A stretch of DNA of 64,000 nt. Origin: a virus. Taxonomy: Duplodnaviria; Heunggongvirae; Uroviricota; Caudoviricetes. Where the stretch lies: IMG/VR virus record IMGVR_UViG_3300037455_000372, positions 11,710-75,709 of that record. One strand, given 5' to 3'. Below the pieces are notes generated by a model. It saw only the letters and a program-made list of their open reading frames with translations, was not told where the DNA came from and made no database searches. Positions 1 to 64,000 of this stretch are shown here, piece by piece; within the stretch, counting starts at the first letter, position 1; each line of letters opens with the position of its first letter. The position numbers and the translations under genes are program-made.

Positions 1-702
1 CGCCTAGTCGTGATCTTGTACTTCTCGCCGACAAGCGGTGCCAGAATGTCGGCAAGAGGTGTCAGCCTGTCCTCGGACTCCTTGATACGGGCCTTCTTCT
101 TTTCCAGACTGTCTTGGTTCTTCAGCCTTCTGGCGTGTTTCGCGTTTATCTCGCGGAAGGCTTCCATAACCAAGTCCAGAGCCTCTTCCGGGACGTGGGT
201 CACCCAGAAATGGTAGTAGTCGGCCAGATTCTTGAAATCGGGGTACTGGTCGCCGATCTTGTCGCGTGCCTTTATGAAGCAGCGGAACTCTTTGCCGAAC
301 ATAAGGTCGTATTTGTCGTTACCGTCCTTGTCCTTCCCGGCCTGATGAAGCGAGATTCCCCATTTAGGGTCGTTCGCGTAGGTCTCGCGGAAGTCCGGGC
401 TGACCATACCGAACTCGAAGCGTCCACCCTCGTAGAGGCTGTCGTACACGACAACGCATTCCAAATTGTTCACGTCGCACTTGATTCCGGTGAACAGGAT
501 GGCGTCGAGTAAAAGGTAATCTTGCTGGTAGTTGTTGTGGTAGGCTGTCCATTCGTGACGCTGCACCCACGGCTTCTTGCCGAGGAAAAGGTCGTGCTTC
601 TTGGCGTATGCCTCTAGGTCGGCAACGAGCGACGAGGCGTATGCCTTGCGGAAGTCCTTTGCCGGTTCGGTGATGGTTTTCTGTTCGTCTTTCGTACTCA
701 TA
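1..702 (-). CDS. hypothetical protein, truncated by window edge (N-term MSTKDEQKTITEPAKDF...)
   Basis: uninterrupted minus-strand frame from ATG at 702 running off position 1; missing from ORF table only because no stop lies inside the window; promoter-like TTGCTATATTT-type motif region at 720-790 is shared with the divergent + gene. Confidence 0.5.
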
Positions 703-777
703 TAGGCAAATATAACAAATATTTTCGGTATTGACAATATCGTAAATAAAAATTATATTTCTCATAGTCGATTATAA

Positions 778-788
778 TTGCTATATTT
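778..788 (+). promoter_or_regulatory. TTGCTATATTT promoter-like motif upstream of CDS 794
   Basis: first copy of motif repeated >15x in window, always 10-40 nt upstream of a start codon. Confidence 0.5.
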
Positions 789-793
789 ACTAT

Positions 794-1060
794 ATGGATA
801 ACAACTTCAACAAATACACTAAACGCCACCTCAAGATCGTCCAGAGCGGCCAGACAATCTTCAGCAAGGACGTATATGTTTGCCTAGAGCATACCCACTA
901 CTGCAACGTCGAGTCGCCGTATTATTACTATTCAGATAGAAACAAGCGTGTACTCAAGATCAAGTTGGCTGAAGACGACAAGGAACTGAGCTACATCAAC
1001 CTCGGTTTCGGCGACACGTTCTTCGTAACCGTTCCACCTTCTAAAGAAACCGGTATCTAA
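794..1060 (+). CDS. hypothetical protein (88 aa)
   Basis: ORF directly after promoter motif; stop abuts next gene. Confidence 0.5.
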   Translation: MDNNFNKYTKRHLKIVQSGQTIFSKDVYVCLEHTHYCNVESPYYYYSDRNKRVLKIKLAEDDKELSYINLGFGDTFFVTVPPSKETGI

Positions 1061-1065
1061 CTCCT

Positions 1066-1737
1066 ATGATAGCCGGTATTGTAACACCACAAGTCTTCGA
1101 CGACATCACCTCCGGTTCGCTCAAGGCCGCTTCGATGTGCGACTTCCTAGAACTCCGCTACGACCTCTTCAAGGGTCGTCCGTGGGCATCGTTGGCCGGT
1201 ATGCTCAAGGAGACTATGCCCGACAAGAAGGTCATAGGAACCATCCGCACTAGGAGCGACGGCGGCGAGTTCCAGCAGTGCAAGCCAGATATGCGCCTAT
1301 CGCTCTGGAAGACCCTACTCGACGCGGAAACAACTCCGGACTGGGTGGACATCGAGCTGAACTTCATCGACACCCCCCACATCCACCTGTTCAGGGAACG
1401 CGAGGTCAAGGTGCTTCTGTCGGCTCACGACTGGTCGCAACGATACCCGACCCAGACAGCGATCAAGCTTATGGGGAAGGGAGCGGAATACAACGTGGAC
1501 GGCATCAAGCTGGCGACCACCGGGAGCGGATCCGTAGCGAAGGTTTACGAATTCCTGAAGTTCACCGAATGCTACAAGCTGGTCTCCGCGTTCGTGATGG
1601 GATCCAACTTCTCCTTCACCCGAATCCACTCGCTCGAAAAGGGAGCGAACCTCGTCTACGCCTCTCTGGATGGGTCGAGACAGTTCGGAATCCTCCCAGT
1701 AGAAGAAACGGCTAGTGCCTTGAAATCCCCAAGGTAG
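1066..1737 (+). CDS. type I 3-dehydroquinate dehydratase (AroD)-like protein
   Basis: motif series ELRYDLF / IGTIRTRSDGGEF / WVDIELNF / LLSAHDW..P / KLATTG / FVMGSNFSFTRI follows the AroD TIM-barrel pattern (established family pattern, judged by eye). Confidence 0.55.
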   Translation: MIAGIVTPQVFDDITSGSLKAASMCDFLELRYDLFKGRPWASLAGMLKETMPDKKVIGTIRTRSDGGEFQQCKPDMRLSLWKTLLDAETTPDWVDIELNFIDTPHIHLFREREVKVLLSAHDWSQRYPTQTAIKLMGKGAEYNVDGIKLATTGSGSVAKVYEFLKFTECYKLVSAFVMGSNFSFTRIHSLEKGANLVYASLDGSRQFGILPVEETASALKSPR

Positions 1738-2329
1738 ACAGCTTGACTGGTGTCATATCGTCCTTGCGCTTCCTATTGGGGTCGATGCACTGTGACAGAT
1801 ACTCGCACACCGGCTTGATGATATCCAGTTGCTCGGTCGTGAACAGGAACTTCTTGTTCACGACTTTTTCGTACCATTCCATAAGGCCGCTGCCGTTTTC
1901 CTCCGAAGTGGCAGCCCAGTCGGCGCACATCTCATATAAGTACGTCTGTTCCATCTTGGTGCAGTCGTTACCCTCGGACGCGTAGTCGCCGTCGCTCCAG
2001 TATTCACAGTGGTGCTTGTTCGACTTGATGTGTTCCATAACCACGTTATGGATAGCCAGCTTCTCCTTGTCGGATAGCGGTCCCGGAATGTACCTGAACG
2101 CTTGGCGAACCAGATTCTTGAGTTTCAGCTTGTCCTTGTCGTGGTTCATTACCCGGTCCATATCGATATCCTTCACCGTAGGTATCATATCGGCATAGAC
2201 GATTTTCGTATAGAAATATTGGACTCGCTCGATGTGAGCCTTTATCCGTCTTCTATACTTGAACGCATACTTGATTATTTGGAACAGTCGCAACATATTC
2301 AGTTTCATATTGGAAATATAGTAAACCAC
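1712..2329 (-). CDS. hypothetical protein (205 aa)
   Basis: long minus ORF, compact spacing with neighbours. Confidence 0.5.
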   Translation of the reverse strand: MVYYISNMKLNMLRLFQIIKYAFKYRRRIKAHIERVQYFYTKIVYADMIPTVKDIDMDRVMNHDKDKLKLKNLVRQAFRYIPGPLSDKEKLAIHNVVMEHIKSNKHHCEYWSDGDYASEGNDCTKMEQTYLYEMCADWAATSEENGSGLMEWYEKVVNKKFLFTTEQLDIIKPVCEYLSQCIDPNRKRKDDMTPVKLSTLGISRH

Positions 2330-2360
2330 GAGAAACCGTTATACCTATATTTCTCGTAGG

Positions 2361-3089
2361 TCAGTCTTCGTTGGAATTCTCGTCTTCTTCCGCTTCATCT
2401 TCCTCTTCCGGTTCTTCCTCGTACCAGTGGACTCCGATATTCTCTTCCTTGTATTCGAGGAACGGCCAGCCGAAACGGTCTTCGCAGCGGAACTCGTCGC
2501 AGTCCGGTCCGCAGTCGGGTGAGTACACGAACTTGGAATACTTACCCTTGTGTTCCACCTCTTTGCCGTTGATGATGGAAGTGTAGGTGTATTCGAAATT
2601 CGTGAGCAGTTCCGGACAATTCTTCTCGACCCATTCGCGAGGAGCCGATACCAGATAGTTCTGGCTCATATCGACGAAACCACATCGGACACAGAGCTTG
2701 TTTTCCTTTACCCATTCCTCGTTTTGGAACGTCTGGTCTAGGTCGTTTCCGAGCCACTTGCGGAAGTTCTCTGTCGGAGGATAGTCTTGTCCGTACATCC
2801 AGTTGTTCACCGAGAAATAGATGATACCGCTGTCCATACGGTTGAAGTCTTGAATCACGGCGTCCGGCAAGTCGGAATCGAACAAGTGTTCGGATCCGAA
2901 CAACTTGTCAAGCTCGTATAGCACGTTCTGCGGAGTGTAGAGCTTAGAAAGCAGCTCCATCGAGAACTTCGTCCCAGTCCGCGTATCGCGGATGACGTTG
3001 CGCTCCGGCTCGTACGACTTGTCGAGCGCAATTTCAAGGATACCCTCCCACTTGTCGATAAGAGGTTTGAGCATTTCCGGTGTAATCAT
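2361..3089 (-). CDS. hypothetical protein with poly-acidic C-terminus (EEEPEEEDEAEEDENSNED)
   Basis: ORF 2361..3152; start trimmed to ATG at 3089 (MITPEML, GAGG 8 nt upstream) to avoid 60-nt overlap with upstream gene. Confidence 0.5.
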   Translation of the reverse strand: MITPEMLKPLIDKWEGILEIALDKSYEPERNVIRDTRTGTKFSMELLSKLYTPQNVLYELDKLFGSEHLFDSDLPDAVIQDFNRMDSGIIYFSVNNWMYGQDYPPTENFRKWLGNDLDQTFQNEEWVKENKLCVRCGFVDMSQNYLVSAPREWVEKNCPELLTNFEYTYTSIINGKEVEHKGKYSKFVYSPDCGPDCDEFRCEDRFGWPFLEYKEENIGVHWYEEEPEEEDEAEEDENSNED

Positions 3090-3091
3090 AT

Positions 3092-3592
3092 CTACCTCAC
3101 TGATATTTCGTCGCGCCAGCCTTGTATACCGATCGTGAACGGCGGCTCGCATTTGCGACTAAGGACATTGAGGTCGGCCAGCTGGATAACCAGATTGACG
3201 TTGAAATTTCCGCTCTTGGTTATGGTACTACCGTATTCACCGATTTTCTCGCGATCTGGTTCTGTCTCGTACGTACCACATATAGTGATATACTCGTCCG
3301 TGTTCCGTGTGACTTCCCTGATCGAGACGTTCGTCTGGAACTCTTGATTGAACGGCGCGTATATGCACAACTTGGTGGCCTTGTGGAGTATGAAGTCGAT
3401 TGCCGCCTTGCGTGTCTCGTCTTCGGGGCAGATTCGGGCCGCCTTCATCTCGTTGAGGGTCGACTGGGCATACTGCTTCGCTTGGTCGAGATAAGCCATA
3501 ATACGAGTCAGGTCTTTCTCGGTCAATTCAGCATTAGCTTTGTTTAGCGAATCGTTAAAGACGCACGGGTTAAAAATGTCGAATATTTTCAT
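3092..3592 (-). CDS. hypothetical protein (166 aa)
   Basis: minus ORF in operon. Confidence 0.5.
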   Translation of the reverse strand: MKIFDIFNPCVFNDSLNKANAELTEKDLTRIMAYLDQAKQYAQSTLNEMKAARICPEDETRKAAIDFILHKATKLCIYAPFNQEFQTNVSIREVTRNTDEYITICGTYETEPDREKIGEYGSTITKSGNFNVNLVIQLADLNVLSRKCEPPFTIGIQGWRDEISVR

Positions 3593-3593
3593 G

Positions 3594-4040
3594 TTACACC
3601 TTTCCTTCGACCCAGTTAGTATCGAAGCTGGATTCTTTCACCTCGCCCGGAATCTTAGTCCAAGAGATGCGGAGGTCGTGCGCAAGGCTGTCGTCTTCCG
3701 GATCGTCCGGCACGAATTCATTTAGCCAGTCTTTCAAGTGGTCTTCGAAGTAATCGTCGTTCTCGTCGCCGATTTCCTTGTCGACAAACTTGGTCACGAC
3801 ATCCTTTGGCAGCTTTCCGTCGGCGGACAAACTGTCGATAAGCTCTTCGCGTTCGCAAACGTTGTGGAACCAGCCATCGTCGAATGTTTGTTCCGCGTAC
3901 TCGGCCATACGCATATTGAACAACAGTTTCTGCATCTGTTCCTTGTTCTCGTCGTCGAATACGCCCAATGTGCCGTGGGTGTAGATGTAGTCAGCGTCGT
4001 TGGAATCGGCTTGTGCGTCCCATTTAATCGTCCATTTCAT
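3594..4040 (-). CDS. hypothetical protein (start MKWTIKWDAQ)
   Basis: ORF 3594..4130 trimmed to ATG at 4040 preceded by GGAGAA; promoter motifs at 4067-4075 / 4087-4098. Confidence 0.5.
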   Translation of the reverse strand: MKWTIKWDAQADSNDADYIYTHGTLGVFDDENKEQMQKLLFNMRMAEYAEQTFDDGWFHNVCEREELIDSLSADGKLPKDVVTKFVDKEIGDENDDYFEDHLKDWLNEFVPDDPEDDSLAHDLRISWTKIPGEVKESSFDTNWVEGKV

Positions 4041-4086
4041 AGGAATTCTCCTTGTTTTCCGACAGTATAGCAATAAAAAGTTTGAA

Positions 4087-4098
4087 TTGCTATATTTG
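4087..4098 (+). promoter_or_regulatory. TTGCTATATTTG promoter-like motif upstream of CDS 4117
   Basis: exact copy of repeated motif 19 nt upstream of ATG 4117. Confidence 0.5.
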
Positions 4099-4116
4099 AT
4101 AAAAAAGGATCGGATT

Positions 4117-4590
4117 ATGAAAACCACCATTACGTTTTTCGCAGTGACCGCTGAACAGCTCGTAGACCACGAGTGGAGACAAGTGTACTATATGTACGAA
4201 AACACCGTCGTGTACGAGGCCGAAAAGGCGAAACGGTTCGATACCGTGGAAGAGGCAATGGAATTCCACGCCGGTATCAAGCCCAGCAAGTACACCAAGA
4301 ACGAGCAAATCCAGAAAATCCAGCTCACTGTCGACGTAAAGGAAACCTTTAGCGTCGGTACCGTGGACACGTTCACCAAGATCAAGCAGATGCTGGCCAA
4401 AGGCGGATTCCGCAAGGACTATACGACCAAGGAGGCCGAACGCTCGCTCTTGTGCTGCATCGGTTATGCCGCTTGCAAGTGCTGGAACGAGGAATGGACT
4501 GTAAAGTTCATCAAGGAAGTCGCCGACGCCGTCGATTTCCTCGACGACGAAGAAGTCCTCAACTACATCCGCGACAAAGAAGGTGACTGA
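4117..4590 (+). CDS. hypothetical protein (MKTTITFF..., 157 aa)
   Basis: in-frame ATG after promoter motif and AAAAGGA RBS; listed ORF 4000..4590 starts upstream of the promoter. Confidence 0.55.
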   Translation: MKTTITFFAVTAEQLVDHEWRQVYYMYENTVVYEAEKAKRFDTVEEAMEFHAGIKPSKYTKNEQIQKIQLTVDVKETFSVGTVDTFTKIKQMLAKGGFRKDYTTKEAERSLLCCIGYAACKCWNEEWTVKFIKEVADAVDFLDDEEVLNYIRDKEGD

Positions 4591-4883
4591 TGTTACCCGG
4601 CTGTGAAATCTTTATCAGCGGTTACGCACGTAAGAGCGCGATGCACAAGTTCGGCTGGATAGGCTACTGCAGCACCAACTTCAGTTCCGGACTTCTCGAC
4701 GCGCTCGAATTCGTCGACTCGAAGCGGAATGTTTGCAAACTTACCGAACTGAGCCTTCTTATAAAATACTTCGCATCTTACCGGGGCGTCAAGTACGACT
4801 TGTCGAAAAAGGACGACTACGAACAGCTCCGCTACACTCTCATAGCCGACTACTACGCTCACGAATGGGGAGAACAAGGTTAA
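4590..4883 (+). CDS. hypothetical protein (97 aa)
   Basis: ATGA start/stop overlap with previous gene. Confidence 0.5.
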   Translation: MLPGCEIFISGYARKSAMHKFGWIGYCSTNFSSGLLDALEFVDSKRNVCKLTELSLLIKYFASYRGVKYDLSKKDDYEQLRYTLIADYYAHEWGEQG

Positions 4884-4956
4884 CTATTTTTTATAGAAAA
4901 CTATTGCAAATTATGAATAATTAAAGTATATTTTTAATAGAAATGTATAAACTTAT

Positions 4957-5044
4957 TTTAGGAATGAGCGAGATTCCTAAAATGAAAAGTTTGGCGGCAT
5001 CTATGCCGACTAGTCCTATCTAGAACTCGCTCTTCTGGATAGGA
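4957..5044. repeat. three tandem perfect hairpins (TTTAGGAAT-GAGCGAG-ATTCCTAAA; CGGCAT-CT-ATGCCG; TCCTATC-N17-GATAGGA) in AT-rich spacer upstream of tnpB-like gene
   Basis: inverted repeats read directly from sequence; resemble subterminal hairpins of IS200/IS605-family ends. Confidence 0.5.
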
Positions 5045-5047
5045 TTT

Positions 5048-6349
5048 TTGTTTATGAAGACGGTTAAACTTACAATATGCAACGAAGTTGATGTGCTGGA
5101 TGATATGAGAATATTCAGCAGTATCGTTCGCATCGCGTTTAACCGTTTCCAAGATGGAATGGACGAAAAAGAAGTCCGCGCCTACTGCAATTCAAGGTTC
5201 AACCACAACAGCTGGTTCATCCAGTGTGCCATCAAGGAAGGTGCTGCACTGTACAAGCTGAATGGTAGTAAGCATATCTTGTTCGGTGGCAAGAACAACC
5301 TACGCCAATATATGCGTGGGATCATAGACAAGGCATCGTTCAAGTATCGCCGTATGTTACCGATAGGAATCCAAGGCGAGAAACAGCGTAAAGGGAATCG
5401 CTTGTTCTCGTTCGACTTTGAAACCCAACGGATTGTATACAAGCCGAACAAGGAAACCCACGTAGAAATCAAGTTCTTGCCGATGCGGAAGAATATCGCC
5501 GAAGAACTGTCCAAAGTACAAGAACTTGCACAACAGAACAATATAACGGTTTCCGTTAAGCTCTCTGATAAATATGTATGGCTTACCTATGACGAGACCT
5601 TAATCAAGGATGAACGATACATAAAGCTACGATCTAAGCGGGTGCTTGGTATAGATATGAACCCGAACTATATCGGGTTGTCTATCATAGAGTTCGATAA
5701 GAATGACGAGTTCAATGTATTGCACAAGCAAGTCTTTGATTTAAGACAGCTTACCGTTTCGTCCAGTAAATCGAGTACAGATAGCAAGTCCAAGTATCTA
5801 ACTAACAAGTTGAAACACGAGACTATTGCCATTGTCCATAAAATCAACAAGCTGGTTAATGTGTGGAAGTGCAAGACGGTTGCGATAGAAGATTTAAGCA
5901 TAAAACCGTCCGACATGAAGAAAGGCAAGACTTTAAACAAACTATGTAACAACAAGTGGGAACGAAACTTGTTCGTGATCAAGCTGAAAATGCTTGCTAA
6001 TCTGCATAAGTTCAATCTGGTTGAAGTCAACCCAGCGTATTCCAGTCAAGTAGGAAACATCGCCTACGGCGACGAAAATACACCAGATATGGTGGCTGCA
6101 TCTATTGAAATCGCTCGCAGAGCATACAAGAAATTCGACAAGGGATGGTTCTATCCGAAATTCAATATTCAGTTCCGAGATGAGCAATGGAAGCAAACAC
6201 TCGGTACGGTGGAAAATTGGAAAGACCTGTTCCGAAAAATCAAAGAATCGAAACTGAAATATCGGTTCCAGCTACTGGACTACGTTCAGAATGCCGTCTT
6301 TAGCAAAAACTATATTCAAAAGTGCTATTCTGTATACTCTTTTGCATAG
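5048..6349 (+). CDS. tnpB: TnpB-like RuvC-fold protein (IS200/IS605 OrfB family) lacking the zinc finger
   Basis: GIDMNPNYIGLSI (RuvC-I D), VAIEDLSIK (RuvC-II E), VNPAYSSQ (OrfB signature), PDMVAASIEIARRA (RuvC-III D); no CxxC pairs between the last two motifs; AT-rich compared with flanks. Confidence 0.7.
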   Translation: MFMKTVKLTICNEVDVLDDMRIFSSIVRIAFNRFQDGMDEKEVRAYCNSRFNHNSWFIQCAIKEGAALYKLNGSKHILFGGKNNLRQYMRGIIDKASFKYRRMLPIGIQGEKQRKGNRLFSFDFETQRIVYKPNKETHVEIKFLPMRKNIAEELSKVQELAQQNNITVSVKLSDKYVWLTYDETLIKDERYIKLRSKRVLGIDMNPNYIGLSIIEFDKNDEFNVLHKQVFDLRQLTVSSSKSSTDSKSKYLTNKLKHETIAIVHKINKLVNVWKCKTVAIEDLSIKPSDMKKGKTLNKLCNNKWERNLFVIKLKMLANLHKFNLVEVNPAYSSQVGNIAYGDENTPDMVAASIEIARRAYKKFDKGWFYPKFNIQFRDEQWKQTLGTVENWKDLFRKIKESKLKYRFQLLDYVQNAVFSKNYIQKCYSVYSFA

Positions 6350-7030
6350 TTATTTATAGTTTTGTATTTCATATATTCCTTCAAGTTCGTCCGCGACTTC
6401 GCGCATCGAGTGTTCCGCCATCCAAGTCTTGTTGTTGTCGATATAGAAGTGTACCGACTTGGACTGTTCGTAGGTCTTCCTAGAAAAATTCAAGTAACCG
6501 TCGGCACACTTGATATACAGATGTTCCGGATTTACGACCACATCTGAGTAGTACGATACTATCTGAGCCATCTGCGCCTCGAACGTCTGCTTGATGAACT
6601 GACGGACTTCGTCTCCGCCCATACCGCGAATGAGACCCTTCTCGATCAGCGAATCGACTTCGCCGCACCATAATGACACGGTTTCGGTATTATGCTCTTC
6701 GTGGACTATGCAGTTAATGTTCGGCTTGGACGTGTCGAACCCTGTAAAGACGCAGAACACGCATCCGCCAATCTTCAAGTTGCTTGTATCGTCGTGCTCG
6801 ACGCTCTTGAGACAGTTGCAGTTGATGATGTATTCGCGCTTCTCGACTTGGCACGACGGGTTGATATAGATGAACGGGTACCTCCGAGCCAGATCCAAGA
6901 GCTTTTCGTACGCTTCACGCTTGGTTTCCTCAAGCTGGAGGTTCTTGCTAACCGAAGCCAAGCTGGATTCGAGTTCTGTCTGGTGCTGCGACAGTGCAGC
7001 GATTCTTGTCATATCGTAACCATTTGCCAT
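6350..7030 (-). CDS. hypothetical protein (226 aa)
   Basis: minus ORF; stop abuts tnpB stop. Confidence 0.5.
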   Translation of the reverse strand: MANGYDMTRIAALSQHQTELESSLASVSKNLQLEETKREAYEKLLDLARRYPFIYINPSCQVEKREYIINCNCLKSVEHDDTSNLKIGGCVFCVFTGFDTSKPNINCIVHEEHNTETVSLWCGEVDSLIEKGLIRGMGGDEVRQFIKQTFEAQMAQIVSYYSDVVVNPEHLYIKCADGYLNFSRKTYEQSKSVHFYIDNNKTWMAEHSMREVADELEGIYEIQNYK

Positions 7031-7317
7031 CAGCGACGTTCCTTCAAATATTTAGTGTTGACCTTGCGCTCTTCCGCTGTCTTCAGCGGACAACGTACCG
7101 GACGCTCGAATTCGGTAAAATCCGGATGCATATATTGCTGTTCGTACACGAGCTTGTTGTGAGATGTCTTCCTAGGCGCGTAGCAAGCTGTATCGAGGTT
7201 GAAGTTGCCTAACGCGCAGTAACGGCGGTATGGATGCTTGCCACCCTTCTTTTCATCCAGCTTCACTTCCTTGAAATGCTCACAGCCGTCACATCCCGGC
7301 ATACCAATCATAGCCAT
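7030..7317 (-). CDS. hypothetical Cys-rich protein (95 aa)
   Basis: minus ORF, overlapping start/stop with neighbour. Confidence 0.5.
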   Translation of the reverse strand: MAMIGMPGCDGCEHFKEVKLDEKKGGKHPYRRYCALGNFNLDTACYAPRKTSHNKLVYEQQYMHPDFTEFERPVRCPLKTAEERKVNTKYLKERR

Positions 7318-7319
7318 AG

Positions 7320-7574
7320 TTACCTCTGGATTTCGCTACAGCGAGCCGGTTCACCCTTGCTGTTGTAGTACACCGTAATGCCATTCTTGGATTCGGACTG
7401 CCAGTAGCGCAGATATGCGATATTGGTCGACTTGTCGCAGAAGATGGAGAAGTCGCCACGAGCATCGATATCCACCATCTTGTAGATGCGACCGTTGTCG
7501 TGCAAGTTCTGTGCGTGGTCTTCGCATCCGGCAATAGCCAGCGCGGCCAACATAATCAACAAGTATTTCATCAT
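7320..7574 (-). CDS. putative lipoprotein (MMKYLLIMLAALAIAGC lipobox)
   Basis: ORF 7320..7691 trimmed to ATG 7574 after GAGGGGAAA; signal peptide plus LAIAGC lipobox. Confidence 0.55.
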   Translation of the reverse strand: MMKYLLIMLAALAIAGCEDHAQNLHDNGRIYKMVDIDARGDFSIFCDKSTNIAYLRYWQSESKNGITVYYNSKGEPARCSEIQR

Positions 7575-7792
7575 TTTCCCCTCGCATTTTTTGGTCTGTC
7601 GTCCAAAGGTTTCTTGCGTACCGGCTTCTCGCGCATCGCCCAATGGGTGAACGCCTCGGAACAGTCGTCCTTCATTTTGTGTTTTTCGCAATAGCTACGA
7701 GCCGGACACTCGTTACAATCGTCGTTGCTCATCACCCGGATAAGCTGCCGGATATGTTTTTCGTCTTTTGCAAATGCTTGTAGGTAATTCAT
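7571..7792 (-). CDS. small Cys-rich hypothetical protein (73 aa)
   Basis: promoter motif at 7798-7808 directly upstream; ATGA overlap with downstream gene. Confidence 0.5.
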   Translation of the reverse strand: MNYLQAFAKDEKHIRQLIRVMSNDDCNECPARSYCEKHKMKDDCSEAFTHWAMREKPVRKKPLDDRPKNARGK

Positions 7793-7867
7793 ACTCGAAA
7801 TATAGCAACTTTAGTCCAATATTGCTATAAAGAGTGGAAGTCTGCCCAAAAGAAAAAGATTAAATAG

Positions 7868-8809
7868 CTACTTCCACTGCTTGTTGACGGCTACCGAACG
7901 CTTCGGGTCGACATTCTTGCCCCACGAGCGCATCTGCCCACGGTAGTCGTTACCGTTCTTCTGGATCCACTTGAGGCAATCCTCGTAATCGCCGTGGTAA
8001 AGCGGCCTATACTCGTTCTCGCCGTACACGTTGTATTCAGACGACTCGCTCTCTTGGTCAACGATGAAGCAGCTCTTCGGCTGTCTGCGGTCAAATATAA
8101 CCTGATTCTCCTCGTCGCCGTAATGGTAGAACTCGTTTCCGGTGCCTATGAACACGATGCTGCCCGAACCGTACTTCAGGCGGCCAAAATGCGGCCTAGG
8201 AGCCTCGTCTATGGGGAACGCGAACAGATAGTCGCCATATTCCTTTCCGGCGGTAGAACCGGCGTTAGAATAGGCAAGGCTGCCGATCTCGTCGCCGTAC
8301 TGGAACCCTTCCCTCCAGATGTCCCAAGCATAGTTGGAATTGTGGACAAGCCAGCCGTTCACGACGGTGTGGTTGAAGTCCAGAGTGGTCCTGTCTTGGT
8401 TGGTATACTCGTCCGAACTGTAGATGACCTTGCAAGCGGTCTGCGGATATGAATTGACAATCGTGTAGATGTCCTCGGCGACGAAGTCGTACGCGTCGTA
8501 ATCCTTATACGTGCTGGCGATTCCGTCCGGGTCGAACGCCGCGATGTCGGTGACAATCTCGACGACCAAGCTCGGATTCTCGAAGAGCGTGTCAAGCGCG
8601 TCCAGTGCGCTCTCGTAGGGGTGCTTCTCGTGCCAGACAGCGTTGAACTTATCAGTATAGGGGGATCCGTCCTTCTCGATCGACTTCGGCTTCCTGTACG
8701 CCTTGCGGAGATACATCGTAGGCTCGCTCAGCGACTCGTAGGCGGCTGAGGCGGCTTCCACCAGCGGAGACTTCGGCAAGTTGGACAGATACTCTTTGAA
8801 CTGGTTCAT
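7868..8809 (-). CDS. hypothetical protein (313 aa)
   Basis: long minus ORF; divergent from + operon with motif-rich spacer 8810-8883. Confidence 0.55.
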   Translation of the reverse strand: MNQFKEYLSNLPKSPLVEAASAAYESLSEPTMYLRKAYRKPKSIEKDGSPYTDKFNAVWHEKHPYESALDALDTLFENPSLVVEIVTDIAAFDPDGIASTYKDYDAYDFVAEDIYTIVNSYPQTACKVIYSSDEYTNQDRTTLDFNHTVVNGWLVHNSNYAWDIWREGFQYGDEIGSLAYSNAGSTAGKEYGDYLFAFPIDEAPRPHFGRLKYGSGSIVFIGTGNEFYHYGDEENQVIFDRRQPKSCFIVDQESESSEYNVYGENEYRPLYHGDYEDCLKWIQKNGNDYRGQMRSWGKNVDPKRSVAVNKQWK

Positions 8810-8853
8810 AGGTCGAAAATATCGATTGCTCTAATGGCAGTTTATCAGTTATA

Positions 8854-8864
8854 TTGCTATATTT
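8854..8864 (+). promoter_or_regulatory. TTGCTATATTT promoter-like motif upstream of CDS 8884
   Basis: motif copy; reverse-complement copy at 8826-8834 faces the divergent gene. Confidence 0.5.
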
Positions 8865-8883
8865 CAGCAAAAAGGAACACTTT

Positions 8884-9669
8884 ATGGTAGAAACACAAGA
8901 TTTCGACAAGTACGCGGATATGACCCGCGAAATGATGAAGAATGACAGCTGGCTCGGCTACGATCTCGGCTGCATCGATTCGGCAAGGAAGGCGTTCGTC
9001 AAGGCCAAGGCATCTATGGATGCTGACAACCACTCAGGAGCGTCGTGGAGTGTCACCGCAAACTTCCTCGCCAAGGCCATCTACAACGACCGTCTCGTGC
9101 CAATTACCAAGAAGGAGCTGGACAGTATCGACAAGGAATACGAACCGAGCGAGGTCCACCCACTGCCGAGGTTCAGCTGCTACTACGGTCTGAAGTGCTT
9201 CTACTATATGGGCATCCGCGATTTTTACAAGCTCGTGAACCAGAAAGGCGAAATCGCCTACACCGACTTCAACCGAGTAGAAGCCCACTTGGTCAAGGAC
9301 GACGGCAAATCCGTCGACATCCTCAAAAAGAACCGCGACCACAAGTATATGCTCAATCCACTCGCGTGCAGTATCGTGGACGAGCTGTTCCCCATCAAGT
9401 TTCCGCACTTCCGCGACAACATATTCCGCTACCACGTCACGTTCGTCGTCAAGGACCACGGCACTCTGAGCAGCGACAACTGCTTCGTCAAGGTCGTAGG
9501 ACTCGTGACGCCAGACGGCGTATCGGTTAAGTGCAACCGTTTCTACCATTACTACACCTACAACACGCCGGAGTACGACCACGTACTCCAAGAGATTACC
9601 GAGGACGAGTTCAACGCCGACAATCCGAAGATCGACGTTAAGAAGCTTCCCGTTCTCGACAAGGAGTAA
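8884..9669 (+). CDS. hypothetical protein (261 aa; start MVETQDF)
   Basis: ATG after motif and AAAAGGAA RBS; listed longer ORF starts inside the promoter. Confidence 0.55.
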   Translation: MVETQDFDKYADMTREMMKNDSWLGYDLGCIDSARKAFVKAKASMDADNHSGASWSVTANFLAKAIYNDRLVPITKKELDSIDKEYEPSEVHPLPRFSCYYGLKCFYYMGIRDFYKLVNQKGEIAYTDFNRVEAHLVKDDGKSVDILKKNRDHKYMLNPLACSIVDELFPIKFPHFRDNIFRYHVTFVVKDHGTLSSDNCFVKVVGLVTPDGVSVKCNRFYHYYTYNTPEYDHVLQEITEDEFNADNPKIDVKKLPVLDKE

Positions 9670-9672
9670 AAT

Positions 9673-10770
9673 ATGATTGATGAACGTATCGTTAGACTCG
9701 CCAGCCGCCTTATCGACGCGGTTAACCTCCAGTCCGGCGAGAACATCCTTATCGAATGCACCGACACACCGTCGAGCATTTCCGCAGCACTTACCGCAAT
9801 CGCGGCATCCCGTGGAGCGAACCCCATCGTGCGGACGTACGACAGCGTCGTTGAAAAGGAGTTCATCGCCACCGCATCCAAGGCAGCGAAGGAGAACCGC
9901 GCAAGGCACGAGCTGGCCGTTATGCGAGATATGCACGCCTACATCGCCGTCCGTGGTGCAAACAACGTGTTCGAGATGTCCAGCATCGACGGACAGACCG
10001 TGACCGATTACAAGCAAATTATGAAGCCGGTTCTGCGCTACCGAGTGGACCACACGAAGTGGTGCATCACCAGATGGCCGAACGCCGCGATGGCTCAGGA
10101 AGCCAAGATGTCCACCGAGAGCTTCGTGGATTTCTACTTCGACGCTTGCCTCGTAGACTATAAGCAGATGGCCAAAGACGCCCAGCCGCTGGTCGACCTT
10201 ATGAACAAGACAAAGAAGGTGCGCATCGTCGCTCCGGGTACGGACCTGTCCTTCAGCATCGAAGGACTTCCGGCGATTCCTTGCTGCGGCGAGAAGAACA
10301 TTCCGGACGGTGAAGTCTACACGGCACCGGTAAAGGACAGCGTGAACGGTCGTATCTCCTACAACACGCCGACGGTCTATTCAGGCCAACCGTTTTACGG
10401 CATCGTGCTCGAATTCGAGAACGGCAAGATCGTGGACGCCAAGTGTACGTCCGGCAGCCAGTCCGCGCTCGACGCGATATTCAACTCCGACGAAGGCGCA
10501 AGGTTCGTCGGCGAGTTCGCTATGGGTCTCAACCACAAGGTGACAAAGCCGATGTGCGACATCCTCTTCGACGAGAAGATTGCCGGTTCCATCCACTTCA
10601 CGCCGGGTAACGCCTACCAAGACGCTTGGAACGGCAACACATCCGCCATCCACTGGGACCTCGTCCTGATTATGGCAAAGGAATACGGCGGCGGCGAAGT
10701 CTGGTTCGACGACGTGCTCGTACAGAAGGACGGCAGATTCGTTCTGCCTGAACTCGAACCCCTCAACTAG
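9673..10770 (+). CDS. M29-family aminopeptidase (AmpS/PepS, aminopeptidase T-like)
   Basis: 365 aa; NIPDGEVYTAP, GSIHFTPG and overall layout follow the thermophilic aminopeptidase family pattern (by eye). Confidence 0.65.
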   Translation: MIDERIVRLASRLIDAVNLQSGENILIECTDTPSSISAALTAIAASRGANPIVRTYDSVVEKEFIATASKAAKENRARHELAVMRDMHAYIAVRGANNVFEMSSIDGQTVTDYKQIMKPVLRYRVDHTKWCITRWPNAAMAQEAKMSTESFVDFYFDACLVDYKQMAKDAQPLVDLMNKTKKVRIVAPGTDLSFSIEGLPAIPCCGEKNIPDGEVYTAPVKDSVNGRISYNTPTVYSGQPFYGIVLEFENGKIVDAKCTSGSQSALDAIFNSDEGARFVGEFAMGLNHKVTKPMCDILFDEKIAGSIHFTPGNAYQDAWNGNTSAIHWDLVLIMAKEYGGGEVWFDDVLVQKDGRFVLPELEPLN

Positions 10771-10777
10771 GTGTTTT

Positions 10778-12202
10778 ATGAAGACATATTCTGGAAACGA
10801 ACTTATAAAGGTGGCGAAGTATCGCCAGTCGGCGCAGGAATTCCTCGGCCAGCTCGAAGCAAAGGGGTTCGCCGTCGAAACAGTGACCGTCGAAGACAGC
10901 ACGGCTACTTTCCACTACAAGGCCGAACAAGACGGCCAGACCGTCTATGCTGACATCCTTGTCAAGAGCAGCAAGGGTGAAATCGGTGCCAAGGCAAAAT
11001 GCGGGTCCCGTTCCCATAAATACGAGTTCGAAAGGACGTACTATTCCAGCGAACGGTCAGATTTTTTCAAATGGATCGACTGCGTAACTAAGCTCAATAC
11101 CACGGAAGCCTTGGACGGCTCTATGTCGTTGCCTCACGACCTTTGGTATTCCATACCCAAGAACAAGGCGTTCTGTGAACGAGTGCGCAATGATTTGCTG
11201 CCGCTCACCAAATGCGACTATCAACTGAATAACTTGGCAAACCTAGTACATATGCCGGACGACCAATATAACTTTGGTATATCGATCGGGGCTTTTCCGC
11301 AACTTGTCTACAGCGCACAAATCAACGACTTTGTCCGAGACCCGCAACATCCGGAACTTTTTATTGATATCGGCATCACTAGCAGACAGTCAGGCTTCAT
11401 AACAATTAAGTGCTACGATTTCGACCCTCGTGGAAACGATTTGAAGCGCAAGATGTACCCTGAGACCAAGCTGGTTGCGGTGAAGAACCATACGCCAGAT
11501 AACGGCGAGTATATCTACCATACGGACTACGAAACCGCGCTGAAACTCGTCAAGGAGGCCAAAGACCGTCTCTGGGCTATTTACGACGAAGAAGCCAAGC
11601 GTCACGGAATTCCAGAAACTTGGAAGGAGGCTACCGGGTGGACTACTGACGGCCCGGTATATCCGGAAGGTTCCTCCGCTGGCGAAAGTATTACCAAGAA
11701 GCGCGATGACGCTCGCGCAAAGCTTATCGAGCAGAACTTGCGCGTCATCAAGGCTCAAGTCAGCCGTCGCTGCGACGCATCACTGGAAGATACCTTTCCG
11801 GGCGCACAGTATCTCGACAAGGTACCCAAATGGAGAGAGGAGAGCATCCTCCACGGAAACCAGTATTACTACGAGGCTTACGCCACTATTCCGTACAAGT
11901 TCCCAAACATCAAGGGTTCCAAAATCGCTTGGCAAGACAAGGTCATAGAGATTACCATCACCTATGACAAGTCATTCGACCGTTTCACCATTTCGTACAG
12001 AATCCCGTTCAAGTTCGCTTGTATGTGCGGCGTTTACGACTGGTTCTACGAAGCCAAGAAGCACGATACTGAAAAGATGATGATTATCAAGAACTCCGGC
12101 AGAGCCACCCACACGGATATTGGCTCCTCCGGCTTCAGGTACATCAAGCAACACCTCGACGAATTGAAGCAGTTCGCCGAGTACAAGGGATTCAAGGAGT
12201 GA
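10778..12202 (+). CDS. hypothetical protein (474 aa)
   Basis: long + ORF, tightly packed operon. Confidence 0.55.
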   Translation: MKTYSGNELIKVAKYRQSAQEFLGQLEAKGFAVETVTVEDSTATFHYKAEQDGQTVYADILVKSSKGEIGAKAKCGSRSHKYEFERTYYSSERSDFFKWIDCVTKLNTTEALDGSMSLPHDLWYSIPKNKAFCERVRNDLLPLTKCDYQLNNLANLVHMPDDQYNFGISIGAFPQLVYSAQINDFVRDPQHPELFIDIGITSRQSGFITIKCYDFDPRGNDLKRKMYPETKLVAVKNHTPDNGEYIYHTDYETALKLVKEAKDRLWAIYDEEAKRHGIPETWKEATGWTTDGPVYPEGSSAGESITKKRDDARAKLIEQNLRVIKAQVSRRCDASLEDTFPGAQYLDKVPKWREESILHGNQYYYEAYATIPYKFPNIKGSKIAWQDKVIEITITYDKSFDRFTISYRIPFKFACMCGVYDWFYEAKKHDTEKMMIIKNSGRATHTDIGSSGFRYIKQHLDELKQFAEYKGFKE

Positions 12203-13728
12203 TTATGCCCAGAGGACCAAGAATCAAGGTTTACGAAGAAAACGAACTGTTCGAGGCGGCTTCCTACATCCGGACGCTCGAAGGCGACCGTCCGCAACGA
12301 GAATCCGAAAACGTCCTCAAGCAGATCAACAAGATTTTCACCCTCCGCAGGGCCGAAGTCGCATCCAAGTTCGCGACACTCACCTTTACGGGCGTCGTGT
12401 GCAATACCCAAGCAAGGCTGGAAGCCTTTTTCCACGACTTCCATCGAGGCCGTTGGCAGATTACCGTGACGGCTTACGTCGGCGACTACACGAAGAGTAT
12501 CACGGATATCGAATACTGTCTCTACATCGGGTTTCCGCACTTTATGGATTGGGTCAAGAACGTCATTCCCTACAAGAAGAACCTTCCGTTGGAACCGGGG
12601 CAGAACGCCGCGTCCGAACTCTGGTACGAGACCGAATCCGGCAAGAAGTTCATTTCACAGATGACAGAAATCGGCTTCGTTTCTCAAGTGGATAGCAAGT
12701 ATGGTTATTCCTCTCCACTGAAATTGGGTAAGAAGGCGCACGACAAGATTGTTCCTCTCGTGTACAGCGACGACATCGGACACTTCCGTGTTTCCGACAA
12801 TGACCAGAATATCAACGGAGATGTCCGTATCAAGATGAAAGGAAAGGAGCCGACCGTCTGGTTGTGTTCAAGCGTGGCGGATATTATGGAAAAACAGTTC
12901 AACTGTCCGGTCCACATATTTGACCCCGACCACGCTGTGGAACCGGACAAGTTCGTCGAGGAAGTGAAGAAGCTCTTGAAGTTCAACGAAGACCGTATCG
13001 ACAAGCTTGCTGCAGATAACGGCGGACTCACTTGGAGAGGAATCGACTTCCATACTCACTACAGCGACAAGTGCGCACGCCCGTACGATTTCGATAAGCT
13101 TCCTAAAAAAGACCAAGATCGAATCACCGAGCACTTGGCGAAGCTCGCTGAAAATCGTATGGACGAATATGACCACTTCTTCACTACGTCCAAGTTCGCC
13201 AACCTCTACAACTATATCAAGGAACACGGACGCGTCGCACCATACCCTAGCCAGTTCGGCAACGAGCACCACATCGAGTTCGAGGTTCCGATCGTCCTTG
13301 ACGAACCGATTAACTACGGTGAAAGCTTCAAGCAGCGCAACGTCTCGGTTACCGGCGAAATCTACGTCAAAGACAAAGAGTGTAAAAGCTGGTCGTGGTG
13401 CGGAGACGGCGAATCTTTTTATCCGGACTCCATCAGAATGTATATTCCGCTCTGCTACTACACCGACAAAGGTGCTTTCACAAGCTGGGAGGAAGCCATC
13501 GCCGCCGGTAGCAACACAGATTACGGCGGAGCTTGCTATATCCAAGGATGCAAGGTTCCTCGCGGCAAGAACAATTACTCTAGCGTCTGCTTCAACGAAT
13601 ACTGGCACGACGACCAGTGCATCGATGCCGAAGAGCTGAAACGCTTCGAGCACGTCCTTATGAACATCAAGGCCGACCACGAGCAGTTCCTCGTCGACCG
13701 CCACTACAAGGAGAAGGCCGATGGCTAA
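12199..13728 (+). CDS. hypothetical protein (509 aa)
   Basis: ATGA overlap with upstream gene. Confidence 0.55.
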   Translation: MIMPRGPRIKVYEENELFEAASYIRTLEGDRPQRESENVLKQINKIFTLRRAEVASKFATLTFTGVVCNTQARLEAFFHDFHRGRWQITVTAYVGDYTKSITDIEYCLYIGFPHFMDWVKNVIPYKKNLPLEPGQNAASELWYETESGKKFISQMTEIGFVSQVDSKYGYSSPLKLGKKAHDKIVPLVYSDDIGHFRVSDNDQNINGDVRIKMKGKEPTVWLCSSVADIMEKQFNCPVHIFDPDHAVEPDKFVEEVKKLLKFNEDRIDKLAADNGGLTWRGIDFHTHYSDKCARPYDFDKLPKKDQDRITEHLAKLAENRMDEYDHFFTTSKFANLYNYIKEHGRVAPYPSQFGNEHHIEFEVPIVLDEPINYGESFKQRNVSVTGEIYVKDKECKSWSWCGDGESFYPDSIRMYIPLCYYTDKGAFTSWEEAIAAGSNTDYGGACYIQGCKVPRGKNNYSSVCFNEYWHDDQCIDAEELKRFEHVLMNIKADHEQFLVDRHYKEKADG

Positions 13729-14083
13729 ACTCGCAGACCCGTTCTACGCCAACGCAGTTAAGTCAAACCGCGAAGACATCGACAAGTGCGACGGACAGTT
13801 GTTGAACTACCTACAGTCGCGAGTTTTGTTCGCAGCCACGTTAGCAAAGACCAAGCACCGCTGGGGTATTCCCATAGATGACCCGGAGCGCGAGGCTCAG
13901 GTCAAGAAGAACGCGCTCTCGTTCATCAAACAGCACGGCTGCGGTCTCATTACCAAGGATGACATTTCCGAGTATATCGACCTCGTCATCAAAATCACCA
14001 AGCGAGCCGAGGAACGCGAACTCGCCGAACTGGAGAAACTGGAGAAGGAAAATGAAAGTAGCCGAACTGCTCAGACTCATTAA
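13721..14083 (+). CDS. chorismate mutase (AroQ class)-like helical protein
   Basis: N-term R-x-x-IDxCDGQLLNYLQSRV...HRWGIPIDDPEREAQV matches the AroQ R..ID..D..L..L..R / P..DP.RE pattern (by eye). Confidence 0.45.
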   Translation: MAKLADPFYANAVKSNREDIDKCDGQLLNYLQSRVLFAATLAKTKHRWGIPIDDPEREAQVKKNALSFIKQHGCGLITKDDISEYIDLVIKITKRAEERELAELEKLEKENESSRTAQTH

Positions 14084-14339
14084 GCTCGCCCAAGAAGGCA
14101 AGATTATCGTTCGCCACACCACCAGCGATGTTTCCGGCGTGACCGTCGATGACGGCTACGTTTCGCACCGGTTCGAAGAAGTCGATATTATGGAAATGGA
14201 TATCAATGACTTGGTGGAGACGACCAAATACGGAATCGGTCCGTATGGCGGCACTGAAACCGTAGAATACGGCCTTCTCGCCGAAATGGTGAAAAAGGCG
14301 AACGAATATAACGAGAAAATTACAAAACTCTCTAAATGA
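14051..14339 (+). CDS. hypothetical protein (96 aa, start MKVAELL)
   Basis: GGAGAAGGAAA RBS before ATG 14051; listed ORF 13878..14339 lies inside previous gene. Confidence 0.45.
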
Positions 14340-14487
14340 CGTATTGACATCTCGTCTGCAAATTGTTATATTAACTCCTAAAGTATTATAATGCGCGGGA
14401 GGGTTTAATGCGCCGCAGAGACAAGAAAAACCTCGCAGAACTGGGATTCCTAGGTTTTGGATTGCTGGTTCTTTTCATCATCAAGGG

Positions 14488-15315
14488 TTGCCTTTTCAAC
14501 CTTCAATAGGGGACACTATGCTCATTCAAGAATTTACCGAAAGACTCAACAAACTCCTCACGCCAGAACTCTACCACGACTTCTGTCCGGCTGGACTTAT
14601 CGTCAATACGACCTCAAACCATCTCCCCAGAGAAATTCATAAGGTGATTACCGGGGTCAGCCTCCGTATGGACCTGATTATGGCCGCCGTCAAGGAACAG
14701 GCCGACGCAATCATCGTCCACCACCCGAACGGATTCTGGTTCTCCGAGAAGGACAAGACCATCATCGACTCGAACTTCGCCAACTACACAAGGGAACTCA
14801 TTTCTGCGCAGATTTCCTTGTACGGCTACCACTTGCCGCTGGACGGCCATAACAGTCTGGGCAACAACATCACCGTTGCACAGAAGCTCCGACTCAAACC
14901 GAACACCGAGTATTGCGAAAACTTGCTTATCACCCGTAAGGGTTACGACCGCTTTATGCAAGACAATATCGGAGTCGGTGGCGAAGGCGTCATTACAGAC
15001 GAACTCCTCTCCGAGGTGTTCCCAAAGGGTTACCAGAGCTTCAACTTCGAATCCGGGAAGAAGTACAAGGTCGCCATCTGCACCGGCAGCGGCGCGTCCG
15101 AACTCGAAGAATCCTACAAGCGCGGCTATAATATGTTCATTACCGGAGAAATCCGCGAATCCACTCCCATCTTCGCCCAAGAGCATAATATGGCCGTCAT
15201 TGCCGCCGGTCATCACCGCTCCGAGGTGTTCTGCGTGTCCAACCTCGCCAACTACATCAACGAGAACTTCAAAGGCGTTTCCGCCAAGTTCATCGACATC
15301 GACAACCCCATCTAG
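14488..15315 (+). CDS. Nif3 (YqfO/DUF34) family dinuclear metal-centre protein
   Basis: GVSLRMDLI..ADAIIVHHP, HLPLDGH..GNN, ITGE, AAGHHRSE motifs in Nif3 order; true start may be the internal ATG at 14518. Confidence 0.65.
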   Translation: MPFQPSIGDTMLIQEFTERLNKLLTPELYHDFCPAGLIVNTTSNHLPREIHKVITGVSLRMDLIMAAVKEQADAIIVHHPNGFWFSEKDKTIIDSNFANYTRELISAQISLYGYHLPLDGHNSLGNNITVAQKLRLKPNTEYCENLLITRKGYDRFMQDNIGVGGEGVITDELLSEVFPKGYQSFNFESGKKYKVAICTGSGASELEESYKRGYNMFITGEIRESTPIFAQEHNMAVIAAGHHRSEVFCVSNLANYINENFKGVSAKFIDIDNPI

Positions 15316-15323
15316 GTAGATCT

Positions 15324-15803
15324 ATGAGCAAGAACATCAAAATCGACACAAAGCACGCCACCGTCAGAGAAATCGACAAGGCTATCGACAAGTTGAAGGA
15401 CTTGCGCGATGAAAAGTGCGCCCAAGCGAACCAGAAGGAACTCAAAGATATCGCCGCCAAGTTTGACGGCCAGTGGATTGTCGAAGAGAAGAAGGAGGAT
15501 GGCTGTAACATTACCAGTTCGACGCGTGTTATCCGTATCGACAAAGTCTACAACATCTCCTACGACATTATGAGGGGTCTTAGAGTCGACGCATCCGTAA
15601 TCAAGGTCTTCAAGACGATGACCGACAATCACGGAATCGTCCACAACTCCGTGGCAATCGACCCCAAGCTCTCGATTTCCTTCTACGACCGCGAAGTAAA
15701 GGTCGTGAACTTCAAGAAAGCCCAAGAGACCCTTGAGGAGGCACGTAAGAATATGAACAGCCAGATGGACAATTTCCTCATTTATACACCAGACCAAGGA
15801 TAG
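15324..15803 (+). CDS. hypothetical protein (159 aa)
   Basis: + ORF in operon. Confidence 0.5.
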   Translation: MSKNIKIDTKHATVREIDKAIDKLKDLRDEKCAQANQKELKDIAAKFDGQWIVEEKKEDGCNITSSTRVIRIDKVYNISYDIMRGLRVDASVIKVFKTMTDNHGIVHNSVAIDPKLSISFYDREVKVVNFKKAQETLEEARKNMNSQMDNFLIYTPDQG

Positions 15804-15805
15804 TT

Positions 15806-16621
15806 ATGGCAACCAGAGAGTTTAAGACTGTAAAGGAGCTTTTCCTCCACCCAGATGCCAAGGAAAACTGGAACTTTATGAGGTTCCTCTCCGAGTTCCA
15901 CTGTTGGCTCGACGACGCGAACTCGGAATGGAATAGGCACTTGTTCCACGATACCATCTACGAAGACTGGAACGCGGTTACTGGCAACTCGACCGAATCT
16001 TTGTTTTGGGACGCGGAAGTCCCGGCGATTAAGATTGCCGACGCCAACGGTTTGTATTGGTGGCCGTACAAAGACAACGATGCTGTCTATGAATGGGCTG
16101 TCATAACTGACGAATATGTCGACCGCGTACTGTCCTTCTTCGAGAAATTCCTCAAGGACCCGAACAATAACCTCAGCGAGAAAATCCGTCGCGCCAAGCT
16201 CGACGCCGTCGTCAACAAGATCGAACAGACGAAAGCCGAACTGGCGAAGCTCGAAGAAGAAAAAAAGACTCTGGTCGTAACCCCGGTTCAGGAAAACCTA
16301 GAAAAGGAATACTTGGGCAAGTGGGTCATCCTCGAATGTACAACCGACATCTCCATCTACCACGTAAAGTCGATTAAGCCTTACGTCGGAGACGGTCCCG
16401 GAGCAATCATCATCTCCGCAGACCATTCCTTTATGTTCTCGTCGTTAGAAAATCAAGAAGGCCACGACAACCTTGAACTGGCCGCTTGCGAACGTACCTT
16501 CGTCAAGATCTACGACTCGACAAACCGCGTCATCGTCGACGACCCGATGCCGTTCTTCAAGAAGTCGCTCGAACAAGTCAACACTTGGCTCACCGAATAC
16601 ATCAAGGAAGGCCAAGGATGA
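15806..16621 (+). CDS. hypothetical protein (271 aa)
   Basis: + ORF in operon. Confidence 0.5.
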   Translation: MATREFKTVKELFLHPDAKENWNFMRFLSEFHCWLDDANSEWNRHLFHDTIYEDWNAVTGNSTESLFWDAEVPAIKIADANGLYWWPYKDNDAVYEWAVITDEYVDRVLSFFEKFLKDPNNNLSEKIRRAKLDAVVNKIEQTKAELAKLEEEKKTLVVTPVQENLEKEYLGKWVILECTTDISIYHVKSIKPYVGDGPGAIIISADHSFMFSSLENQEGHDNLELAACERTFVKIYDSTNRVIVDDPMPFFKKSLEQVNTWLTEYIKEGQG

Positions 16622-17061
16622 TGTACCTTGAAGACTTCAAGCAGAAATATCCGGATTTCTACGACTTCAAGCTGGATCCGTTCTTGCAGTGCATCTCTTG
16701 CTTTACCAAGAAACCGCTATGGTTCAAAATGTCCGAGATAAAACCGGCTTGCGGCTCTATCATCAAGGCCGTATTCATATCTGGTTTCATCCGCTATATG
16801 CTTGTCGAGAAGGGAAACAAACTCAGCAACCTCGGCGCATATATGTCCAGCGGTGTGACTAGAGGAATCGTGGCTTGGATGCCAGCCGGTGCAAGCCTAG
16901 AGAACTTCGTGAAGGTCAGATTGGAGGCACCCTTGGGGCTGGTTTCGGCTACCGAGGTCGCACTGCACATCCCGGTAGACCAAGAGGCCGTCTTCCAGTA
17001 CCGCTTCGATATGAACTCGTTCCAAGACACCCGTATCGACAATGCCGTACCAGTCATCTAG
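16618..17061 (+). CDS. hypothetical protein (147 aa, start MMYLEDFK)
   Basis: ATGA overlap with previous stop; AAGGAAGG upstream. Confidence 0.5.
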   Translation: MMYLEDFKQKYPDFYDFKLDPFLQCISCFTKKPLWFKMSEIKPACGSIIKAVFISGFIRYMLVEKGNKLSNLGAYMSSGVTRGIVAWMPAGASLENFVKVRLEAPLGLVSATEVALHIPVDQEAVFQYRFDMNSFQDTRIDNAVPVI

Positions 17062-17558
17062 CCTTTTTTCACATAGCTTCTCCGTCGCCGGGTAATCTCG
17101 GCACGGTCTTCGTCAGACGTTCTGTGATATTCATAACCGAACAAGTCGGCGTTAACGCATATCGCGCTAGTTAGCCATTCGAGGGTAGCCAAGCGCATCA
17201 CCTTGTAAGGCACGTCAACCATCTTGACTATGTGGAAATTCGACTCCAATATCAGGTCGTCCGATATCTTGGACACCATCACGCGAGCCGTAGGACAGCA
17301 AGCTAGATACAGCTTGCTTTTTTCTTCGTTCACGGTGTGCGTAAGGTCGAAAAATGAGTCCCAGTCGGCATAGATATCCCTTATCACGTACATATCGCCA
17401 GTATGGATGTCCCTTATAACCAGATAGAACATCCTAGTGTCGAACTCGGCTATGGCCTTGGACTTGCGCATCTTCTTCCGGAACAACAGCCTCGGAATCC
17501 TGACTAGCCCAAATAGCCCAAATAAAATGTAAATCAGAGTAAATAACGGTCGCATCAA
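17058..17558 (-). CDS. membrane-anchored protein, paralog family 1 (member A)
   Basis: N-terminal TM helix then basic patch then conserved block MFYLVIRD..YVIRDIY; similar layout in 5 other genes. Confidence 0.55.
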   Translation of the reverse strand: MMRPLFTLIYILFGLFGLVRIPRLLFRKKMRKSKAIAEFDTRMFYLVIRDIHTGDMYVIRDIYADWDSFFDLTHTVNEEKSKLYLACCPTARVMVSKISDDLILESNFHIVKMVDVPYKVMRLATLEWLTSAICVNADLFGYEYHRTSDEDRAEITRRRRSYVKKG

Positions 17559-18055
17559 CCAGCCCAGTGTTTCATAAGCAGTTTAGCTGCAGCTGGACTT
17601 AAATTATACACTACCGTGTCCGGACATTCTATCACACCCAACGCCTTGTGGGAAATCAAGATACGCCACACTCCCCAGCGCATCAACGAAGGCATTATTT
17701 CTTCCGGAATGTCATTGAATTTGCAAGTCTTGAACCGAGGATCCCTACCGTGCTTGTCACCCCACAGACGAGCGGTAAAGCTCCACTCTTGGTTAATCAT
17801 ATCCTGCCTAGAGTTCAGCATAGTACATATAGAATACATATCCTTGTATGTCTTGCTGTACACATCGGTTATGAATATGTATTCGCCCGGCCAGAACCAG
17901 AGACATAGATAGTTACGGTCGGGGTACATATGCTCGTGACCAATGTTGTTTCGCATATAGACGCGAGAAAAGGACAGTACCTTTCGTACTGCCCCTACAA
18001 GAGCACAAGTCCACAGGACCCACTTAACTATTTCCAACAGCTTTCTTATCTTCAT
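17555..18055 (-). CDS. membrane-anchored protein, paralog family 1 (member B)
   Basis: N-terminal TM helix; block EYIFITDVYSK. Confidence 0.55.
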   Translation of the reverse strand: MKIRKLLEIVKWVLWTCALVGAVRKVLSFSRVYMRNNIGHEHMYPDRNYLCLWFWPGEYIFITDVYSKTYKDMYSICTMLNSRQDMINQEWSFTARLWGDKHGRDPRFKTCKFNDIPEEIMPSLMRWGVWRILISHKALGVIECPDTVVYNLSPAAAKLLMKHWAG

Positions 18056-21000
18056 TCTTCACCATAAACGGTATCATATAACTGACCTTGCCCGTATCTA
18101 GGTTTATAAAGTAGTCGCGGTCGGAATAGAACGAAGCTTGCGTCGAAAGCAACAGACGATCACTTTGACCATTTTCATCGTCTCCGTCTTTGACGTTTCC
18201 GACGTTCATTTTCAGTTGGACGGATTCGGTGGTGGAGAAACATTCCGTCTTCTTGAAACCAAGACGGGAAATCAAACCGGCCATACCGAAATCGACAGTA
18301 TGATCCATTAACTTATCATACTTGTCGAACCCCATACAAGACCCAAGCACGAACAACTCGCCGTATTTCTCGTCCTTGTGGATCGACTTGACGATGGAGG
18401 GAACCCCATAATTGGGACTCAGCTTTACCGGAATCTTGACTGCGCCGCCGACACGCTTTTTCTTCGGCTTCTCTACGGGAGCCTCATCATCTGCCGTGGT
18501 TACTCGCTCGGTCAGATGGTTGCGATACCGCTCAGCGAACGCCCTGAGCGTACCGCATTCCTCGTTTGTCATCAGCGTTTTCTTCTTGAGGTCTTCAAGG
18601 TTGTCGTTAACCACATAGCCGTTGGCCGCCATATACGAGAACAAGTCTTCCACGCGAGGCATACGGAGTTCATCCGTCTCCAACAGAGGCATCGCGTCAC
18701 GCGGGTAGAACATAACACCGTTGTCGAACTGGATTATCGGTCTGTGCTTGCCTTCTTCCAGCTCGTCGCCGCACCCAAGGTTAAACAAGGTAGCCTCTTC
18801 CTCAGTAACCGGGGTCTTCGAACTCTCGAACGACGGCACGTAGACATAGCCTGAAATGCCCGGAACGCCTACCGGGACGCTGTTACATATATCCACCGCC
18901 GAAATGAACCCAGACTGCATATTGTAAGGCAGATCGAGGTCATTGGAGATGATGTCTGACAACGCGTTGATATCGAGGTAAAGCAGACCGAACTCCGGTT
19001 TCATATTGCGAGAGTTCTCGGTATATCCACGGTACAAGAATTGGCCGATCTGCTTGGCACGGCGGAACTCGGTTTCGCCAGCCGACAGCATAGCCGTATA
19101 GAACACGTCACGGACATCGGCTCCGTGTGTCGCCGTCAAGTCCTGAATGACCGTATCGTTGATGTTCAAGTTGTAAGTCTCGTTGATCGCAACCGGTCTT
19201 TCTTCATCGTCGTTGTCTATGTATGACCGATGGTTGTCTTCGATGACCCACGAATTGGATTCGTTACTGTTGATAAGCTTATTGCTCGTTCGCTGAATGA
19301 ACTTGCCCAATTTAGCGAGCACGTTCGATATGTCGTCGGCTGTAAAGTTCGCAAGAGCCATCTCCGTCGAAACGGTACCGAAAATGGCATCGTTCACGAA
19401 CCTCTCGCGGACAATCATACGACGCCAATACTCGGTCGCTTGCTGGCCTCTGGTGAACGAGTTGATCACGATGTTGTAATAACCGGTATTGGTCGACGAT
19501 TCTCTATCGATATCCAGACCGTCGGACACCTCGTCTACGCCGAGGATTTCCGTTTTGCCGCAATTCGCCATATCGCCGTCTTCTGGGGGGTCCGGAAACG
19601 GCACACCGTTCGCCATTTTTTCCACGACGAAGTTGTAGCCCGGATGCAATGAGATAACCTTGCCGTTCACTTCTACCAAGGGGACGTACACGTTGTAGAC
19701 CAGCTTCAGAGCGTCGAGCGAGTAGTTCGACTTGATGTCCTTGGGACTGTGGAACGCAGTCTCCGCAAAGTCGAGAACCTTGTTGCGGACAATCATACGG
19801 TTATAACTGTACGGAAGCATCATAGCCTTGGTATGGCTGACCTCGAAATGCTTGATGAATTCGTCCCTCTGGCGGAGGATGTCGTACCGGACGGCCTCGT
19901 TACGGTAACATTCCAGCGCGGGGTCGTCGCACCGTTTCCAGACCATCTTCGCGCCGTCCGCCGTATGGACGATGGAGATAATCTTGACCGGAACGTCAAA
20001 CTCTTCCTTCGGCAGCATATCGAGCACGTTGGCTGGCAGCTTGACCACTTCGTAGCCTTCGGGGACGTACTTCAGAGGTTCGGTTGTCCATAACGACTTG
20101 CCGAACTTACGCAGATGGTAAGTGGACTGGTCACGCTTGTCCACGAACTTCTTCGTACGGAGTCCGACCTTGCCGAACTCCTTGTCGGCAAGCTTGGCGA
20201 TCTTCAGGCGACGCTTGAGCAAGCTTTCGTTATTGGCGACAATGTCCTTGACCATATCCTTGAGGATCTTGCGCTCGTCCTTGGGCGTGTACGGAGGACA
20301 TACCTCGAAGAACGGGCCGCCGAGCAGCATAGACAGCTCGATCTCGGAATACTTGTTGTCACCCTTGCGCTCGTCGATGTTGTCGTGCGCGTGGTTCCAG
20401 CGGTTGTTTACGTGGATAAGGCGACCGCCCGGCCCGATGTCGATACCGAGCATAGACTCGCCGTAAAGCTCGTCGTCGACCGTGATGTTCTCGAATCCCG
20501 GTAGGACGGCCAGATACAGCCTGATACGGTTCGTAGCGGCTCCGTCGCTGTCCTTATCAAGCGAGCTGGACTTGACCATCTGGTAGTGTCTGAAAGTGTC
20601 CGGATATTGGAGGTGGCACCAAGTGTGCGGCTTGGTGTACTCGGCATACTGATTGGCGGTCTCGAACGAGTCCAGCTCGATAATCTTGTACTTGCGAGGC
20701 CCGTACTTCATACGCTTGAGCTTGCGCTTCATAGCAGACCAGTTGGCCGTGGCCTTCGTGCCGTAGATGGCGAGCATCTTCTCGTAAGTGAGCTGTTCTC
20801 CTTGGGTGGAGACAAGATGTCTGTTGTAGTCCTTGCAGTGAGCGATGCTGATTATCCTGAGCATATCGCGAAACGAGGAAATCTTCGTCAGCTCCTCGTC
20901 CCCAGTACCCAGATCAAGCTCGCCGAAGGCGATTCTAGCCGCACCGGGCGCGAACCTAATCTTGCACTGGCCGTCACGGAAAAACGTGGAGCGCAAGTCC

Positions 21001-21155
21001 ATATAGGCCGCTCTCGTCCACGAGGACAGCTTGCGGTTCTCCGCCACCTCTTTATAAATACTTTCGATAAACGCTGCGTTCGGAAGGGACTGCAGCACCT
21101 TCTTGGTGTATCTGTATGCGTCGCCTTCGCTACCATTAGTCTCTACATTAGCCAT
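18024..21155 (-). CDS. large hypothetical protein (1043 aa)
   Basis: single uninterrupted ORF; promoter motif 21161-21171 immediately upstream; no polymerase, ATPase or terminase motif recognised by eye. Confidence 0.6.
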   Translation of the reverse strand: MANVETNGSEGDAYRYTKKVLQSLPNAAFIESIYKEVAENRKLSSWTRAAYMDLRSTFFRDGQCKIRFAPGAARIAFGELDLGTGDEELTKISSFRDMLRIISIAHCKDYNRHLVSTQGEQLTYEKMLAIYGTKATANWSAMKRKLKRMKYGPRKYKIIELDSFETANQYAEYTKPHTWCHLQYPDTFRHYQMVKSSSLDKDSDGAATNRIRLYLAVLPGFENITVDDELYGESMLGIDIGPGGRLIHVNNRWNHAHDNIDERKGDNKYSEIELSMLLGGPFFEVCPPYTPKDERKILKDMVKDIVANNESLLKRRLKIAKLADKEFGKVGLRTKKFVDKRDQSTYHLRKFGKSLWTTEPLKYVPEGYEVVKLPANVLDMLPKEEFDVPVKIISIVHTADGAKMVWKRCDDPALECYRNEAVRYDILRQRDEFIKHFEVSHTKAMMLPYSYNRMIVRNKVLDFAETAFHSPKDIKSNYSLDALKLVYNVYVPLVEVNGKVISLHPGYNFVVEKMANGVPFPDPPEDGDMANCGKTEILGVDEVSDGLDIDRESSTNTGYYNIVINSFTRGQQATEYWRRMIVRERFVNDAIFGTVSTEMALANFTADDISNVLAKLGKFIQRTSNKLINSNESNSWVIEDNHRSYIDNDDEERPVAINETYNLNINDTVIQDLTATHGADVRDVFYTAMLSAGETEFRRAKQIGQFLYRGYTENSRNMKPEFGLLYLDINALSDIISNDLDLPYNMQSGFISAVDICNSVPVGVPGISGYVYVPSFESSKTPVTEEEATLFNLGCGDELEEGKHRPIIQFDNGVMFYPRDAMPLLETDELRMPRVEDLFSYMAANGYVVNDNLEDLKKKTLMTNEECGTLRAFAERYRNHLTERVTTADDEAPVEKPKKKRVGGAVKIPVKLSPNYGVPSIVKSIHKDEKYGELFVLGSCMGFDKYDKLMDHTVDFGMAGLISRLGFKKTECFSTTESVQLKMNVGNVKDGDDENGQSDRLLLSTQASFYSDRDYFINLDTGKVSYMIPFMVKNEDKKAVGNS

Positions 21156-21160
21156 ACCCT

Positions 21161-21171
21161 AAATATAGCAA
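21161..21171 (-). promoter_or_regulatory. TTGCTATATTT promoter-like motif (minus orientation) upstream of 1043-aa gene
   Basis: motif copy 6 nt before ATG 21155. Confidence 0.5.
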
Positions 21172-21247
21172 ATGTAGGCGAATTTGTCAAAACAAAAATG
21201 CCGAGGAATCGGCACATCGAACTCGACCGAGACCGCGATCACCGGCC

Positions 21248-21547
21248 TCAAGCCGTATGAAGACACGCGTTAGTCCGTGGTTCGCGCCACATTGCCAGAG
21301 CAATCGCCGTTAGAGCAGCTTCCCAACCAGGGCCGTAATCCCATTGCTGAAACCACAGCCGCATTCCAATCGGTACACCGCAAGGCGAAGCCAGACGCTC
21401 ACCACTGTGGTACCAGTCGTCAAAGGAGATTTCCCTACAGCCGCTTGCAATCAGCTTACGAGTCACCGCCAGCCCGATATGCCGATTTCTCGGCACTGTC
21501 TTAAATATAGCATCAATGATGCCGGTTGTCAAGTTCTCCGTCGCCAC
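21248..21547 (-). CDS. hypothetical protein (99 aa)
   Basis: minus ORF between operons; weak. Confidence 0.35.
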   Translation of the reverse strand: MATENLTTGIIDAIFKTVPRNRHIGLAVTRKLIASGCREISFDDWYHSGERLASPCGVPIGMRLWFQQWDYGPGWEAALTAIALAMWREPRTNACLHTA

Positions 21548-22043
21548 TTTCGTAATTTTCTGCGGGAATTGGGTCGCTGTAACACCACCAATAACGCTCC
21601 TTCACGCGTTCCGGATTGTTGGCCGGGTCGAACATCCGGGCTACCAGCTTCTTAATCGCGGTCGGTGTCGTCCACAGAAACCGCCTCTTACACTCGGACA
21701 GTTTCTTGATTTCCACTCGCGTCACCATTCCAGAAAGATATTCTCGCCACTGTATAAAGTTAGGCATCGGGTCGCCGTATTGTTTACCGGCCAAACCGAA
21801 GTACACTTCTCTGAACGCCGATGTCCGGTCCATCATCGCCGTAAAAGAAAACTTGTCGTTAAACCACACGTCGTAGAACAGTTCGATATGGTCTGGATAG
21901 GCCAATATGAAGTACGTCCTTCCCGGAACAAGCCCAAGAGAGAATGATCTGGTTTGCCTATACCGGCCGAAATACTTGACGATGTATCGTAAAGTATAGG
22001 CGAAGGTCATCCAGTATACTATAGATGCTATCCGAGCTAACAT
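21513..22043 (-). CDS. membrane-anchored protein, paralog family 1 (member C)
   Basis: N-terminal TM helix; block TYFILAYPDHIELFYDVWF. Confidence 0.5.
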   Translation of the reverse strand: MLARIASIVYWMTFAYTLRYIVKYFGRYRQTRSFSLGLVPGRTYFILAYPDHIELFYDVWFNDKFSFTAMMDRTSAFREVYFGLAGKQYGDPMPNFIQWREYLSGMVTRVEIKKLSECKRRFLWTTPTAIKKLVARMFDPANNPERVKERYWWCYSDPIPAENYESGDGELDNRHH

Positions 22044-22465
22044 TAAATATTCTCCAACACATCGTGGTATAATTCTCTAATCAGCTTCTTGCTGAAGTCT
22101 TCTAGCGGCAATTCTTCGAACAGTACGAAATTACAGTTGCTACTAAACCAACTGAAATACTGGCTGACCATCACGTCGGAGTTGTCGAGAACCCTCCCAC
22201 TCTTGTAAAAGAAGATTCGATAACGTATCTCTTTCACAAGCTCAAGCAACGGTTTCGCTCCACGGTCGCCTTGACCAGAAAAGTCCGTTACAAAATAATA
22301 TCTGCCGCATTCGTCTCTAAAAATCAGATAGTACCAGCCGTTTCGGCCACCGATGCTAGGGACGGCTTTCCCCGCACGCACCAAGCTTATCAGCGTCTTT
22401 GCCACGGTGAACAGAAGGCACCCTAAATATATGAACAGACCAAGCTTCCTCATTTGGCCACCCAT
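22043..22465 (-). CDS. membrane-anchored protein, paralog family 1 (member D)
   Basis: N-terminal TM helix; block YYLIFRDECGRYYFVTDFSG. Confidence 0.55.
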   Translation of the reverse strand: MGGQMRKLGLFIYLGCLLFTVAKTLISLVRAGKAVPSIGGRNGWYYLIFRDECGRYYFVTDFSGQGDRGAKPLLELVKEIRYRIFFYKSGRVLDNSDVMVSQYFSWFSSNCNFVLFEELPLEDFSKKLIRELYHDVLENI

Positions 22466-22887
22466 AAACCTTCTTTACGGTGCTTCAAGAACGATTGTAC
22501 CGCAGTCCGAATTTCGTTGTTAGTATCGCCAGAAAACGGCAGCGTATCAAGCGTACACGGTTCATAGTAACCAAAATTCAGAAACAAATACCATACGACA
22601 CGGCAATAATCAATCCGATACAAGTTCAAGTCGGGAAGGCTGAAAATGTACGTCATCTTGCTCGTAAGATAATCGACCAGATCGGCCATCTCGTGTGAAT
22701 AGCACTCAAAAACGCAAGCGTCCTTGACGACGTAATGCTTGCCTTTGTACTGAATACCGAGACACGTCTGCTTTATCCCATACATATTGAACGGATGGAA
22801 CTTCGCATAGCGGAAACGCTTGTAGGCGTGACGCACCGCGAGTACCAAGACGAACGCGTATATGATGGATAGTAAATGCCTCTTCAT
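22450..22887 (-). CDS. membrane-anchored protein, paralog family 1 (member E)
   Basis: N-terminal TM helix; block HYVVKDACVFECY. Confidence 0.5.
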   Translation of the reverse strand: MKRHLLSIIYAFVLVLAVRHAYKRFRYAKFHPFNMYGIKQTCLGIQYKGKHYVVKDACVFECYSHEMADLVDYLTSKMTYIFSLPDLNLYRIDYCRVVWYLFLNFGYYEPCTLDTLPFSGDTNNEIRTAVQSFLKHRKEGLWVAK

Positions 22888-23336
22888 ACTATTACCGCAG
22901 GGTGCTTTATAATCAAGTCGAAATGCTTACGGACATTCTTCTTGAACAAGTCTCCGCATCTCTTGTCTTCAAGCGGAATGTCCTTCAGTTTTCCATACTC
23001 GTACTTGGCACCGCGTTCTTTTTTGCGTTTCGGATTGTATATGGAAATGAGCGAAGAAATGTACGGTCCGTGGTCGTGGTTTACGTTATAGACAAACTCC
23101 GTATTCGCCACCCTACTTGCAAACAGACGCATCTTGTACAGATAAATCTTGTCGGCGGCGCAGTCGGTGACGAAGTAGAATCGGTCCGGTCGGTATTTCA
23201 CAACCAGAATAATGCAAGTCGGCTCTCGCATAAGCTGCGTGAAGAATCCAGCGGCTACACTACGGAATACTCGTCTCAGCATCAAGACGAAAGTCGAACA
23301 GTACAACGCAAGTGCTACCCATCTCCGCATAAACAA
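22884..23336 (-). CDS. membrane-anchored protein, paralog family 1 (member F)
   Basis: N-terminal TM helix; block RFYFVTDCAADKIY. Confidence 0.55.
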   Translation of the reverse strand: MFMRRWVALALYCSTFVLMLRRVFRSVAAGFFTQLMREPTCIILVVKYRPDRFYFVTDCAADKIYLYKMRLFASRVANTEFVYNVNHDHGPYISSLISIYNPKRKKERGAKYEYGKLKDIPLEDKRCGDLFKKNVRKHFDLIIKHPAVIV

Positions 23337-23383
23337 AAGGTGAGCCGAGCGACCGGCTCACCACCCCAATCCTAGAATGACTA

Positions 23384-23851
23384 CTAGCCTTCCTTCTTCA
23401 CGACGGCAAGGTGTTCCCACGAGATTTCCACTTCGCACTCGACGAGCTTCTTGAGAGCTTCGATGTGGTCGCGAGCCTCTTGGGTCAAGTTCGGGTCGAG
23501 AACGGACGGCAAGTCGAGCTGCTTCTCGGTGAGATGGAAGCCTTCGCTGATCAAGCGGTCGTTCACGGCTTGCTGGTCGGCATAGAGACTGTCGACAAGC
23601 GACTGTTCGAGTTCTTGCTTGGAGAACTGTGCCTTGGCCTCTTCCGGCATCGGAGTACCGTACTGGAGGAGCCACTGCACTTCAGCCGGGTGGCCGAGAC
23701 CGTACTTGGTGAGCTTCTTGATGACCATCGTACCCTGCATCATATTAGCACGCTGCTTGAGGGATTCCACGATGTCGTTGAAACGACGGTCCACGCTGGA
23801 TTCGCCGCGAGCCTTGTCGGTCTGCTTGGCGATTTCTTCTGCTAACAACAT
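23384..23851 (-). CDS. hypothetical protein (155 aa)
   Basis: minus ORF. Confidence 0.5.
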   Translation of the reverse strand: MLLAEEIAKQTDKARGESSVDRRFNDIVESLKQRANMMQGTMVIKKLTKYGLGHPAEVQWLLQYGTPMPEEAKAQFSKQELEQSLVDSLYADQQAVNDRLISEGFHLTEKQLDLPSVLDPNLTQEARDHIEALKKLVECEVEISWEHLAVVKKEG

Positions 23852-23866
23852 ATGTTATTCCTTTGA

Positions 23867-24841
23867 TTACTTGTTATGAATGATTTGGATCTTGATTCCC
23901 CAAGGGTTAACCACGCCCATAGAAGGAGACGCCACATTGGGACGAACAGTGTCAAGAATCTTGTTCAGAGCGACAGTGTAGCCATCCACATCGCCGGTGA
24001 TGCTCTGCATATTCGGGTTGAGTTCGCGGATGCGGCGGTCGATTTCCTTCGCCTCCTCGAATGTCTGGTTGCGTCCGCTAGGATTGTACTCCTTGGTTCG
24101 CTCGATGAAGAAGTCCAAACGGTTGCTGAACTTCGCACCTTCCTCCTTGCAAAGCTGCTTCAACGTCGGCTCCTCGGTATAGAAGGCGGCCATCTCGATA
24201 GGCGAGTCCGTGATAATCACGTCCACCTTTCCGACCAGTCGATTCATACGGCGAACTTGCTGTCCGGTAATGTACAACTGGTTGCGAGACATAAATTCCT
24301 TGTCGCCTTCCCAAGCGAGTTCCTTGGCGAACTCGGTCACGAGTTCCACATTCACCTTGAACAGCTTCAAGAACGCAAAGAGGAACGCGGCACCAGTAGA
24401 CTTGCCAGCACCCGGACCGGCGAAAAGGTTCACGACGAGCGGGGCCGTCTTGCTTTCCGGACTAGGCTGGTTGATGTAGAACTGGTCGGCGACCTTCTTC
24501 GGGACGATGCTGACCGTGCCGTCGTTCTCCAAGACCGGCTTCATTTCCTGAATGAACTCGGTATGAGCAAAGTTAGGTACCGTCGTGAGAGAACCGTCTT
24601 CCTTCAATACCAGCTTTTCTCCGCCGAGTTCGCCCATCACTTGGTCGCCAAGGTGAGGTTCGATCTTGTCCAAAGAAACCGGATGGCAAATCCGACCGCC
24701 GAGCTGCTTCGACGCGTCGAGACATACCTTGGTAGCGTTAATCATATCATAGTTGATGGTCTTGACGACGTTCTGGATGTTCGTCATCTCGTCCATACCT
24801 TTAAGAATTTCTGGGGTCATCTGTTCTTCGTTGTTATCCAT
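23867..24841 (-). CDS. P-loop NTPase / kinase-like protein
   Basis: Walker A GPGAGKST mid-protein, hydrophobic strand + D (VIITDSP) as Walker B; start set to MDNNEEQ (GGAG RBS) because promoter motif 24867-24877 covers the longer ORF start. Confidence 0.55.
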   Translation of the reverse strand: MDNNEEQMTPEILKGMDEMTNIQNVVKTINYDMINATKVCLDASKQLGGRICHPVSLDKIEPHLGDQVMGELGGEKLVLKEDGSLTTVPNFAHTEFIQEMKPVLENDGTVSIVPKKVADQFYINQPSPESKTAPLVVNLFAGPGAGKSTGAAFLFAFLKLFKVNVELVTEFAKELAWEGDKEFMSRNQLYITGQQVRRMNRLVGKVDVIITDSPIEMAAFYTEEPTLKQLCKEEGAKFSNRLDFFIERTKEYNPSGRNQTFEEAKEIDRRIRELNPNMQSITGDVDGYTVALNKILDTVRPNVASPSMGVVNPWGIKIQIIHNK

Positions 24842-24883
24842 TTCATACACTCCATCGATACAGAGGAAATATAGCAAACTCCC

Positions 24884-25702
24884 CTAACTTTCGCAACGCC
24901 GTTTCCTAGAGGACTTCTTGGCCGCCTTCCGGGCTTCTCGCTCCTTGGCAAGCTCCTCCTTGATACGGCGGACTTCCTCCTTCTTGGCCTTCTTTTTCTT
25001 CTTGACGCTCTCGTACTCCATACCCAGCTTCATCATAGGAGATTCAGCCAGCGATATGGCTCCCAGCGTCTTGGTTGTGGTCAACAAGGCGAACTTTGAC
25101 GGGTCAAGCTTCTCCACGCCGAACTTTTCCAGAACCATCAGCTCGCGAAGTATTTCGCACATCCAGAATGCGTCACAAAGGTCGTTGTGAGGCGACTCGA
25201 ACTGTTTAAGCTTCTCGAAGATTTCGGTCGGGTAAAGGCTAGGGTATTCCGACTTGAACGACACGCACATCGAAATCTTGTCGGCATCCCCGTCACCTGT
25301 GGCGAACCGCTTGATCTGGCCGATACCGAAGTTGATGATTCCCAGACCCTTCGTATAGGCAAGATAACGGATTCCCCCACAGAACTCCGCTATCTGCAAG
25401 ATGCTGCCGCTTCCGGTGTGAGCCTTGGAAGTAGCGTAGTCTTCCATACCCAAGAACTTAACCCCGTCCAGACGCTTCGATATGATGTCGTAGGTCAGCC
25501 GCTGGCGTTCGGGCATACAGAGAGCCGAATACTTGTCCGGAGCGCACAAGTACACGATATGGACATTTCCCTCGTCCACGGCATACATCTTGGTCGTAGT
25601 ATAACCGTAGAACTGGATGTCCTTCACTTCAAGGTCGTCGTCCAAGTCCATAACGACAATGCCGCTGGACTTGATCGACGGGTCGATACCAGCTATCTTC
25701 AT
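24884..25702 (-). CDS. RuvC-like Holliday-junction resolvase with Lys-rich C-terminal tail
   Basis: N-term MKIAGIDPSIKSSGIVV matches the RuvC (M)xIxGIDPG..xGxxV opening; C-term KKKKKAKKEEVRRIKEELAKEREARKAAKK. Confidence 0.6.
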   Translation of the reverse strand: MKIAGIDPSIKSSGIVVMDLDDDLEVKDIQFYGYTTTKMYAVDEGNVHIVYLCAPDKYSALCMPERQRLTYDIISKRLDGVKFLGMEDYATSKAHTGSGSILQIAEFCGGIRYLAYTKGLGIINFGIGQIKRFATGDGDADKISMCVSFKSEYPSLYPTEIFEKLKQFESPHNDLCDAFWMCEILRELMVLEKFGVEKLDPSKFALLTTTKTLGAISLAESPMMKLGMEYESVKKKKKAKKEEVRRIKEELAKEREARKAAKKSSRKRRCES

Positions 25703-26847
25703 TCAGCCACCTTGACCGTGTCGGTATACACGTTCTCGTCCCAATACTGCATAGCGTTCTTGAACCAGAGAACCTGTTCTTCGGACAGCGGAGTGTAGCG
25801 GTGGTAATCGGTAGCCAAGTCGAAACCGTTGCGCTTAGCAAAGGAACGACCGTGGATGTGGCCGTACAGATAGGTCACGCCGTCTCGTGACGGAGCCGGG
25901 AAATCGACCGGTTCGTGGATGATGGCAAACTTGAATGTCTCACCCTTCGCATTTGTCAGCTCCACCTCGCACAGACCGCCCGGAACCGGCTGGACGGTCT
26001 GGGTATGGTCGAACAGTTCGATGGAACGCTTACCCTCGTTCACTTGGTTAAACGCATCCACGATAGTCTTAATCTGGTCGAACGCCTTGCGGTCGTAGTT
26101 TCCGAGCGTCCAATACAGCTTCTTGAAGTTGAGGTTGGATAGTAAGTCGATGACGTACTGCTGGTTAGAGACTTCGCCGAAGTCGCCAGCGTGGTACACA
26201 ACGTCGTCGGGGCGGACAACCTTGTTCCAGTTGGACATCATCGTCAGATCCATTTCAACCAAGTCTGCGAACGGACGGCAAGAGAGTTCCAAGGTGCGCT
26301 GCTGGCCGAAATGCGTGTCGGAGGTGAACCACTTACGCTCCGGAGACTTCTGGAGGTCATTGACCACGTCAGACAGCATCTTCTTCAAGTCGTTGTACCA
26401 GCTTTTCTTCTGCTCCGTAAACTTGAGCGTGAGGTACTTCATCTTGGTAGCGTCTTCGGGGAATCCGAAGTACACGCCCGGCTTCTTGTACCATTCGCCG
26501 AACTCGATATTCGTCGTGAAGGCTGGCCATTTCTCGCATCGAGGGACCCAGAATACGAGAGCGGAACAGATGTGCATCATCGAGCGTTCCCACTCGGTCT
26601 GCGCCCACAGGCTGTCCGGCTGGTGACGTTCCATATCGCTGTACTTGTCGTTGGTCGGCGTAATGACGGTTCCACGGAAACCCAGCTCTTCGAGGATGTC
26701 GAACGCCGTGTATCGCCAGTCATCATCGTAGTCGAATCGAGGACACGGTCCGGCGAGGAAAATGGAGTTCCGAAGGTTGGTGGGCGGGTTGAGTGTCTTG
26801 GTTTCCTCGTTGAAGGGAACCAGAACGCGGAAAGAATAGTTCTTCAT
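25699..26847 (-). CDS. fusion protein: nucleoside 2-deoxyribosyltransferase-like N-domain + calcineurin-like metallophosphoesterase C-domain
   Basis: N-term SIFLAGPCPR...DDWRYTAFDILEELGF; C-term phosphoesterase motifs SDTHFG, HAGDFGE, LGNYD, YGHIHG in canonical order. Confidence 0.6.
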   Translation of the reverse strand: MKNYSFRVLVPFNEETKTLNPPTNLRNSIFLAGPCPRFDYDDDWRYTAFDILEELGFRGTVITPTNDKYSDMERHQPDSLWAQTEWERSMMHICSALVFWVPRCEKWPAFTTNIEFGEWYKKPGVYFGFPEDATKMKYLTLKFTEQKKSWYNDLKKMLSDVVNDLQKSPERKWFTSDTHFGQQRTLELSCRPFADLVEMDLTMMSNWNKVVRPDDVVYHAGDFGEVSNQQYVIDLLSNLNFKKLYWTLGNYDRKAFDQIKTIVDAFNQVNEGKRSIELFDHTQTVQPVPGGLCEVELTNAKGETFKFAIIHEPVDFPAPSRDGVTYLYGHIHGRSFAKRNGFDLATDYHRYTPLSEEQVLWFKNAMQYWDENVYTDTVKVAE

Positions 26848-26856
26848 ACAGTTCTC

Positions 26857-27402
26857 CTAGATGATTTCCAACACGTTGGAAGCCACCGGATAAGCGTTTA
26901 TGCTGCGGTTGGCCAAAGTAATCTCGAACGGAGTCTTGGCCGTGATTGTGAGATACGGATAATGCTGGATGGTAATCGTGATGTCGGGGAACGAGCCTTT
27001 CTTGCTGTACCTCGTCACGACCTCGTCGAAATCCTTCTTCGACGACATCTGGTAACGTGCGTAGTAAACGTCGGCCTTCTTGATGGTGCGGCGTATAGGA
27101 ATGGAGCGAGGATGCGTCTCGTGCTCGGATCGTTTGTACGGTCCGATATACTGGCGGAGTTCACCCCACCACGCATCTATAAGCCCATCGATAAGTTCGT
27201 CGGTCGAGACGTTTTCGGAAAGTCCAGTGTCCTTGTAAATCTTGGCAAGCTTCTGGTCTACTCTTCCCGGCATCGTCTCGACCATTCTTCGTAATCGATT
27301 CGCTGCTGCCACCGCGTCCATCGAAGGACAATTTGCTTTGGTTGAAATCCGTCGCCGCAAGTCAAACAGCGACATCCCGAAAAAGGCAATTTTATCTACC
27401 AT
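26857..27402 (-). CDS. hypothetical protein (181 aa)
   Basis: minus ORF. Confidence 0.5.
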   Translation of the reverse strand: MVDKIAFFGMSLFDLRRRISTKANCPSMDAVAAANRLRRMVETMPGRVDQKLAKIYKDTGLSENVSTDELIDGLIDAWWGELRQYIGPYKRSEHETHPRSIPIRRTIKKADVYYARYQMSSKKDFDEVVTRYSKKGSFPDITITIQHYPYLTITAKTPFEITLANRSINAYPVASNVLEII

Positions 27403-27413
27403 TGCTTCCCTCT

Positions 27414-28250
27414 CTACTTGAACAGTTTCTGATAATTCCCCAATCTGCGCTCGGTCTTAGCGTCTAAGCCGGTAATCGACCCCTTCTTGAAATCGATGAA
27501 CCAGTCAATCATCTTGCGGACAAACACGCGGTCGATGTGGTATTCGTTAAGGAATCCGGTCGTACATTCGTCCAGCTCCTTCTCGAACTCCTTCATACTG
27601 AACCGGTAAAAATTCCTTGTGATTACGTCGTAACTAACGGCGTGTGAAATCATACTTGACATAACAAAGTCAAGATCCATAATATGTCCGCCGACCCATC
27701 CGTGGTCGAACAGCTTGCTATTCTGGTCATAGACAACCGGACGCATCATCTTGCCGTCGTTACCGACGGCAATGCCGTACCAGCTGGCAAACTCGATACT
27801 GCCAGCCGAGGCGTAATAAGTCTTCTGGCCAATAGTGAACGGATGCTGCTCGAAGCATTCACCCCAGCCGTCACTCATTTGTCCGTTAATGTTGCGGATG
27901 CAAATATCAATGAATTTCTTGAAGTCCCTGACATCGTCGTAAGGAATGTCCATCGTCTGGCCATTCGCCAGCTTTATCTCCTTGTGGAGAACCGGGAACT
28001 TCATAAACACGGAAACCCTAACGTAGAGCTTTCCGTCACGCTCGGTCATATTGTAACAGGCCGAGTAAATCTCGTAGCCGAGCGTCGCGATCGATTCGTC
28101 GTCAATGTACTCGGCACCGTCTTCGCAAAAATCTATATAGAGCTGTTTCTCGATGGCTTCAAGAGCCGTGGACACGGAACCGCTGAACGGTTCGATATTG
28201 TCACCAACCCATCGTGAAACGCTGCAAGGTGCATAAAAGTCAATCTTCAT
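27414..28250 (-). CDS. hypothetical protein (start MKIDFYAP)
   Basis: ORF 27414..28268, internal ATG preferred. Confidence 0.5.
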   Translation of the reverse strand: MKIDFYAPCSVSRWVGDNIEPFSGSVSTALEAIEKQLYIDFCEDGAEYIDDESIATLGYEIYSACYNMTERDGKLYVRVSVFMKFPVLHKEIKLANGQTMDIPYDDVRDFKKFIDICIRNINGQMSDGWGECFEQHPFTIGQKTYYASAGSIEFASWYGIAVGNDGKMMRPVVYDQNSKLFDHGWVGGHIMDLDFVMSSMISHAVSYDVITRNFYRFSMKEFEKELDECTTGFLNEYHIDRVFVRKMIDWFIDFKKGSITGLDAKTERRLGNYQKLFK

Positions 28251-28399
28251 TACGCTGGGTCCTCGCAATCCGTTCTCGCTCGATTGACGCTTGCCAGATT
28301 GCCTTCAGGTCGTTGAAGGACAGATTTGGGTCGTCAAGCACAGAAGGGCAAGGCTGCTTTGCAGCCTTACCCTGTGTTTTGAGCCGTTTAAGAACTTTT

Positions 28400-28890
28400 C
28401 TAAGCACGGCAGTCGGCTCCCTGATAGGAAGGAATGCGCGGCTTAGACTGCGGGAGGTCTCCCATTGTAATCTTGTCTGTGTTGCCTACGGTCGCCGTCG
28501 TGTTGGACGCGGCTCCGTTCTGGCAATATGTTGTCTGCCACCAAGGATATGTGTAAGGACGGTCGTAGATGCGCTCCACTTGCGGGACATACACGGTCTT
28601 GTTGTCACGCATACCGTCGATAATCTTCTGAAGCTGTTCGTTGTCGAGCTGAACAACTCCCTTGTTGGATTCAGCTGGAACGGTCGGAACCGTGTCCAGC
28701 TCGCTTCGTGAGCCTTGGCTTGTTGCTGTAAGATTATCATCTTCGACCTTCAATGCGTCGAGCGCGTCGATCTGGCCGTCAATGTAACCGATGACGGATG
28801 CGGGGTTCACATCTGGTACGGAAAGCTTGTCCTTGACCTTCGTCAAGATATCCATAACCTTCTCGATGGAAATTTTGATGTTGTTTGCCA
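28400..28890 (-). CDS. hypothetical protein (start MANNIKIS)
   Basis: AAGGATAACC upstream of ATG 28890; promoter motif 28915-28925. Confidence 0.5.
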
Positions 28891-28945
28891 TATGGTTATC
28901 CTTTGTTGATAACACAAATATAGCAAACTGTCACAAAACTTGCAA

Positions 28946-29593
28946 CTAGAAGCCGTCGTTTTCCTCTTCGGCGGACTTTTCGGCGTCTTCCATCTCGAAC
29001 AAGGCCAGTTCATTGAGGGTCGAACCGATCATTTCGTCAGTAAGCCCGTCGATGCTCAGGTTGATGGTAACCGGAACACTGCACTTGTCGAGACGCACGA
29101 GGAAATCCACGAGACGGGCGCGGTATTCCGGCTTGATGGAATTGAGGTAGACCTTGATGTTGTTGGACTTGCTTTCGGGACCCTTGTCCCAGCCGTACAC
29201 GTTCACGATCTTTTCAATCTGGTCGTGCAAGTCCTTCTGCATCGTCTGGAGGTCTTTCACGCTGGCCTTGCTCTTGGTCTTGGGACACTGTTCGATGAAG
29301 GCGTTGAAGGTCTGTTTGAGGTGGTTGAGTCCGTGTTCCTCGGTGACCGAACCCTTGAACACTTTGACAAATTCGAGCATTCCGGTTTCTTGGTAATGGA
29401 TCGACACTTCAACGACGCGCTTGTCGTAGAGGTCGGCCACCATCTCACCCTTCTCGTTGCGGAAGGGGAAAGCCACCTTCTGACCGTTCTGGCCGAGAAT
29501 GCTGTACTTGATGGTGAAGAGGGGACTGATCCCCATAAGGTAGGCGACGGTAGCGGTGTCAGCCCACTGCTTTTTGCTGAAAAGATTAAACAT
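28946..29593 (-). CDS. hypothetical protein (215 aa, acidic C-terminus)
   Basis: minus ORF, variant motif CTAAATATAACAAA at 29618-29632 upstream. Confidence 0.5.
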   Translation of the reverse strand: MFNLFSKKQWADTATVAYLMGISPLFTIKYSILGQNGQKVAFPFRNEKGEMVADLYDKRVVEVSIHYQETGMLEFVKVFKGSVTEEHGLNHLKQTFNAFIEQCPKTKSKASVKDLQTMQKDLHDQIEKIVNVYGWDKGPESKSNNIKVYLNSIKPEYRARLVDFLVRLDKCSVPVTINLSIDGLTDEMIGSTLNELALFEMEDAEKSAEEENDGF

Positions 29594-29724
29594 AACGGCT
29601 CCTTGTTTTATTGTTCTGTCCTAAATATAACAAATATAAGTCCACTTGTCAATACTTTTTATGAAAATAATTGAAAAAGTCCGGAATTTCTTCCGGACTT
29701 TCGAAATTTCGCGAATTTCGGCAA

Positions 29725-30621
29725 TTAGCCGAGCACCGCATTGGCTTCAAGACCCATAGCCTCGACGATGGCAACAATGTCCTTGATTTCCGTATAGGCG
29801 GATTCAAGACGCACCTTGTCGCCACACTTGATGGCATCGACGGCTTCGGAACGCCACTTGAGGTACTTTTCCTTGAGACGGCGGAGGAAACCCGGCTTGG
29901 ACTTCAAGTCGCCATAGATGGACGGGTCATAGCCGTTAGCCATCAGCTTCTCAGCTTCGGCGGCATTGGCGTCATCTTCGGCCTTCATCTTGTTGTATTC
30001 GTCGCGGAATCCCATCTTCTTCTGGTCTTTCCAGAAGTTCTTCTCCTGTTCCTTGGCAGCCTTTGCGCCTTCCTTCTGGGCATCCTTTTCGGCGGCGGCA
30101 TTGGCCTTGGCTTCCTTGGCAGCCATATCATCCTTGATGTTCTGGATATCTGCAGCAGCCTTGCCAGAAACGGCATCCTTGAAGGCAGACTTCCAATCAG
30201 TGCCAGCAAGGTCGGCACCAGCGGAGAACTGCTTCTCGGCGGCCTTCTCGATTTCCGGGATGATGTTGCGTTCAAGATACTTCTGGGCGGCAACCGGGTT
30301 CTTACGAGCGTACTCGATAAAAGCCTTGCCAGCGTCCTGAATTTCTTGGAACGTCACGGTCTGACCCGGTTCCTCGGACTTGTTCACGCCAACGGTCGGC
30401 TCAGCAGTCTTGGTAGAAGGCTTGCTGAACGCATTGCCGGAGAACGAACGAGGAGCCGTGGCGGCCATAGACTTGTTGATGCCACCGAAGTCGCCGAACT
30501 CAAGCAAGGTGTCGAAAGCCGAGTTCACGTCGGCGGCGAAAGATTCCAGCATAGCCGGATGGTCCTTGTAAACAGCGGTAAGCTTGTCTACGGTTTCGTG
30601 GAAAAGATTCTGTGCATTCAT
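29725..30621 (-). CDS. Ala/Lys/Glu-rich hypothetical protein (298 aa), possible scaffold/internal protein
   Basis: low-complexity AKEAKANAAAEKDAQKEGAKAAKEQEK composition. Confidence 0.5.
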   Translation of the reverse strand: MNAQNLFHETVDKLTAVYKDHPAMLESFAADVNSAFDTLLEFGDFGGINKSMAATAPRSFSGNAFSKPSTKTAEPTVGVNKSEEPGQTVTFQEIQDAGKAFIEYARKNPVAAQKYLERNIIPEIEKAAEKQFSAGADLAGTDWKSAFKDAVSGKAAADIQNIKDDMAAKEAKANAAAEKDAQKEGAKAAKEQEKNFWKDQKKMGFRDEYNKMKAEDDANAAEAEKLMANGYDPSIYGDLKSKPGFLRRLKEKYLKWRSEAVDAIKCGDKVRLESAYTEIKDIVAIVEAMGLEANAVLG

Positions 30622-30676
30622 AGGTTAACCTTATAAAGAATTCTTTAACCCATAGTTTATCACAAGCACGAAAATC

Positions 30677-31135
30677 TTACTTGAGTTTTCCTTGATTCAG
30701 CTCGGCAAGTGCCATATCCCAAGCCTTGCTTTTCAGAATATCGTAGCTGTACGGCTTGTTGGCGGCTTCCTTCGCGGCGACCATCTGGTTGGTTATCTCG
30801 TCCACTCGATCTTGGAATTTCTGGTTCTGCCATAGGTTACGGTAAGTCTGACTGGTAACCGTGGTCTTGGCCTTCCCTCCGGTAGGCACCGACGACTTCA
30901 CCTTAGCCGCATCGGCATTGGTCGCACCAAAGGCGAGTGCTCCCACGGCGGCAAGCTTTCCGAACTTGCGAGCACCGGAGGCCAGCGCGTCGCCCAACCC
31001 TTCCTCAAGAGCGGACTCGTGGAGAACATTGAACGAGTCCTTCATAGCGGCCTTCAGCTCGTCAGAGGCTCCGCAGTTATCGATAGATTCAAAAAAGGCT
31101 TCCAGATTCCCCGGCATAGTAACACGCTCAAGCAT
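30677..31135 (-). CDS. hypothetical protein (152 aa)
   Basis: minus ORF directly downstream of tRNA-like segment. Confidence 0.5.
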   Translation of the reverse strand: MLERVTMPGNLEAFFESIDNCGASDELKAAMKDSFNVLHESALEEGLGDALASGARKFGKLAAVGALAFGATNADAAKVKSSVPTGGKAKTTVTSQTYRNLWQNQKFQDRVDEITNQMVAAKEAANKPYSYDILKSKAWDMALAELNQGKLK

Positions 31136-31156
31136 TTTCTACCAGTTTATCTAAAA

Positions 31157-31290
31157 GCCTTAAAAGGACAAGGTACGTTTGGTGATATACTCTACCAATT
31201 GAGCTACGCGCCCGGCGTCGACGCGACCGGATTCGAACCGGCAACCCTTCGTGTTTCAGACGATATCGGTTGTTTTGCTGTATGCACCTT
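31157..31290 (-). pseudogene. tRNA-like fragments (canonical 5' half GGGCGCGTAGCTCAATTGGTAGAGT; separate T-arm CCGGTTCGAATCCGG; Phe-like anticodon hairpin CUGAAAC) that do not fold into complete cloverleafs
   Basis: read directly; acceptor halves do not pair, so called degenerate or rearranged. Confidence 0.35.
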
Positions 31291-31345
31291 TACAATCGCC
31301 AGTCAAAAATATAGCAAAACTACAGCACAAAGTCAAGTTTTTTCA

Positions 31346-31582
31346 TTATTCCTCAAAAGGAACAACAATACACTCTTTTATGAACGCATTCTTGTTAATT
31401 AAATCCATAGACTGAGGACACATTCCACGGAAGAACTGTTCCGCCGTCTGGATCATCAACTCGGCAAGGTCCTTGTCTACAAACTGGGTAGCCTTGTCTT
31501 TGGTCGAGCCGAATGGGACCGGAAGGTCGTACTGGTCCTTGTTGTAGTACAATCCGTTCGTCTTGTGTAGAAGTACGTACAT
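31346..31582 (-). CDS. hypothetical protein (78 aa)
   Basis: minus ORF. Confidence 0.45.
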   Translation of the reverse strand: MYVLLHKTNGLYYNKDQYDLPVPFGSTKDKATQFVDKDLAELMIQTAEQFFRGMCPQSMDLINKNAFIKECIVVPFEE

Positions 31583-31595
31583 AATCTAAATGCCT

Positions 31596-32384
31596 TCATT
31601 TTGTCTTGGCTTTACCAGAAATGTCGAGCATCTGCATCAGCTTGTCATTCCCGGTAACCACTTCAGGCAGTTGGCCGTCCCACTTCTCGATGAACTTGAG
31701 CATAAGGTATTCGCTTCCGCTCTGCTGCTTGAGTGCGCTCATCTGGAGTGCAATAACCGTGGAGTCGGCACGGGCGCGAGCTACCTTCTGCTTGTTCTGT
31801 TCTTCCATCTGCTGGGTGATGTAGGTCTCCTTCTGTGCCTTCTGCTCCTGAACTTGCTTCTCTTCAACTGAAGCCTTGAACTCCTTGGAAAACTCGAATG
31901 ACGTGACAGCAAGGCCGTCAATGACGATAAATGCGTTGGCGGAGTCCAGCTTTGTTTTCAATGTAGTTCGCATACGGTCGCGGATTTCCTCGCGCTTCTG
32001 GAGCATATCTTCGGCCTTATACTGTGGAGTAACGCCAGTAATAGTCTCATTGATCTTCGGTACAAGGATATTGGCAACATACTCGATGCCGTAGTTCTTG
32101 TACACGGCATCCACCTTCATCGGATCGACGTGATAGTTCACCTGTGCGGTTACCGTAACCGTCTGAAGGTCATTAGAACCAGCATCAAGAGTCACTGTCT
32201 TGAGTTCGGTACGGATTGGGAACTTTACGACCTCGTCCGTGACAGGGTTGATTGCGTGCATACCCGGTCCGAGAGTTTCGGAGTATTTACCCCAAGAAAG
32301 GACGACACCACGTTCGGTTTCGTCGATGACAGAGCAACCCACGAAGAACATCGCGAGCATAAGAATAGATAGTAACTTTTTCAT
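31596..32384 (-). CDS. SPFH/band-7 (HflC/prohibitin-like) domain lipoprotein
   Basis: MKKLLSILMLAMFFVGCS lipobox; ERGVVLSWGKY...LGPGMH and following block mirror the HflK/C ERGVV..FGK...PGLHF pattern; coiled-coil Gln/Glu-rich tail. Confidence 0.65.
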   Translation of the reverse strand: MKKLLSILMLAMFFVGCSVIDETERGVVLSWGKYSETLGPGMHAINPVTDEVVKFPIRTELKTVTLDAGSNDLQTVTVTAQVNYHVDPMKVDAVYKNYGIEYVANILVPKINETITGVTPQYKAEDMLQKREEIRDRMRTTLKTKLDSANAFIVIDGLAVTSFEFSKEFKASVEEKQVQEQKAQKETYITQQMEEQNKQKVARARADSTVIALQMSALKQQSGSEYLMLKFIEKWDGQLPEVVTGNDKLMQMLDISGKAKTK

Positions 32385-32402
32385 AGTTATCTCCTTGTTT
32401 AG

Positions 32403-33365
32403 TTAAGCGTCGTGCAAGGCGGCGTCAAGATGGGCGACCGCCTTCAAAAAATTAACGATCTTGTATTCAGAATCCGGATTGCAATGGAAATCGCACGAGA
32501 ATTCCGGATAATTGATACTGACTTGGCTGTCCGGTGCCAAACACGGCATAATATTGAATGTTAGATTAAACCGCTTATCGAAAAACCTGAGCGTTGCAGT
32601 CGGTTCTCTGTACACTACCCAGCTGGTACTATTTCCAAGGTCGATCTGCTTGCTGAACTCAGCTTGGTGGTTGTAGGTGCGTATCTGCCGCTCGACCACA
32701 ATCTTGATTTCATCGGCTACCTTGATCTGGTTTTCCAACTTCTTCTTGGCTCGTGCCTCCGACTTGAGACACCGGTCTAGGATTTCGGCGACGGCTTTAA
32801 CCGAGTCGGCTTCATCGTTGAATCGACTTTTGTTAAGCTTGCGCTTGATAGCACCGAGTGAGAGCAAGTCGATCTGCTTGTCACTTCCATTGCTAGTGTC
32901 CGAACCGTCCAAGCGGATGTGGACTCTCTTGGTGAACCGGTTATTGAGAAAGTCGTCCGGCTTATTACATCCGTTGACCAGTCCTAAAAAGAAACGGTGA
33001 AGCAGCTCGTTACTAGAACGACTCAAGAAGAACGGAACCAATTCTTGAGACGTGATGTAACAGTTGTCCACGTTCTTTACCACCGGGAGTGTCTTTGCCA
33101 CATAGAAAATAGACGACTGCAAGTCGTTAAGGAACTTGTCGTTGGTCTGCTTCCCCAAATTGTCACGGAAGAGCGTGGCGCGGAAAATCGAGTAACCAGA
33201 ATCGGTTACCATAAGACGGTCAATTACAAGCTGGTAATAAACATCGAATTTCTTGTTGCCGAAGTAACTGACATAGCAAACCGAAGTAAGCGGATAATCG
33301 CGTTCTGGAATCATACAACCCTCTACAAATTCTCGCACTGGTCTTCTTCGCAGCCGACTTCCCAT
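32403..33365 (-). CDS. hypothetical protein (320 aa)
   Basis: minus ORF. Confidence 0.5.
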   Translation of the reverse strand: MGSRLRRRPVREFVEGCMIPERDYPLTSVCYVSYFGNKKFDVYYQLVIDRLMVTDSGYSIFRATLFRDNLGKQTNDKFLNDLQSSIFYVAKTLPVVKNVDNCYITSQELVPFFLSRSSNELLHRFFLGLVNGCNKPDDFLNNRFTKRVHIRLDGSDTSNGSDKQIDLLSLGAIKRKLNKSRFNDEADSVKAVAEILDRCLKSEARAKKKLENQIKVADEIKIVVERQIRTYNHQAEFSKQIDLGNSTSWVVYREPTATLRFFDKRFNLTFNIMPCLAPDSQVSINYPEFSCDFHCNPDSEYKIVNFLKAVAHLDAALHDA

Positions 33366-33703
33366 TCAGAGCACATCACGCCGTGCTCCTTGAACCACTG
33401 GGCAACAATCTGACGATGGCAGAACTCGCCTTTAGGCTCGTAGCAAAGGAGAATCTTGTTGTCAAGCTCCTTGGCAAGCTCACGGGCGTCCATATGGTCG
33501 AGAACATCCTTGCGGAAGTCCTTCTCGAACTTTATCCGGTCGATAATTCCACGCTTGTAACACTCTACCAGACACATCGGAGGAGCCAGACGAATTTCAC
33601 GCGGACCGACGAACGCCGGGTGCGTGTGCTGCGCGATGGAAACCAGACGGTCGGCAAGTTCCGGATATTTCAAGACGGTATCGTAGTTGCTTGTATAAAT
33701 CAT
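33323..33703 (-). CDS. hypothetical Cys-rich protein (126 aa)
   Basis: minus ORF. Confidence 0.45.
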   Translation of the reverse strand: MIYTSNYDTVLKYPELADRLVSIAQHTHPAFVGPREIRLAPPMCLVECYKRGIIDRIKFEKDFRKDVLDHMDARELAKELDNKILLCYEPKGEFCHRQIVAQWFKEHGVMCSEWEVGCEEDQCENL

Positions 33704-34959
33704 ACGTTCTTCGGTACAGCTATAAGGTGTTCGGGGTCATTCACAAAGTCGAAGATGTAGTTCGTCATCTGTTCGACCTCGTTGGACTTAAACTCGGCCT
33801 TGGCAAACGAACCGTAAACCGCGTCAGTCTTTCGCTCGCCTACGCAGATACCGAACGCGTGAATCTTCTCACCCGGCTTAGCGGACAAGATCTGTGTCGC
33901 GACAATACGCTTGTTGGTGACCGTCGGAACGATGTTATACACTTCCAGCACGTTGTACGCCGAATCCGGGTTCATCTGCAGACCGAGTAAGTCGGTAGAC
34001 TGTGCGAAGTCCTCGTTCGCAAAGATGTGGAAGCTGTTCGTCGACGCGATAATCTGGATTCCACGAGTCGCGGCCAGCCTTATCAGCTGAGGCATCTGCG
34101 ACTGTGTCACACAGTGCATATGCAAGTCGATGTCGTCGACAATAATCACGCCCGGCCTACCGGCAATGCATATAGCCAGCATCAGCATAGCGAAATCGCC
34201 AGCAGACGGCTTGTGGACAATACGCTTGCCTTCTTCATCGCGGATAAACACGTCCTGAATGCGGTAGTCGACCGTCTCGGAAATATAGGGGTCGCGATAG
34301 AACCGCTGGAAGTATTTGGCGTCGACATTGGGTTCCTTGCCGTCCTCCCAAGTGTAATCCCACATATTCGACTTCTCGCCGTACATATAGGGAACATTTG
34401 CGATAAGGTTCACCAATTCCCAATTTGGCCTACGCGTATCGATAAGCTCTTCGAGGATAGACGGGTATGAATACTTCTCTTGCAATGTACGGTCGCCGCC
34501 AAGAGCCAATTCCGGTCTGCCAAAACGGTACGACGGCAACATACATACGTTCAAATCGGCAACCATCAGTTCATCGTGGTGATACTCCTTGCTAGAATCC
34601 TCACAACGGCTCTCGAAAATAATCGAGCCGTTCGAGTTATCGATAGCAGAGACCCAATAATGGTACTGGTCTAAATAAATCACCTTAATCGAGTTATTGA
34701 AGGTCTCCAGCGTAAATTCGTCAAACGGCTTTAGGTTATGCCCAAAATAGAACGGACACTCGCTCAACACCCCAATATTGCCGTGCTGTACAATGTCAGC
34801 AGCGAGCCGCAACAAGGTCAGAAGCAAGCTCTTGCCGCTACCAGTCGGTCCGGTTATGTAAGGCTTCTCAAGGAACTCGACGTGGTAATTGTACTGTCCG
34901 AGAAAGTTCTTGACATCGAACGACTTGATCCATCTATCTACACTTGCTGCTGGGGTCAT
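33700..34959 (-). CDS. AAA-family ATPase (ABC/RecF-like; possible OLD-family nuclease ATPase)
   Basis: Walker A GPTGSGKS, Walker B/D-loop VIIVDDIDLHMH. Confidence 0.6.
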   Translation of the reverse strand: MTPAASVDRWIKSFDVKNFLGQYNYHVEFLEKPYITGPTGSGKSLLLTLLRLAADIVQHGNIGVLSECPFYFGHNLKPFDEFTLETFNNSIKVIYLDQYHYWVSAIDNSNGSIIFESRCEDSSKEYHHDELMVADLNVCMLPSYRFGRPELALGGDRTLQEKYSYPSILEELIDTRRPNWELVNLIANVPYMYGEKSNMWDYTWEDGKEPNVDAKYFQRFYRDPYISETVDYRIQDVFIRDEEGKRIVHKPSAGDFAMLMLAICIAGRPGVIIVDDIDLHMHCVTQSQMPQLIRLAATRGIQIIASTNSFHIFANEDFAQSTDLLGLQMNPDSAYNVLEVYNIVPTVTNKRIVATQILSAKPGEKIHAFGICVGERKTDAVYGSFAKAEFKSNEVEQMTNYIFDFVNDPEHLIAVPKNV

Positions 34960-34961
34960 AA

Positions 34962-35663
34962 TTACTGCCTATAATCCTTCACATCTACAAAGTCGCGAAC
35001 CTTCACCTTGCAGATAACACGGTCTCCATTATTCGTAAACAGCTCGACGCGAGGACGCAATACCAATCCTTCCATTCGGTGGGTCGGGTCGAGCCAAGAA
35101 TAAGGACGGCTCTGGACAAACTCGATAGCGTCCAAGAACGGCATCAGCTCCTCGTGCGGACACATCATACCGAACTTTTTGGACACGTTATGGACCGGAT
35201 CACGGTTCCAGAACTTGCCGTCACAACAGATATCGTACATAATGAACTCGCCGTCCGGATATCCGTAATGATGGTTGTAGTCCTTGGAAACGCCTTCGCC
35301 GAAGATAAACGCCGGCTGTTCGCCGAACACTTCTTCGAGAACGGACTCAAATTGCGGAGTTCCGAACCGCTCGTTCAAGTAAGCCAGATAGCGTGGACAG
35401 AATGTCGACTTGTCGGTATGCCCGACGAAGCTGACACGGTCGCCATCCCACTTAATGCCGACGTTGGTGCCGTCAATCTTCTCGGACGCATACATCAATA
35501 CATTCTCTTCATAGAAGATTGGCATCCACGGCTTTGCGTAAATCGTTTTATCTACCAGACGGTCGTCGGGACACTTACGACCGAACGGTGCCGAAATTTT
35601 TCCATAATAATGTGCCATAATTAAAAACTCTGCGTAACTACGTTGAAGTTGATCTCGAACCAA
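34962..35663 (-). CDS. ATP-dependent RNA ligase, Rnl2-like (nucleotidyltransferase superfamily)
   Basis: adenylylation motif I KIDGTNVGI; size ~230 aa; alternative start ATG 35618 just after upstream stop. Confidence 0.55.
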   Translation of the reverse strand: MVRDQLQRSYAEFLIMAHYYGKISAPFGRKCPDDRLVDKTIYAKPWMPIFYEENVLMYASEKIDGTNVGIKWDGDRVSFVGHTDKSTFCPRYLAYLNERFGTPQFESVLEEVFGEQPAFIFGEGVSKDYNHHYGYPDGEFIMYDICCDGKFWNRDPVHNVSKKFGMMCPHEELMPFLDAIEFVQSRPYSWLDPTHRMEGLVLRPRVELFTNNGDRVICKVKVRDFVDVKDYRQ

Positions 35664-36133
35664 GGCTTGTTCTGGTTATCCAATGCCAGCTTCACCTCGA
35701 TACAAGGACTGTTAATAAATATCGGAACCGACTTATCTTCAGGATCGTTGTTATCACTGAACTTGAGAACTGCGTGGTAGATTCCTTCGGTAGACATAAC
35801 CGATTTGAACGCCTTGCAGTAGTCGTCGTAAATCACAAATTCCGGCGTGTCGGAATCCATCTCGTAGCCAAGCTCGTACAACGCAATAAGAACCGAGCAG
35901 ACGTGCTCCACTTCCTGAGCCAGCTCGGCTCCGCGAACTGGAGACTTGTCTGAATCGTCATAGCCGCTGTTAACAAACCCAAGCCGTCCAGCAGAGAAGG
36001 CCACCGCGTCAAAATCGAACGCAACCAGCGACTCGTGGACGATGTCGTGCCATTCGCGCCAATCAATCTTGTAATTCAGCACGTCATCGCGAGTCAGCAC
36101 GCGAGACGCTTTTCGTCGTAAGTTTTTTGCCAT
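35621..36133 (-). CDS. hypothetical protein (start MAKNLRRK)
   Basis: promoter motif 36139-36149 immediately upstream of ATG 36133; listed ORF start lies beyond the promoter. Confidence 0.5.
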   Translation of the reverse strand: MAKNLRRKASRVLTRDDVLNYKIDWREWHDIVHESLVAFDFDAVAFSAGRLGFVNSGYDDSDKSPVRGAELAQEVEHVCSVLIALYELGYEMDSDTPEFVIYDDYCKAFKSVMSTEGIYHAVLKFSDNNDPEDKSVPIFINSPCIEVKLALDNQNKPWFEINFNVVTQSF

Positions 36134-36168
36134 ATGGCAAATATAGCAATCTGAAACCAAAAATGCAA

Positions 36169-36372
36169 TTAGTTTTCGAACACCGTCTTATGGCCGTCTT
36201 GAAACCGCATAGCGGTGCAGTGGGCGTCAATGGTCTTCTTGGTATAGTCATACCGCATCCACACCTCGACATACTCGCCAAGGTGGAGACCGGGCGAGAC
36301 ACGCGCAACATAGTGTACCGGATTGCCGCGCTCGTCAAGCTCCGGCTTCATCTGCAAATCAATAGTTTCCAT
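36169..36372 (-). CDS. hypothetical protein (67 aa, start METIDLQ)
   Basis: promoter motif 36378-36388 directly upstream. Confidence 0.45.
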   Translation of the reverse strand: METIDLQMKPELDERGNPVHYVARVSPGLHLGEYVEVWMRYDYTKKTIDAHCTAMRFQDGHKTVFEN

Positions 36373-36439
36373 ACCCAAAATATAGCAAAAGGCGGCCCCG
36401 ACCGCAAGTCGGAACCGCCCGGAATTAAGGTAAACGCGG

Positions 36440-36625
36440 TCAGTCGTCGTACCAGTAAGTCGAATCCTTGAGGAACTTGTTGATACGCTGTTCGCGCTGG
36501 ATGGCCTTCTTGTCGACCCCGACGACCTTTGCGAACGACTTTGCAGCCTTCAGCTGCTTTGCCCAACGGGCTTCCTTTTGCTCCGGCGTTTCATCCGACT
36601 GAAATATGTGTTTCTTATTCTTCAT
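36440..36625 (-). CDS. hypothetical basic protein (61 aa)
   Basis: minus ORF. Confidence 0.4.
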   Translation of the reverse strand: MKNKKHIFQSDETPEQKEARWAKQLKAAKSFAKVVGVDKKAIQREQRINKFLKDSTYWYDD

Positions 36626-36648
36626 ATTTTACTTGCCTCTAAAAACTA

Positions 36649-36721
36649 AGCTGGTGATAGGACTCGAACCCACAACGTCTTGTGTACAAAACAAGCATTC
36701 TACCAATTGAATTACACCAGC
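36649..36721 (-). tRNA. tRNA-Thr (anticodon TGT)
   Basis: acceptor GCTGGTG/CACCAGC, anticodon arm CTTGT-TTTGTAC-ACAAG, T-arm GTGGG-TTCGAGT-CCTAT. Confidence 0.7.
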
Positions 36722-36900
36722 GGATCCGGTTTTACCTTACGGCTTTGAAATTCCCCAAGACCGGAAACTTGTCGCACAGCTACGACTGGGTCACCCCAGC
36801 TCCTTTCGGATTGCGCCGCTCTTTGTTGGGGCGTACAGTTTGCACGCCGCTCACGGATTTTAACCCGGTGTCGCTTCTACCAATGCGGGGTCATACGATG
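36722..36900 (-). ncRNA. structured non-coding segment abutting the 5' side of tRNA-Thr
   Basis: multiple perfect hairpins (TCCGGT..ACCGGA; GGCGT-ACAGTTTGC-ACGCC; CGGGTTAAAATCCG) and no credible ORF (the 80-aa + ORF 36682..36924 overlaps the tRNA). Confidence 0.3.
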
Positions 36901-36937
36901 CGTCCTAGAAACGCCACCTCTTAAACCTCAAATCCCA

Positions 36938-37228
36938 TCATCCTTCCTTCTGCGGACCCGCCAGATGGTGCCGCTCGTGTTCTGCCCGTTCGACATACAT
37001 CCCCAAGTCCTTCAACTTCTGGACAAGCCCAGTGAAACTGACTTCTATCTTCGTACCGTCTGGCCGCTCGATTTCCGCCGTCTCCGCCTTGAAATTATAT
37101 CTAATCCAAGTCGTGGCGAACGTGAACGGGTCTACATATTTCGATGTCTCCAGATCAAAGGCGTGGAACCCTTGGAGGAAACCTTCAACGTAGCGAAATT
37201 TCCAGATGGCAAACGACGATATTTCCAT
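36938..37228 (-). CDS. hypothetical protein (96 aa)
   Basis: minus ORF. Confidence 0.45.
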   Translation of the reverse strand: MEISSFAIWKFRYVEGFLQGFHAFDLETSKYVDPFTFATTWIRYNFKAETAEIERPDGTKIEVSFTGLVQKLKDLGMYVERAEHERHHLAGPQKEG

Positions 37229-37245
37229 AGCTAATAGCCAGTTTA

Positions 37246-37848
37246 TCAGTTCCCCTCGATAGAACCGGTCGAATTAGCCACCATAGCGAGCGCGGCGTTG
37301 TACAGTAGGACATCCGACTGGTATTCCGCTTCCGGAATCGGTTCCAAGACCTTGGTCATCCACGGTTGTTCATTATCCGGTCGCACGTCGTACACAAGGG
37401 AACGGAAGAACGATTCCAGTCCGTTGTTCTGGAATGAACTGGTTGTCTCTATCCAGCGGTCACTAACGTCGCCTTCGCCATCTTGACTGATTTCCACACT
37501 CGCCGTCCACGTCATCTTGATGGACTTCACTTCGGGAAGGCCGACCATCTTATAGATGATGTTCAGCCACTTTATAATGCGTTTCTGCTCGCTATGAGAC
37601 GGAATCGCTACTCTTGGGTCTTCGCCGTCAGCCGTCATACCAAGGCAGAGCACGATGAAATCGATGAATTTCTCCGGACACGGAGAAAAGTCGATATATC
37701 CGTTCTCGTCACGAGGAACATCAAGATGGATTACGCCATCCGCGTCAGGAACGGGGAACTCCTCGATGGGACGAAGCTTGTTGCCGAGAGTCAAGACGTG
37801 GCTGCTGCTAGAATTGGTCTCGAAAGTTCCGTTACGATAAGTTTCCAT
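37246..37848 (-). CDS. paralog family 2 protein (N-term METYRNGTFETNSSSSH)
   Basis: shares N-terminal METxRxGxFETNSSS signature with 37852..38292 and 40472..41071. Confidence 0.55.
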   Translation of the reverse strand: METYRNGTFETNSSSSHVLTLGNKLRPIEEFPVPDADGVIHLDVPRDENGYIDFSPCPEKFIDFIVLCLGMTADGEDPRVAIPSHSEQKRIIKWLNIIYKMVGLPEVKSIKMTWTASVEISQDGEGDVSDRWIETTSSFQNNGLESFFRSLVYDVRPDNEQPWMTKVLEPIPEAEYQSDVLLYNAALAMVANSTGSIEGN

Positions 37849-37851
37849 ACA

Positions 37852-38292
37852 CTAACACTCCTTTTCGAATGCGATACCGACCGTATCGCCGTACTGGACG
37901 AAGGAACCGCCGACGAGATCTTCGGTCGGCATCGAGTTCTCGTAGAACGCTTCGTCCAATGCGTCCCACTCGGCTTGTTCGACACTAGGATATGCCTCGG
38001 CCAGTTCGGAAATATTCTTACCCTCGGCAAGCTGTGGAATGATAGCCGCCAAGTGCGCTCTCGTCAAAGCAGACGCGTGCTGTTTAAAGCTCGACCAGAC
38101 TTCTTCCACAGCTTCCTCGCCACAGAGCACTGCACCTAGGCCAGCATCGTACTCGGATCCGTGACGAGTCCACTTGACGACGAAGTATTTAGGCCAGCCT
38201 TTTCCGTCGCCATACAACTTGGCCGCCATCAGCACGAACGCGTGACAGCTGCTGGAATTGGTCTCGAATGTTCCCACCCTCATTGTTTCCAT
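37852..38292 (-). CDS. paralog family 2 protein (N-term METMRVGTFETNSSSCH)
   Basis: same signature. Confidence 0.55.
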   Translation of the reverse strand: METMRVGTFETNSSSCHAFVLMAAKLYGDGKGWPKYFVVKWTRHGSEYDAGLGAVLCGEEAVEEVWSSFKQHASALTRAHLAAIIPQLAEGKNISELAEAYPSVEQAEWDALDEAFYENSMPTEDLVGGSFVQYGDTVGIAFEKEC

Positions 38293-38306
38293 ACGTTACC
38301 CCATCG

Positions 38307-38984
38307 TTAACCCATATCGGCACCCTTATAAGACGGTATCACATAACCGTCGTTAGGATTGACAAAAAGCTTCTTTTCCCCATTAAGCGTCTTCTTCACA
38401 AGGTCAACCGCATCGGCCTTATTGATCACGCAAGGATTCTTCTTGTGAGTAGCCCAAGAATAGCAACGGTCACGCGTCTGGTCATCGTTAATGAACACAT
38501 AGCGATGGCCGAAATCGTCTACGTGTACCGTCGACTTGAATGACTGCACCCATTCACGGTTGTGTTCAACCGTAAACGGATTGTCACACAATACGTAGAC
38601 GTTCCACAAGATGTCACCTTCATTCATCTGGTTCTCGTCCAGTCGGTTCAAGTCAGTCTGGAAGATGATTTTCCCAGCCGGAGGAGTAGATGCGGACTTG
38701 GCACGGCCTTTCTTCACGTCGAAATCCGCAGGGACGATGTCCAAGAAGATGTTCAAGTTCACGCAGCCATATCGTGCGATAAGCGTAGATTGGTTCTGGT
38801 TAACCTTGTCAGCTTGCAAAAGCATCTGTCGTAAGTCTTCGGCGGAGTATTCCTTGCCGCCGACGGAAACCTTTGAACCGAAGTCCAACGTGGCCACATA
38901 GGCTACGTAACGATTATACTCGTGGTCGGCCACGATAGTATAAGTACGGTTAGGAACTGGATAAGAAGTGTTAATCGCGTACAT
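38307..38984 (-). CDS. hypothetical protein (225 aa)
   Basis: minus ORF. Confidence 0.5.
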   Translation of the reverse strand: MYAINTSYPVPNRTYTIVADHEYNRYVAYVATLDFGSKVSVGGKEYSAEDLRQMLLQADKVNQNQSTLIARYGCVNLNIFLDIVPADFDVKKGRAKSASTPPAGKIIFQTDLNRLDENQMNEGDILWNVYVLCDNPFTVEHNREWVQSFKSTVHVDDFGHRYVFINDDQTRDRCYSWATHKKNPCVINKADAVDLVKKTLNGEKKLFVNPNDGYVIPSYKGADMG

Positions 38985-40204
38985 TATTTCCCCTTGGCTT
39001 TCTCTTCGGAAGCCTTGAAATTGTAAATCGGCTTGATGGTCGTTATGATATCAGCCGTCTCTTGGATGTTACGGACGATCTCGCCCATCGGCTTGTAGGC
39101 CATCGGCGACTCGTCGATAGTGCCAGAACCAACACATGTCGTGTAGATACCTTCCATCGAAGACTTGAACGCCTCCATCGTCAAGGTCTCCTTCGCCTTG
39201 GAACGAGACATCAAACGTCCGGCACCGTGCGGTCCGGAGAAGTTCCACTCTTCGTTGCCCTTACCGCGAACCAAGAGCGAGCCGTCCCTCATATTCATCG
39301 GAATCAAGGCGACCTCGTCCTTCTGCAAGGAAATGGATCCCTTGCGCAGAATCATATTGTCCAAGTCGATGTAGTTATGCACGGTACAGAACTTGTCCAA
39401 GATGTGATGCTTCTTGATGCCCATACAGTCGATGATGACATCCATCATCGCCTCACGGTTCCACCAAGCGAAATCCTGAGCAATCTTCATATCGTGCAAG
39501 TAGTTCTGCAGCAATTCGCCTTCCAAGTAGGCCAGCTCGTCCGGAATCGGACACTTTGCCGCTTGGTTCGCCTTCAAGACCGTCTCAATCTCGGACTGGC
39601 GGCCCTGAGCCTTCAACCGCTCGATAACCTCTTGCTTCGTCTGACGCTGGTTCTTGTGGTACTTGATTGCTTCCTTCTGGTAGAAATTACACACCTCAAT
39701 ACCCAAGTGGCGCGAGCCGGAATGAATTACGATGTATTTATTACCATCGGAATCCACATCAATTTCGCCGAAATGATTTCCCGAACCAAGAGTCCCAATC
39801 GATAACATCAGTTTTTCGGCATTGACTGGAGCAATCAATTCGTCCAAAGCAACACGTTCAGTAAAGCGGTGCTTCTTCGTACGGTGGTTCATCCCAGACG
39901 GAATTTCGTTATGCCACACCTTGTCGAACTTCGGCAAGTCGAGGATGCAGTCCTTCGAGACCTTCATCACGAGCATACCACACCCGATGTCGACGCCGAC
40001 CAAGTTCGGCACGACACGGTCGACAATCTTCATCGTCAACCCAATAACACAGCCAGTACCGGCGTGGCAGTCCGGCATAATGGCGAAATGAGAACCTTCA
40101 GCAAACTTCTGGTTCATCAAGTTCAAAATCTGCTTGTAGGCGGCATCTTCCAAGATGTCAGTATACACCTTCGCCGTGTTAAACTTTCCTACGATTTCAA
40201 TCAT
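38984..40204 (-). CDS. rtcB: RtcB-family RNA ligase (3'-phosphate/5'-OH)
   Basis: MPDCHAGTGCVIG, GSGNHF, NFSGPHGAGR motifs in RtcB order; start set to MIEIVGKF (AGAGG RBS) because promoter motif 40229-40239 lies inside the longer ORF. Confidence 0.8.
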   Translation of the reverse strand: MIEIVGKFNTAKVYTDILEDAAYKQILNLMNQKFAEGSHFAIMPDCHAGTGCVIGLTMKIVDRVVPNLVGVDIGCGMLVMKVSKDCILDLPKFDKVWHNEIPSGMNHRTKKHRFTERVALDELIAPVNAEKLMLSIGTLGSGNHFGEIDVDSDGNKYIVIHSGSRHLGIEVCNFYQKEAIKYHKNQRQTKQEVIERLKAQGRQSEIETVLKANQAAKCPIPDELAYLEGELLQNYLHDMKIAQDFAWWNREAMMDVIIDCMGIKKHHILDKFCTVHNYIDLDNMILRKGSISLQKDEVALIPMNMRDGSLLVRGKGNEEWNFSGPHGAGRLMSRSKAKETLTMEAFKSSMEGIYTTCVGSGTIDESPMAYKPMGEIVRNIQETADIITTIKPIYNFKASEEKAKGK

Positions 40205-40208
40205 AATT

Positions 40209-40478
40209 CTAACCTCTGTAATTGGGGTAAATATAGCAACACGGAGGATAAATGTCAATACGCCAATCGCCTAATTGGTATGGCAAGTCCTTGGTCATTC
40301 GCATATACTCTTTCATCGGGTCTACCGGGTCAGTAAACATATTCTTGTCCATCGCCGGGACTGCTATCAAGACCAGAAGCATCGAAGTCCACAACGCTGT
40401 GCGCCTAATAGTACACTTCAACGCAACCAGAAAGGTTACCGTAAACCAAATAAGTGCCAATACCGCTTGATCTAGCAT
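40209..40478 (-). CDS. small membrane protein (89 aa, two TM segments)
   Basis: hydrophobic helices; minus ORF between operon members. Confidence 0.4.
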   Translation of the reverse strand: MLDQAVLALIWFTVTFLVALKCTIRRTALWTSMLLVLIAVPAMDKNMFTDPVDPMKEYMRMTKDLPYQLGDWRIDIYPPCCYIYPNYRG

Positions 40479-41071
40479 TCAGATATCGTAGCCTTCACGT
40501 CCATCGCCAACAGAGCCGCCGTATAGAGTACGTCTTCATCTTGAGAAAACTGCTTCATAGCCGTCACGAGCGACAATGCCGTATTGTTGTACTTCAGCGC
40601 ACGGACGGCACCCATATCCTTGATACCGCCATCCATAGAGCACGCCATCAATTCGAGGTTGCTGCTAATCGCAACATCTGACAAAAACGCGTAGCCACCC
40701 CCACTAATTTCAACACCAGTTGCTGGCTCAGGAAAATCGATTACTAAGCCTTTAGCACCATCAATACCGGCCATCTTATAAGCAATCAGTATGCTCTGAA
40801 CAAGCTGTTCACGCACTCCTGACTTGCAGCTGAACAAGTCGGTAAGCCTTCCATTAAGTCCTTCCACCACAAACAATATCAACAGTTGCGCAAGCTCGGT
40901 AAAAGTTTCGATCTTGTCCAAGCTGTCGTAGGTACACCAAGGAATATGAACCAAACCTTCTTCATCAGGTTTCGGAAATTCAATCGGGTCACGAAGGTTT
41001 CTATCACCGATTGAAAAACTATGTTCCGAAGACGAATTGGTTTCGAAAACCCCATTACGCATTGTTTCCAT
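40472..41071 (-). CDS. paralog family 2 protein (N-term METMRNGVFETNSSSEH)
   Basis: same signature as 37246 and 37852 genes. Confidence 0.55.
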   Translation of the reverse strand: METMRNGVFETNSSSEHSFSIGDRNLRDPIEFPKPDEEGLVHIPWCTYDSLDKIETFTELAQLLILFVVEGLNGRLTDLFSCKSGVREQLVQSILIAYKMAGIDGAKGLVIDFPEPATGVEISGGGYAFLSDVAISSNLELMACSMDGGIKDMGAVRALKYNNTALSLVTAMKQFSQDEDVLYTAALLAMDVKATISEC

Positions 41072-42509
41072 CGAATACTCCAGTGGCGACTATCGCCTTT
41101 GTAAGTTTGTCGATTACCGGCACGGTCACGCTGTTACCGATAAGCTTCATCCATCTCTGTCTAGTAGGAGGAAGCTCGAAATCCTCCGGGAAGCCTTGGA
41201 TGCGGCAAGCTTCCTTGTTCGTGATCTTACGGTAATTCTTATCCAAAGCGATATGCTTCAAGAATTCCGCCTTGCTGTTATGGGGCAAGTCGACCATAGC
41301 GACGTAATCGTTCGTATCGCTCGCTACCATAGTCGGGAAGATGTTGCACGATCTGAGGAACACCCGGTAGACACCGTTGATGCCAGTGCTGACCTTGGAA
41401 TTCTTCAAGTCGTAACGGACTTCCGCAACGCTCAACACACCTTCCTCAACCAGTTTCTTGATGGTTTCGATAACCACTGACCGGCTGAACTTCTTCAGTG
41501 CCGGTTGCTTGAAAATCTCCGGCAGACAGCGACCCTCTTCACAAGCCTTGATGACACTGCATATTGGAAGGTTCAAGTCCCCGCATTTTCCGACACCACC
41601 ATTGTAGGCATAGCGGTAGTCGACTCGGCGTATGATGTTCATCCTTACCAGAGCTGTCAACGACCTAAACAAGTCGGCCTTGTTGATATCCGGAAGCAAG
41701 TCGCCGATATGGTCGAACGACATCGGATTGCCGTCTTGCGGACCGTACTTCGACTTGCGGCGGTTCCTCATTATGGCCTCACAAATCCGTCGCTGGTTGT
41801 CCGACGTATTGGTGATTTCCCAAGAGTGAATCGTGGTCGCGCCGTCCCTAGCGTCGTTGAAAACGTAGTAGTCGTTCTCGCCGGTCGCGTTCTTGGACAA
41901 GCTGCGTGACGCCGACTTGACCTTGCTCATATCGACATATTCGCCGGTAAGAATCTCGTGCATCGTGAGCTTGTTCGGAGTCGGTTCTGGAAACTTGAAC
42001 TTCTCAAGCATAGCCGGATCGCGGAACCCAACAATGTACACACGCTCTCGCATCTGCGGAGAACCGTAGTCGAACGAGTTCAGAACCTTCCACGCCGCGT
42101 GGTACCCGGCTTCCTCGATTCTGGACAAGATGTACTGGAACGCCTCGATGTTGTGCTTGTCGGTCAACCCCTTAACATTCTCGAACAAGAAAGCCTTCGG
42201 CTGGCTCTTCGTCAAGAGGTAGATGGTATCGTTCCACAGCTGGCCACGGTCGTCATCAAATCCGAGACGCTTTCCAGCAACAGACCACGACTGACAAGGC
42301 ACACCGGCGGTTATGAAATCCACGGACGGAGGGTCCACTATCTTCGTGATATCGCCCAAGTTCTTGTCCTTGGACATCTTATGGTTGATACAGTAATACT
42401 CGATGGCGTCCTTGGCGACTTCGGAGAAGCCGACGCACTGACCGCCGTTGTTCTTGGCGGCAATGTGGAACCCACCTATACCAGCAAACAAGTCTAAAAA
42501 CGTGAACAT
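41055..42509 (-). CDS. dcm: DNA (cytosine-5)-methyltransferase
   Basis: FLDLFAGIGGF (motif I), GVPCQSWSVAGKR (motif IV PCQ), ENVKGL (motif VI); start trimmed to MFTFLD because the longer ORF overlaps tRNA-Arg. Confidence 0.8.
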   Translation of the reverse strand: MFTFLDLFAGIGGFHIAAKNNGGQCVGFSEVAKDAIEYYCINHKMSKDKNLGDITKIVDPPSVDFITAGVPCQSWSVAGKRLGFDDDRGQLWNDTIYLLTKSQPKAFLFENVKGLTDKHNIEAFQYILSRIEEAGYHAAWKVLNSFDYGSPQMRERVYIVGFRDPAMLEKFKFPEPTPNKLTMHEILTGEYVDMSKVKSASRSLSKNATGENDYYVFNDARDGATTIHSWEITNTSDNQRRICEAIMRNRRKSKYGPQDGNPMSFDHIGDLLPDINKADLFRSLTALVRMNIIRRVDYRYAYNGGVGKCGDLNLPICSVIKACEEGRCLPEIFKQPALKKFSRSVVIETIKKLVEEGVLSVAEVRYDLKNSKVSTGINGVYRVFLRSCNIFPTMVASDTNDYVAMVDLPHNSKAEFLKHIALDKNYRKITNKEACRIQGFPEDFELPPTRQRWMKLIGNSVTVPVIDKLTKAIVATGVFDGNNA

Positions 42510-42521
42510 ATAAACCCTAAT

Positions 42522-42593
42522 ACACCCGGCGAGAGTCGAACTCGCGACCTTGCCTTTCGGAGAGACACACTCTTCCAACTGAGCTACGAGTGC
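42522..42593 (-). tRNA. tRNA-Arg (anticodon CCG)
   Basis: acceptor GCACTCG/CGGGTGT (two GU), anticodon arm TGTCT-CTCCGAA-AGGCA, T-arm GCGAG-TTCGACT-CTCGC. Confidence 0.6.
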
Positions 42594-42599
42594 TTGAAA

Positions 42600-43010
42600 C
42601 TAAATATGAAGATCGGCACCGAATGACTTCGGCTTTGCCCCAAAGTGTAACGTGTATGGTCCGAATAGCTGATTACCATCAGTCACCGCGTTAATGATAA
42701 CCACCATAGGCGCAGCAGACTTTTCCATATACGGAGCAAGTCGCTTGACTTCTTCAGCTGGCTTGCTGTCGTACATAGTTACGTCGATAACATACTTGTC
42801 CTCGACCTTCTTCGGATTGCCATTGATTTCGCCAGCAACCTTACCCATATCAATTTCCGTTCGATGGTCAGCAAACCCAAACTGCACATACTTTTCCGGA
42901 ATGACTGGCCAATCTCCAGACTTTCTAAAACGCATAGTATGCAGCCACTGGTTGATGACGTATTCAGCGGTGAATCTTGGATGTGGCGGTACAAAAAGTT
43001 CAAATTCCAT
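42600..43010 (-). CDS. hypothetical protein (start MEFELFVP)
   Basis: promoter motif 43029-43039 upstream of ATG 43010. Confidence 0.5.
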   Translation of the reverse strand: MEFELFVPPHPRFTAEYVINQWLHTMRFRKSGDWPVIPEKYVQFGFADHRTEIDMGKVAGEINGNPKKVEDKYVIDVTMYDSKPAEEVKRLAPYMEKSAAPMVVIINAVTDGNQLFGPYTLHFGAKPKSFGADLHI

Positions 43011-43040
43011 ATAAGACCTCTTTGTACAAAATATAGCAAT

Positions 43041-43065
43041 GCCACGGTCGTCGTGCAACCGTGGC
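43041..43065. repeat. perfect hairpin GCCACGG-N11-CCGTGGC immediately adjacent to promoter motif
   Basis: read directly. Confidence 0.5.
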
Positions 43066-43071
43066 ATCCTA

Positions 43072-43163
43072 TGGACCGACTCAGACTCGAACTGAGAAGT
43101 ACATTTTACTGTACGTGTGCCGGGTTATGAGTCCGGTGCCTTAACCAATTTGGCGATCGGTCC
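43072..43163 (-). tRNA. type-II-like tRNA (long variable stem-loop GTACA-GTAAAA-TGTAC) with anticodon CAT
   Basis: acceptor GGACCGA/TCGGTCC perfect, T-arm CTCAG-TTCGAGT-CTGAG, anticodon hairpin CCGG(A)-CTCATAA-(C)CCGG; about 92 nt. Confidence 0.5.
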
Positions 43164-43471
43164 GAAATTGCTGCTTCGCGTACTCGCGTCTCGGCTACCG
43201 GAATCGTTCGGTGCAAGTACACGCATTTGGAACATATCCCACCAATTTAGTGTCGTCAAAAGTAACTTTTACGAACTTTCCCTTTCGGGGTTGTAGTTTG
43301 AGGATTTAGACACGCACAACTTATAAGCGTTTAACGGAGCCGTGTACTGCACAGATTACTAGCTAGAGCCACCAGCATAAGTCCTGTTTTCAAGTCGTAC
43401 GGAAATCGTCGTGACGATTTATTATGTCTCCGGAATCCTCGACTGGATATTGTTCCGTTGCAACAAGAGGC

Positions 43472-44050
43472 TTACTCGACGGTGAAGCCGAGCTTGCCAG
43501 CAAGTTCTACGTCCATCGGGACCGTAATCTTCGTGGTGTTGTTGAACGCTTGCAACTCTTCTTCCAGATCGCGCTTGAGGTTGGTCGCCTTCATAATCGG
43601 CGCGTCGAAGAAATCGACGGTAGGCATAACCTGTGCCAACACTTCGACTTCGTACTTGCCGGTCACGTTGTTGAAGAATCGGTCGGTGTTCTTCGCGCCG
43701 CGAGCGTAGGTCTGCATATCAGAAAGCAAGGAAATAGTCTTATTGCACTTGTCAATCTGGGCGAGCTTAATCTGGCCTTCCGCGTTGCTCTGCTCGATGG
43801 CGATGTCGAGCGTCATCTTGGTATGGAGCAACTTCTCGACCTCGATAATGTCGTTTTCGACGGAATCGGTCGTAAGGTTCGTGAGTTCGGCGGGAAGCTC
43901 GGTCTCGTGTACAAACGGACGAATGCGGCGCAAGGTCTGTCCCATACGCTGAATCATATTGTTAAGGTCCTTGCGAGCCTTAAAAGCACGGGTCAACGAC
44001 ATCTGGACAGCGACCGGATGCACAAGTTCTTTTTGTTCAATAGTTTCCAT
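43472..44050 (-). CDS. hypothetical protein (192 aa)
   Basis: variant motif AATTATAGCAA at 44071-44081 upstream. Confidence 0.5.
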   Translation of the reverse strand: METIEQKELVHPVAVQMSLTRAFKARKDLNNMIQRMGQTLRRIRPFVHETELPAELTNLTTDSVENDIIEVEKLLHTKMTLDIAIEQSNAEGQIKLAQIDKCNKTISLLSDMQTYARGAKNTDRFFNNVTGKYEVEVLAQVMPTVDFFDAPIMKATNLKRDLEEELQAFNNTTKITVPMDVELAGKLGFTVE

Positions 44051-44138
44051 AAATTCCTCTCAGATGACGAAATTATAGCAATCCGGACTACGGATGTCAA
44101 CGGTTGAACGAATAATTGGCCTTTTTTATATTGGTGGT

Positions 44139-44336
44139 ATGAAAAAGACATTGCTTCTATCAGTTACCATTCTACTAGCCGGTTGCGGAACCGGGACTAG
44201 CATAACCAACCACATCGAACTCTACCATCCGGTATCGTGCCTAGACGCCAAGTGCGACATCGATTCCAAATGCACCGACCAAGACTGCAAAATCAAGGTT
44301 CAGTGCTGCTGTGTAGACAAAAATGACCAGCAATAA
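44139..44336 (+). CDS. small Cys-rich lipoprotein (MKKTLLLSVTILLAGC)
   Basis: signal peptide + LAGC lipobox; GGTGGT before ATG. Confidence 0.5.
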   Translation: MKKTLLLSVTILLAGCGTGTSITNHIELYHPVSCLDAKCDIDSKCTDQDCKIKVQCCCVDKNDQQ

Positions 44337-44349
44337 GCTGGCCTCTTAG

Positions 44350-44422
44350 TAGCGGGAGACGGACTCGAACCGACGACGCCGAGCATATGAAACTCGTGAG
44401 CTACCAACTGCTCTATCCCGCG
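44350..44422 (-). tRNA. tRNA-Met (anticodon CAT; initiator-like C1 mismatch and GGTCGTCGGTTCG block)
   Basis: acceptor CGCGGGA/TCCCGCT with C1-U72 mismatch, anticodon arm CGAGT-TTCATAT-GCTCG. Confidence 0.6.
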
Positions 44423-44469
44423 ATGTACTGTAAGTTTATATATAGCTAAAATTTTTTAAATTGTCAAGC

Positions 44470-45093
44470 CTACAGCAAGAAAAAATCGACCATACTCCGT
44501 CGCCTCACTTGGACGTGAAGATGCTCATTCGCATATCCAGCGTCCTCGTGAAGAACGAAATATCCGCCGCCAAGGATTTCCTTAACCGCGTCGACTATCT
44601 GACGCTTAGTCACGAAGTCGACATCCTTGATCCGGAAATCCACGGCCTCGCCACGGTAATGAGCCGAGTTCTTGGCGTGGCCGCCAAAGTCGTTGGCACT
44701 GGTTATCAACGGCTTGAACTGCGGATCGTTCATCATCTTCCGGTATACCGAAACCACCTTGAATACCGCCGTGTCCATACGCGGCGTAATGTCCATCTTC
44801 ACGGTAGACTTCTGCCTTGTCTGGCTCATAATCAGCCTATGCAGATCGATACCACCCGGCAGCTGCTCCAGCTCACCGGCGACCTCGGTAGAAACCCTAT
44901 CGAAGAAATGGACTTTCGGCTTGTGCTTGTACAGCCCGTAACCCATAACCGCGCTAAATACGAGTATGCCCAAGATGGTAAGGCATTGACCCATATGCTT
45001 CACGCAGTAACGGATAGCGAAGTTGGCAAGCAATACTGAACCTAGCGAAGCCAAAATCGCCAAGCCCATAAGATGAAGAACTAGTGTTATCAT
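44470..45093 (-). CDS. membrane-anchored M15-family (VanY/L-Ala-D-Glu peptidase-like) peptidase, possible endolysin
   Basis: two N-terminal TM helices; Zn-ligand pattern SAHYRGEAVD ... NEHLHV. Confidence 0.55.
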   Translation of the reverse strand: MITLVLHLMGLAILASLGSVLLANFAIRYCVKHMGQCLTILGILVFSAVMGYGLYKHKPKVHFFDRVSTEVAGELEQLPGGIDLHRLIMSQTRQKSTVKMDITPRMDTAVFKVVSVYRKMMNDPQFKPLITSANDFGGHAKNSAHYRGEAVDFRIKDVDFVTKRQIVDAVKEILGGGYFVLHEDAGYANEHLHVQVRRRSMVDFFLL

Positions 45094-45653
45094 ACGTTAG
45101 CGTCCAAGTAGCCGTGGATTTCGTGTTCGGTATAACCCTCGGCCAGCATTTCATTATACCATTCGTTGAAATGTACGTCATAGGGGGATGACTTCATCAG
45201 TATGTAAGGACTGAACGTGGTCTTGCCACGTACGGACATTTCCAGCGAAGCGAATATGTTCCGCCAGAAAGAATCGTCCGGGTTGATGTCCAGCCGCTTT
45301 ACTACCGTCGACTTGACCTTTACCAAGTCGCTGCAACCGTAGCGAGCCTTCTGCCACAATTCCTTCGCATAGTTGGCGCGTTCCAACGCCCGCTCGGCGA
45401 AGTAGGGAATCGGTTGCAAGTGTACGACGTGGTGCTCGGCCTCGCCGTGCTGGTGTGCAGCGGAAGCCGCGACATTGCCGAAGTACGGCAACAAGTCGCG
45501 ATATTCCTTCCCGGTTACTCGTATCCCACCGGCGTCGATTTCCCAATGGCTCAACTTTACAAGGTCAACTGACTTGTCGTCGCCGATGACCTTGTAGTGC
45601 ATATTGAGCAAATCGTACAAGTCGCTCTTGCCAGAATACTTGGACATAGTCAC
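45090..45653 (-). CDS. hypothetical protein (187 aa)
   Basis: minus ORF. Confidence 0.5.
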   Translation of the reverse strand: MTMSKYSGKSDLYDLLNMHYKVIGDDKSVDLVKLSHWEIDAGGIRVTGKEYRDLLPYFGNVAASAAHQHGEAEHHVVHLQPIPYFAERALERANYAKELWQKARYGCSDLVKVKSTVVKRLDINPDDSFWRNIFASLEMSVRGKTTFSPYILMKSSPYDVHFNEWYNEMLAEGYTEHEIHGYLDANV

Positions 45654-45655
45654 CC

Positions 45656-47689
45656 CTATTCCAGAGAAGCTACCCAGTCGTTGTAGCTCGCGTCACTGGG
45701 CATACGCCAGTCGGCACGAGGAGACAGCGACAACGTACCGACCTTCGGTCCGTCAGGGATGCAACTGCGCTTGAACTGCTGGGTGAAGAAACGGCGCAAG
45801 AAGAGTTCAAGAGCCTTCTTCAGCTCGTCGTGCTTGTCCCTGCCGAACGCATATTCGGCCAGATACAGCATCTTCGACGGCGTGGCACCGTACTTCACGA
45901 AGTGGTACAAGTAGAAGTCGTGAATATCGTAGGATCCGAGGATGCTCTCCGTCTTCTGCGCAATATTGCCGTTTGCGTCAGCCGGAAGCAGCTCAGGAGA
46001 TACCGGCGTGTCCAAGATGTCTCTGAGAACATCGGCCAGATTCTTCTTGCTGTCATCGCCTTCGCCAATCATACGGTCGACAATGCTGTACTTGTATTCG
46101 TTGTCGGCCTTGTCGGCATACCAGTTCACGATATAACGAACAAGCGTCTTCGGAATGTCGCAGTTCACCGAGTACATCGACATATGGTCGGCGTTATAGG
46201 TACACCAGCCAAGAGCGATTTCGGACAAGTCTCCGGTTCCGATAACCATACCTTGTTCCTTGTTGGCCAAGTCCATAAGAATCTGGGTACGTTCACGAGC
46301 TTGCGTATTCTCGTATGTCACGTCGGTAACCTTCGGATCGTGTCCGATATCGTCGAAGTGCTGCATACAAGCCTTGGAAATGTTAATCGTACGGAGTTCC
46401 ACACCAAGAGCCTCAGCCATTTCTACGGCATTATTCTTGGTACGCTTGGTTGTACCAAACCCAGGCATTGTCACCGCAAGGATGTCGGAAACCGGTCTGC
46501 CCAAGAGCTTGTACGTCTCGTATACGACCAGCAAGGCCAACGTAGAGTCAAGACCGCCAGACAACCCGATTACGGAACGCTTCACTCCGGTTTCAAGACG
46601 CTTGGCAAGGCCAGCACACTGGATATTGAAGATTTCACGGCAACAGTCATTGCGAACATTGGCAGCACTCGGCACAAACGGAGTCGAAGAAACATAGCGG
46701 TATTTCAGCTCCTTATTTGTCGGAACTGGGTCAATATCGCGGAATTTAATGGGGTGATAAACACGAAAACGGTTAACAACATCGCTATGTCCGAAATCTT
46801 GGAACGAACCTTCGCTGATACGCTGCATATTCAAGCGAGCCGCGTCAATATCTGCATAGATAATCTCGGTATCGCGAGAGAACTTATTGCACTCGGCCAT
46901 AAGGCTGCCGTTCTCGGCAATCATCAGGTGGCCGCTGCAAACCATATCAGTTGTCGATTCGTGAACACCAGCGGAGGCGTACACGTAACCAGCCATACAA
47001 CGGGCGGACTGATTCGTCACAAGGTCGCGACGATAGTTGGCCTTGCCTACCAATGCGTCACTGGCAGACAAGTTCAGAATCACGTTCGCACCGGCAAGAG
47101 CAAGTTCACCACTCGGCGGAGCCGGAGTCCACAAGTCTTCACACAATTCTACGCCGAGGCGTAATTCTGTATTGTTGGCAAACCCAAGCAAGTTGGTAAT
47201 TACCGGTTCATAGGCACCGACCCGGCACGTAAGAGCGTGACCGAACTCGTCACCCTTGAGCAATTCATAGCCGCTAGAAAAATGACGTTTTTCGTAAAAT
47301 TCGCGCTGGTTAGGCAAGTGAATCTTAGGCGTTACCGCGACAACCGATCCATTTTGGATAAGCACGGCGCAGTTGTACAAACGACCGAAAATCCGAAGCG
47401 GCGCACCCACAGCAATGATGACGTTTTTAAACGTATCACTGTTCATTTGGGTCATCCGGCAAATGTCAGTAATACCGTCGATTGTCTTCTGAAGAAGCGT
47501 CTCTTGATGGAAGAGGTCGTTACAAGTATAACCGGTGATACTCAGTTCCGGGAATACGACAACCGTTGCGCCGTTCTTTACGGCTTCCTTGGTCGCTTTC
47601 TTGATTTCAGCCACGTTGTATTCAGTATCTGCCACCTTGAGCTTGGGGCATACTGCAGCAAATCTGTAAAATCCGAATCCGTTATTCAT
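45656..47689 (-). CDS. nadE: glutamine-dependent NAD+ synthetase (CN-hydrolase + NadE domains)
   Basis: N-domain nitrilase-type FPELSITGY / K / LCEDLW triad; C-domain PP-loop GLSGGLDSTL; 677 aa typical for the two-domain enzyme. Confidence 0.8.
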   Translation of the reverse strand: MNNGFGFYRFAAVCPKLKVADTEYNVAEIKKATKEAVKNGATVVVFPELSITGYTCNDLFHQETLLQKTIDGITDICRMTQMNSDTFKNVIIAVGAPLRIFGRLYNCAVLIQNGSVVAVTPKIHLPNQREFYEKRHFSSGYELLKGDEFGHALTCRVGAYEPVITNLLGFANNTELRLGVELCEDLWTPAPPSGELALAGANVILNLSASDALVGKANYRRDLVTNQSARCMAGYVYASAGVHESTTDMVCSGHLMIAENGSLMAECNKFSRDTEIIYADIDAARLNMQRISEGSFQDFGHSDVVNRFRVYHPIKFRDIDPVPTNKELKYRYVSSTPFVPSAANVRNDCCREIFNIQCAGLAKRLETGVKRSVIGLSGGLDSTLALLVVYETYKLLGRPVSDILAVTMPGFGTTKRTKNNAVEMAEALGVELRTINISKACMQHFDDIGHDPKVTDVTYENTQARERTQILMDLANKEQGMVIGTGDLSEIALGWCTYNADHMSMYSVNCDIPKTLVRYIVNWYADKADNEYKYSIVDRMIGEGDDSKKNLADVLRDILDTPVSPELLPADANGNIAQKTESILGSYDIHDFYLYHFVKYGATPSKMLYLAEYAFGRDKHDELKKALELFLRRFFTQQFKRSCIPDGPKVGTLSLSPRADWRMPSDASYNDWVASLE

Positions 47690-48372
47690 TTCTTCTTAGC
47701 CTTCTTTTTAGGTTTAATGTCTTCGTTAGGGGTCCAGTTCTTCGGTAGGTCGTCCCAGAGCTTGCGGTTCTTCTTGCACCAGCTAAGGAACTCGTGAGTG
47801 TCGGGGAAAAGGTCAACGATGCCGATCGGCAACTGGTCTTTTACACAATCGTTCACGCTATAATGTATCAGCGGCTTATTGAGGTCGATGCGGTCGAGCA
47901 ACTTGCGGAATTGGTCTACAATTTGGCCAGCAAACTCGATTCCTCGCACGATTTCGCTGGTCTTAACCATACGACGGTCGTTACGATTGATGGAATCCTC
48001 GTACATTTTCTTCCAGTCCCACGTCGTACGGATATAGAGCAGCAAGTCGTACGGCGATATGACTTCCTTGCGCTTGACGATATCGCACATCAACGGTCCA
48101 GTCATTTCGAGAGCGTGCCGCATCTTGTGGATTTGTTCGTTGGTCTGTGCCGAAAACTTGGACACAATATCGGGCAGAAGTCCAGAGATGAACAACGTGT
48201 TTTCCGGAGAAATGTCGCACATCTCGTTGAGGAGGTGTTCGACAATCATCTTGCGACGGTCTTTACTCTGGATAATCGTATTCATCGCTTTGATTTCATC
48301 TGCGGTGAGCTTGTTCAGGTCGAAACAGTCGCGCAGATTCGTTCCAAGTCGACCACATACTGTATCGATCAT
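47686..48372 (-). CDS. hypothetical protein with Lys-rich C-terminal tail (KPKKKAKKK)
   Basis: ORF 47686..48444 trimmed to MIDTVCGRL, which abuts the upstream stop. Confidence 0.5.
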   Translation of the reverse strand: MIDTVCGRLGTNLRDCFDLNKLTADEIKAMNTIIQSKDRRKMIVEHLLNEMCDISPENTLFISGLLPDIVSKFSAQTNEQIHKMRHALEMTGPLMCDIVKRKEVISPYDLLLYIRTTWDWKKMYEDSINRNDRRMVKTSEIVRGIEFAGQIVDQFRKLLDRIDLNKPLIHYSVNDCVKDQLPIGIVDLFPDTHEFLSWCKKNRKLWDDLPKNWTPNEDIKPKKKAKKK

Positions 48373-48950
48373 TTCTTCTCCTTTTTCTTCTTTGCCTTTT
48401 TCTCGGCAGCTTTCGCCGTCTTCTGAGCCTTCCTGATGACCCAAGTGAACTTGTTGATAACCTCAAGTTCAATCTTGTTGATTGTAAGCTCGATTTTATC
48501 TTCGGGGATGACGGTGGCACTCGACAAGTGCTTGACCTTGTGACGCTTGAGTTCTTCTCCGGTACCGAAATCCACGTTCAACGCCGAGTAGTCTGGGTTT
48601 TTCCAAACCGAGATCAGACGGTCGAGAACCAGTTCGAATTCGTCGCCGCCAAGCCAGCGTTCAGCACCGACTACGTGAGCGATACGGTATTCGACGGACT
48701 TCGGCGAACGGTTCTGTTCATCTTCCTCGTACCAAGAGTGTCCCGGAATCTTAATCCAGTGGCCGACAACCGGCTCCAGCAAGTCTCGAATCTTGTTGCT
48801 GTCCTTGATTTCGTCAATCGAATGCAGCTCTTGTTCGAGACGTTGAATCTCGGCGAAATGTTCGTCGCGCATCTGCTGGAGCTTCTCTTGCGGGAGGTCG
48901 AGAAGCGACTTCTGGTAAGGGTCTGTAACTTTAACTTTCTTTATAGGCAT
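48369..48950 (-). CDS. hypothetical protein with Lys-rich C-terminal tail (KKAKKKKEKK)
   Basis: start MPIKKVK after GAGGAAA; variant motif GAATATAGCAA 48970-48980 upstream. Confidence 0.5.
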   Translation of the reverse strand: MPIKKVKVTDPYQKSLLDLPQEKLQQMRDEHFAEIQRLEQELHSIDEIKDSNKIRDLLEPVVGHWIKIPGHSWYEEDEQNRSPKSVEYRIAHVVGAERWLGGDEFELVLDRLISVWKNPDYSALNVDFGTGEELKRHKVKHLSSATVIPEDKIELTINKIELEVINKFTWVIRKAQKTAKAAEKKAKKKKEKK

Positions 48951-49024
48951 AGGCCATTTCCTCTGACTTGAATATAGCAATTTGCACCGATCTTGTCAAC
49001 ACTAAAATATCGAAATAAAACAAA

Positions 49025-49062
49025 AAAGCGGCCTCCGAAGAGACCGCTTCTTCAGCCTTATC
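49025..49062 (-). terminator. rho-independent terminator (minus strand): GCGGTCTC-TTCG-GAGGCCGC followed by TTTTTTGTTTTATTT
   Basis: GC-rich hairpin plus U-run read on the minus strand. Confidence 0.6.
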
Positions 49063-49514
49063 CATAGTTGCTGCCTATGGGCGCGACTTGTATTGATGAG
49101 ACCACGTCGCGTACTTTTTGTTTGGTTAAATGGTGGGCGGCACACGATACCTTTTTGCATTGATTTCTTAAAAGGAAATTGCATAAGTTGTGTTGCTGCG
49201 TGTATCGTTACCCCACGGAGGTTCGAAGCTCCGTAAGACCGCCGAAATCCGTGGGACACGGTGCGTTTGTGCTTCCAATGCGCGGAATTGATTAGTTGCT
49301 GTATGCACCGTTAAGTCCCGGTGCGATAGAACCCAAGATACTTTATTGTTACGCCGCTCTAACCAACTGAGCTATGCCGCATCGTCAGCGATAAACGCTT
49401 CCAATTTATAGCGGCAGCAGGACTCGAACCTACGACACACGCCTTGATATGGATGGTTTTGTTGCTGCTGGCATCTTTACCGATTCTATCGCAAATCCTT
49501 AGAGTAAATCTTAG

Positions 49515-49587
49515 TAGCTCGTTGCGGATTCGAACCGCAGTGCCAGCCTTGAGAGGGCTGTGACCTAGGCCGCTAGTCTAACGAGCC
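49515..49587 (-). tRNA. tRNA-Glu (anticodon CTC)
   Basis: acceptor GGCTCGT/ACGAGCT, Glu-like D-arm GACT-AGCGGCCTA-GGTC, anticodon arm CAGCC-CTCTCAA-GGCTG, T-arm TGCGG-TTCGAAT-CCGCA. Confidence 0.6.
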
Positions 49588-49725
49588 AAAAAGACAAGGT
49601 GCTATTCGCTTTACTTATCTGAGCCTAGTTCAGAGGTATAGGTTGTGTTGCTGTAAGCACCTTTAAACTCTTTTTGTCAAACATCAGATTCAGTCTCGCT
49701 GAATCATTACGAACCAAATATAGAT

Positions 49726-50274
49726 TTAGATTTTGAGGTTGTCAAGGGGTTTTGGTGAATTTTTATCGTTTTTCTTTCCGCCCAGCTTACCGTTTATATA
49801 ATTGGTCGCAATCGCGAAAACTGCGCCAGACGCCATTCCGATAAAATGGTTCATATGGCCGATCCCATCCGCCTTTCCGGTCGCCATAAGCTCCTGACCG
49901 CCATACGTCACCACGACAAACAATCCGCATAAAGAGAACATATGCTTGGAATCGGCCATCAAGTTCAGCATAAACAGTGCGAACACGAACGCCGACATAC
50001 CGATGCCGTACTGGTTCACCAGTCCCTGATACAGCGAATCCACCCAGCAAGTGAACAAGAAGGCCAGCAGATAGCTAACCTTGCCATAGCTGCGCTCCAC
50101 CATCGGACTCAAAACGGCAAACAGCATACTGTTGTTAAGCCAATGGTTAAAGTCGCCGTGCATAAAGGCCGACGTGACCATATTGTACGGAATGTCGCTC
50201 TTGCATAGCAGACCGACTAAGGACAGCACAATGAAAGTGACCGACAGTATCTCGTCCTTGAGCACATTAAGCAT
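49726..50274 (-). CDS. rhomboid-like intramembrane protein
   Basis: polytopic; HGDFNHWLNNSMLF (H..H..N block), GIGMSAF (GxSx), GHMNHFIGMASG (His region). Confidence 0.5.
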   Translation of the reverse strand: MLNVLKDEILSVTFIVLSLVGLLCKSDIPYNMVTSAFMHGDFNHWLNNSMLFAVLSPMVERSYGKVSYLLAFLFTCWVDSLYQGLVNQYGIGMSAFVFALFMLNLMADSKHMFSLCGLFVVVTYGGQELMATGKADGIGHMNHFIGMASGAVFAIATNYINGKLGGKKNDKNSPKPLDNLKI

Positions 50275-51136
50275 TTTTCATCTTCCTCTTGTATTCCTCG
50301 ACTTCCCTCAAGAACTGCTGACGGTTCCCACCGAAGTACGCCTTCTTCGCACCCTCGATCCGGTCGGACAGAGCATTCCAAGTAATCGTCTTCGACGATT
50401 CGTCGCACAAGTATGACTTTACCGCCGTAATCATCTTCGACACCGTCTTAGGGTCGTTCGGGTAGAGGCGTACGCCAAAGACTTGAGACTCGGAGATGCG
50501 CGGAAGACCGGTCTCTACCGGAAGGTACGAATAGAACTCGATCTTGGTCATCTTTACGGCAAACGTAAAGTTGTCAAACGGAACCACATTGAACTTCAGA
50601 TAGCTCGTATTGCCGTATGCACTTATACATTCAAACAACAACCCATCGAACTCGTCTCGGATTACAGTAACCAATGACCTAGAATCCATCTTCTTGATGG
50701 TTTCGCCGTCAAATGTAGCATAACGGCGATTTTTATCCATCGTTACTACGCTTTCGACCAAGTCCATATGGTTCTCGAACTCAAGCATACGCTTATGCAC
50801 GAGCTTGTCGAACTTTTCTGGGTCGGTAAAGATTTCGAACTTACCTTTGGCTTTCAGGTCGTTAATGCATTGGATAGTGTAGCCGACGGTTTCTTCGTGT
50901 TTAAACTGTGGATACGAGCATTGGCTTACGCGAAGAACATTTCCTTCAAACCATACAGTGTTGGAGTCAGTGGTCGTGCTTACTTCCGTAAACAAATCGT
51001 TCTCAAGCAAAAGACACTTGCCTTTCACCGCCTTAACCAATTCCTTCAAGCCCTGCTTCCCTTGCAACCGCTCAATCTGGGCATTGATTTCCTTAGCTTG
51101 TTCTTTCAGCTTGTCGAGTTCGGTGTTCTTGGCCAT
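50267..51136 (-). CDS. hypothetical protein (289 aa)
   Basis: minus ORF. Confidence 0.5.
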   Translation of the reverse strand: MAKNTELDKLKEQAKEINAQIERLQGKQGLKELVKAVKGKCLLLENDLFTEVSTTTDSNTVWFEGNVLRVSQCSYPQFKHEETVGYTIQCINDLKAKGKFEIFTDPEKFDKLVHKRMLEFENHMDLVESVVTMDKNRRYATFDGETIKKMDSRSLVTVIRDEFDGLLFECISAYGNTSYLKFNVVPFDNFTFAVKMTKIEFYSYLPVETGLPRISESQVFGVRLYPNDPKTVSKMITAVKSYLCDESSKTITWNALSDRIEGAKKAYFGGNRQQFLREVEEYKRKMKNA

Positions 51137-51138
51137 AA

Positions 51139-51576
51139 TTACCCCTTATAGAGCTGATACTTTTTGCTCAAAGTACGACTAGTCTCGTCGGGCAACGGCT
51201 TGAACCAGATTCCGACGCGGCAATACTTGTTGCCTTTCTCGTCTACGGCCTCCGGAGTCAGCTCCGTCAAGCAAGCGTCGTCGATAAAGTCATAGTCGGT
51301 TCCCTTGACCAGACCCATTTCCTTGGCGACATCCTCCACCTTCATCAAGTGGTTAAGATTCTTCGCCTCGCAGATGGTCTTGACGAACAGACCTTGGATA
51401 TACTCTTCCATCGTCTTTGTATCGAGTTCGAACGTCACTTGGTATACACCGTCGTCCTCCATCGAATTCGTGGAAATAAGGCGGGTCCAGTAACCCTCGG
51501 CACAGTGAGCCACCATCGCGGCAAGCTTACCGGCAGACAAATTCAAGTCCTTTCGGATGATAAATAAACGGCGCAT
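51139..51576 (-). CDS. PTH2-family peptidyl-tRNA hydrolase-like protein
   Basis: FIIRKDLNLSAGKLAAMVAHCAEG matches the PTH2 v.R.DL.m..GKiaAQ..HA opening block. Confidence 0.55.
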   Translation of the reverse strand: MRRLFIIRKDLNLSAGKLAAMVAHCAEGYWTRLISTNSMEDDGVYQVTFELDTKTMEEYIQGLFVKTICEAKNLNHLMKVEDVAKEMGLVKGTDYDFIDDACLTELTPEAVDEKGNKYCRVGIWFKPLPDETSRTLSKKYQLYKG

Positions 51577-52505
51577 TACTTCTCCGTCTTGTTATTAGTC
51601 TTCAACCATTCTTGGAAATACCAGAGCTGTCCACAACCGCCTCCGATGTCGTCCTGACCCGCCGGGTTGAACACACGGAGCGACACGCCACGGGAAAGCA
51701 AGGCATCCTTGAAGTTATTGATAACCTCAAGCTGACGGTCGATACTGGCGGCCACCGTCTCGTCCTTCGAGCAGATGACGCTCAAGGTCGTCTCCCATAC
51801 CTTCGGGTCGAACAGGTCTACCAAGCGTTCGGCATCCTCGACGGCGTTGTTGCCTTCGTGGACACAGTAGTTGTAAAACGGCTTTCTACCCACATAGGAC
51901 GCCCACATCTCGCCAAGAGAAGCGATCTGACGCAACGTGCTGGTCTTGGTCGGAATGAGCTTCGAACGGTTCTCGTCGGTGCTCTCGTGGACGGAGAACT
52001 GCAGTCCAACCTTGTCGATTTGCTTGGACAATTCGATGAACGACGGCATATTGTGGAGCGAGTCCCAAGTCGGTGCCGATGTCGACACCAGCAACGCGGC
52101 GTTCGGATATTTCTGGTTGAGACGCTTGATGGCACATTCCAGATTGATGTAGTTCATAAACGGCTCGCCCATCGACATAAACATAATCTGGAACTTCTTG
52201 ATTTCCTCGGTATGCGTGTCCTTGAGTACGGAGTCGGCGATCGCAGTCTCGACTTGCTGGACAATCTCGGACGCAGTCAAGTTGCGGACGAAGAACTTAC
52301 CCGTACCGCAGAAGGTACAGCCGACCGGGCAACCGCTCATAACGGAACAACAGATGACCGTGCGTTCCTTGTAGGATCCGTAACGGTACAGAACAGCCTC
52401 GGCGATAGCCGCCTTGCTATGGATGCCCGCATCTTCTTCCTTGGACCATTCGAAAACGTATTTCTTTACATTGGTGTCCGACGACTGGAAAACCTTGTAC
52501 TGCAT
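51576..52505 (-). CDS. RlmN/Cfr-family radical-SAM RNA methyltransferase (N-terminally short, 309 aa)
   Basis: CPVGCTFCGTGKFFVRNLTASEIVQQV (CX3CX2C plus RlmN FNRNL..EI..Q block), IMFMSMGEPFMN (GMGEP), C-terminal GGGCGQL (conserved methyl-carrier Cys). Confidence 0.75.
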   Translation of the reverse strand: MQYKVFQSSDTNVKKYVFEWSKEEDAGIHSKAAIAEAVLYRYGSYKERTVICCSVMSGCPVGCTFCGTGKFFVRNLTASEIVQQVETAIADSVLKDTHTEEIKKFQIMFMSMGEPFMNYINLECAIKRLNQKYPNAALLVSTSAPTWDSLHNMPSFIELSKQIDKVGLQFSVHESTDENRSKLIPTKTSTLRQIASLGEMWASYVGRKPFYNYCVHEGNNAVEDAERLVDLFDPKVWETTLSVICSKDETVAASIDRQLEVINNFKDALLSRGVSLRVFNPAGQDDIGGGCGQLWYFQEWLKTNNKTEK

Positions 52506-52557
52506 ATTTACCTCATTTTTGTAGAAATATAGGTATCTGCAGCACCGTTGTCAAGAC

Positions 52558-52971
52558 TTATCGGTACTTCTTCCGCTTAAAATCGAGCGTCCGTACGAAG
52601 TCCATTACCGTTTTCTGCTTCTCGTTCCATTGATCGAAACATTCTTCGACAGTCAGCGGACGAAACGACGGCCAACGCTTCCGCACCAAAGGTAAAGGTA
52701 TCGGCGTCGTTAAAAGCCGCTCTCGTTCCGCTCGTTGACGCTCGGCTTCCGCGTCCTCGTCCTCCCAACGCTTCACGATATCCGGATATAGCGTGGCTGG
52801 CTCGACTTCAGTCGTGTACGAAACCGGAACCGGCTCCTTCTCTGCCCGGCGAAGGTACGACTCCTCGGCTGAAGCCGAACCGTCGCTACGGAAATAGCCG
52901 ACCAGATAACGCTTAGTTCCGGTCGACAACGAATAATTCTTGTATAGCTTGACTACTTTATCGTATCGCAT
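52558..52971 (-). CDS. hypothetical protein (137 aa)
   Basis: minus ORF. Confidence 0.45.
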   Translation of the reverse strand: MRYDKVVKLYKNYSLSTGTKRYLVGYFRSDGSASAEESYLRRAEKEPVPVSYTTEVEPATLYPDIVKRWEDEDAEAERQRAERERLLTTPIPLPLVRKRWPSFRPLTVEECFDQWNEKQKTVMDFVRTLDFKRKKYR

Positions 52972-53009
52972 ATAGCCAAGTTAGCTATTTGATATTTGAA
53001 ATTCAATTA

Positions 53010-53086
53010 GAGCACTCGGACAGGCTCGAACTGTCGATCATGCGGTTGCGGCGCATTGCCTTTAAAAACCAACTTGGCTACGAGTG
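53010..53086 (-). tRNA. tRNA-Cys (anticodon GCA), extended D-loop
   Basis: acceptor GCACTCG/CGAGTGC, anticodon arm ATGCG-CCGCAAC-CGCAT, T-arm GACAG-TTCGAGC-CTGTC. Confidence 0.55.
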
Positions 53087-53091
53087 CTTAA

Positions 53092-53164
53092 ATATGGCGA
53101 CCCAGACTCGAACTGGGGTAAACGCTTTTAGGAGAAGCGCACATATCCAACTATGCTATCGCCA
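53092..53164 (-). tRNA. tRNA-Arg (anticodon CCT)
   Basis: acceptor GTGGCGA/TCGCCAT, anticodon arm CGCTT-CTCCTAA-AAGCG, T-arm CCCAG-TTCGAGT-CTGGG. Confidence 0.6.
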
Positions 53165-53168
53165 CATA

Positions 53169-53255
53169 ATACCGACGCCCAGACTCGAACTGGGATGGGA
53201 CTTGATGTCCCGGACGATTAGAAGTCGTCTGCACTATCCAATTATGCGACGCCGG
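53169..53255 (-). tRNA. type-II-like tRNA (18-nt variable stem-loop GGGAC-ATCAA-GTCCC) with anticodon TCT
   Basis: acceptor GCCGGCG/CGTCGGT, D-arm GCAT-AATTGGATA-GTGC, anticodon arm GACGA-CTTCTAA-TCGTC perfect, T-arm CCCAG-TTCGAGT-CTGGG. Confidence 0.5.
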
Positions 53256-53262
53256 CAAAAGA

Positions 53263-53598
53263 CTAACGCCTTACCGGTCTACACACGAACATACATCGGT
53301 CGCTTCCCCATAAAGTCTTGGGAGCATTACCGTCAAAACCACGGATGTCAATCGTGACAATACCGTCGGAATACTGGAAACCGTTGCCGTCGGCAATGCC
53401 TTCCACCTTTTCCGTGCCGGATTCAAATACAGAATAACCGAACGAGTTGCCTTCCCCGGCAACGTCGGAACCCTTCTGGCGAAGATACAGCTTCGCCTTT
53501 TCCATATCGCACCCGGTAGCCTCCAGTGCTTCCTTGCACAGAGCTACGCTGACTTGCGTCTGGTCACGGAGTTCCTTAATCTGTTCCAATGTTGCCAT
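53263..53598 (-). CDS. EF-Ts N-terminal (EF-Tu-binding, UBA-like) domain protein
   Basis: MATLEQIKELRDQTQVSVALCKEALEATGCDMEKAKLYLRQKG parallels EF-Ts N-term ...VKELRERTGAGMMDCKKAL.E..GD.E.A...LR.KG; only ~110 aa, no EF-Ts core; AAGGAA RBS before ATG 53598. Confidence 0.55.
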   Translation of the reverse strand: MATLEQIKELRDQTQVSVALCKEALEATGCDMEKAKLYLRQKGSDVAGEGNSFGYSVFESGTEKVEGIADGNGFQYSDGIVTIDIRGFDGNAPKTLWGSDRCMFVCRPVRR

Positions 53599-53656
53599 AG
53601 TTATTCCTTGCTTAATTCCTACAGAGTGACACTTCGGATAACCCCTCAACTTCGGA

Positions 53657-53872
53657 CTATACTAAATCCCAAAAGTTGTCTTGCAGAAGCTGCATATCTT
53701 CCGGATCCAAATCCTTCTGGTCGTTCAAGAACCGCTCCGCAAAGTCCTCAAGCTTCCGCTTCGCGGACCGTCTGAGCCGCTTGCGTCCCTTGTTGTGCTT
53801 CGGCGTACTGGTGTCGTGCTCGTGGTTGACATCGTCGGTTCCGCGTTCTTTCGCCCAAATCTTGTCACCCAT
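53657..53872 (-). CDS. hypothetical basic protein (71 aa)
   Basis: minus ORF. Confidence 0.4.
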   Translation of the reverse strand: MGDKIWAKERGTDDVNHEHDTSTPKHNKGRKRLRRSAKRKLEDFAERFLNDQKDLDPEDMQLLQDNFWDLV

Positions 53873-54098
53873 AGTCTTCTTCCTTCGGCGGTTCCATCGT
53901 TGCCACCAGCTTTATACCAACCAGTTTAGGCTGTGGCGGCAGATTCTTCGGCGTCAAATCGAGTGCTAGATAACAGGGTTCTGTAAAAGTGAACTTATAC
54001 TCGAACTTTTCCGGAGGATATCTCCTCTGGACTTCCGCTATTTGTGCTTTCGCTCGTGGTGACAAGCGATTCTCGATTTGTTTATCCATATCCGTCAC
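53865..54098 (-). CDS. hypothetical protein (77 aa)
   Basis: minus ORF. Confidence 0.4.
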   Translation of the reverse strand: MTDMDKQIENRLSPRAKAQIAEVQRRYPPEKFEYKFTFTEPCYLALDLTPKNLPPQPKLVGIKLVATMEPPKEEDYG

Positions 54099-54172
54099 GA
54101 AAGACTTGAACTTTCACGCCTCGCGGCACCAGATCCTAAATCTGGCGGGTCTACCTGTTCCCCCAGTAACGG
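54091..54172 (-). tRNA. tRNA-Leu (anticodon TAG), type II
   Basis: acceptor CCGTTAC/GTGACGG, anticodon arm CCAGA-TTTAGGA-TCTGG, long variable arm, T-arm GAAAG-TTCAAGT-CTTTC. Confidence 0.6.
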
Positions 54173-54175
54173 GAA

Positions 54176-54246
54176 TTGAGCTACCAGGATTCGAACCTAG
54201 AATACCGGAATCAAAATCCGATGTGTTACCGTTACACCATAGCTCA
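54176..54246 (-). tRNA. tRNA-Gln (anticodon TTG)
   Basis: U1-A72 acceptor TGAGCTA/TAGCTCA, anticodon arm TCGGA-TTTTGAT-TCCGG, T-arm CTAGG-TTCGAAT-CCTGG. Confidence 0.6.
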
Positions 54247-54260
54247 GAATAAATATATTA

Positions 54261-55505
54261 CTATTCAGGTTTAATGTCAAACTGGTTCAATTTACGTCGG
54301 AAATACTTCCCTTTAAATTCATCTGGAAACCGGTTTAAAGTCGCTTCAATAACTCTTTTGGTCAAATGAGTTACTTGTTCGACTTTTCCTACCCAACCAA
54401 ATTTCATTAAATCGACACCGCTATTCAGTATTAACTCTTTTCGGTGATTCCATTCTAAGTTAGGCACCCCCTTTCCATCGATATGCCCATCTACACGTAT
54501 TAAACCATTTTGTTCAGAAAGTTTCCGCTTACTCGCATATTCTTCGATTTCAACCTTACGCTTTTCTGAATTTCTAGGTGTAGTTTTATGTTTTTTAAGT
54601 ATAGCACCTTGATTAACTGGAACATAAATCTGAGGCAGAGTATTCGTAGTATTCGAAATAAATGCCTTAATGTAGGATGCAACGATTTGTTTACGATCAT
54701 CATCCGACAGTTTCTTATACAATTTCCAACGAATTCGTCCGATTAGAAACCACCCATTCTTAGCTAATTCGGCAGTCCGGTTTGCGTCATACTCCAACCC
54801 ATCTGGTGTGTAATGAGATTCGCCATCAACTTCAAAGTATACTTTATTTGTTAAATTAGCAAAATCCAATAAATATCCACACGCACGATAGTTATTCCGC
54901 CACACAACGGTAGAATTCAATTCCTTTACTAATATATCATAAAAATACTGTTCAGCATAACTACGATGAATATGCGGATTAACCCACGTAGAACTACCAC
55001 GACCGTCTGCAATTTGTTTCTTCCGAGATTCGCTCAATTTATGACGCGTTTCTTCTGAACAAGGTTTCCTTTTCAATGTTCCATCAAGAATCCGTTGTCT
55101 AACATTCAACAAAGTTTTACGATGAATATCTGGGTCATACGTTCTACCCAAAGAATCAACCGGTAACTGACGTTTCGCATCACATTCCAAATAATGTTTA
55201 GCTAACTTACGCTTGCTTTCACAAACACCCAAACAATATTTACAGACCCAACCCCGGCTAGATTCAGTAGACCCTTTATGTCTATACTTATCCGAACAAT
55301 ATTTACCGTGTTCATCTATCCTGTGCCTATCACGATCTCGGCTCGTTTTAAAAAAGTTATGGCATATCGGGCATTCCCACGAATATGGTTTAGGTCTATT
55401 TTTGATAATATCCGCGTGCTCAATATGATGATGTTTACGCAATTCGTCTCGTGTACGGCAAGGAAACCCACATTTCGGACATATCCATTTCTTTTGTAAC
55501 TGCAT
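54261..55505 (-). CDS. homing-endonuclease-like protein: N-terminal C2H2 zinc fingers + C-terminal Vsr/DUF559-like PD-(D/E)xK nuclease fold
   Basis: CPKCGF..H..HH and CPICHNFF..H..H fingers; YFEVDGESHYTPDGLEYDANRTAELAKNGWFLIGRIRW resembles Vsr-like endonuclease core; strongly AT-rich versus flanks; variant promoter GTATAGCAAT 55531-55540. Confidence 0.5.
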   Translation of the reverse strand: MQLQKKWICPKCGFPCRTRDELRKHHHIEHADIIKNRPKPYSWECPICHNFFKTSRDRDRHRIDEHGKYCSDKYRHKGSTESSRGWVCKYCLGVCESKRKLAKHYLECDAKRQLPVDSLGRTYDPDIHRKTLLNVRQRILDGTLKRKPCSEETRHKLSESRKKQIADGRGSSTWVNPHIHRSYAEQYFYDILVKELNSTVVWRNNYRACGYLLDFANLTNKVYFEVDGESHYTPDGLEYDANRTAELAKNGWFLIGRIRWKLYKKLSDDDRKQIVASYIKAFISNTTNTLPQIYVPVNQGAILKKHKTTPRNSEKRKVEIEEYASKRKLSEQNGLIRVDGHIDGKGVPNLEWNHRKELILNSGVDLMKFGWVGKVEQVTHLTKRVIEATLNRFPDEFKGKYFRRKLNQFDIKPE

Positions 55506-55674
55506 AAAACCTCAATAAAGAATGTCCTCGGTATAGCAATATTGTGGCACTCTGCATATACCGAGGACATCGAAAACTTTATTGGTTTCTACAAGACCGT
55601 GAGTGCCACCTAACGCTCTTATATACCAGTTTATATGTCCTAAATTAGTTCAATTTAATTTTAATTTCAATTAG

Positions 55675-55748
55675 TCCCCGGAGAAGGAGTCGAACCTTCA
55701 AATTAGTGGTTTTGAATCACTCGCCTATGCCAATTCGGCTATCTGGGG
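55675..55748 (-). tRNA. 74-nt class-I-shaped tRNA with anticodon CAA (Leu codon UUG) but no long variable arm
   Basis: acceptor CCCCAGA/TCCGGGG, anticodon hairpin AGTG(A)-TTCAAAA-(C)CACT, T-arm GAAGG-TTCGACT-CCTTC. Confidence 0.45.
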
Positions 55749-55754
55749 TTATAG

Positions 55755-55828
55755 TCCACCGAGAAGGAATCGAACCTTCAAAACCACGACTCTGAATCGT
55801 GTACCTATGCCAGTTCGGTTATCGGCGG
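55755..55828 (-). tRNA. 74-nt class-I-shaped tRNA with anticodon CAG (Leu codon CUG) but no long variable arm
   Basis: acceptor CCGCCGA/TCGGTGG, anticodon arm CACGA-TTCAGAG-TCGTG perfect, T-arm GAAGG-TTCGATT-CCTTC; paralog of previous gene. Confidence 0.5.
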
Positions 55829-55837
55829 ATAAATTAG

Positions 55838-55908
55838 AGCATCATTCGAGACTCGAACTCGAACCAGCAGAGTGGAAATCTGCGAGGCGACCATTACCCC
55901 AATGATGC
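55838..55908 (-). tRNA. tRNA-Gly (anticodon TCC)
   Basis: acceptor GCATCAT/ATGATGC, anticodon arm GCAGA-TTTCCAC-TCTGC, T-arm TCGAG-TTCGAGT-CTCGA. Confidence 0.6.
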
Positions 55909-55912
55909 ATAG

Positions 55913-56006
55913 TGCGGGTAGGGGGATTCGAACCCAAATTCCGACTCCGCGATTAAAAGTCGCGTACTCTTGGCGTAGAACGCACTACCAGCTGAGTTAT
56001 ACCCGC
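55913..56006 (-). pseudogene. 94-nt tRNA-like element: perfect acceptor GCGGGTA/TACCCGC and Lys-type anticodon arm CGCGA-CTTTTAA-TCGCG, but a 17-nt insertion after the D-arm and a weak T-stem
   Basis: hand fold; cannot be made canonical. Confidence 0.35.
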
Positions 56007-56085
56007 ATAATTCGCAGCTGATAGGCAGCTGTCACCTTTATAATCGTTTCAATTTAAGTTTCTTCATTGTCGATTTCTCCTATAG

Positions 56086-56169
56086 TCTCCCAAGTCGGAC
56101 TTGAACCGGCACGCTATTACTAGCAAGGGATTTTAAGTCCCCAGTGTCTACCTATTCCACCACTGGGAG
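56086..56169 (-). tRNA. tRNA-Leu (anticodon TAA), type II
   Basis: acceptor CTCCCAG/TTGGGAG, anticodon arm GGGGA-CTTAAAA-TCCCT, long variable arm. Confidence 0.6.
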
Positions 56170-56181
56170 CAAGTTGTTTAG

Positions 56182-56264
56182 TCTCGATGGCTGGACTTGA
56201 ACCAAGCACTCTGTTACGAACCAGCCCCTCAAGCTGGCGGGTCTACCAATTCCCCCACATCGAG
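56182..56264 (-). tRNA. tRNA-Leu (anticodon GAG), type II
   Basis: acceptor CTCGATG/CATCGAG, anticodon arm CCAGC-TTGAGGG-GCTGG, long variable arm. Confidence 0.6.
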
Positions 56265-56275
56265 ATAAAAGTTAG

Positions 56276-56346
56276 AGCACCTATCCGGATTCGAACCGGA
56301 GCTTTCTCACAGGCAATGAGAAGTGCTACCACTACATCATAGGTGC
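56276..56346 (-). tRNA. tRNA-Gly (anticodon GCC)
   Basis: acceptor GCACCTA/TAGGTGC, anticodon arm TCTCA-TTGCCTG-TGAGA, T-arm CTCCGG-TTCGAAT-CCGGAT. Confidence 0.6.
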
Positions 56347-56358
56347 ATAAAATGTTAG

Positions 56359-63936: not shown

Positions 63937-63962
63937 AAAAAGACCGCCGACTGGTGTCGGCG
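63937..63962 (-). terminator. rho-independent terminator (minus strand: GGCCGCCGAC-ACCA-GTCGGCGGTC + TTTTTT)
   Basis: read directly. Confidence 0.55.
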
Positions 63963-64000
63963 GCCTATAAATGGTATGGAACCGCTAGACGGTCGCGGCG

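What the first reader, a model, noticed from the sequence alone, without database searches (positions are those of the whole stretch)
51576..52505. Phage-encoded RlmN/Cfr-family radical-SAM methyltransferase
The protein has CX3CX2C in the RlmN-type context GCPVGCTFCGTG-FVRNLTASEIVQQV, the GMGEP box and the C-terminal CGQL methyl-carrier cysteine. At 309 aa it lacks the usual N-terminal domain. RlmN methylates A2503 of 23S rRNA and A37 of tRNAs, and Cfr methylates C8 of A2503 and confers multi-antibiotic resistance. In a phage with about 40 tRNAs it may modify phage tRNAs, or it could alter host ribosome drug sensitivity.
Basis: partly seen in the sequence, partly recalled or inferred. Interest (0 to 1): 0.7.

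Follow-up and report, generated by a model that had tools for sequence, protein, structure and literature searches.

The report
Phage RlmN-like enzyme tied to NAD⁺ salvage
This phage gene encodes a stripped-down relative of the RNA-methylating enzymes RlmN and Cfr that keeps their radical chemistry but lacks their RNA-gripping parts, and its relatives in many other phages sit inside operons that rebuild NAD⁺ to defeat bacterial immunity, so its target may not be ribosomal or transfer RNA.

Summary
The ORF at 51576-52505 (-) is real: 309 aa with CX3CX2C, the methyl-carrier Cys291 (CGQL), the resolving Cys52 and an RlmN-type fold (AF2 pLDDT 86.6; top 10 PDB hits are all RlmN). The box reads SMGEP, not GMGEP.

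It is neither an RlmN nor a Cfr orthologue.
- It scores 101 bits against a 290-bit RlmN cutoff, and 77-81 against 468-550 for Cfr.
- It has no HhH2 N-terminal domain, and none is encoded elsewhere in the window.
- It shares 1 of 7 Cfr-signature residues.
- Three canonical nucleotide contacts (Ec T116/N307/R344) are replaced by clade-conserved V/T/F.
- It is acidic (pI 5.8; canonical median 8.9).
- It falls in a separate clade (NJ bootstrap 90), abundant in phages and prophage-like DNA across many phyla.

The tRNA link is local. PTH2 coupling is specific to this lineage, and tRNA arrays flank the gene in only 3 lineages.

The persistent neighbours across 71 lineages are NAD⁺ reconstitution and salvage genes (Prs/Adps-like, NAMPT/Namat-like, PncA, PncB, NadD, NadE, NUDIX, macro). 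One lies within 300 bp in 13 lineages and within 5 kb in 18. I found no report of this.

Best reading: an RlmN-type C-methyl synthase with a changed substrate, probably linked to phage NAD⁺/ADP-ribose counter-defence. RNA methylation remains a serious rival. Cfr-type drug resistance is unlikely.

The parts
51576..52505 (-). CDS, 309 aa: RlmN/Cfr-superfamily radical-SAM methyl synthase without the N-terminal domain ('SMGEP' phage clade)
52350..52352 (-). Codon for Cys52, equivalent to E. coli RlmN C118 / Cfr C105 (the cysteine that resolves the crosslink)
   Evidence: Alignments; Cys in 39 of 43 short SMGEP-clade sequences
52308..52331 (-). CX3CX2C motif (Cys59, Cys63, Cys66), ligands of the [4Fe-4S] cluster
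52161..52175 (-). S111-M-G-E-P115 box (GMGEP in canonical enzymes); the Ser is a clade signature
51633..51635 (-). Codon for Cys291 in GGGCGQL, equivalent to RlmN C355 / Cfr C338 (the methyl-carrier cysteine)
52526..52554 (-). Sigma-70-type promoter TTGACA-N17-TATATT (11 of 12) directly upstream; one of 14 copies of this motif in the window
52511..52514 (-). GAGG ribosome-binding site, 5 nt before the ATG
   Evidence: Sequence read
51139..51576 (-). Downstream gene: PTH2-type peptidyl-tRNA hydrolase, whose start overlaps the RlmN-like stop codon (TAATG)
   Evidence: shared only with L013
50267..51136 (-). 289-aa protein of unknown function in the same apparent transcription unit
   Evidence: no family match
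49726..50274 (-). Rhomboid-family protein, last gene before the next promoter copy (49717-49745) and a terminator-like site (49687-49705)
45656..47689 (-). Glutamine-dependent NAD+ synthetase (NadE), 3.9 kb downstream on the same strand; the only NAD gene found in this window

Best explanation
Shown: the gene encodes an intact, expressed-looking member of the RlmN/Cfr (class A) radical-SAM methyl-synthase superfamily. It consists only of the beta-sheet extension, the radical-SAM barrel and the C-terminal loop. It keeps the [4Fe-4S] ligands, the SAM/5'-deoxyadenosine pocket, the methyl-carrier Cys291 and the resolving Cys52. It therefore should carry out RlmN-type chemistry. SAM methylates Cys291. 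A second SAM gives a 5'-deoxyadenosyl radical that abstracts a hydrogen from the methyl-cysteine. The resulting methylene radical adds to an sp2 carbon of a heteroaromatic ring, most likely adenine C2 or C8, and Cys52 resolves the covalent adduct.

Also shown: the protein belongs to a large phage and mobile-element clade distinct from RlmN and Cfr. This clade lacks the HhH2 RNA-anchoring domain, is acidic rather than basic, and has replaced three canonical nucleotide-backbone contacts.

Inferred: the enzyme does not bind 23S rRNA or tRNA in the way RlmN and Cfr do. Its relatives are repeatedly embedded in phage NAD+ reconstitution and salvage operons (NARP1-like Prs/Adps plus NAMPT/Namat plus macro; or PncA-PncB-NadD-NadE-NUDIX). 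Its most likely role is therefore an accessory counter-defence enzyme that C-methylates an adenine-containing or pyridine-containing nucleotide connected with NAD+/ADP-ribose metabolism. In this particular phage it is transcribed from its own early-type promoter together with a PTH2 peptidyl-tRNA hydrolase, inside a tRNA island, with NadE 3.9 kb downstream.
For: Family and fold:
- TIGR00048 E=6e-29.
- PDB RlmN and Cfr hits.
- AF2 model with pLDDT 86.6 and pTM 0.89.
- The Foldseek top 10 are all RlmN, E 1e-18 to 1e-13, and the next family scores about 1e-6.

Catalytic residues and the 5'-dA pocket (F65, C66, M110, C291, G292) are conserved across the clade.

Separate clade:
- NJ split with bootstrap 90 of 100, and the Cfr clade at 100.
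- SMGEP signature.
- No curated family reaches its cutoff.

Loss of RNA-binding features:
- No PF21016, with positive controls.
- T116/N307/R344 (Ec) replaced by V50/T240/F279, conserved in 32-35 of 43 clade members.
- The 4-residue insertion carrying the basic KRR/PRR segment is absent, as is the Cfr alpha5/beta6 extension.
- pI 5.83, clade median 6.1, against 8.9 for 26 canonical representatives.
- The Cfr cryo-EM study shows that the N-terminal domain anchors the rRNA.

NAD context:
- A core NAD-biosynthesis gene lies within 300 bp in 13 of 71 lineages and within 5 kb in 18 of 71; among relatives at least 60% identical the figure is 5 of 13.
- Pfam verified the neighbour families.
- The gene lies inside the operons in several different orders.
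- Vibrio phage 166E36-1 has Prs - HNH - macro - NAMPT - RlmN-like.
- One NUDIX-fused copy is followed by NAMPT and an NMNAT-type gene.
- Binomial P is 4e-6 even at a generous 4% null rate.
- Only about 4-5% of phages encode any NARP pathway.
- Extra genes in NARP1 operons (Adpp, RyDEP) have proven NAD-centred functions.

Expression signals.
Against: - Every characterised member of the superfamily methylates RNA, and no class A enzyme is known to act on a free nucleotide.
- About 75% of lineages show no NAD gene within 5-10 kb.
- In this window the only NAD gene is NadE, 3.9 kb away, while the immediate neighbours are translation-related (PTH2, tRNAs, RtcB).
- Accessory genes of large phages cluster in islands, so part of the association could be non-functional.
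- The lineages are not fully independent.
- The domain fusions (NUDIX, HD) are singletons.
- Some adenine-pocket features are retained: Y42 (= Cfr Y97), R48 (= RlmN R114) and the beta-sheet extension. These fit a nucleotide held within RNA as well as a free nucleotide.
- The pI distributions overlap.
- The tree is NJ only.
- No biochemical data exist.
Confidence: 0.45

Rival explanations
1. This is the first reader's view in broadened form: an RNA C-methyltransferase that installs m2A or m8A on phage or host tRNA (position 37) or on rRNA. It would recognise RNA by a different, minimal mode or through a partner protein. The purpose would be, for example, to tune decoding by the 39 phage tRNAs or to protect tRNA or rRNA from defence nucleases and toxins.
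For: All characterised homologues methylate adenine in RNA. The closest sequence and structure matches are RlmN, including the tRNA complex 5hr7. The beta-sheet extension, Y42 and R48 are retained. In this window the gene is translationally coupled to PTH2, lies within a 39-tRNA island and is near RtcB. In phage ANB28 and two IMG/VR contigs it also sits among tRNAs. A universal RNA target would fit the very broad host range.
Against: The HhH2 domain that anchors RNA in RlmN and Cfr is missing and is not encoded elsewhere. The protein is acidic. The conserved backbone contacts R344, N307 and T116 are replaced. PTH2 occurs in 1 lineage, RtcB in 2 and tRNA arrays in 3 of 71, while most loci have no tRNA within 8-10 kb. 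The hosts of the isolate phages are expected to have RlmN already, which would make a plain duplicate redundant; that expectation rests on general knowledge and was not tested here.
Confidence: 0.3
2. A Cfr-like resistance determinant: C8 methylation of 23S rRNA A2503, changing the host ribosome's sensitivity to PhLOPSA antibiotics.
For: It shares the superfamily and mechanism cysteines with Cfr. Tyr42 matches Cfr Tyr97.
Against: The Cfr models score 77-81 bits against cutoffs of 468-550. Only 1 of 7 Cfr-signature residues is shared (Y97, W101, S103, S151, S153, Q329, F330). There is no alpha5/beta6 basic extension, and no N-terminal domain, which anchors H91/H92 in the Cfr-rRNA complex. The Cfr clade is separate with bootstrap 100, and the phage clade lies outside the canonical cluster.
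Confidence: 0.03
3. A DNA-base or dNTP-level modification enzyme, for example producing 2-methyl- or 8-methyl-deoxyadenine as a phage genome hypermodification against restriction.
For: A free-nucleotide substrate is compatible with the loss of RNA-binding features. There are singleton fusions to NUDIX and to an HD/dGTPase-like domain. MazG-like, PAPS-reductase-like and DNA-replication genes occur in some neighbourhoods.
Against: There is no conserved association with DNA polymerase, dNMP kinase or glycosylase/transferase genes. The persistent neighbours are NAD genes, not dNTP genes. The fusions are singletons. C-methylated adenine is not, to my knowledge, a reported phage DNA base.
Confidence: 0.07
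4. The co-location with NAD genes is a by-product of accessory-gene islands, and the protein has some unrelated or decayed function.
For: Large phages cluster auxiliary genes. NAMPT-family genes occur in 2009 of 50,697 phage records. About 75% of lineages lack NAD neighbours.
Against: The catalytic and pocket residues are invariant across 62 diverse sequences, and identity stays at 46-71% across hosts from many phyla, which indicates strong purifying selection. The gene lies inside NAD operons, not merely near them, and in several independent orders. NAD families make up most of the top-ranked neighbour families, ahead of core phage genes.
Confidence: 0.12

Closest known systems
RlmN (dual-specificity 23S rRNA A2503 / tRNA A37 C2-methyltransferase; TIGR00048, PDB 3RFA, 5HR7, 6FZ6)
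   Same: Radical-SAM partial TIM barrel with the beta-sheet extension. CX3CX2C, the methyl-carrier and resolving cysteines and the 5'-dA pocket are all present. RlmN is the best sequence and structure match. R48 equals RlmN R114.
   Different: No HhH2 N-terminal domain. 101 bits against a 290-bit cutoff. A separate clade. T116/N307/R344 are replaced by V/T/F. The 4-residue insertion carrying the basic KRR segment is absent. The protein is acidic. It has SMGEP instead of GMGEP. It lacks E. coli RlmN's long K/R-rich C-terminal helix. Its genomic context is phage NAD+ operons rather than housekeeping loci.
Cfr / Cfr(B,C,D) (23S rRNA A2503 C8-methyltransferase, PhLOPSA resistance; TIGR04432, NF000424, PDB 9P0P)
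   Same: Same superfamily, same ping-pong methyl-synthase mechanism and same cysteines. Tyr at the Cfr Y97 position.
   Different: 77-81 bits against 468-550 cutoffs. Only 1 of 7 signature residues shared. No N-terminal domain. No alpha5/beta6 basic extension. A different clade. It is not found on resistance plasmids or transposons.
Accessory genes of phage NAD+ reconstitution operons (NARP1 Adps/Namat with macro-domain Adpp; RyR-domain RyDEP; NARP2; NARP3)
   Same: Relatives occupy the same position, as an extra gene inside or directly next to Prs/Adps-like plus NAMPT/Namat-like (plus macro) operons or Preiss-Handler-type clusters in phages. For Adpp and RyDEP that position reflects a function feeding NAD+ rebuilding.
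   Different: It is a radical-SAM methyl synthase, not a hydrolase or transferase of ADPR derivatives. None of the NARP papers I read mentions it. Its substrate is unknown. In this window only NadE is nearby.
Other short viral COG0820-type radical-SAM proteins (e.g. uncultured Caudovirales A0A6J5RTK8; Pseudomonas phage 201phi2-1 B3FJU2; phrog_24834)
   Same: RlmN-like fold without the N-terminal domain, encoded by phages, function unknown.
   Different: Only 17-20% identity. They belong to different branches of the short forms (GMGEP types) and were not examined for NAD context.

Membership tests
RlmN (TIGR00048 / PRK11194 equivalogs) | Scores above the curated NCBIfam equivalog cutoff | tested here: not met
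   101.1 bits against cutoff 290 (TIGR00048); 63.8 against 633 (NF008396)
RlmN (TIGR00048 / PRK11194 equivalogs) | HhH2-type N-terminal RNA-binding domain (Pfam RlmN_N, PF21016) | tested here: not met
   Not detected in the protein. Detected in the Klebsiella RlmN and Cfr controls. The ORF cannot be extended, and no such domain is encoded elsewhere in the window. The AF2 model of residues 1-58 is all beta.
RlmN (TIGR00048 / PRK11194 equivalogs) | CX3CX2C cluster motif plus C118 and C355 mechanism cysteines | tested here: met
   C59/C63/C66, C52 and C291 align
RlmN (TIGR00048 / PRK11194 equivalogs) | Conserved substrate-nucleotide contacts (Ec T116, N307, R344) and the basic RR segment | tested here: not met
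   V50, T240 and F279 replace them and are conserved in 32-35 of 43 clade members, against T/N/R in 20-25 of 26 canonical sequences. The KRR/PRR insertion is absent.
RlmN (TIGR00048 / PRK11194 equivalogs) | Phylogenetic placement within the canonical RlmN clade | tested here: not met
   An NJ split with bootstrap 90 of 100 puts the window sequence in a group with no canonical long form; every reference RlmN and Cfr falls on the other side
RlmN (TIGR00048 / PRK11194 equivalogs) | m2A2503 / m2A37 methylation activity | not testable with these tools
   Needs biochemistry or mass spectrometry
Cfr family (TIGR04432, NF000424, NF011024) | Scores above the curated cutoffs | tested here: not met
   77-80.6 bits against 468-550
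Cfr family (TIGR04432, NF000424, NF011024) | Cfr-conserved active-site residues Y97, W101, S103, S151, S153, Q329, F330 (Fruci et al. 2026) | tested here: not met
   Only Y97 is shared. The window has Y42, R48, V50, Q106, M108, P281 and A282.
Cfr family (TIGR04432, NF000424, NF011024) | Positively charged alpha5/beta6 loop extension and N-terminal domain binding H90-H92 | tested here: not met
   The segment is 27 residues here against 33 in Cfr, with net charge -1 against +2. There is no N-terminal domain.
Cfr family (TIGR04432, NF000424, NF011024) | Confers the PhLOPSA resistance phenotype / m8A2503 | not testable with these tools
   Needs MIC assays and mass spectrometry
RlmN/Cfr superfamily (class A radical-SAM methyl synthases, COG0820) | Closest relatives by sequence and fold are RlmN and Cfr, with the two-cysteine methyl-synthase apparatus | tested here: met
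Accessory component of phage NAD+ reconstitution/salvage operons (NARP-associated) | Located within or directly adjacent to Prs/Adps-like, NAMPT/Namat-like, PncA, PncB, NadD or NadE genes | tested here: inconclusive
   Met at family level: 13 of 71 lineages within 300 bp and 18 of 71 within 5 kb. In this window only NadE is found, 3.9 kb downstream, and the immediate neighbours are PTH2 and unknown genes.
Accessory component of phage NAD+ reconstitution/salvage operons (NARP-associated) | Acts on NAD+/ADPR-derived molecules or improves infection of hosts with NAD+-depleting defences | not testable with these tools
   Needs enzymology and phage genetics
Known anti-phage defence proteins (PADLOC-DB) | Matches any defence-system model | tested here: not met
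   No hit for the protein or its three neighbours

The most novel reading that the evidence does not exclude
This clade would be the first RlmN-type (class A) radical-SAM methyl synthase that acts on a free nucleotide rather than on RNA. It would C-methylate the adenine or pyridinium ring of NAD+, ADP-ribose or an ADPR-derived immune signal, as a previously unnoticed accessory arm of phage NAD+ reconstitution pathways. It might, for example, produce an NAD+/ADPR analogue that resists or inhibits defence NADases, or inactivate ADPR-based signals.
Probability: 0.3. Interest if true: 0.9.

Novelty: new variant of a known kind. Interest (0 to 1): 0.7.

Why it matters
RlmN and Cfr are the only characterised class A radical-SAM methylases, and both act on RNA. 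This is a very abundant, strongly conserved viral clade that keeps the chemistry but has shed the RNA-binding apparatus. It would extend the substrate range of that chemistry.

The repeated placement of the gene inside NAD+ reconstitution operons ties it to an active area of phage-bacterium research. Every extra gene examined so far in such operons (Adpp, RyDEP) has revealed a new layer of defence and counter-defence. The hypothesis can be tested directly with a reconstituted enzyme and with phage knock-outs.

Practically, automated annotation of these genes as '23S rRNA (adenine2503-C2)-methyltransferase', or flagging them as Cfr-like resistance genes in viromes, is not justified by the evidence.

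Tried and rejected
- **Nucleotide search of the region against isolate phages.** No match. A large ORF also had no protein match, so the phage could not be placed taxonomically.
- **tRNA guilt-by-association.** Tested on 45 and then 128 loci and found not conserved.
- **Conserved operon partner.** PTH2, the 289-aa protein, the upstream 137-aa protein and the rhomboid are lineage-specific.
- **Split gene or N-terminal domain supplied in trans.** No such domain anywhere in the window. The longer clade members (P0123, P0125, P0126, P0170) also lack PF21016.
- **Domain fusions as functional clues.** NUDIX (P0128, P0247) and HD/dGTPase-like (P0196) fusions exist. P0128 and P0196 are singletons, and P0128 is absent from IMG/VR as a fusion. 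They count only as weak hints.
- **Defence-system membership.** No PADLOC hit.
- **Schwalm et al. 2016 (RlmN-tRNA structure).** The paper could not be retrieved, so RlmN's tRNA contacts were taken indirectly from the Cfr papers.
- **Literature searches.** Searches for any phage RlmN-like or radical-SAM link to NAD found nothing relevant.
Full report
**1. The observation.**

The ORF listing gives one ORF at 51576..52505 on the minus strand: ATG start, 309 aa. The in-frame upstream sequence runs into a stop codon, so the ORF cannot be extended.

The sequence carries the quoted motifs:
- GCPVGCTFCGTGKFFVRNLTASEIVQQV, with cluster Cys59/63/66;
- GGGCGQL, with Cys291.

ARAGORN finds 39 tRNA genes in the window.

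**2. Family assignment.**

- Pfam sees only Radical_SAM and Fer4_12.
- NCBIfam ranks RlmN first (TIGR00048, E=6e-29, 101 bits), then an RlmN-paralogue model and the Cfr models (77-81 bits). All are far below their curated cutoffs of 290-633.
- PHROGs has no good family; the best is phrog_24834 at 53 bits, function unknown.
- Against PDB sequences the best hits are RlmN 6fz6 (1e-21), Cfr 9p0p (1e-12) and E. coli RlmN (2e-12). The alignment starts near RlmN residue 104 and runs to the CGQL cysteine.
- An AlphaFold2 model built on a 62-sequence alignment is confident (pLDDT 86.6, pTM 0.89).
- Its ten best Foldseek matches in the PDB are all RlmN (E 1e-18 to 1e-13, TM about 0.7). The next radical-SAM family scores about 1e-6.
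- Residues 1-58 are modelled as beta strands only. The alignment shows the protein starts at the conserved S-x-D-x-x-x-K strand of the beta-sheet extension.

In short, the protein is 'beta extension + radical-SAM barrel + C-terminal loop' with the helical HhH2 lobe removed.

**3. Catalytic apparatus.**

I aligned 112 sequences: the window protein, phage isolates, IMG/VR relatives, 50%-identity cluster representatives, and reference RlmN and Cfr/Cfr(C)/Cfr(D) taken from annotated records. The window protein has Cys at the positions of E. coli C118, C125, C129, C132 and C355, as do nearly all complete members of its clade. The 5'-deoxyadenosine pocket residues named for Cfr (F118, C119, M155, C338, G339) are conserved. 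Only I290 is changed, to Ser. The RlmN/Cfr ping-pong methyl-synthase chemistry, as described in the Cfr cryo-EM paper, is therefore expected to operate.

**4. Why it is not RlmN or Cfr proper.**

(a) The N-terminal domain is absent. Pfam RlmN_N (PF21016) is absent from the window protein and from the few longer clade members. It is found in the Klebsiella RlmN (112 bits) and Cfr (24.7 bits) controls. No such domain is encoded anywhere in the 64 kb.

(b) The protein falls in a separate clade. The exhaustive search of 50%-identity representatives shows a continuum of proteins of about 280-315 aa, from 64% down to about 30% identity. Canonical-length RlmN appears only at about 85-98 bits.

(c) The tree supports the separation. 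An NJ tree on 241 core columns separates a 42-sequence group from the group that holds every canonical RlmN, the Cfr clade and 17 other short forms. The 42-sequence group contains the window protein and is mostly of the SMGEP type. Bootstrap support is 90 of 100, and Cfr itself is monophyletic at 100.

(d) The Cfr signature is missing. Of the seven residues reported as Cfr-specific, only Tyr97 is shared.

(e) The substrate contacts differ. Three residues that hold the target nucleotide in the Cfr-rRNA complex are near-invariant in canonical enzymes: Ec T116, N307 and R344. They are replaced by Val50, Thr240 and Phe279, which are themselves conserved in 32-35 of 43 clade members.

(f) Basic elements are missing. 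The 4-residue insertion with the basic KRR/PRR segment is absent, as is Cfr's positively charged alpha5/beta6 extension.

(g) The charge differs. The window protein has pI 5.83 and net charge -4, and its close relatives have pI 5.0-5.7. The clade median is 6.1, against 8.9 for 26 canonical representatives and 8.7 for Cfr.

The Cfr cryo-EM study states that the N-terminal domain carries a positive patch crucial for rRNA binding and anchors the H90/H91/H92 junction. It also states that tRNA is bound analogously by RlmN.

**5. Distribution.**

- The clade is very large. More than 120 clusters at 90% identity are at least 66% identical to the query, and all are about 295-310 aa.
- In the 50%-identity library, 67 representatives score below 1e-30.
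- Isolates carrying it, at 47-53% identity, include Stenotrophomonas phages ANB28 and BUCTxx99, Aeromonas phage Ahp1, a group of Vibrio phages (166E36-1 and relatives), Salmonella phage Arash and a 462-kb uncultured phage. They annotate it as hypothetical, 'radical SAM, partial' or 'RlmN'.
- It also occurs, at 46-67% identity, on contigs assigned to Bacteroidota, Firmicutes, Actinobacteria, Alpha-, Beta- and Gammaproteobacteria, Saccharibacteria and archaeal bins.
- At least one of these contexts is clearly prophage-like, with a CI-type repressor, RecT and SSB.

**6. Context in this window.**

- A near-consensus promoter (TTGACA-N17-TATATT, 11 of 12) lies at 52554-52526, followed by a GAGG ribosome-binding site.
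- The motif occurs 14 times in the window against 0.21 expected, so it is a promoter class of this phage.
- The stop codon overlaps the start of a PTH2-type peptidyl-tRNA hydrolase (TAATG).
- A 289-aa protein of unknown function and a rhomboid-family protein follow, before the next promoter copy.
- RtcB, a C5 DNA methylase and a glutamine-dependent NadE (45656-47689) lie further downstream on the same strand.

**7. Is the tRNA/translation context conserved? No.**

- Among 45 related loci, only 6 had any tRNA within 10 kb.
- Among 128 loci, 20 had at least one tRNA. Counting only the 109 loci with a full-length copy, that is 16 of 71 lineages. Arrays occur only in the window, its 95%-identical relative L013 and L042.
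- PTH2, the 289-aa protein and the upstream 137-aa protein are shared only with L013. RtcB is shared with one other locus.

**8. What is conserved: NAD+ genes.**

The first hints were these:
- NAMPT lies immediately upstream in Vibrio phage 166E36-1.
- A NUDIX-fused copy is followed by NAPRTase-family and NMNAT-type genes.
- An isochorismatase/PncA-like gene lies immediately downstream in a prophage-like locus.

I pooled 109 loci that hold a full-length copy and grouped them into 71 lineages at 80% identity. Clustering of all neighbouring ORFs put NAD-related families at the top of the ranking: PncA-like, NUDIX, NAPRT/PncB, NadE (Gln), NadD-like, NadE (NH3), NAMPT and macro-like. These ranked ahead of SSB and DNA polymerase. 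Pfam confirmed the assignments.

With HMMs of these families:
- a core NAD-biosynthesis gene lies within 300 bp of the RlmN-like gene in 13 of 71 lineages;
- one lies within 5 kb in 18 of 71 lineages;
- among loci with at least 5 kb of flank on both sides, the figures are 10 and 15 of 52;
- among lineages at least 60% identical to the window protein, 5 of 13 have one within 5 kb.

The gene lies inside the operons, in different orders:
- PncA-x-Prs-RlmN-like-NAMPT-x-macro-NadE (L029, 66% identical);
- Prs-HNH-macro-NAMPT-RlmN-like (Vibrio phage 166E36-1);
- RlmN-like-Prs-NAMPT…macro (L096);
- PncA-PncB-RlmN-like-NadE-x-NadD…NUDIX (L107);
- PncA-PncB-NadE-RlmN-like (L091);
- PncA-RlmN-like-NUDIX (L102);
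- Prs-RlmN-like-NadD-NUDIX (L145).

For scale, NAMPT-family genes occur in about 4% of phage records, and NARP pathways in about 4-5% of phages. Under a generous null of 4% per lineage, 13 or more of 71 has P = 4e-6. The lineages are not fully independent, and accessory genes do cluster, so this is strong but not conclusive.

The window itself holds only NadE, 3.9 kb downstream.

**9. Literature.**

The Prs-like/NAMPT-like pair is the NARP1 pathway (Adps/Namat). Macro-domain Adpp and the RyR-domain glycosidase RyDEP are extra genes inserted in NARP1 operons. Both were shown experimentally to feed NAD+ rebuilding. None of the NARP1/2/3, aRES or RyDEP papers contains the words 'radical' or 'RlmN'. 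Searches for phage RlmN-like genes, or for a radical-SAM link to NAD, returned nothing relevant. Within the searchable library the association appears to be unreported.

**10. Interpretation.**

Shown:
- superfamily membership;
- an intact methyl-synthase apparatus;
- absence of the RNA-anchoring domain and of other basic elements;
- a remodelled substrate pocket;
- a separate, abundant, strongly conserved viral clade;
- recurrent embedding in NAD+ operons;
- lack of a conserved tRNA or translation context.

Inferred: the substrate. I consider a nucleotide connected with NAD+/ADPR metabolism the best-supported guess (about 0.45 including the counter-defence role). RNA methylation by a minimal enzyme is the main rival (about 0.3). 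It is favoured by precedent and by this phage's own PTH2/tRNA neighbourhood. Cfr-type resistance is unlikely (about 0.03). The NUDIX and HD fusions are singletons and add little. PADLOC gives no hit, so it is not a known defence protein.

**11. Verdict.**

However, the gene should not be filed as RlmN or Cfr, and the tRNA rationale is local rather than general.

The unexpected result is the link to NAD+ reconstitution operons. This makes the clade a concrete, testable candidate for a new activity of class A radical-SAM chemistry and for a new layer of the NAD+-centred conflict between phages and bacteria.

Noticed in passing
window, 14 sites, e.g. 52526-52554, 49717-49745, 48971-48999, 40230-40258, 21162-21190 (all -), 14344-14372 (+): A promoter-like motif TTGACA-N17-TATATT occurs 14 times (0-1 mismatch) against 0.21 expected by chance. 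Many copies carry a TGn extended -10. It looks like the phage's class of host-RNA-polymerase (early) promoters.
   Followed up: partly
window 51139-51576 (-): A PTH2-type (archaeal/eukaryotic-type) peptidyl-tRNA hydrolase is encoded by the phage. It is translationally coupled (TAATG) to the RlmN-like gene and shared only with the 95%-identical contig L013.
   Followed up: partly
window 38984-40204 (-) and 36649-60042: An RtcB RNA ligase (Pfam 2e-59) lies next to a 39-gene tRNA island, a likely tRNA-repair and replacement module against anticodon nucleases.
   Followed up: no
window 45656-47689 (-): A full-length glutamine-dependent NAD+ synthetase (CN_hydrolase + NAD_synthase) in a phage. No other NAD genes were found in the 64 kb.
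   Followed up: partly
window 57412-58329 (-) and 54261-55505 (-): Homing-endonuclease-like ORFs (phrog_655; DUF559 plus a C2H2 zinc finger) are inserted within the tRNA arrays.
   Followed up: no
window 43072-43163, 58445-58534, 53169-53257 (-): Unusually long tRNA calls: Met 92 nt, Asn 90 nt and Arg(tct) 89 nt. They may carry introns or insertions, or may be miscalled.
   Followed up: no
window 49726-50274 (-): A rhomboid-family membrane protein is encoded in the same apparent transcription unit as the RlmN-like and PTH2 genes, which is unusual for a phage.
   Followed up: no
window 18024-21155 (-), 60384-63884 (-), 9673-13728 (+): Large ORFs (up to 1043 aa) have no Pfam or PHROG family. The one tested by tblastn (18024-21155) has no match in 50,697 phage records. 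The phage is very distant from cultured ones; its nearest relative is IMG/VR contig 3300028797_002668.
   Followed up: partly
window 41055-42509 (-) and 33700-34959 (-): A 484-aa C5 cytosine DNA methyltransferase and an AAA_21/ABC-type ATPase (AbiEii/OLD-like hit) lie in the same gene array.
   Followed up: no
L083 2043-3449; proteins P0128, P0196, P0247, P0433: Rare fusions of N-terminal-domain-less RlmN-like cores to NUDIX (twice, in different branches), to an HD/dGTPase-like domain and to a phosphoribosyltransferase domain. P0128 and P0196 are singletons.
   Followed up: partly
L056 (Vibrio phage 166E36-1) 6115-10918; L029 7540-12418: These operons look like NARP1 with the associated macro-domain phosphatase (NARP1-AP), extended by the RlmN-like gene. 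In L029 the RlmN-like gene sits between the Prs/Adps-like and NAMPT/Namat-like genes.
   Followed up: partly
L016-L031 (gene -1, e.g. L018 9011-9595); window 25699-26847 (-): A calcineurin-like metallophosphoesterase is the gene immediately upstream of the RlmN-like gene in about 12 IMG/VR loci. A related phosphoesterase is encoded elsewhere in the window.
   Followed up: no

Follow-up and report, generated by a model that had tools for sequence, protein, structure and literature searches.

Two adjacent tRNA genes in a phage-like genome combine leucine anticodons with a class I shape, and this raises the question of whether they are leucine tRNAs in the ordinary sense or RNAs with some other role. 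Bacterial tRNA-Leu is normally of type II. A first-pass annotation of the locus, which was correct for bacteria on this point, had proposed that the pair might represent recoding or decoy tRNAs. The stretch of DNA that was analysed (hereafter the window) has a length of 64,000 nucleotides and a G+C content of about 50%, and contains the two genes as follows.

55755..55828, minus strand: short-arm tRNA-Leu(CAG), type I shape, 74 nt (ARAGORN, Rfam, structural parse, Leu-profile scores, orthologs in lineages L142 and L148)
55675..55748, minus strand: short-arm tRNA-Leu(CAA), type I shape, 74 nt (ARAGORN, Rfam, structural parse, Leu-profile scores, orthologs in lineages L142 and L148)

Structure of the tandem genes

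Both genes were called by ARAGORN on the minus strand, as tRNA-Leu(cag) at 55754-55828 and tRNA-Leu(caa) at 55674-55748, and both match Rfam family RF00005 over their full length, with 49.4 bits for the CAG gene and 51.7 bits for the CAA gene (gathering score 29). Their structural parse, 5' to 3' on the minus strand, is given below.

CAG gene: CCGCCGA UA ACC-GAACUGGCAUA-GGU A CACGA UUCAGAG UCGUG GUUUU GAAGG UUCGAUU CCUUC UCGGUGG A
CAA gene: CCCCAGA UA GCC-GAAUUGGCAUA-GGC G AGUGA UUCAAAA CCACU AAUUU GAAGG UUCGACU CCUUC UCCGGGG A

In each gene the acceptor stem has 7 bp, the anticodon stem 5 bp and the anticodon loop 7 nt, the T arm is canonical, and the D arm consists of a 3-bp stem and an 11-nt loop (GAACUGGCAUA in the CAG gene and GAAUUGGCAUA in the CAA gene). 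The variable loop is 5 nt in both (GUUUU in the CAG gene and AAUUU in the CAA gene), and the long arm of class II is not found. Both genes share C1-G72 and A73, and an encoded CCA is absent from both. The parse bears out the 74-nt class I shape with 5-nt variable loops that had been described earlier, and the anticodon loops read in the first pass as TTCAAAA and TTCAGAG are exact, giving the Leu anticodons CAA (plus-strand positions 55712-55714) and CAG (55792-55794), as also called by ARAGORN. The two genes (55828-55755 and 55748-55675, in tandem) share 73% identity, with identical T stems and near-identical D arms, from which we conclude that they are paralogs, as the first-pass annotation had supposed.

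Some irregularities are present in the stems. The CAA gene, which is the first in plus-strand coordinates, contains two mismatches, A5xC68 in the acceptor stem and A31xC39, the latter being the A-C mismatch previously seen to close the anticodon stem; the A36-A37-A38 context is kept by this gene. In the CAG gene the acceptor stem contains a G3:U70 wobble. Neither A5xC68 nor G3:U70 was mentioned in the earlier annotation. In the lineage of the window, A5xC68 and A31xC39 may weaken the CAA gene.

Single-sequence MFE folding gave a non-cloverleaf structure for the CAG gene and an insignificant result for the CAA gene (z = -0.6), with no alternative anticodon for either. As this type of folding was judged to be uninformative for tRNAs, family covariation was used instead (see below).

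Context of the tRNA array

The pair is part of an array of about 40 tRNA genes that extends, entirely on the minus strand, from 36.6 to 60 kb in the window and is interspersed with homing-endonuclease-like ORFs. No close relative of the window could be identified among annotated phages; a BLAST search of the tRNA region against annotated phages yielded one unrelated long-arm Leu match, and none in 'distant' mode. The host is probably Fibrobacter, as judged from one auxiliary gene, encoding a 69%-identical NadE. Three other Leu tRNA genes occur in the array, all of the long-arm type.

56181..56264, minus strand: long-arm tRNA-Leu(GAG), companion in the array; C1-G72, A73, D loop GAAUUGGUAGA
56085..56169, minus strand: long-arm tRNA-Leu(UAA), companion in the array; C1-G72, A73, D loop GAAUAGGUAGA
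54091..54172, minus strand: long-arm tRNA-Leu(UAG), companion in the array; C1-G72, A73, D loop GAACAGGUAGA

The five Leu anticodons of the array are non-redundant, i.e. UAA, UAG and GAG on long-arm tRNAs, and CAA and CAG on short-arm tRNAs. A common D-arm format of a 3-bp stem and an 11-nt loop is found in all five, with the loop sequence GAAYNGGUAGA in the long forms versus GAAYUGGCAUA in the short forms.

Conservation in sister lineages

Identical copies of both genes were found, via their flanking proteins, in five other metagenome contigs from different samples; being 100% identical, these contigs carry no covariation information. Pattern scans of viral and metagenome collections uncovered two diverged lineages, L148 (the closest sister lineage of the window) and L142, in both of which the tandem order of CAG followed by CAA is kept, while a strict 50-nt pattern scan of IMG/VR gave no match. 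The informative base pairs of the three lineages are listed below.

Window lineage: CAG gene 2:71 C-G, 3:70 G:U; CAA gene 5:68 AxC, 31:39 AxC
L148 (46.9-kb contig): CAG gene 2:71 C-G, 3:70 G-C; CAA gene 5:68 A-U, 31:39 AxC
L142 and its copies: CAG gene 2:71 U-A, 3:70 U-A; CAA gene 5:68 A-U, 31:39 AxC

Elsewhere, the stems vary among the three lineages by compensatory substitution. The occurrence of copies in five contigs and in two diverged lineages with compensatory stem changes implies that the two genes are not chance structures. Since the sister lineages have G-C or U-A at 3:70 and A-U at 5:68, the irregularities at these positions in the window are single transitions in the 3' strand which are private to its lineage. 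This distribution marks G3:U70 and A5xC68 as recent single transitions, for which no conserved role is indicated.

A family of short-arm leucine tRNAs

Two anticodon-blind scans were performed in larger collections. The first, of IMG/VR, used the D-arm motif alone (CCGAANTGGCATAGG), which carries no anticodon information. It returned 120 loci, of which 64 were chance matches in coding DNA and 56 had the motif inside a tRNA. All 55 distinct tRNAs among the latter have Leu anticodons (tag 25, caa 12, aag 7, taa 6, gag 3 and cag 2), thereby covering six anticodons and two codon boxes; most are 74-78 nt in length and a few are 84-87 nt, showing that both short and long forms occur. The second scan, of 185,579 genome assemblies, used a pattern that enforces class I spacing. 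It identified 36 loci, 33 of them with tRNAs and almost all located within dense tRNA arrays, and again each of the motif-bearing tRNAs (35/35) is a Leu tRNA.

Family statistics were derived from a structural parse of all tRNAs in the fetched contigs, comprising 79 distinct short Leu tRNAs, 42 long Leu tRNAs and 335 other class I tRNAs. A73 is invariant in the short and long Leu tRNAs (79/79 and 42/42, respectively) and is found in 196/335 of the others. All 79 short Leu tRNAs have U48, a variable loop of 5 nt and a canonical T loop, and the combination of A15 and U48 occurs in 77/79 of them versus 107/335 other class I tRNAs. A Leu-type D-loop motif (G-A-A-Y-N-G-G-Y-A-D-A) is present in 69/79 short Leu, 33/42 long Leu and 1/335 other class I tRNAs, figures which are partly circular because much of the family sample was gathered via the D-arm motif; the statistics for the anticodon, A73 and U48 are not circular. 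The 18 short Leu tRNAs lacking the search motif show the same characteristics, with A73 in 18/18, U48 in 18/18 and A15 in 17/18.

Alignment of 75 family members showed that 98.5% of the stem cells are in standard pairs, and that double-sided changes have occurred in all stem pairs (20/20). The covariation score is 0.959, whereas column shuffles reach 0.216 and register-shifted (slid) controls no more than 0.163. Neither this family covariation nor MFE folding supports an alternative fold with a different anticodon, which had been considered in the first pass. Both window genes share the traits of the family, i.e. U8-A9, a D arm of the type NCCGAAYUGGCAUAGGN, a 5-nt variable loop ending in U48, A73, a Leu anticodon and a location in a dense tRNA array. 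Homologous tRNAs, which the first-pass annotation had suggested looking for in related phages, were found in IMG/VR, in genome assemblies, and in T5-like and other annotated phages. Judged by these sequence comparisons, the short-arm shape is established for tRNA-Leu and widespread among phages and mobile tRNA arrays, albeit under-described.

Leucine identity of the tRNA bodies

The determinants described for bacterial LeuRS are A73, A14, A15-U48 and G18/G19-U55/C56 (PMC2377443, PMC6614811). The long variable arm has been reported not to be an identity element for the bacterial enzyme, and its deletion mainly costs affinity (PMC2377443). Both window genes carry U8, A14, A15, G18, G19 and U48 as well as the T loops UUCGAUU and UUCGACU (CAG and CAA gene, respectively), which are the sequence prerequisites of the interactions U8-A14, A15-U48, G18G19-U55C56 and U54-A58. 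As the features that are invariant in the family coincide with the published LeuRS determinants, the bodies can be read as being of the Leu type.

In addition, isotype HMMs were built from unrelated viral contigs, with the window lineage excluded from training, the anticodon masked and the variable region removed. The CAA gene scored 45.1 with the short-Leu profile, 33.0 with the independent long-Leu profile and 28.7 with the best non-Leu profile (Asn), and the CAG gene scored 38.8 with short-Leu, 30.2 and 24.6 with long-Leu, and 17.6 with the best non-Leu profile (Gln), values to be taken as supporting evidence only, since this home-made classifier is based on small training sets and misassigns several other tRNAs. 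The Ala profile was not among the top scores for the window genes. These anticodon-masked scores also speak against the concern that the genes could be Gln or Met variants that had been misread by hand, and the possibility that a mutated anticodon had turned Gln, Met or Trp tRNAs into these genes was rejected on the basis of the profile scores and the architecture of the D arm. From their nucleotide sequence, both the CAG and the CAA gene keep a Leu-type body with the published identity set for bacterial LeuRS.

Isoacceptor sets and codon meaning

In the 22 contigs that hold both forms, no anticodon is common to short and long Leu tRNAs (0/22 contigs, with 7.0 expected under shuffling; P about 5e-5). 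In the window, the CAG and CAA genes fill the isoacceptor slots which are left empty by the long-arm Leu tRNAs, and this argues against a recoding or decoy role. Within 66 ORFs of the window, UUG represents 24.2% and CUG 22.1% of the Leu codons, together 46%.

The meaning of these codons was examined in a Codetta-style test with the glutamine-dependent NAD synthetase (NadE) of the phage, encoded at 45656-47689 on the minus strand. It was compared to 110 homologs with 69-73% identity, using only columns conserved in at least 80%. The residues aligned with each Leu codon were as follows.

CUG: 10 conserved columns, 9 Leu, 1 Val
UUG: 18 conserved columns, 15 Leu, 2 Ile, 1 Phe
CUU: 18 conserved columns, 15 Leu, 2 Phe, 1 Met
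CUC: 8 conserved columns, 7 Leu, 1 Val

At the conserved NadE columns aligned with CUG or UUG no Ala was found, and in their match to Leu these two codons behave like CUU and CUC. The predominant meaning of both codons in this phage, as shown in NadE, is Leu, low-level mischarging being beyond the reach of this test.

Proposed function and alternative explanations

We propose, with good confidence, that the two genes encode functional type I-shaped Leu isoacceptors, presumably charged with leucine, that have descended from class II tRNA-Leu by loss of the arm within a large lineage of phages and mobile arrays. They would be transcribed as part of the minus-strand array and subsequently excised by host RNase P and 3' nucleases, after which CCA would be added by the host CCA-adding enzyme and leucine by the host LeuRS. 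During infection they would decode UUG and CUG, and thereby supplement or replace the host tRNA-Leu. In the simplest view, loss of the arm may be tolerated in fast-evolving phage arrays because bacterial-type LeuRS is independent of it. Acceptance is enzyme-dependent, as E. coli LeuRS rejects the type I tRNA-Leu(CAA) of Streptomyces (PMC6614811), and this is the main caveat on the proposed charging.

A second possibility, which we regard as the less probable by far, is that the tRNAs still carry Leu and that loss of the arm is adaptive, providing an escape from immune or toxin effectors which recognise class II tRNAs via the long arm. Candidate effectors would be nucleotidyltransferases of the AbiEii/MenT type and Schlafen-like or other tRNases, and Leu decoding would then continue when the host tRNA-Leu has been inactivated. 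Equally doubtful is a wide form of this proposal, namely that phages and mobile arrays have repeatedly fixed type I-shaped Leu tRNAs, with all six anticodons, for counter-defence. According to a preprint, the abortive-infection toxin AbiEii seems to have a preference for class II tRNAs, and arm-less Leu tRNAs might therefore escape such effectors; eukaryotic Schlafens are reported to cleave type II tRNAs. The short form is also concentrated in phages and mobile arrays, while cellular tRNA-Leu is almost always type II (PMC6614811), and among the three bacterial class II isotypes Leu alone can drop the arm without loss of identity. The RtcB RNA ligase and PTH2 hydrolase encoded by the phage among its tRNA genes provide circumstantial support. 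However, a link between any defence system and short-arm Leu tRNAs is hypothetical, and the one bacterial Schlafen investigated so far acts on class I tRNAs, which it cleaves in the anticodon arm; the paper on it mentions neither type II specificity nor short-arm Leu tRNAs. Moreover, the window retains its three long-arm Leu tRNAs and also has Ser and Tyr tRNAs with a long arm, both forms occur side by side in many contigs, and the same data can be accounted for by neutral loss of an arm that is dispensable. If counter-defence nevertheless applied, the CAA/CAG pair would represent hardened replacements for the most-used G-ending Leu codons.

Mischarging of the CAG tRNA, or recoding more generally, is very improbable. 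In this scenario, the combination of G3:U70 and A73, which is the classical AlaRS determinant (PMC7609411) and is present in the window and in the identical copies from five contigs, would make the CAG tRNA a substrate for AlaRS, so that CUG would be translated partly as Ala, as in Pachysolen; alternatively, some other non-Leu residue would be inserted at UUG or CUG. However, position 3:70 is G-C in L148 and U-A in L142, and G3:U70 occurs in only 1/79 family members. Furthermore, the CAG gene has C1-G72 and C2-G71 versus G1-C72 and G2-C71 in tRNA-Ala, and CUG is opposite a conserved Leu in 9/10 NadE columns and opposite Ala in none. An Ala identity via G3:U70 was consequently dropped, on account of the base pairs at 3:70 in the sister lineages and the Leu at CUG columns. 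As CUG and UUG constitute 46% of the Leu codons, any reassignment would be proteome-wide. The features of recoding or suppressor tRNAs were not found, as both anticodons are sense anticodons, the bodies are Leu-type and the target codons are aligned with Leu.

Similarly remote is a non-translational RNA (a decoy acting as sponge for a nuclease or toxin, or processing punctuation) or a decaying pseudogene, which the unusual shape, the two mismatches in the CAA gene and the MFE folds that are not clean cloverleaves could suggest, since such an RNA has no need for the A73, A15-U48, 5-nt loop ending in U48 and canonical T loop that are kept across 79 relatives (A15+U48 in 77/79), for compensatory change in 20/20 stem pairs, or for anticodon sets that exactly complement the long-arm genes, and since the CAA gene holds A36-A37-A38 while its A5xC68 is absent from the sister lineages. 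The earlier suggestion of recoding or decoy tRNAs finds no support in these results, i.e. the Leu identity set, the best scores with Leu profiles, the complementary isoacceptor slots and the position of CUG and UUG at conserved Leu residues.

With the reading as Leu isoacceptors, the two genes should be annotated as tRNA-Leu(CAG) and tRNA-Leu(CAA), and not be taken as evidence for a changed genetic code. Textbooks hold that tRNA-Leu outside mitochondria is always class II, a rule that is broken systematically by phages, the model group T5 among them, and by mobile tRNA arrays. The family can be considered a natural display of the parts of tRNA-Leu that are indispensable, i.e. A73, A15-U48, the D-loop geometry and a variable loop of exactly 5 nt. 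T5 infection of E. coli would provide an easy system for studying both the charging of arm-less Leu tRNAs by E. coli LeuRS and the possible protection by arm loss against tRNA-targeting defence.

Comparison with known systems

In the literature searched, type I tRNA-Leu of bacteria is treated as a Streptomyces rarity. No description of the phage short-arm tRNA-Leu family as such was found in full-text searches that covered a review of non-canonical tRNAs and a minority of the subscription journals. The best-studied example is the natural type I tRNA-Leu(CAA) of Streptomyces coelicolor, which is leucylated by the LeuRS of this organism (Fan et al., NAR 2019, PMC6614811). The same study reports that the minimum variable loop is 5 nt including position 48, and that almost all bacterial tRNA-Leu is type II, without mention of phages. 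Like the window CAA gene, with which it shares the anticodon, the S. coelicolor tRNA has a 5-nt variable loop, and it occurs alongside Leu isoacceptors of type II in an organism with a single LeuRS. In contrast, its gene lies on an actinomycete chromosome, the variable loop has the sequence ACAGC (with C48 instead of U48), and its LeuRS ignores A73. The C48 and the A73-independent LeuRS suggest that it is probably a lineage independent from the phage family.

Animal mitochondrial tRNA-Leu of type I is likewise arm-less and charged by a bacterial-type LeuRS, but its D/T elbow is degenerate, it follows different identity rules and it is evolutionarily unconnected with the phage family; it is not a substrate of S. 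coelicolor LeuRS (PMC6614811). The CUG-reassigning tRNAs of yeasts (Pachysolen tRNA-Ala(CAG) and Candida tRNA-Ser(CAG)) resemble the window CAG gene in their anticodon and in a shape that does not look like Leu, and that of Pachysolen is also class I with G3:U70. They differ in having an Ala or Ser body identity and in taking CUG off Leu, whereas in the window the body is Leu-type, G3:U70 is unconserved and CUG is on Leu.

A parallel in genomic setting is the short-variable-loop tRNA-Leu(TAG) mentioned in passing for a tRNA cluster that Mycobacterium mucogenicum/phocaicum acquired by horizontal transfer (Behra et al. 2019, PMC6582537). This is also an arm-less Leu tRNA in a dense mobile array, with an HNH endonuclease gene where the window array has homing-endonuclease ORFs, although it resides on a bacterial chromosome and was described without functional or family analysis.

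Homologs that have been deposited as tRNA-Leu are also found in phages of Gordonia, Acinetobacter, Streptomyces, Myxococcus and Vibrio. The T5-like phages (Demerecviridae) have a 77-nt tRNA-Leu(UAA), which occurs in about 370 records and is annotated as tRNA-Leu in most of them; examples are AKFV33 (NC_017969, 35426-35502, annotated as 'discovered using tRNAscan-SE') and the 'tRNAL2' of Salmonella phage 5. No paper commenting on its missing arm was found. This tRNA differs from the window genes in that its anticodon is UAA, G1:U72 takes the place of C1-G72, CCA is encoded, and it occurs in another phage family and host. It matches them in architecture: the D arm (UA AUCGAAUUGGCAUAGGU) is nearly identical, the variable loop is GUUUU, A73 is present, and its gene too is located among phage tRNA genes.

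Sequence features of the phage leucine tRNAs

The anticodon-stem closing mismatch A31xC39 of the window's tRNA-Leu(CAA) recurs, beside the same anticodon loop UUCAAAA, in short-arm tRNA-Leu(CAA) genes of unrelated viral contigs, within the stems GCAGA/CCUGC and AGUGA/CCACU. Genes that carry it include:

55675-55748, minus strand, window
position 5218, contig L051
position 2288, contig L140
position 863, contig L142 (a diverged lineage with the same tandem pair)

All three lineages of the window's CAA gene retain the mismatch, which is found in 4 of 79 distinct members of the short-arm Leu family, as against 3 of 335 other class I tRNAs. The mismatch could be an A+:C wobble that is tolerated, or else a functional feature of the Leu(CAA) isoacceptor.

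At the acceptor-stem end, phage Leu tRNAs often have a G1:U72 pair (32/79 short-arm and 9/42 long-arm genes, versus 39/335 other class I tRNAs), which is replaced by C1-G72 in a subset that includes the window's full set of five Leu tRNAs. The acceptor stem CCCCAGA/UCUGGGG is common to a long-arm tRNA-Leu(CAA) in contig L126 and to the variant of the short CAA gene in L148, another diverged lineage with the tandem pair.

Unusual tRNA genes elsewhere in the array

Three tRNAs of the window have a class II shape combined with anticodons that normally belong to class I:

43072-43163, minus strand, long-arm tRNA-Met(CAU), 92 nt
53169-53257, minus strand, long-arm tRNA-Arg(UCU), 89 nt, with a 5-bp extra arm
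58445-58534, minus strand, long-arm tRNA-Asn(GUU), 90 nt

These are the genes referred to as long-arm oddities in the first-pass annotation. The window also holds a second tRNA-Asn(GUU), of ordinary length (57338-57411), and unrelated viral contigs contain a small number of long-arm Thr, Lys, Met, Trp and Gly tRNAs.

Two further candidates were called by Rfam and not by ARAGORN:

55913-56006, minus strand, tRNA-like gene with anticodon Lys(UUU), Rfam 44.7 bits
53011-53087, minus strand, putative tRNA, Rfam 48.3 bits in a 25-kb scan

The first, which ARAGORN did not call even with an intron search, has the anticodon loop CUUUUAA; its D loop contains 18 inserted nucleotides, and its variable region is enlarged as well. 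Directly downstream of it in the RNA sense come tRNA-Gly(UCC) and the two short-arm Leu genes. For the second, the Rfam match was absent when the short sub-range 53005-53091 was rescanned.

Protein genes and mosaicism of the array

Several protein-coding genes are located among the tRNA genes:

38984-40258, minus strand, RtcB-family RNA ligase (Pfam, 202 bits)
45656-47689, minus strand, full-length glutamine-dependent NAD(+) synthetase
51139-51576, minus strand, PTH2 peptidyl-tRNA hydrolase
54261-55505, minus strand, homing-endonuclease-like ORF
57412-58329, minus strand, homing-endonuclease-like ORF

The presence of both the RNA ligase and the peptidyl-tRNA hydrolase suggests repair or maintenance of tRNAs by the phage during infection. 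Of the endonuclease-like ORFs, that at 57412-58329 matches phrog_655, and that at 54261-55505, which immediately adjoins the CAA gene on its downstream side, has a DUF559 domain and a weak, sub-threshold C2H2 zinc-finger match.

The related contig L006 (ERZ27257203 k141_1083863, 52.7 kb; region 6362-9160 compared with window 56346-60042) carries two short-arm Leu genes identical in aligned sequence to those of the window, and gene order and spacing are common to both from tRNA-Gly(GCC) to the homing-endonuclease-like ORF. Upstream of this common block, the tRNA array of L006 is composed differently (e.g. Ser-GGA), has no internal endonuclease ORF and has gene lengths unlike those of the window. 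The common block together with the divergent upstream array indicates mosaic exchange inside tRNA arrays.

Host and cellular counterparts

The NAD(+) synthetase, an auxiliary metabolic gene product, shares about 69% identity with enzymes of Fibrobacter (44% alignable with M. tuberculosis NadE), and is the best clue to a host, pointing to Fibrobacter. The accessions of the samples resemble a series from rumen or gut.

A short-arm tRNA-Leu also occurs in a cellular genome:

~1126-1174 of locus L180, tRNA-Leu(UAA), 75 nt, Pseudobacteroides cellulosolvens ATCC 35603 (NZ_LGTC01000001.1)

Its neighbours in this isolate genome are tRNA-Ala(UGC) and tRNA-Ile(GAU), rather than a large array, and near-identical copies are carried by two MAGs (L168 and L182). 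The P. cellulosolvens gene may be a type I tRNA-Leu in chromosomal use, outside phages.
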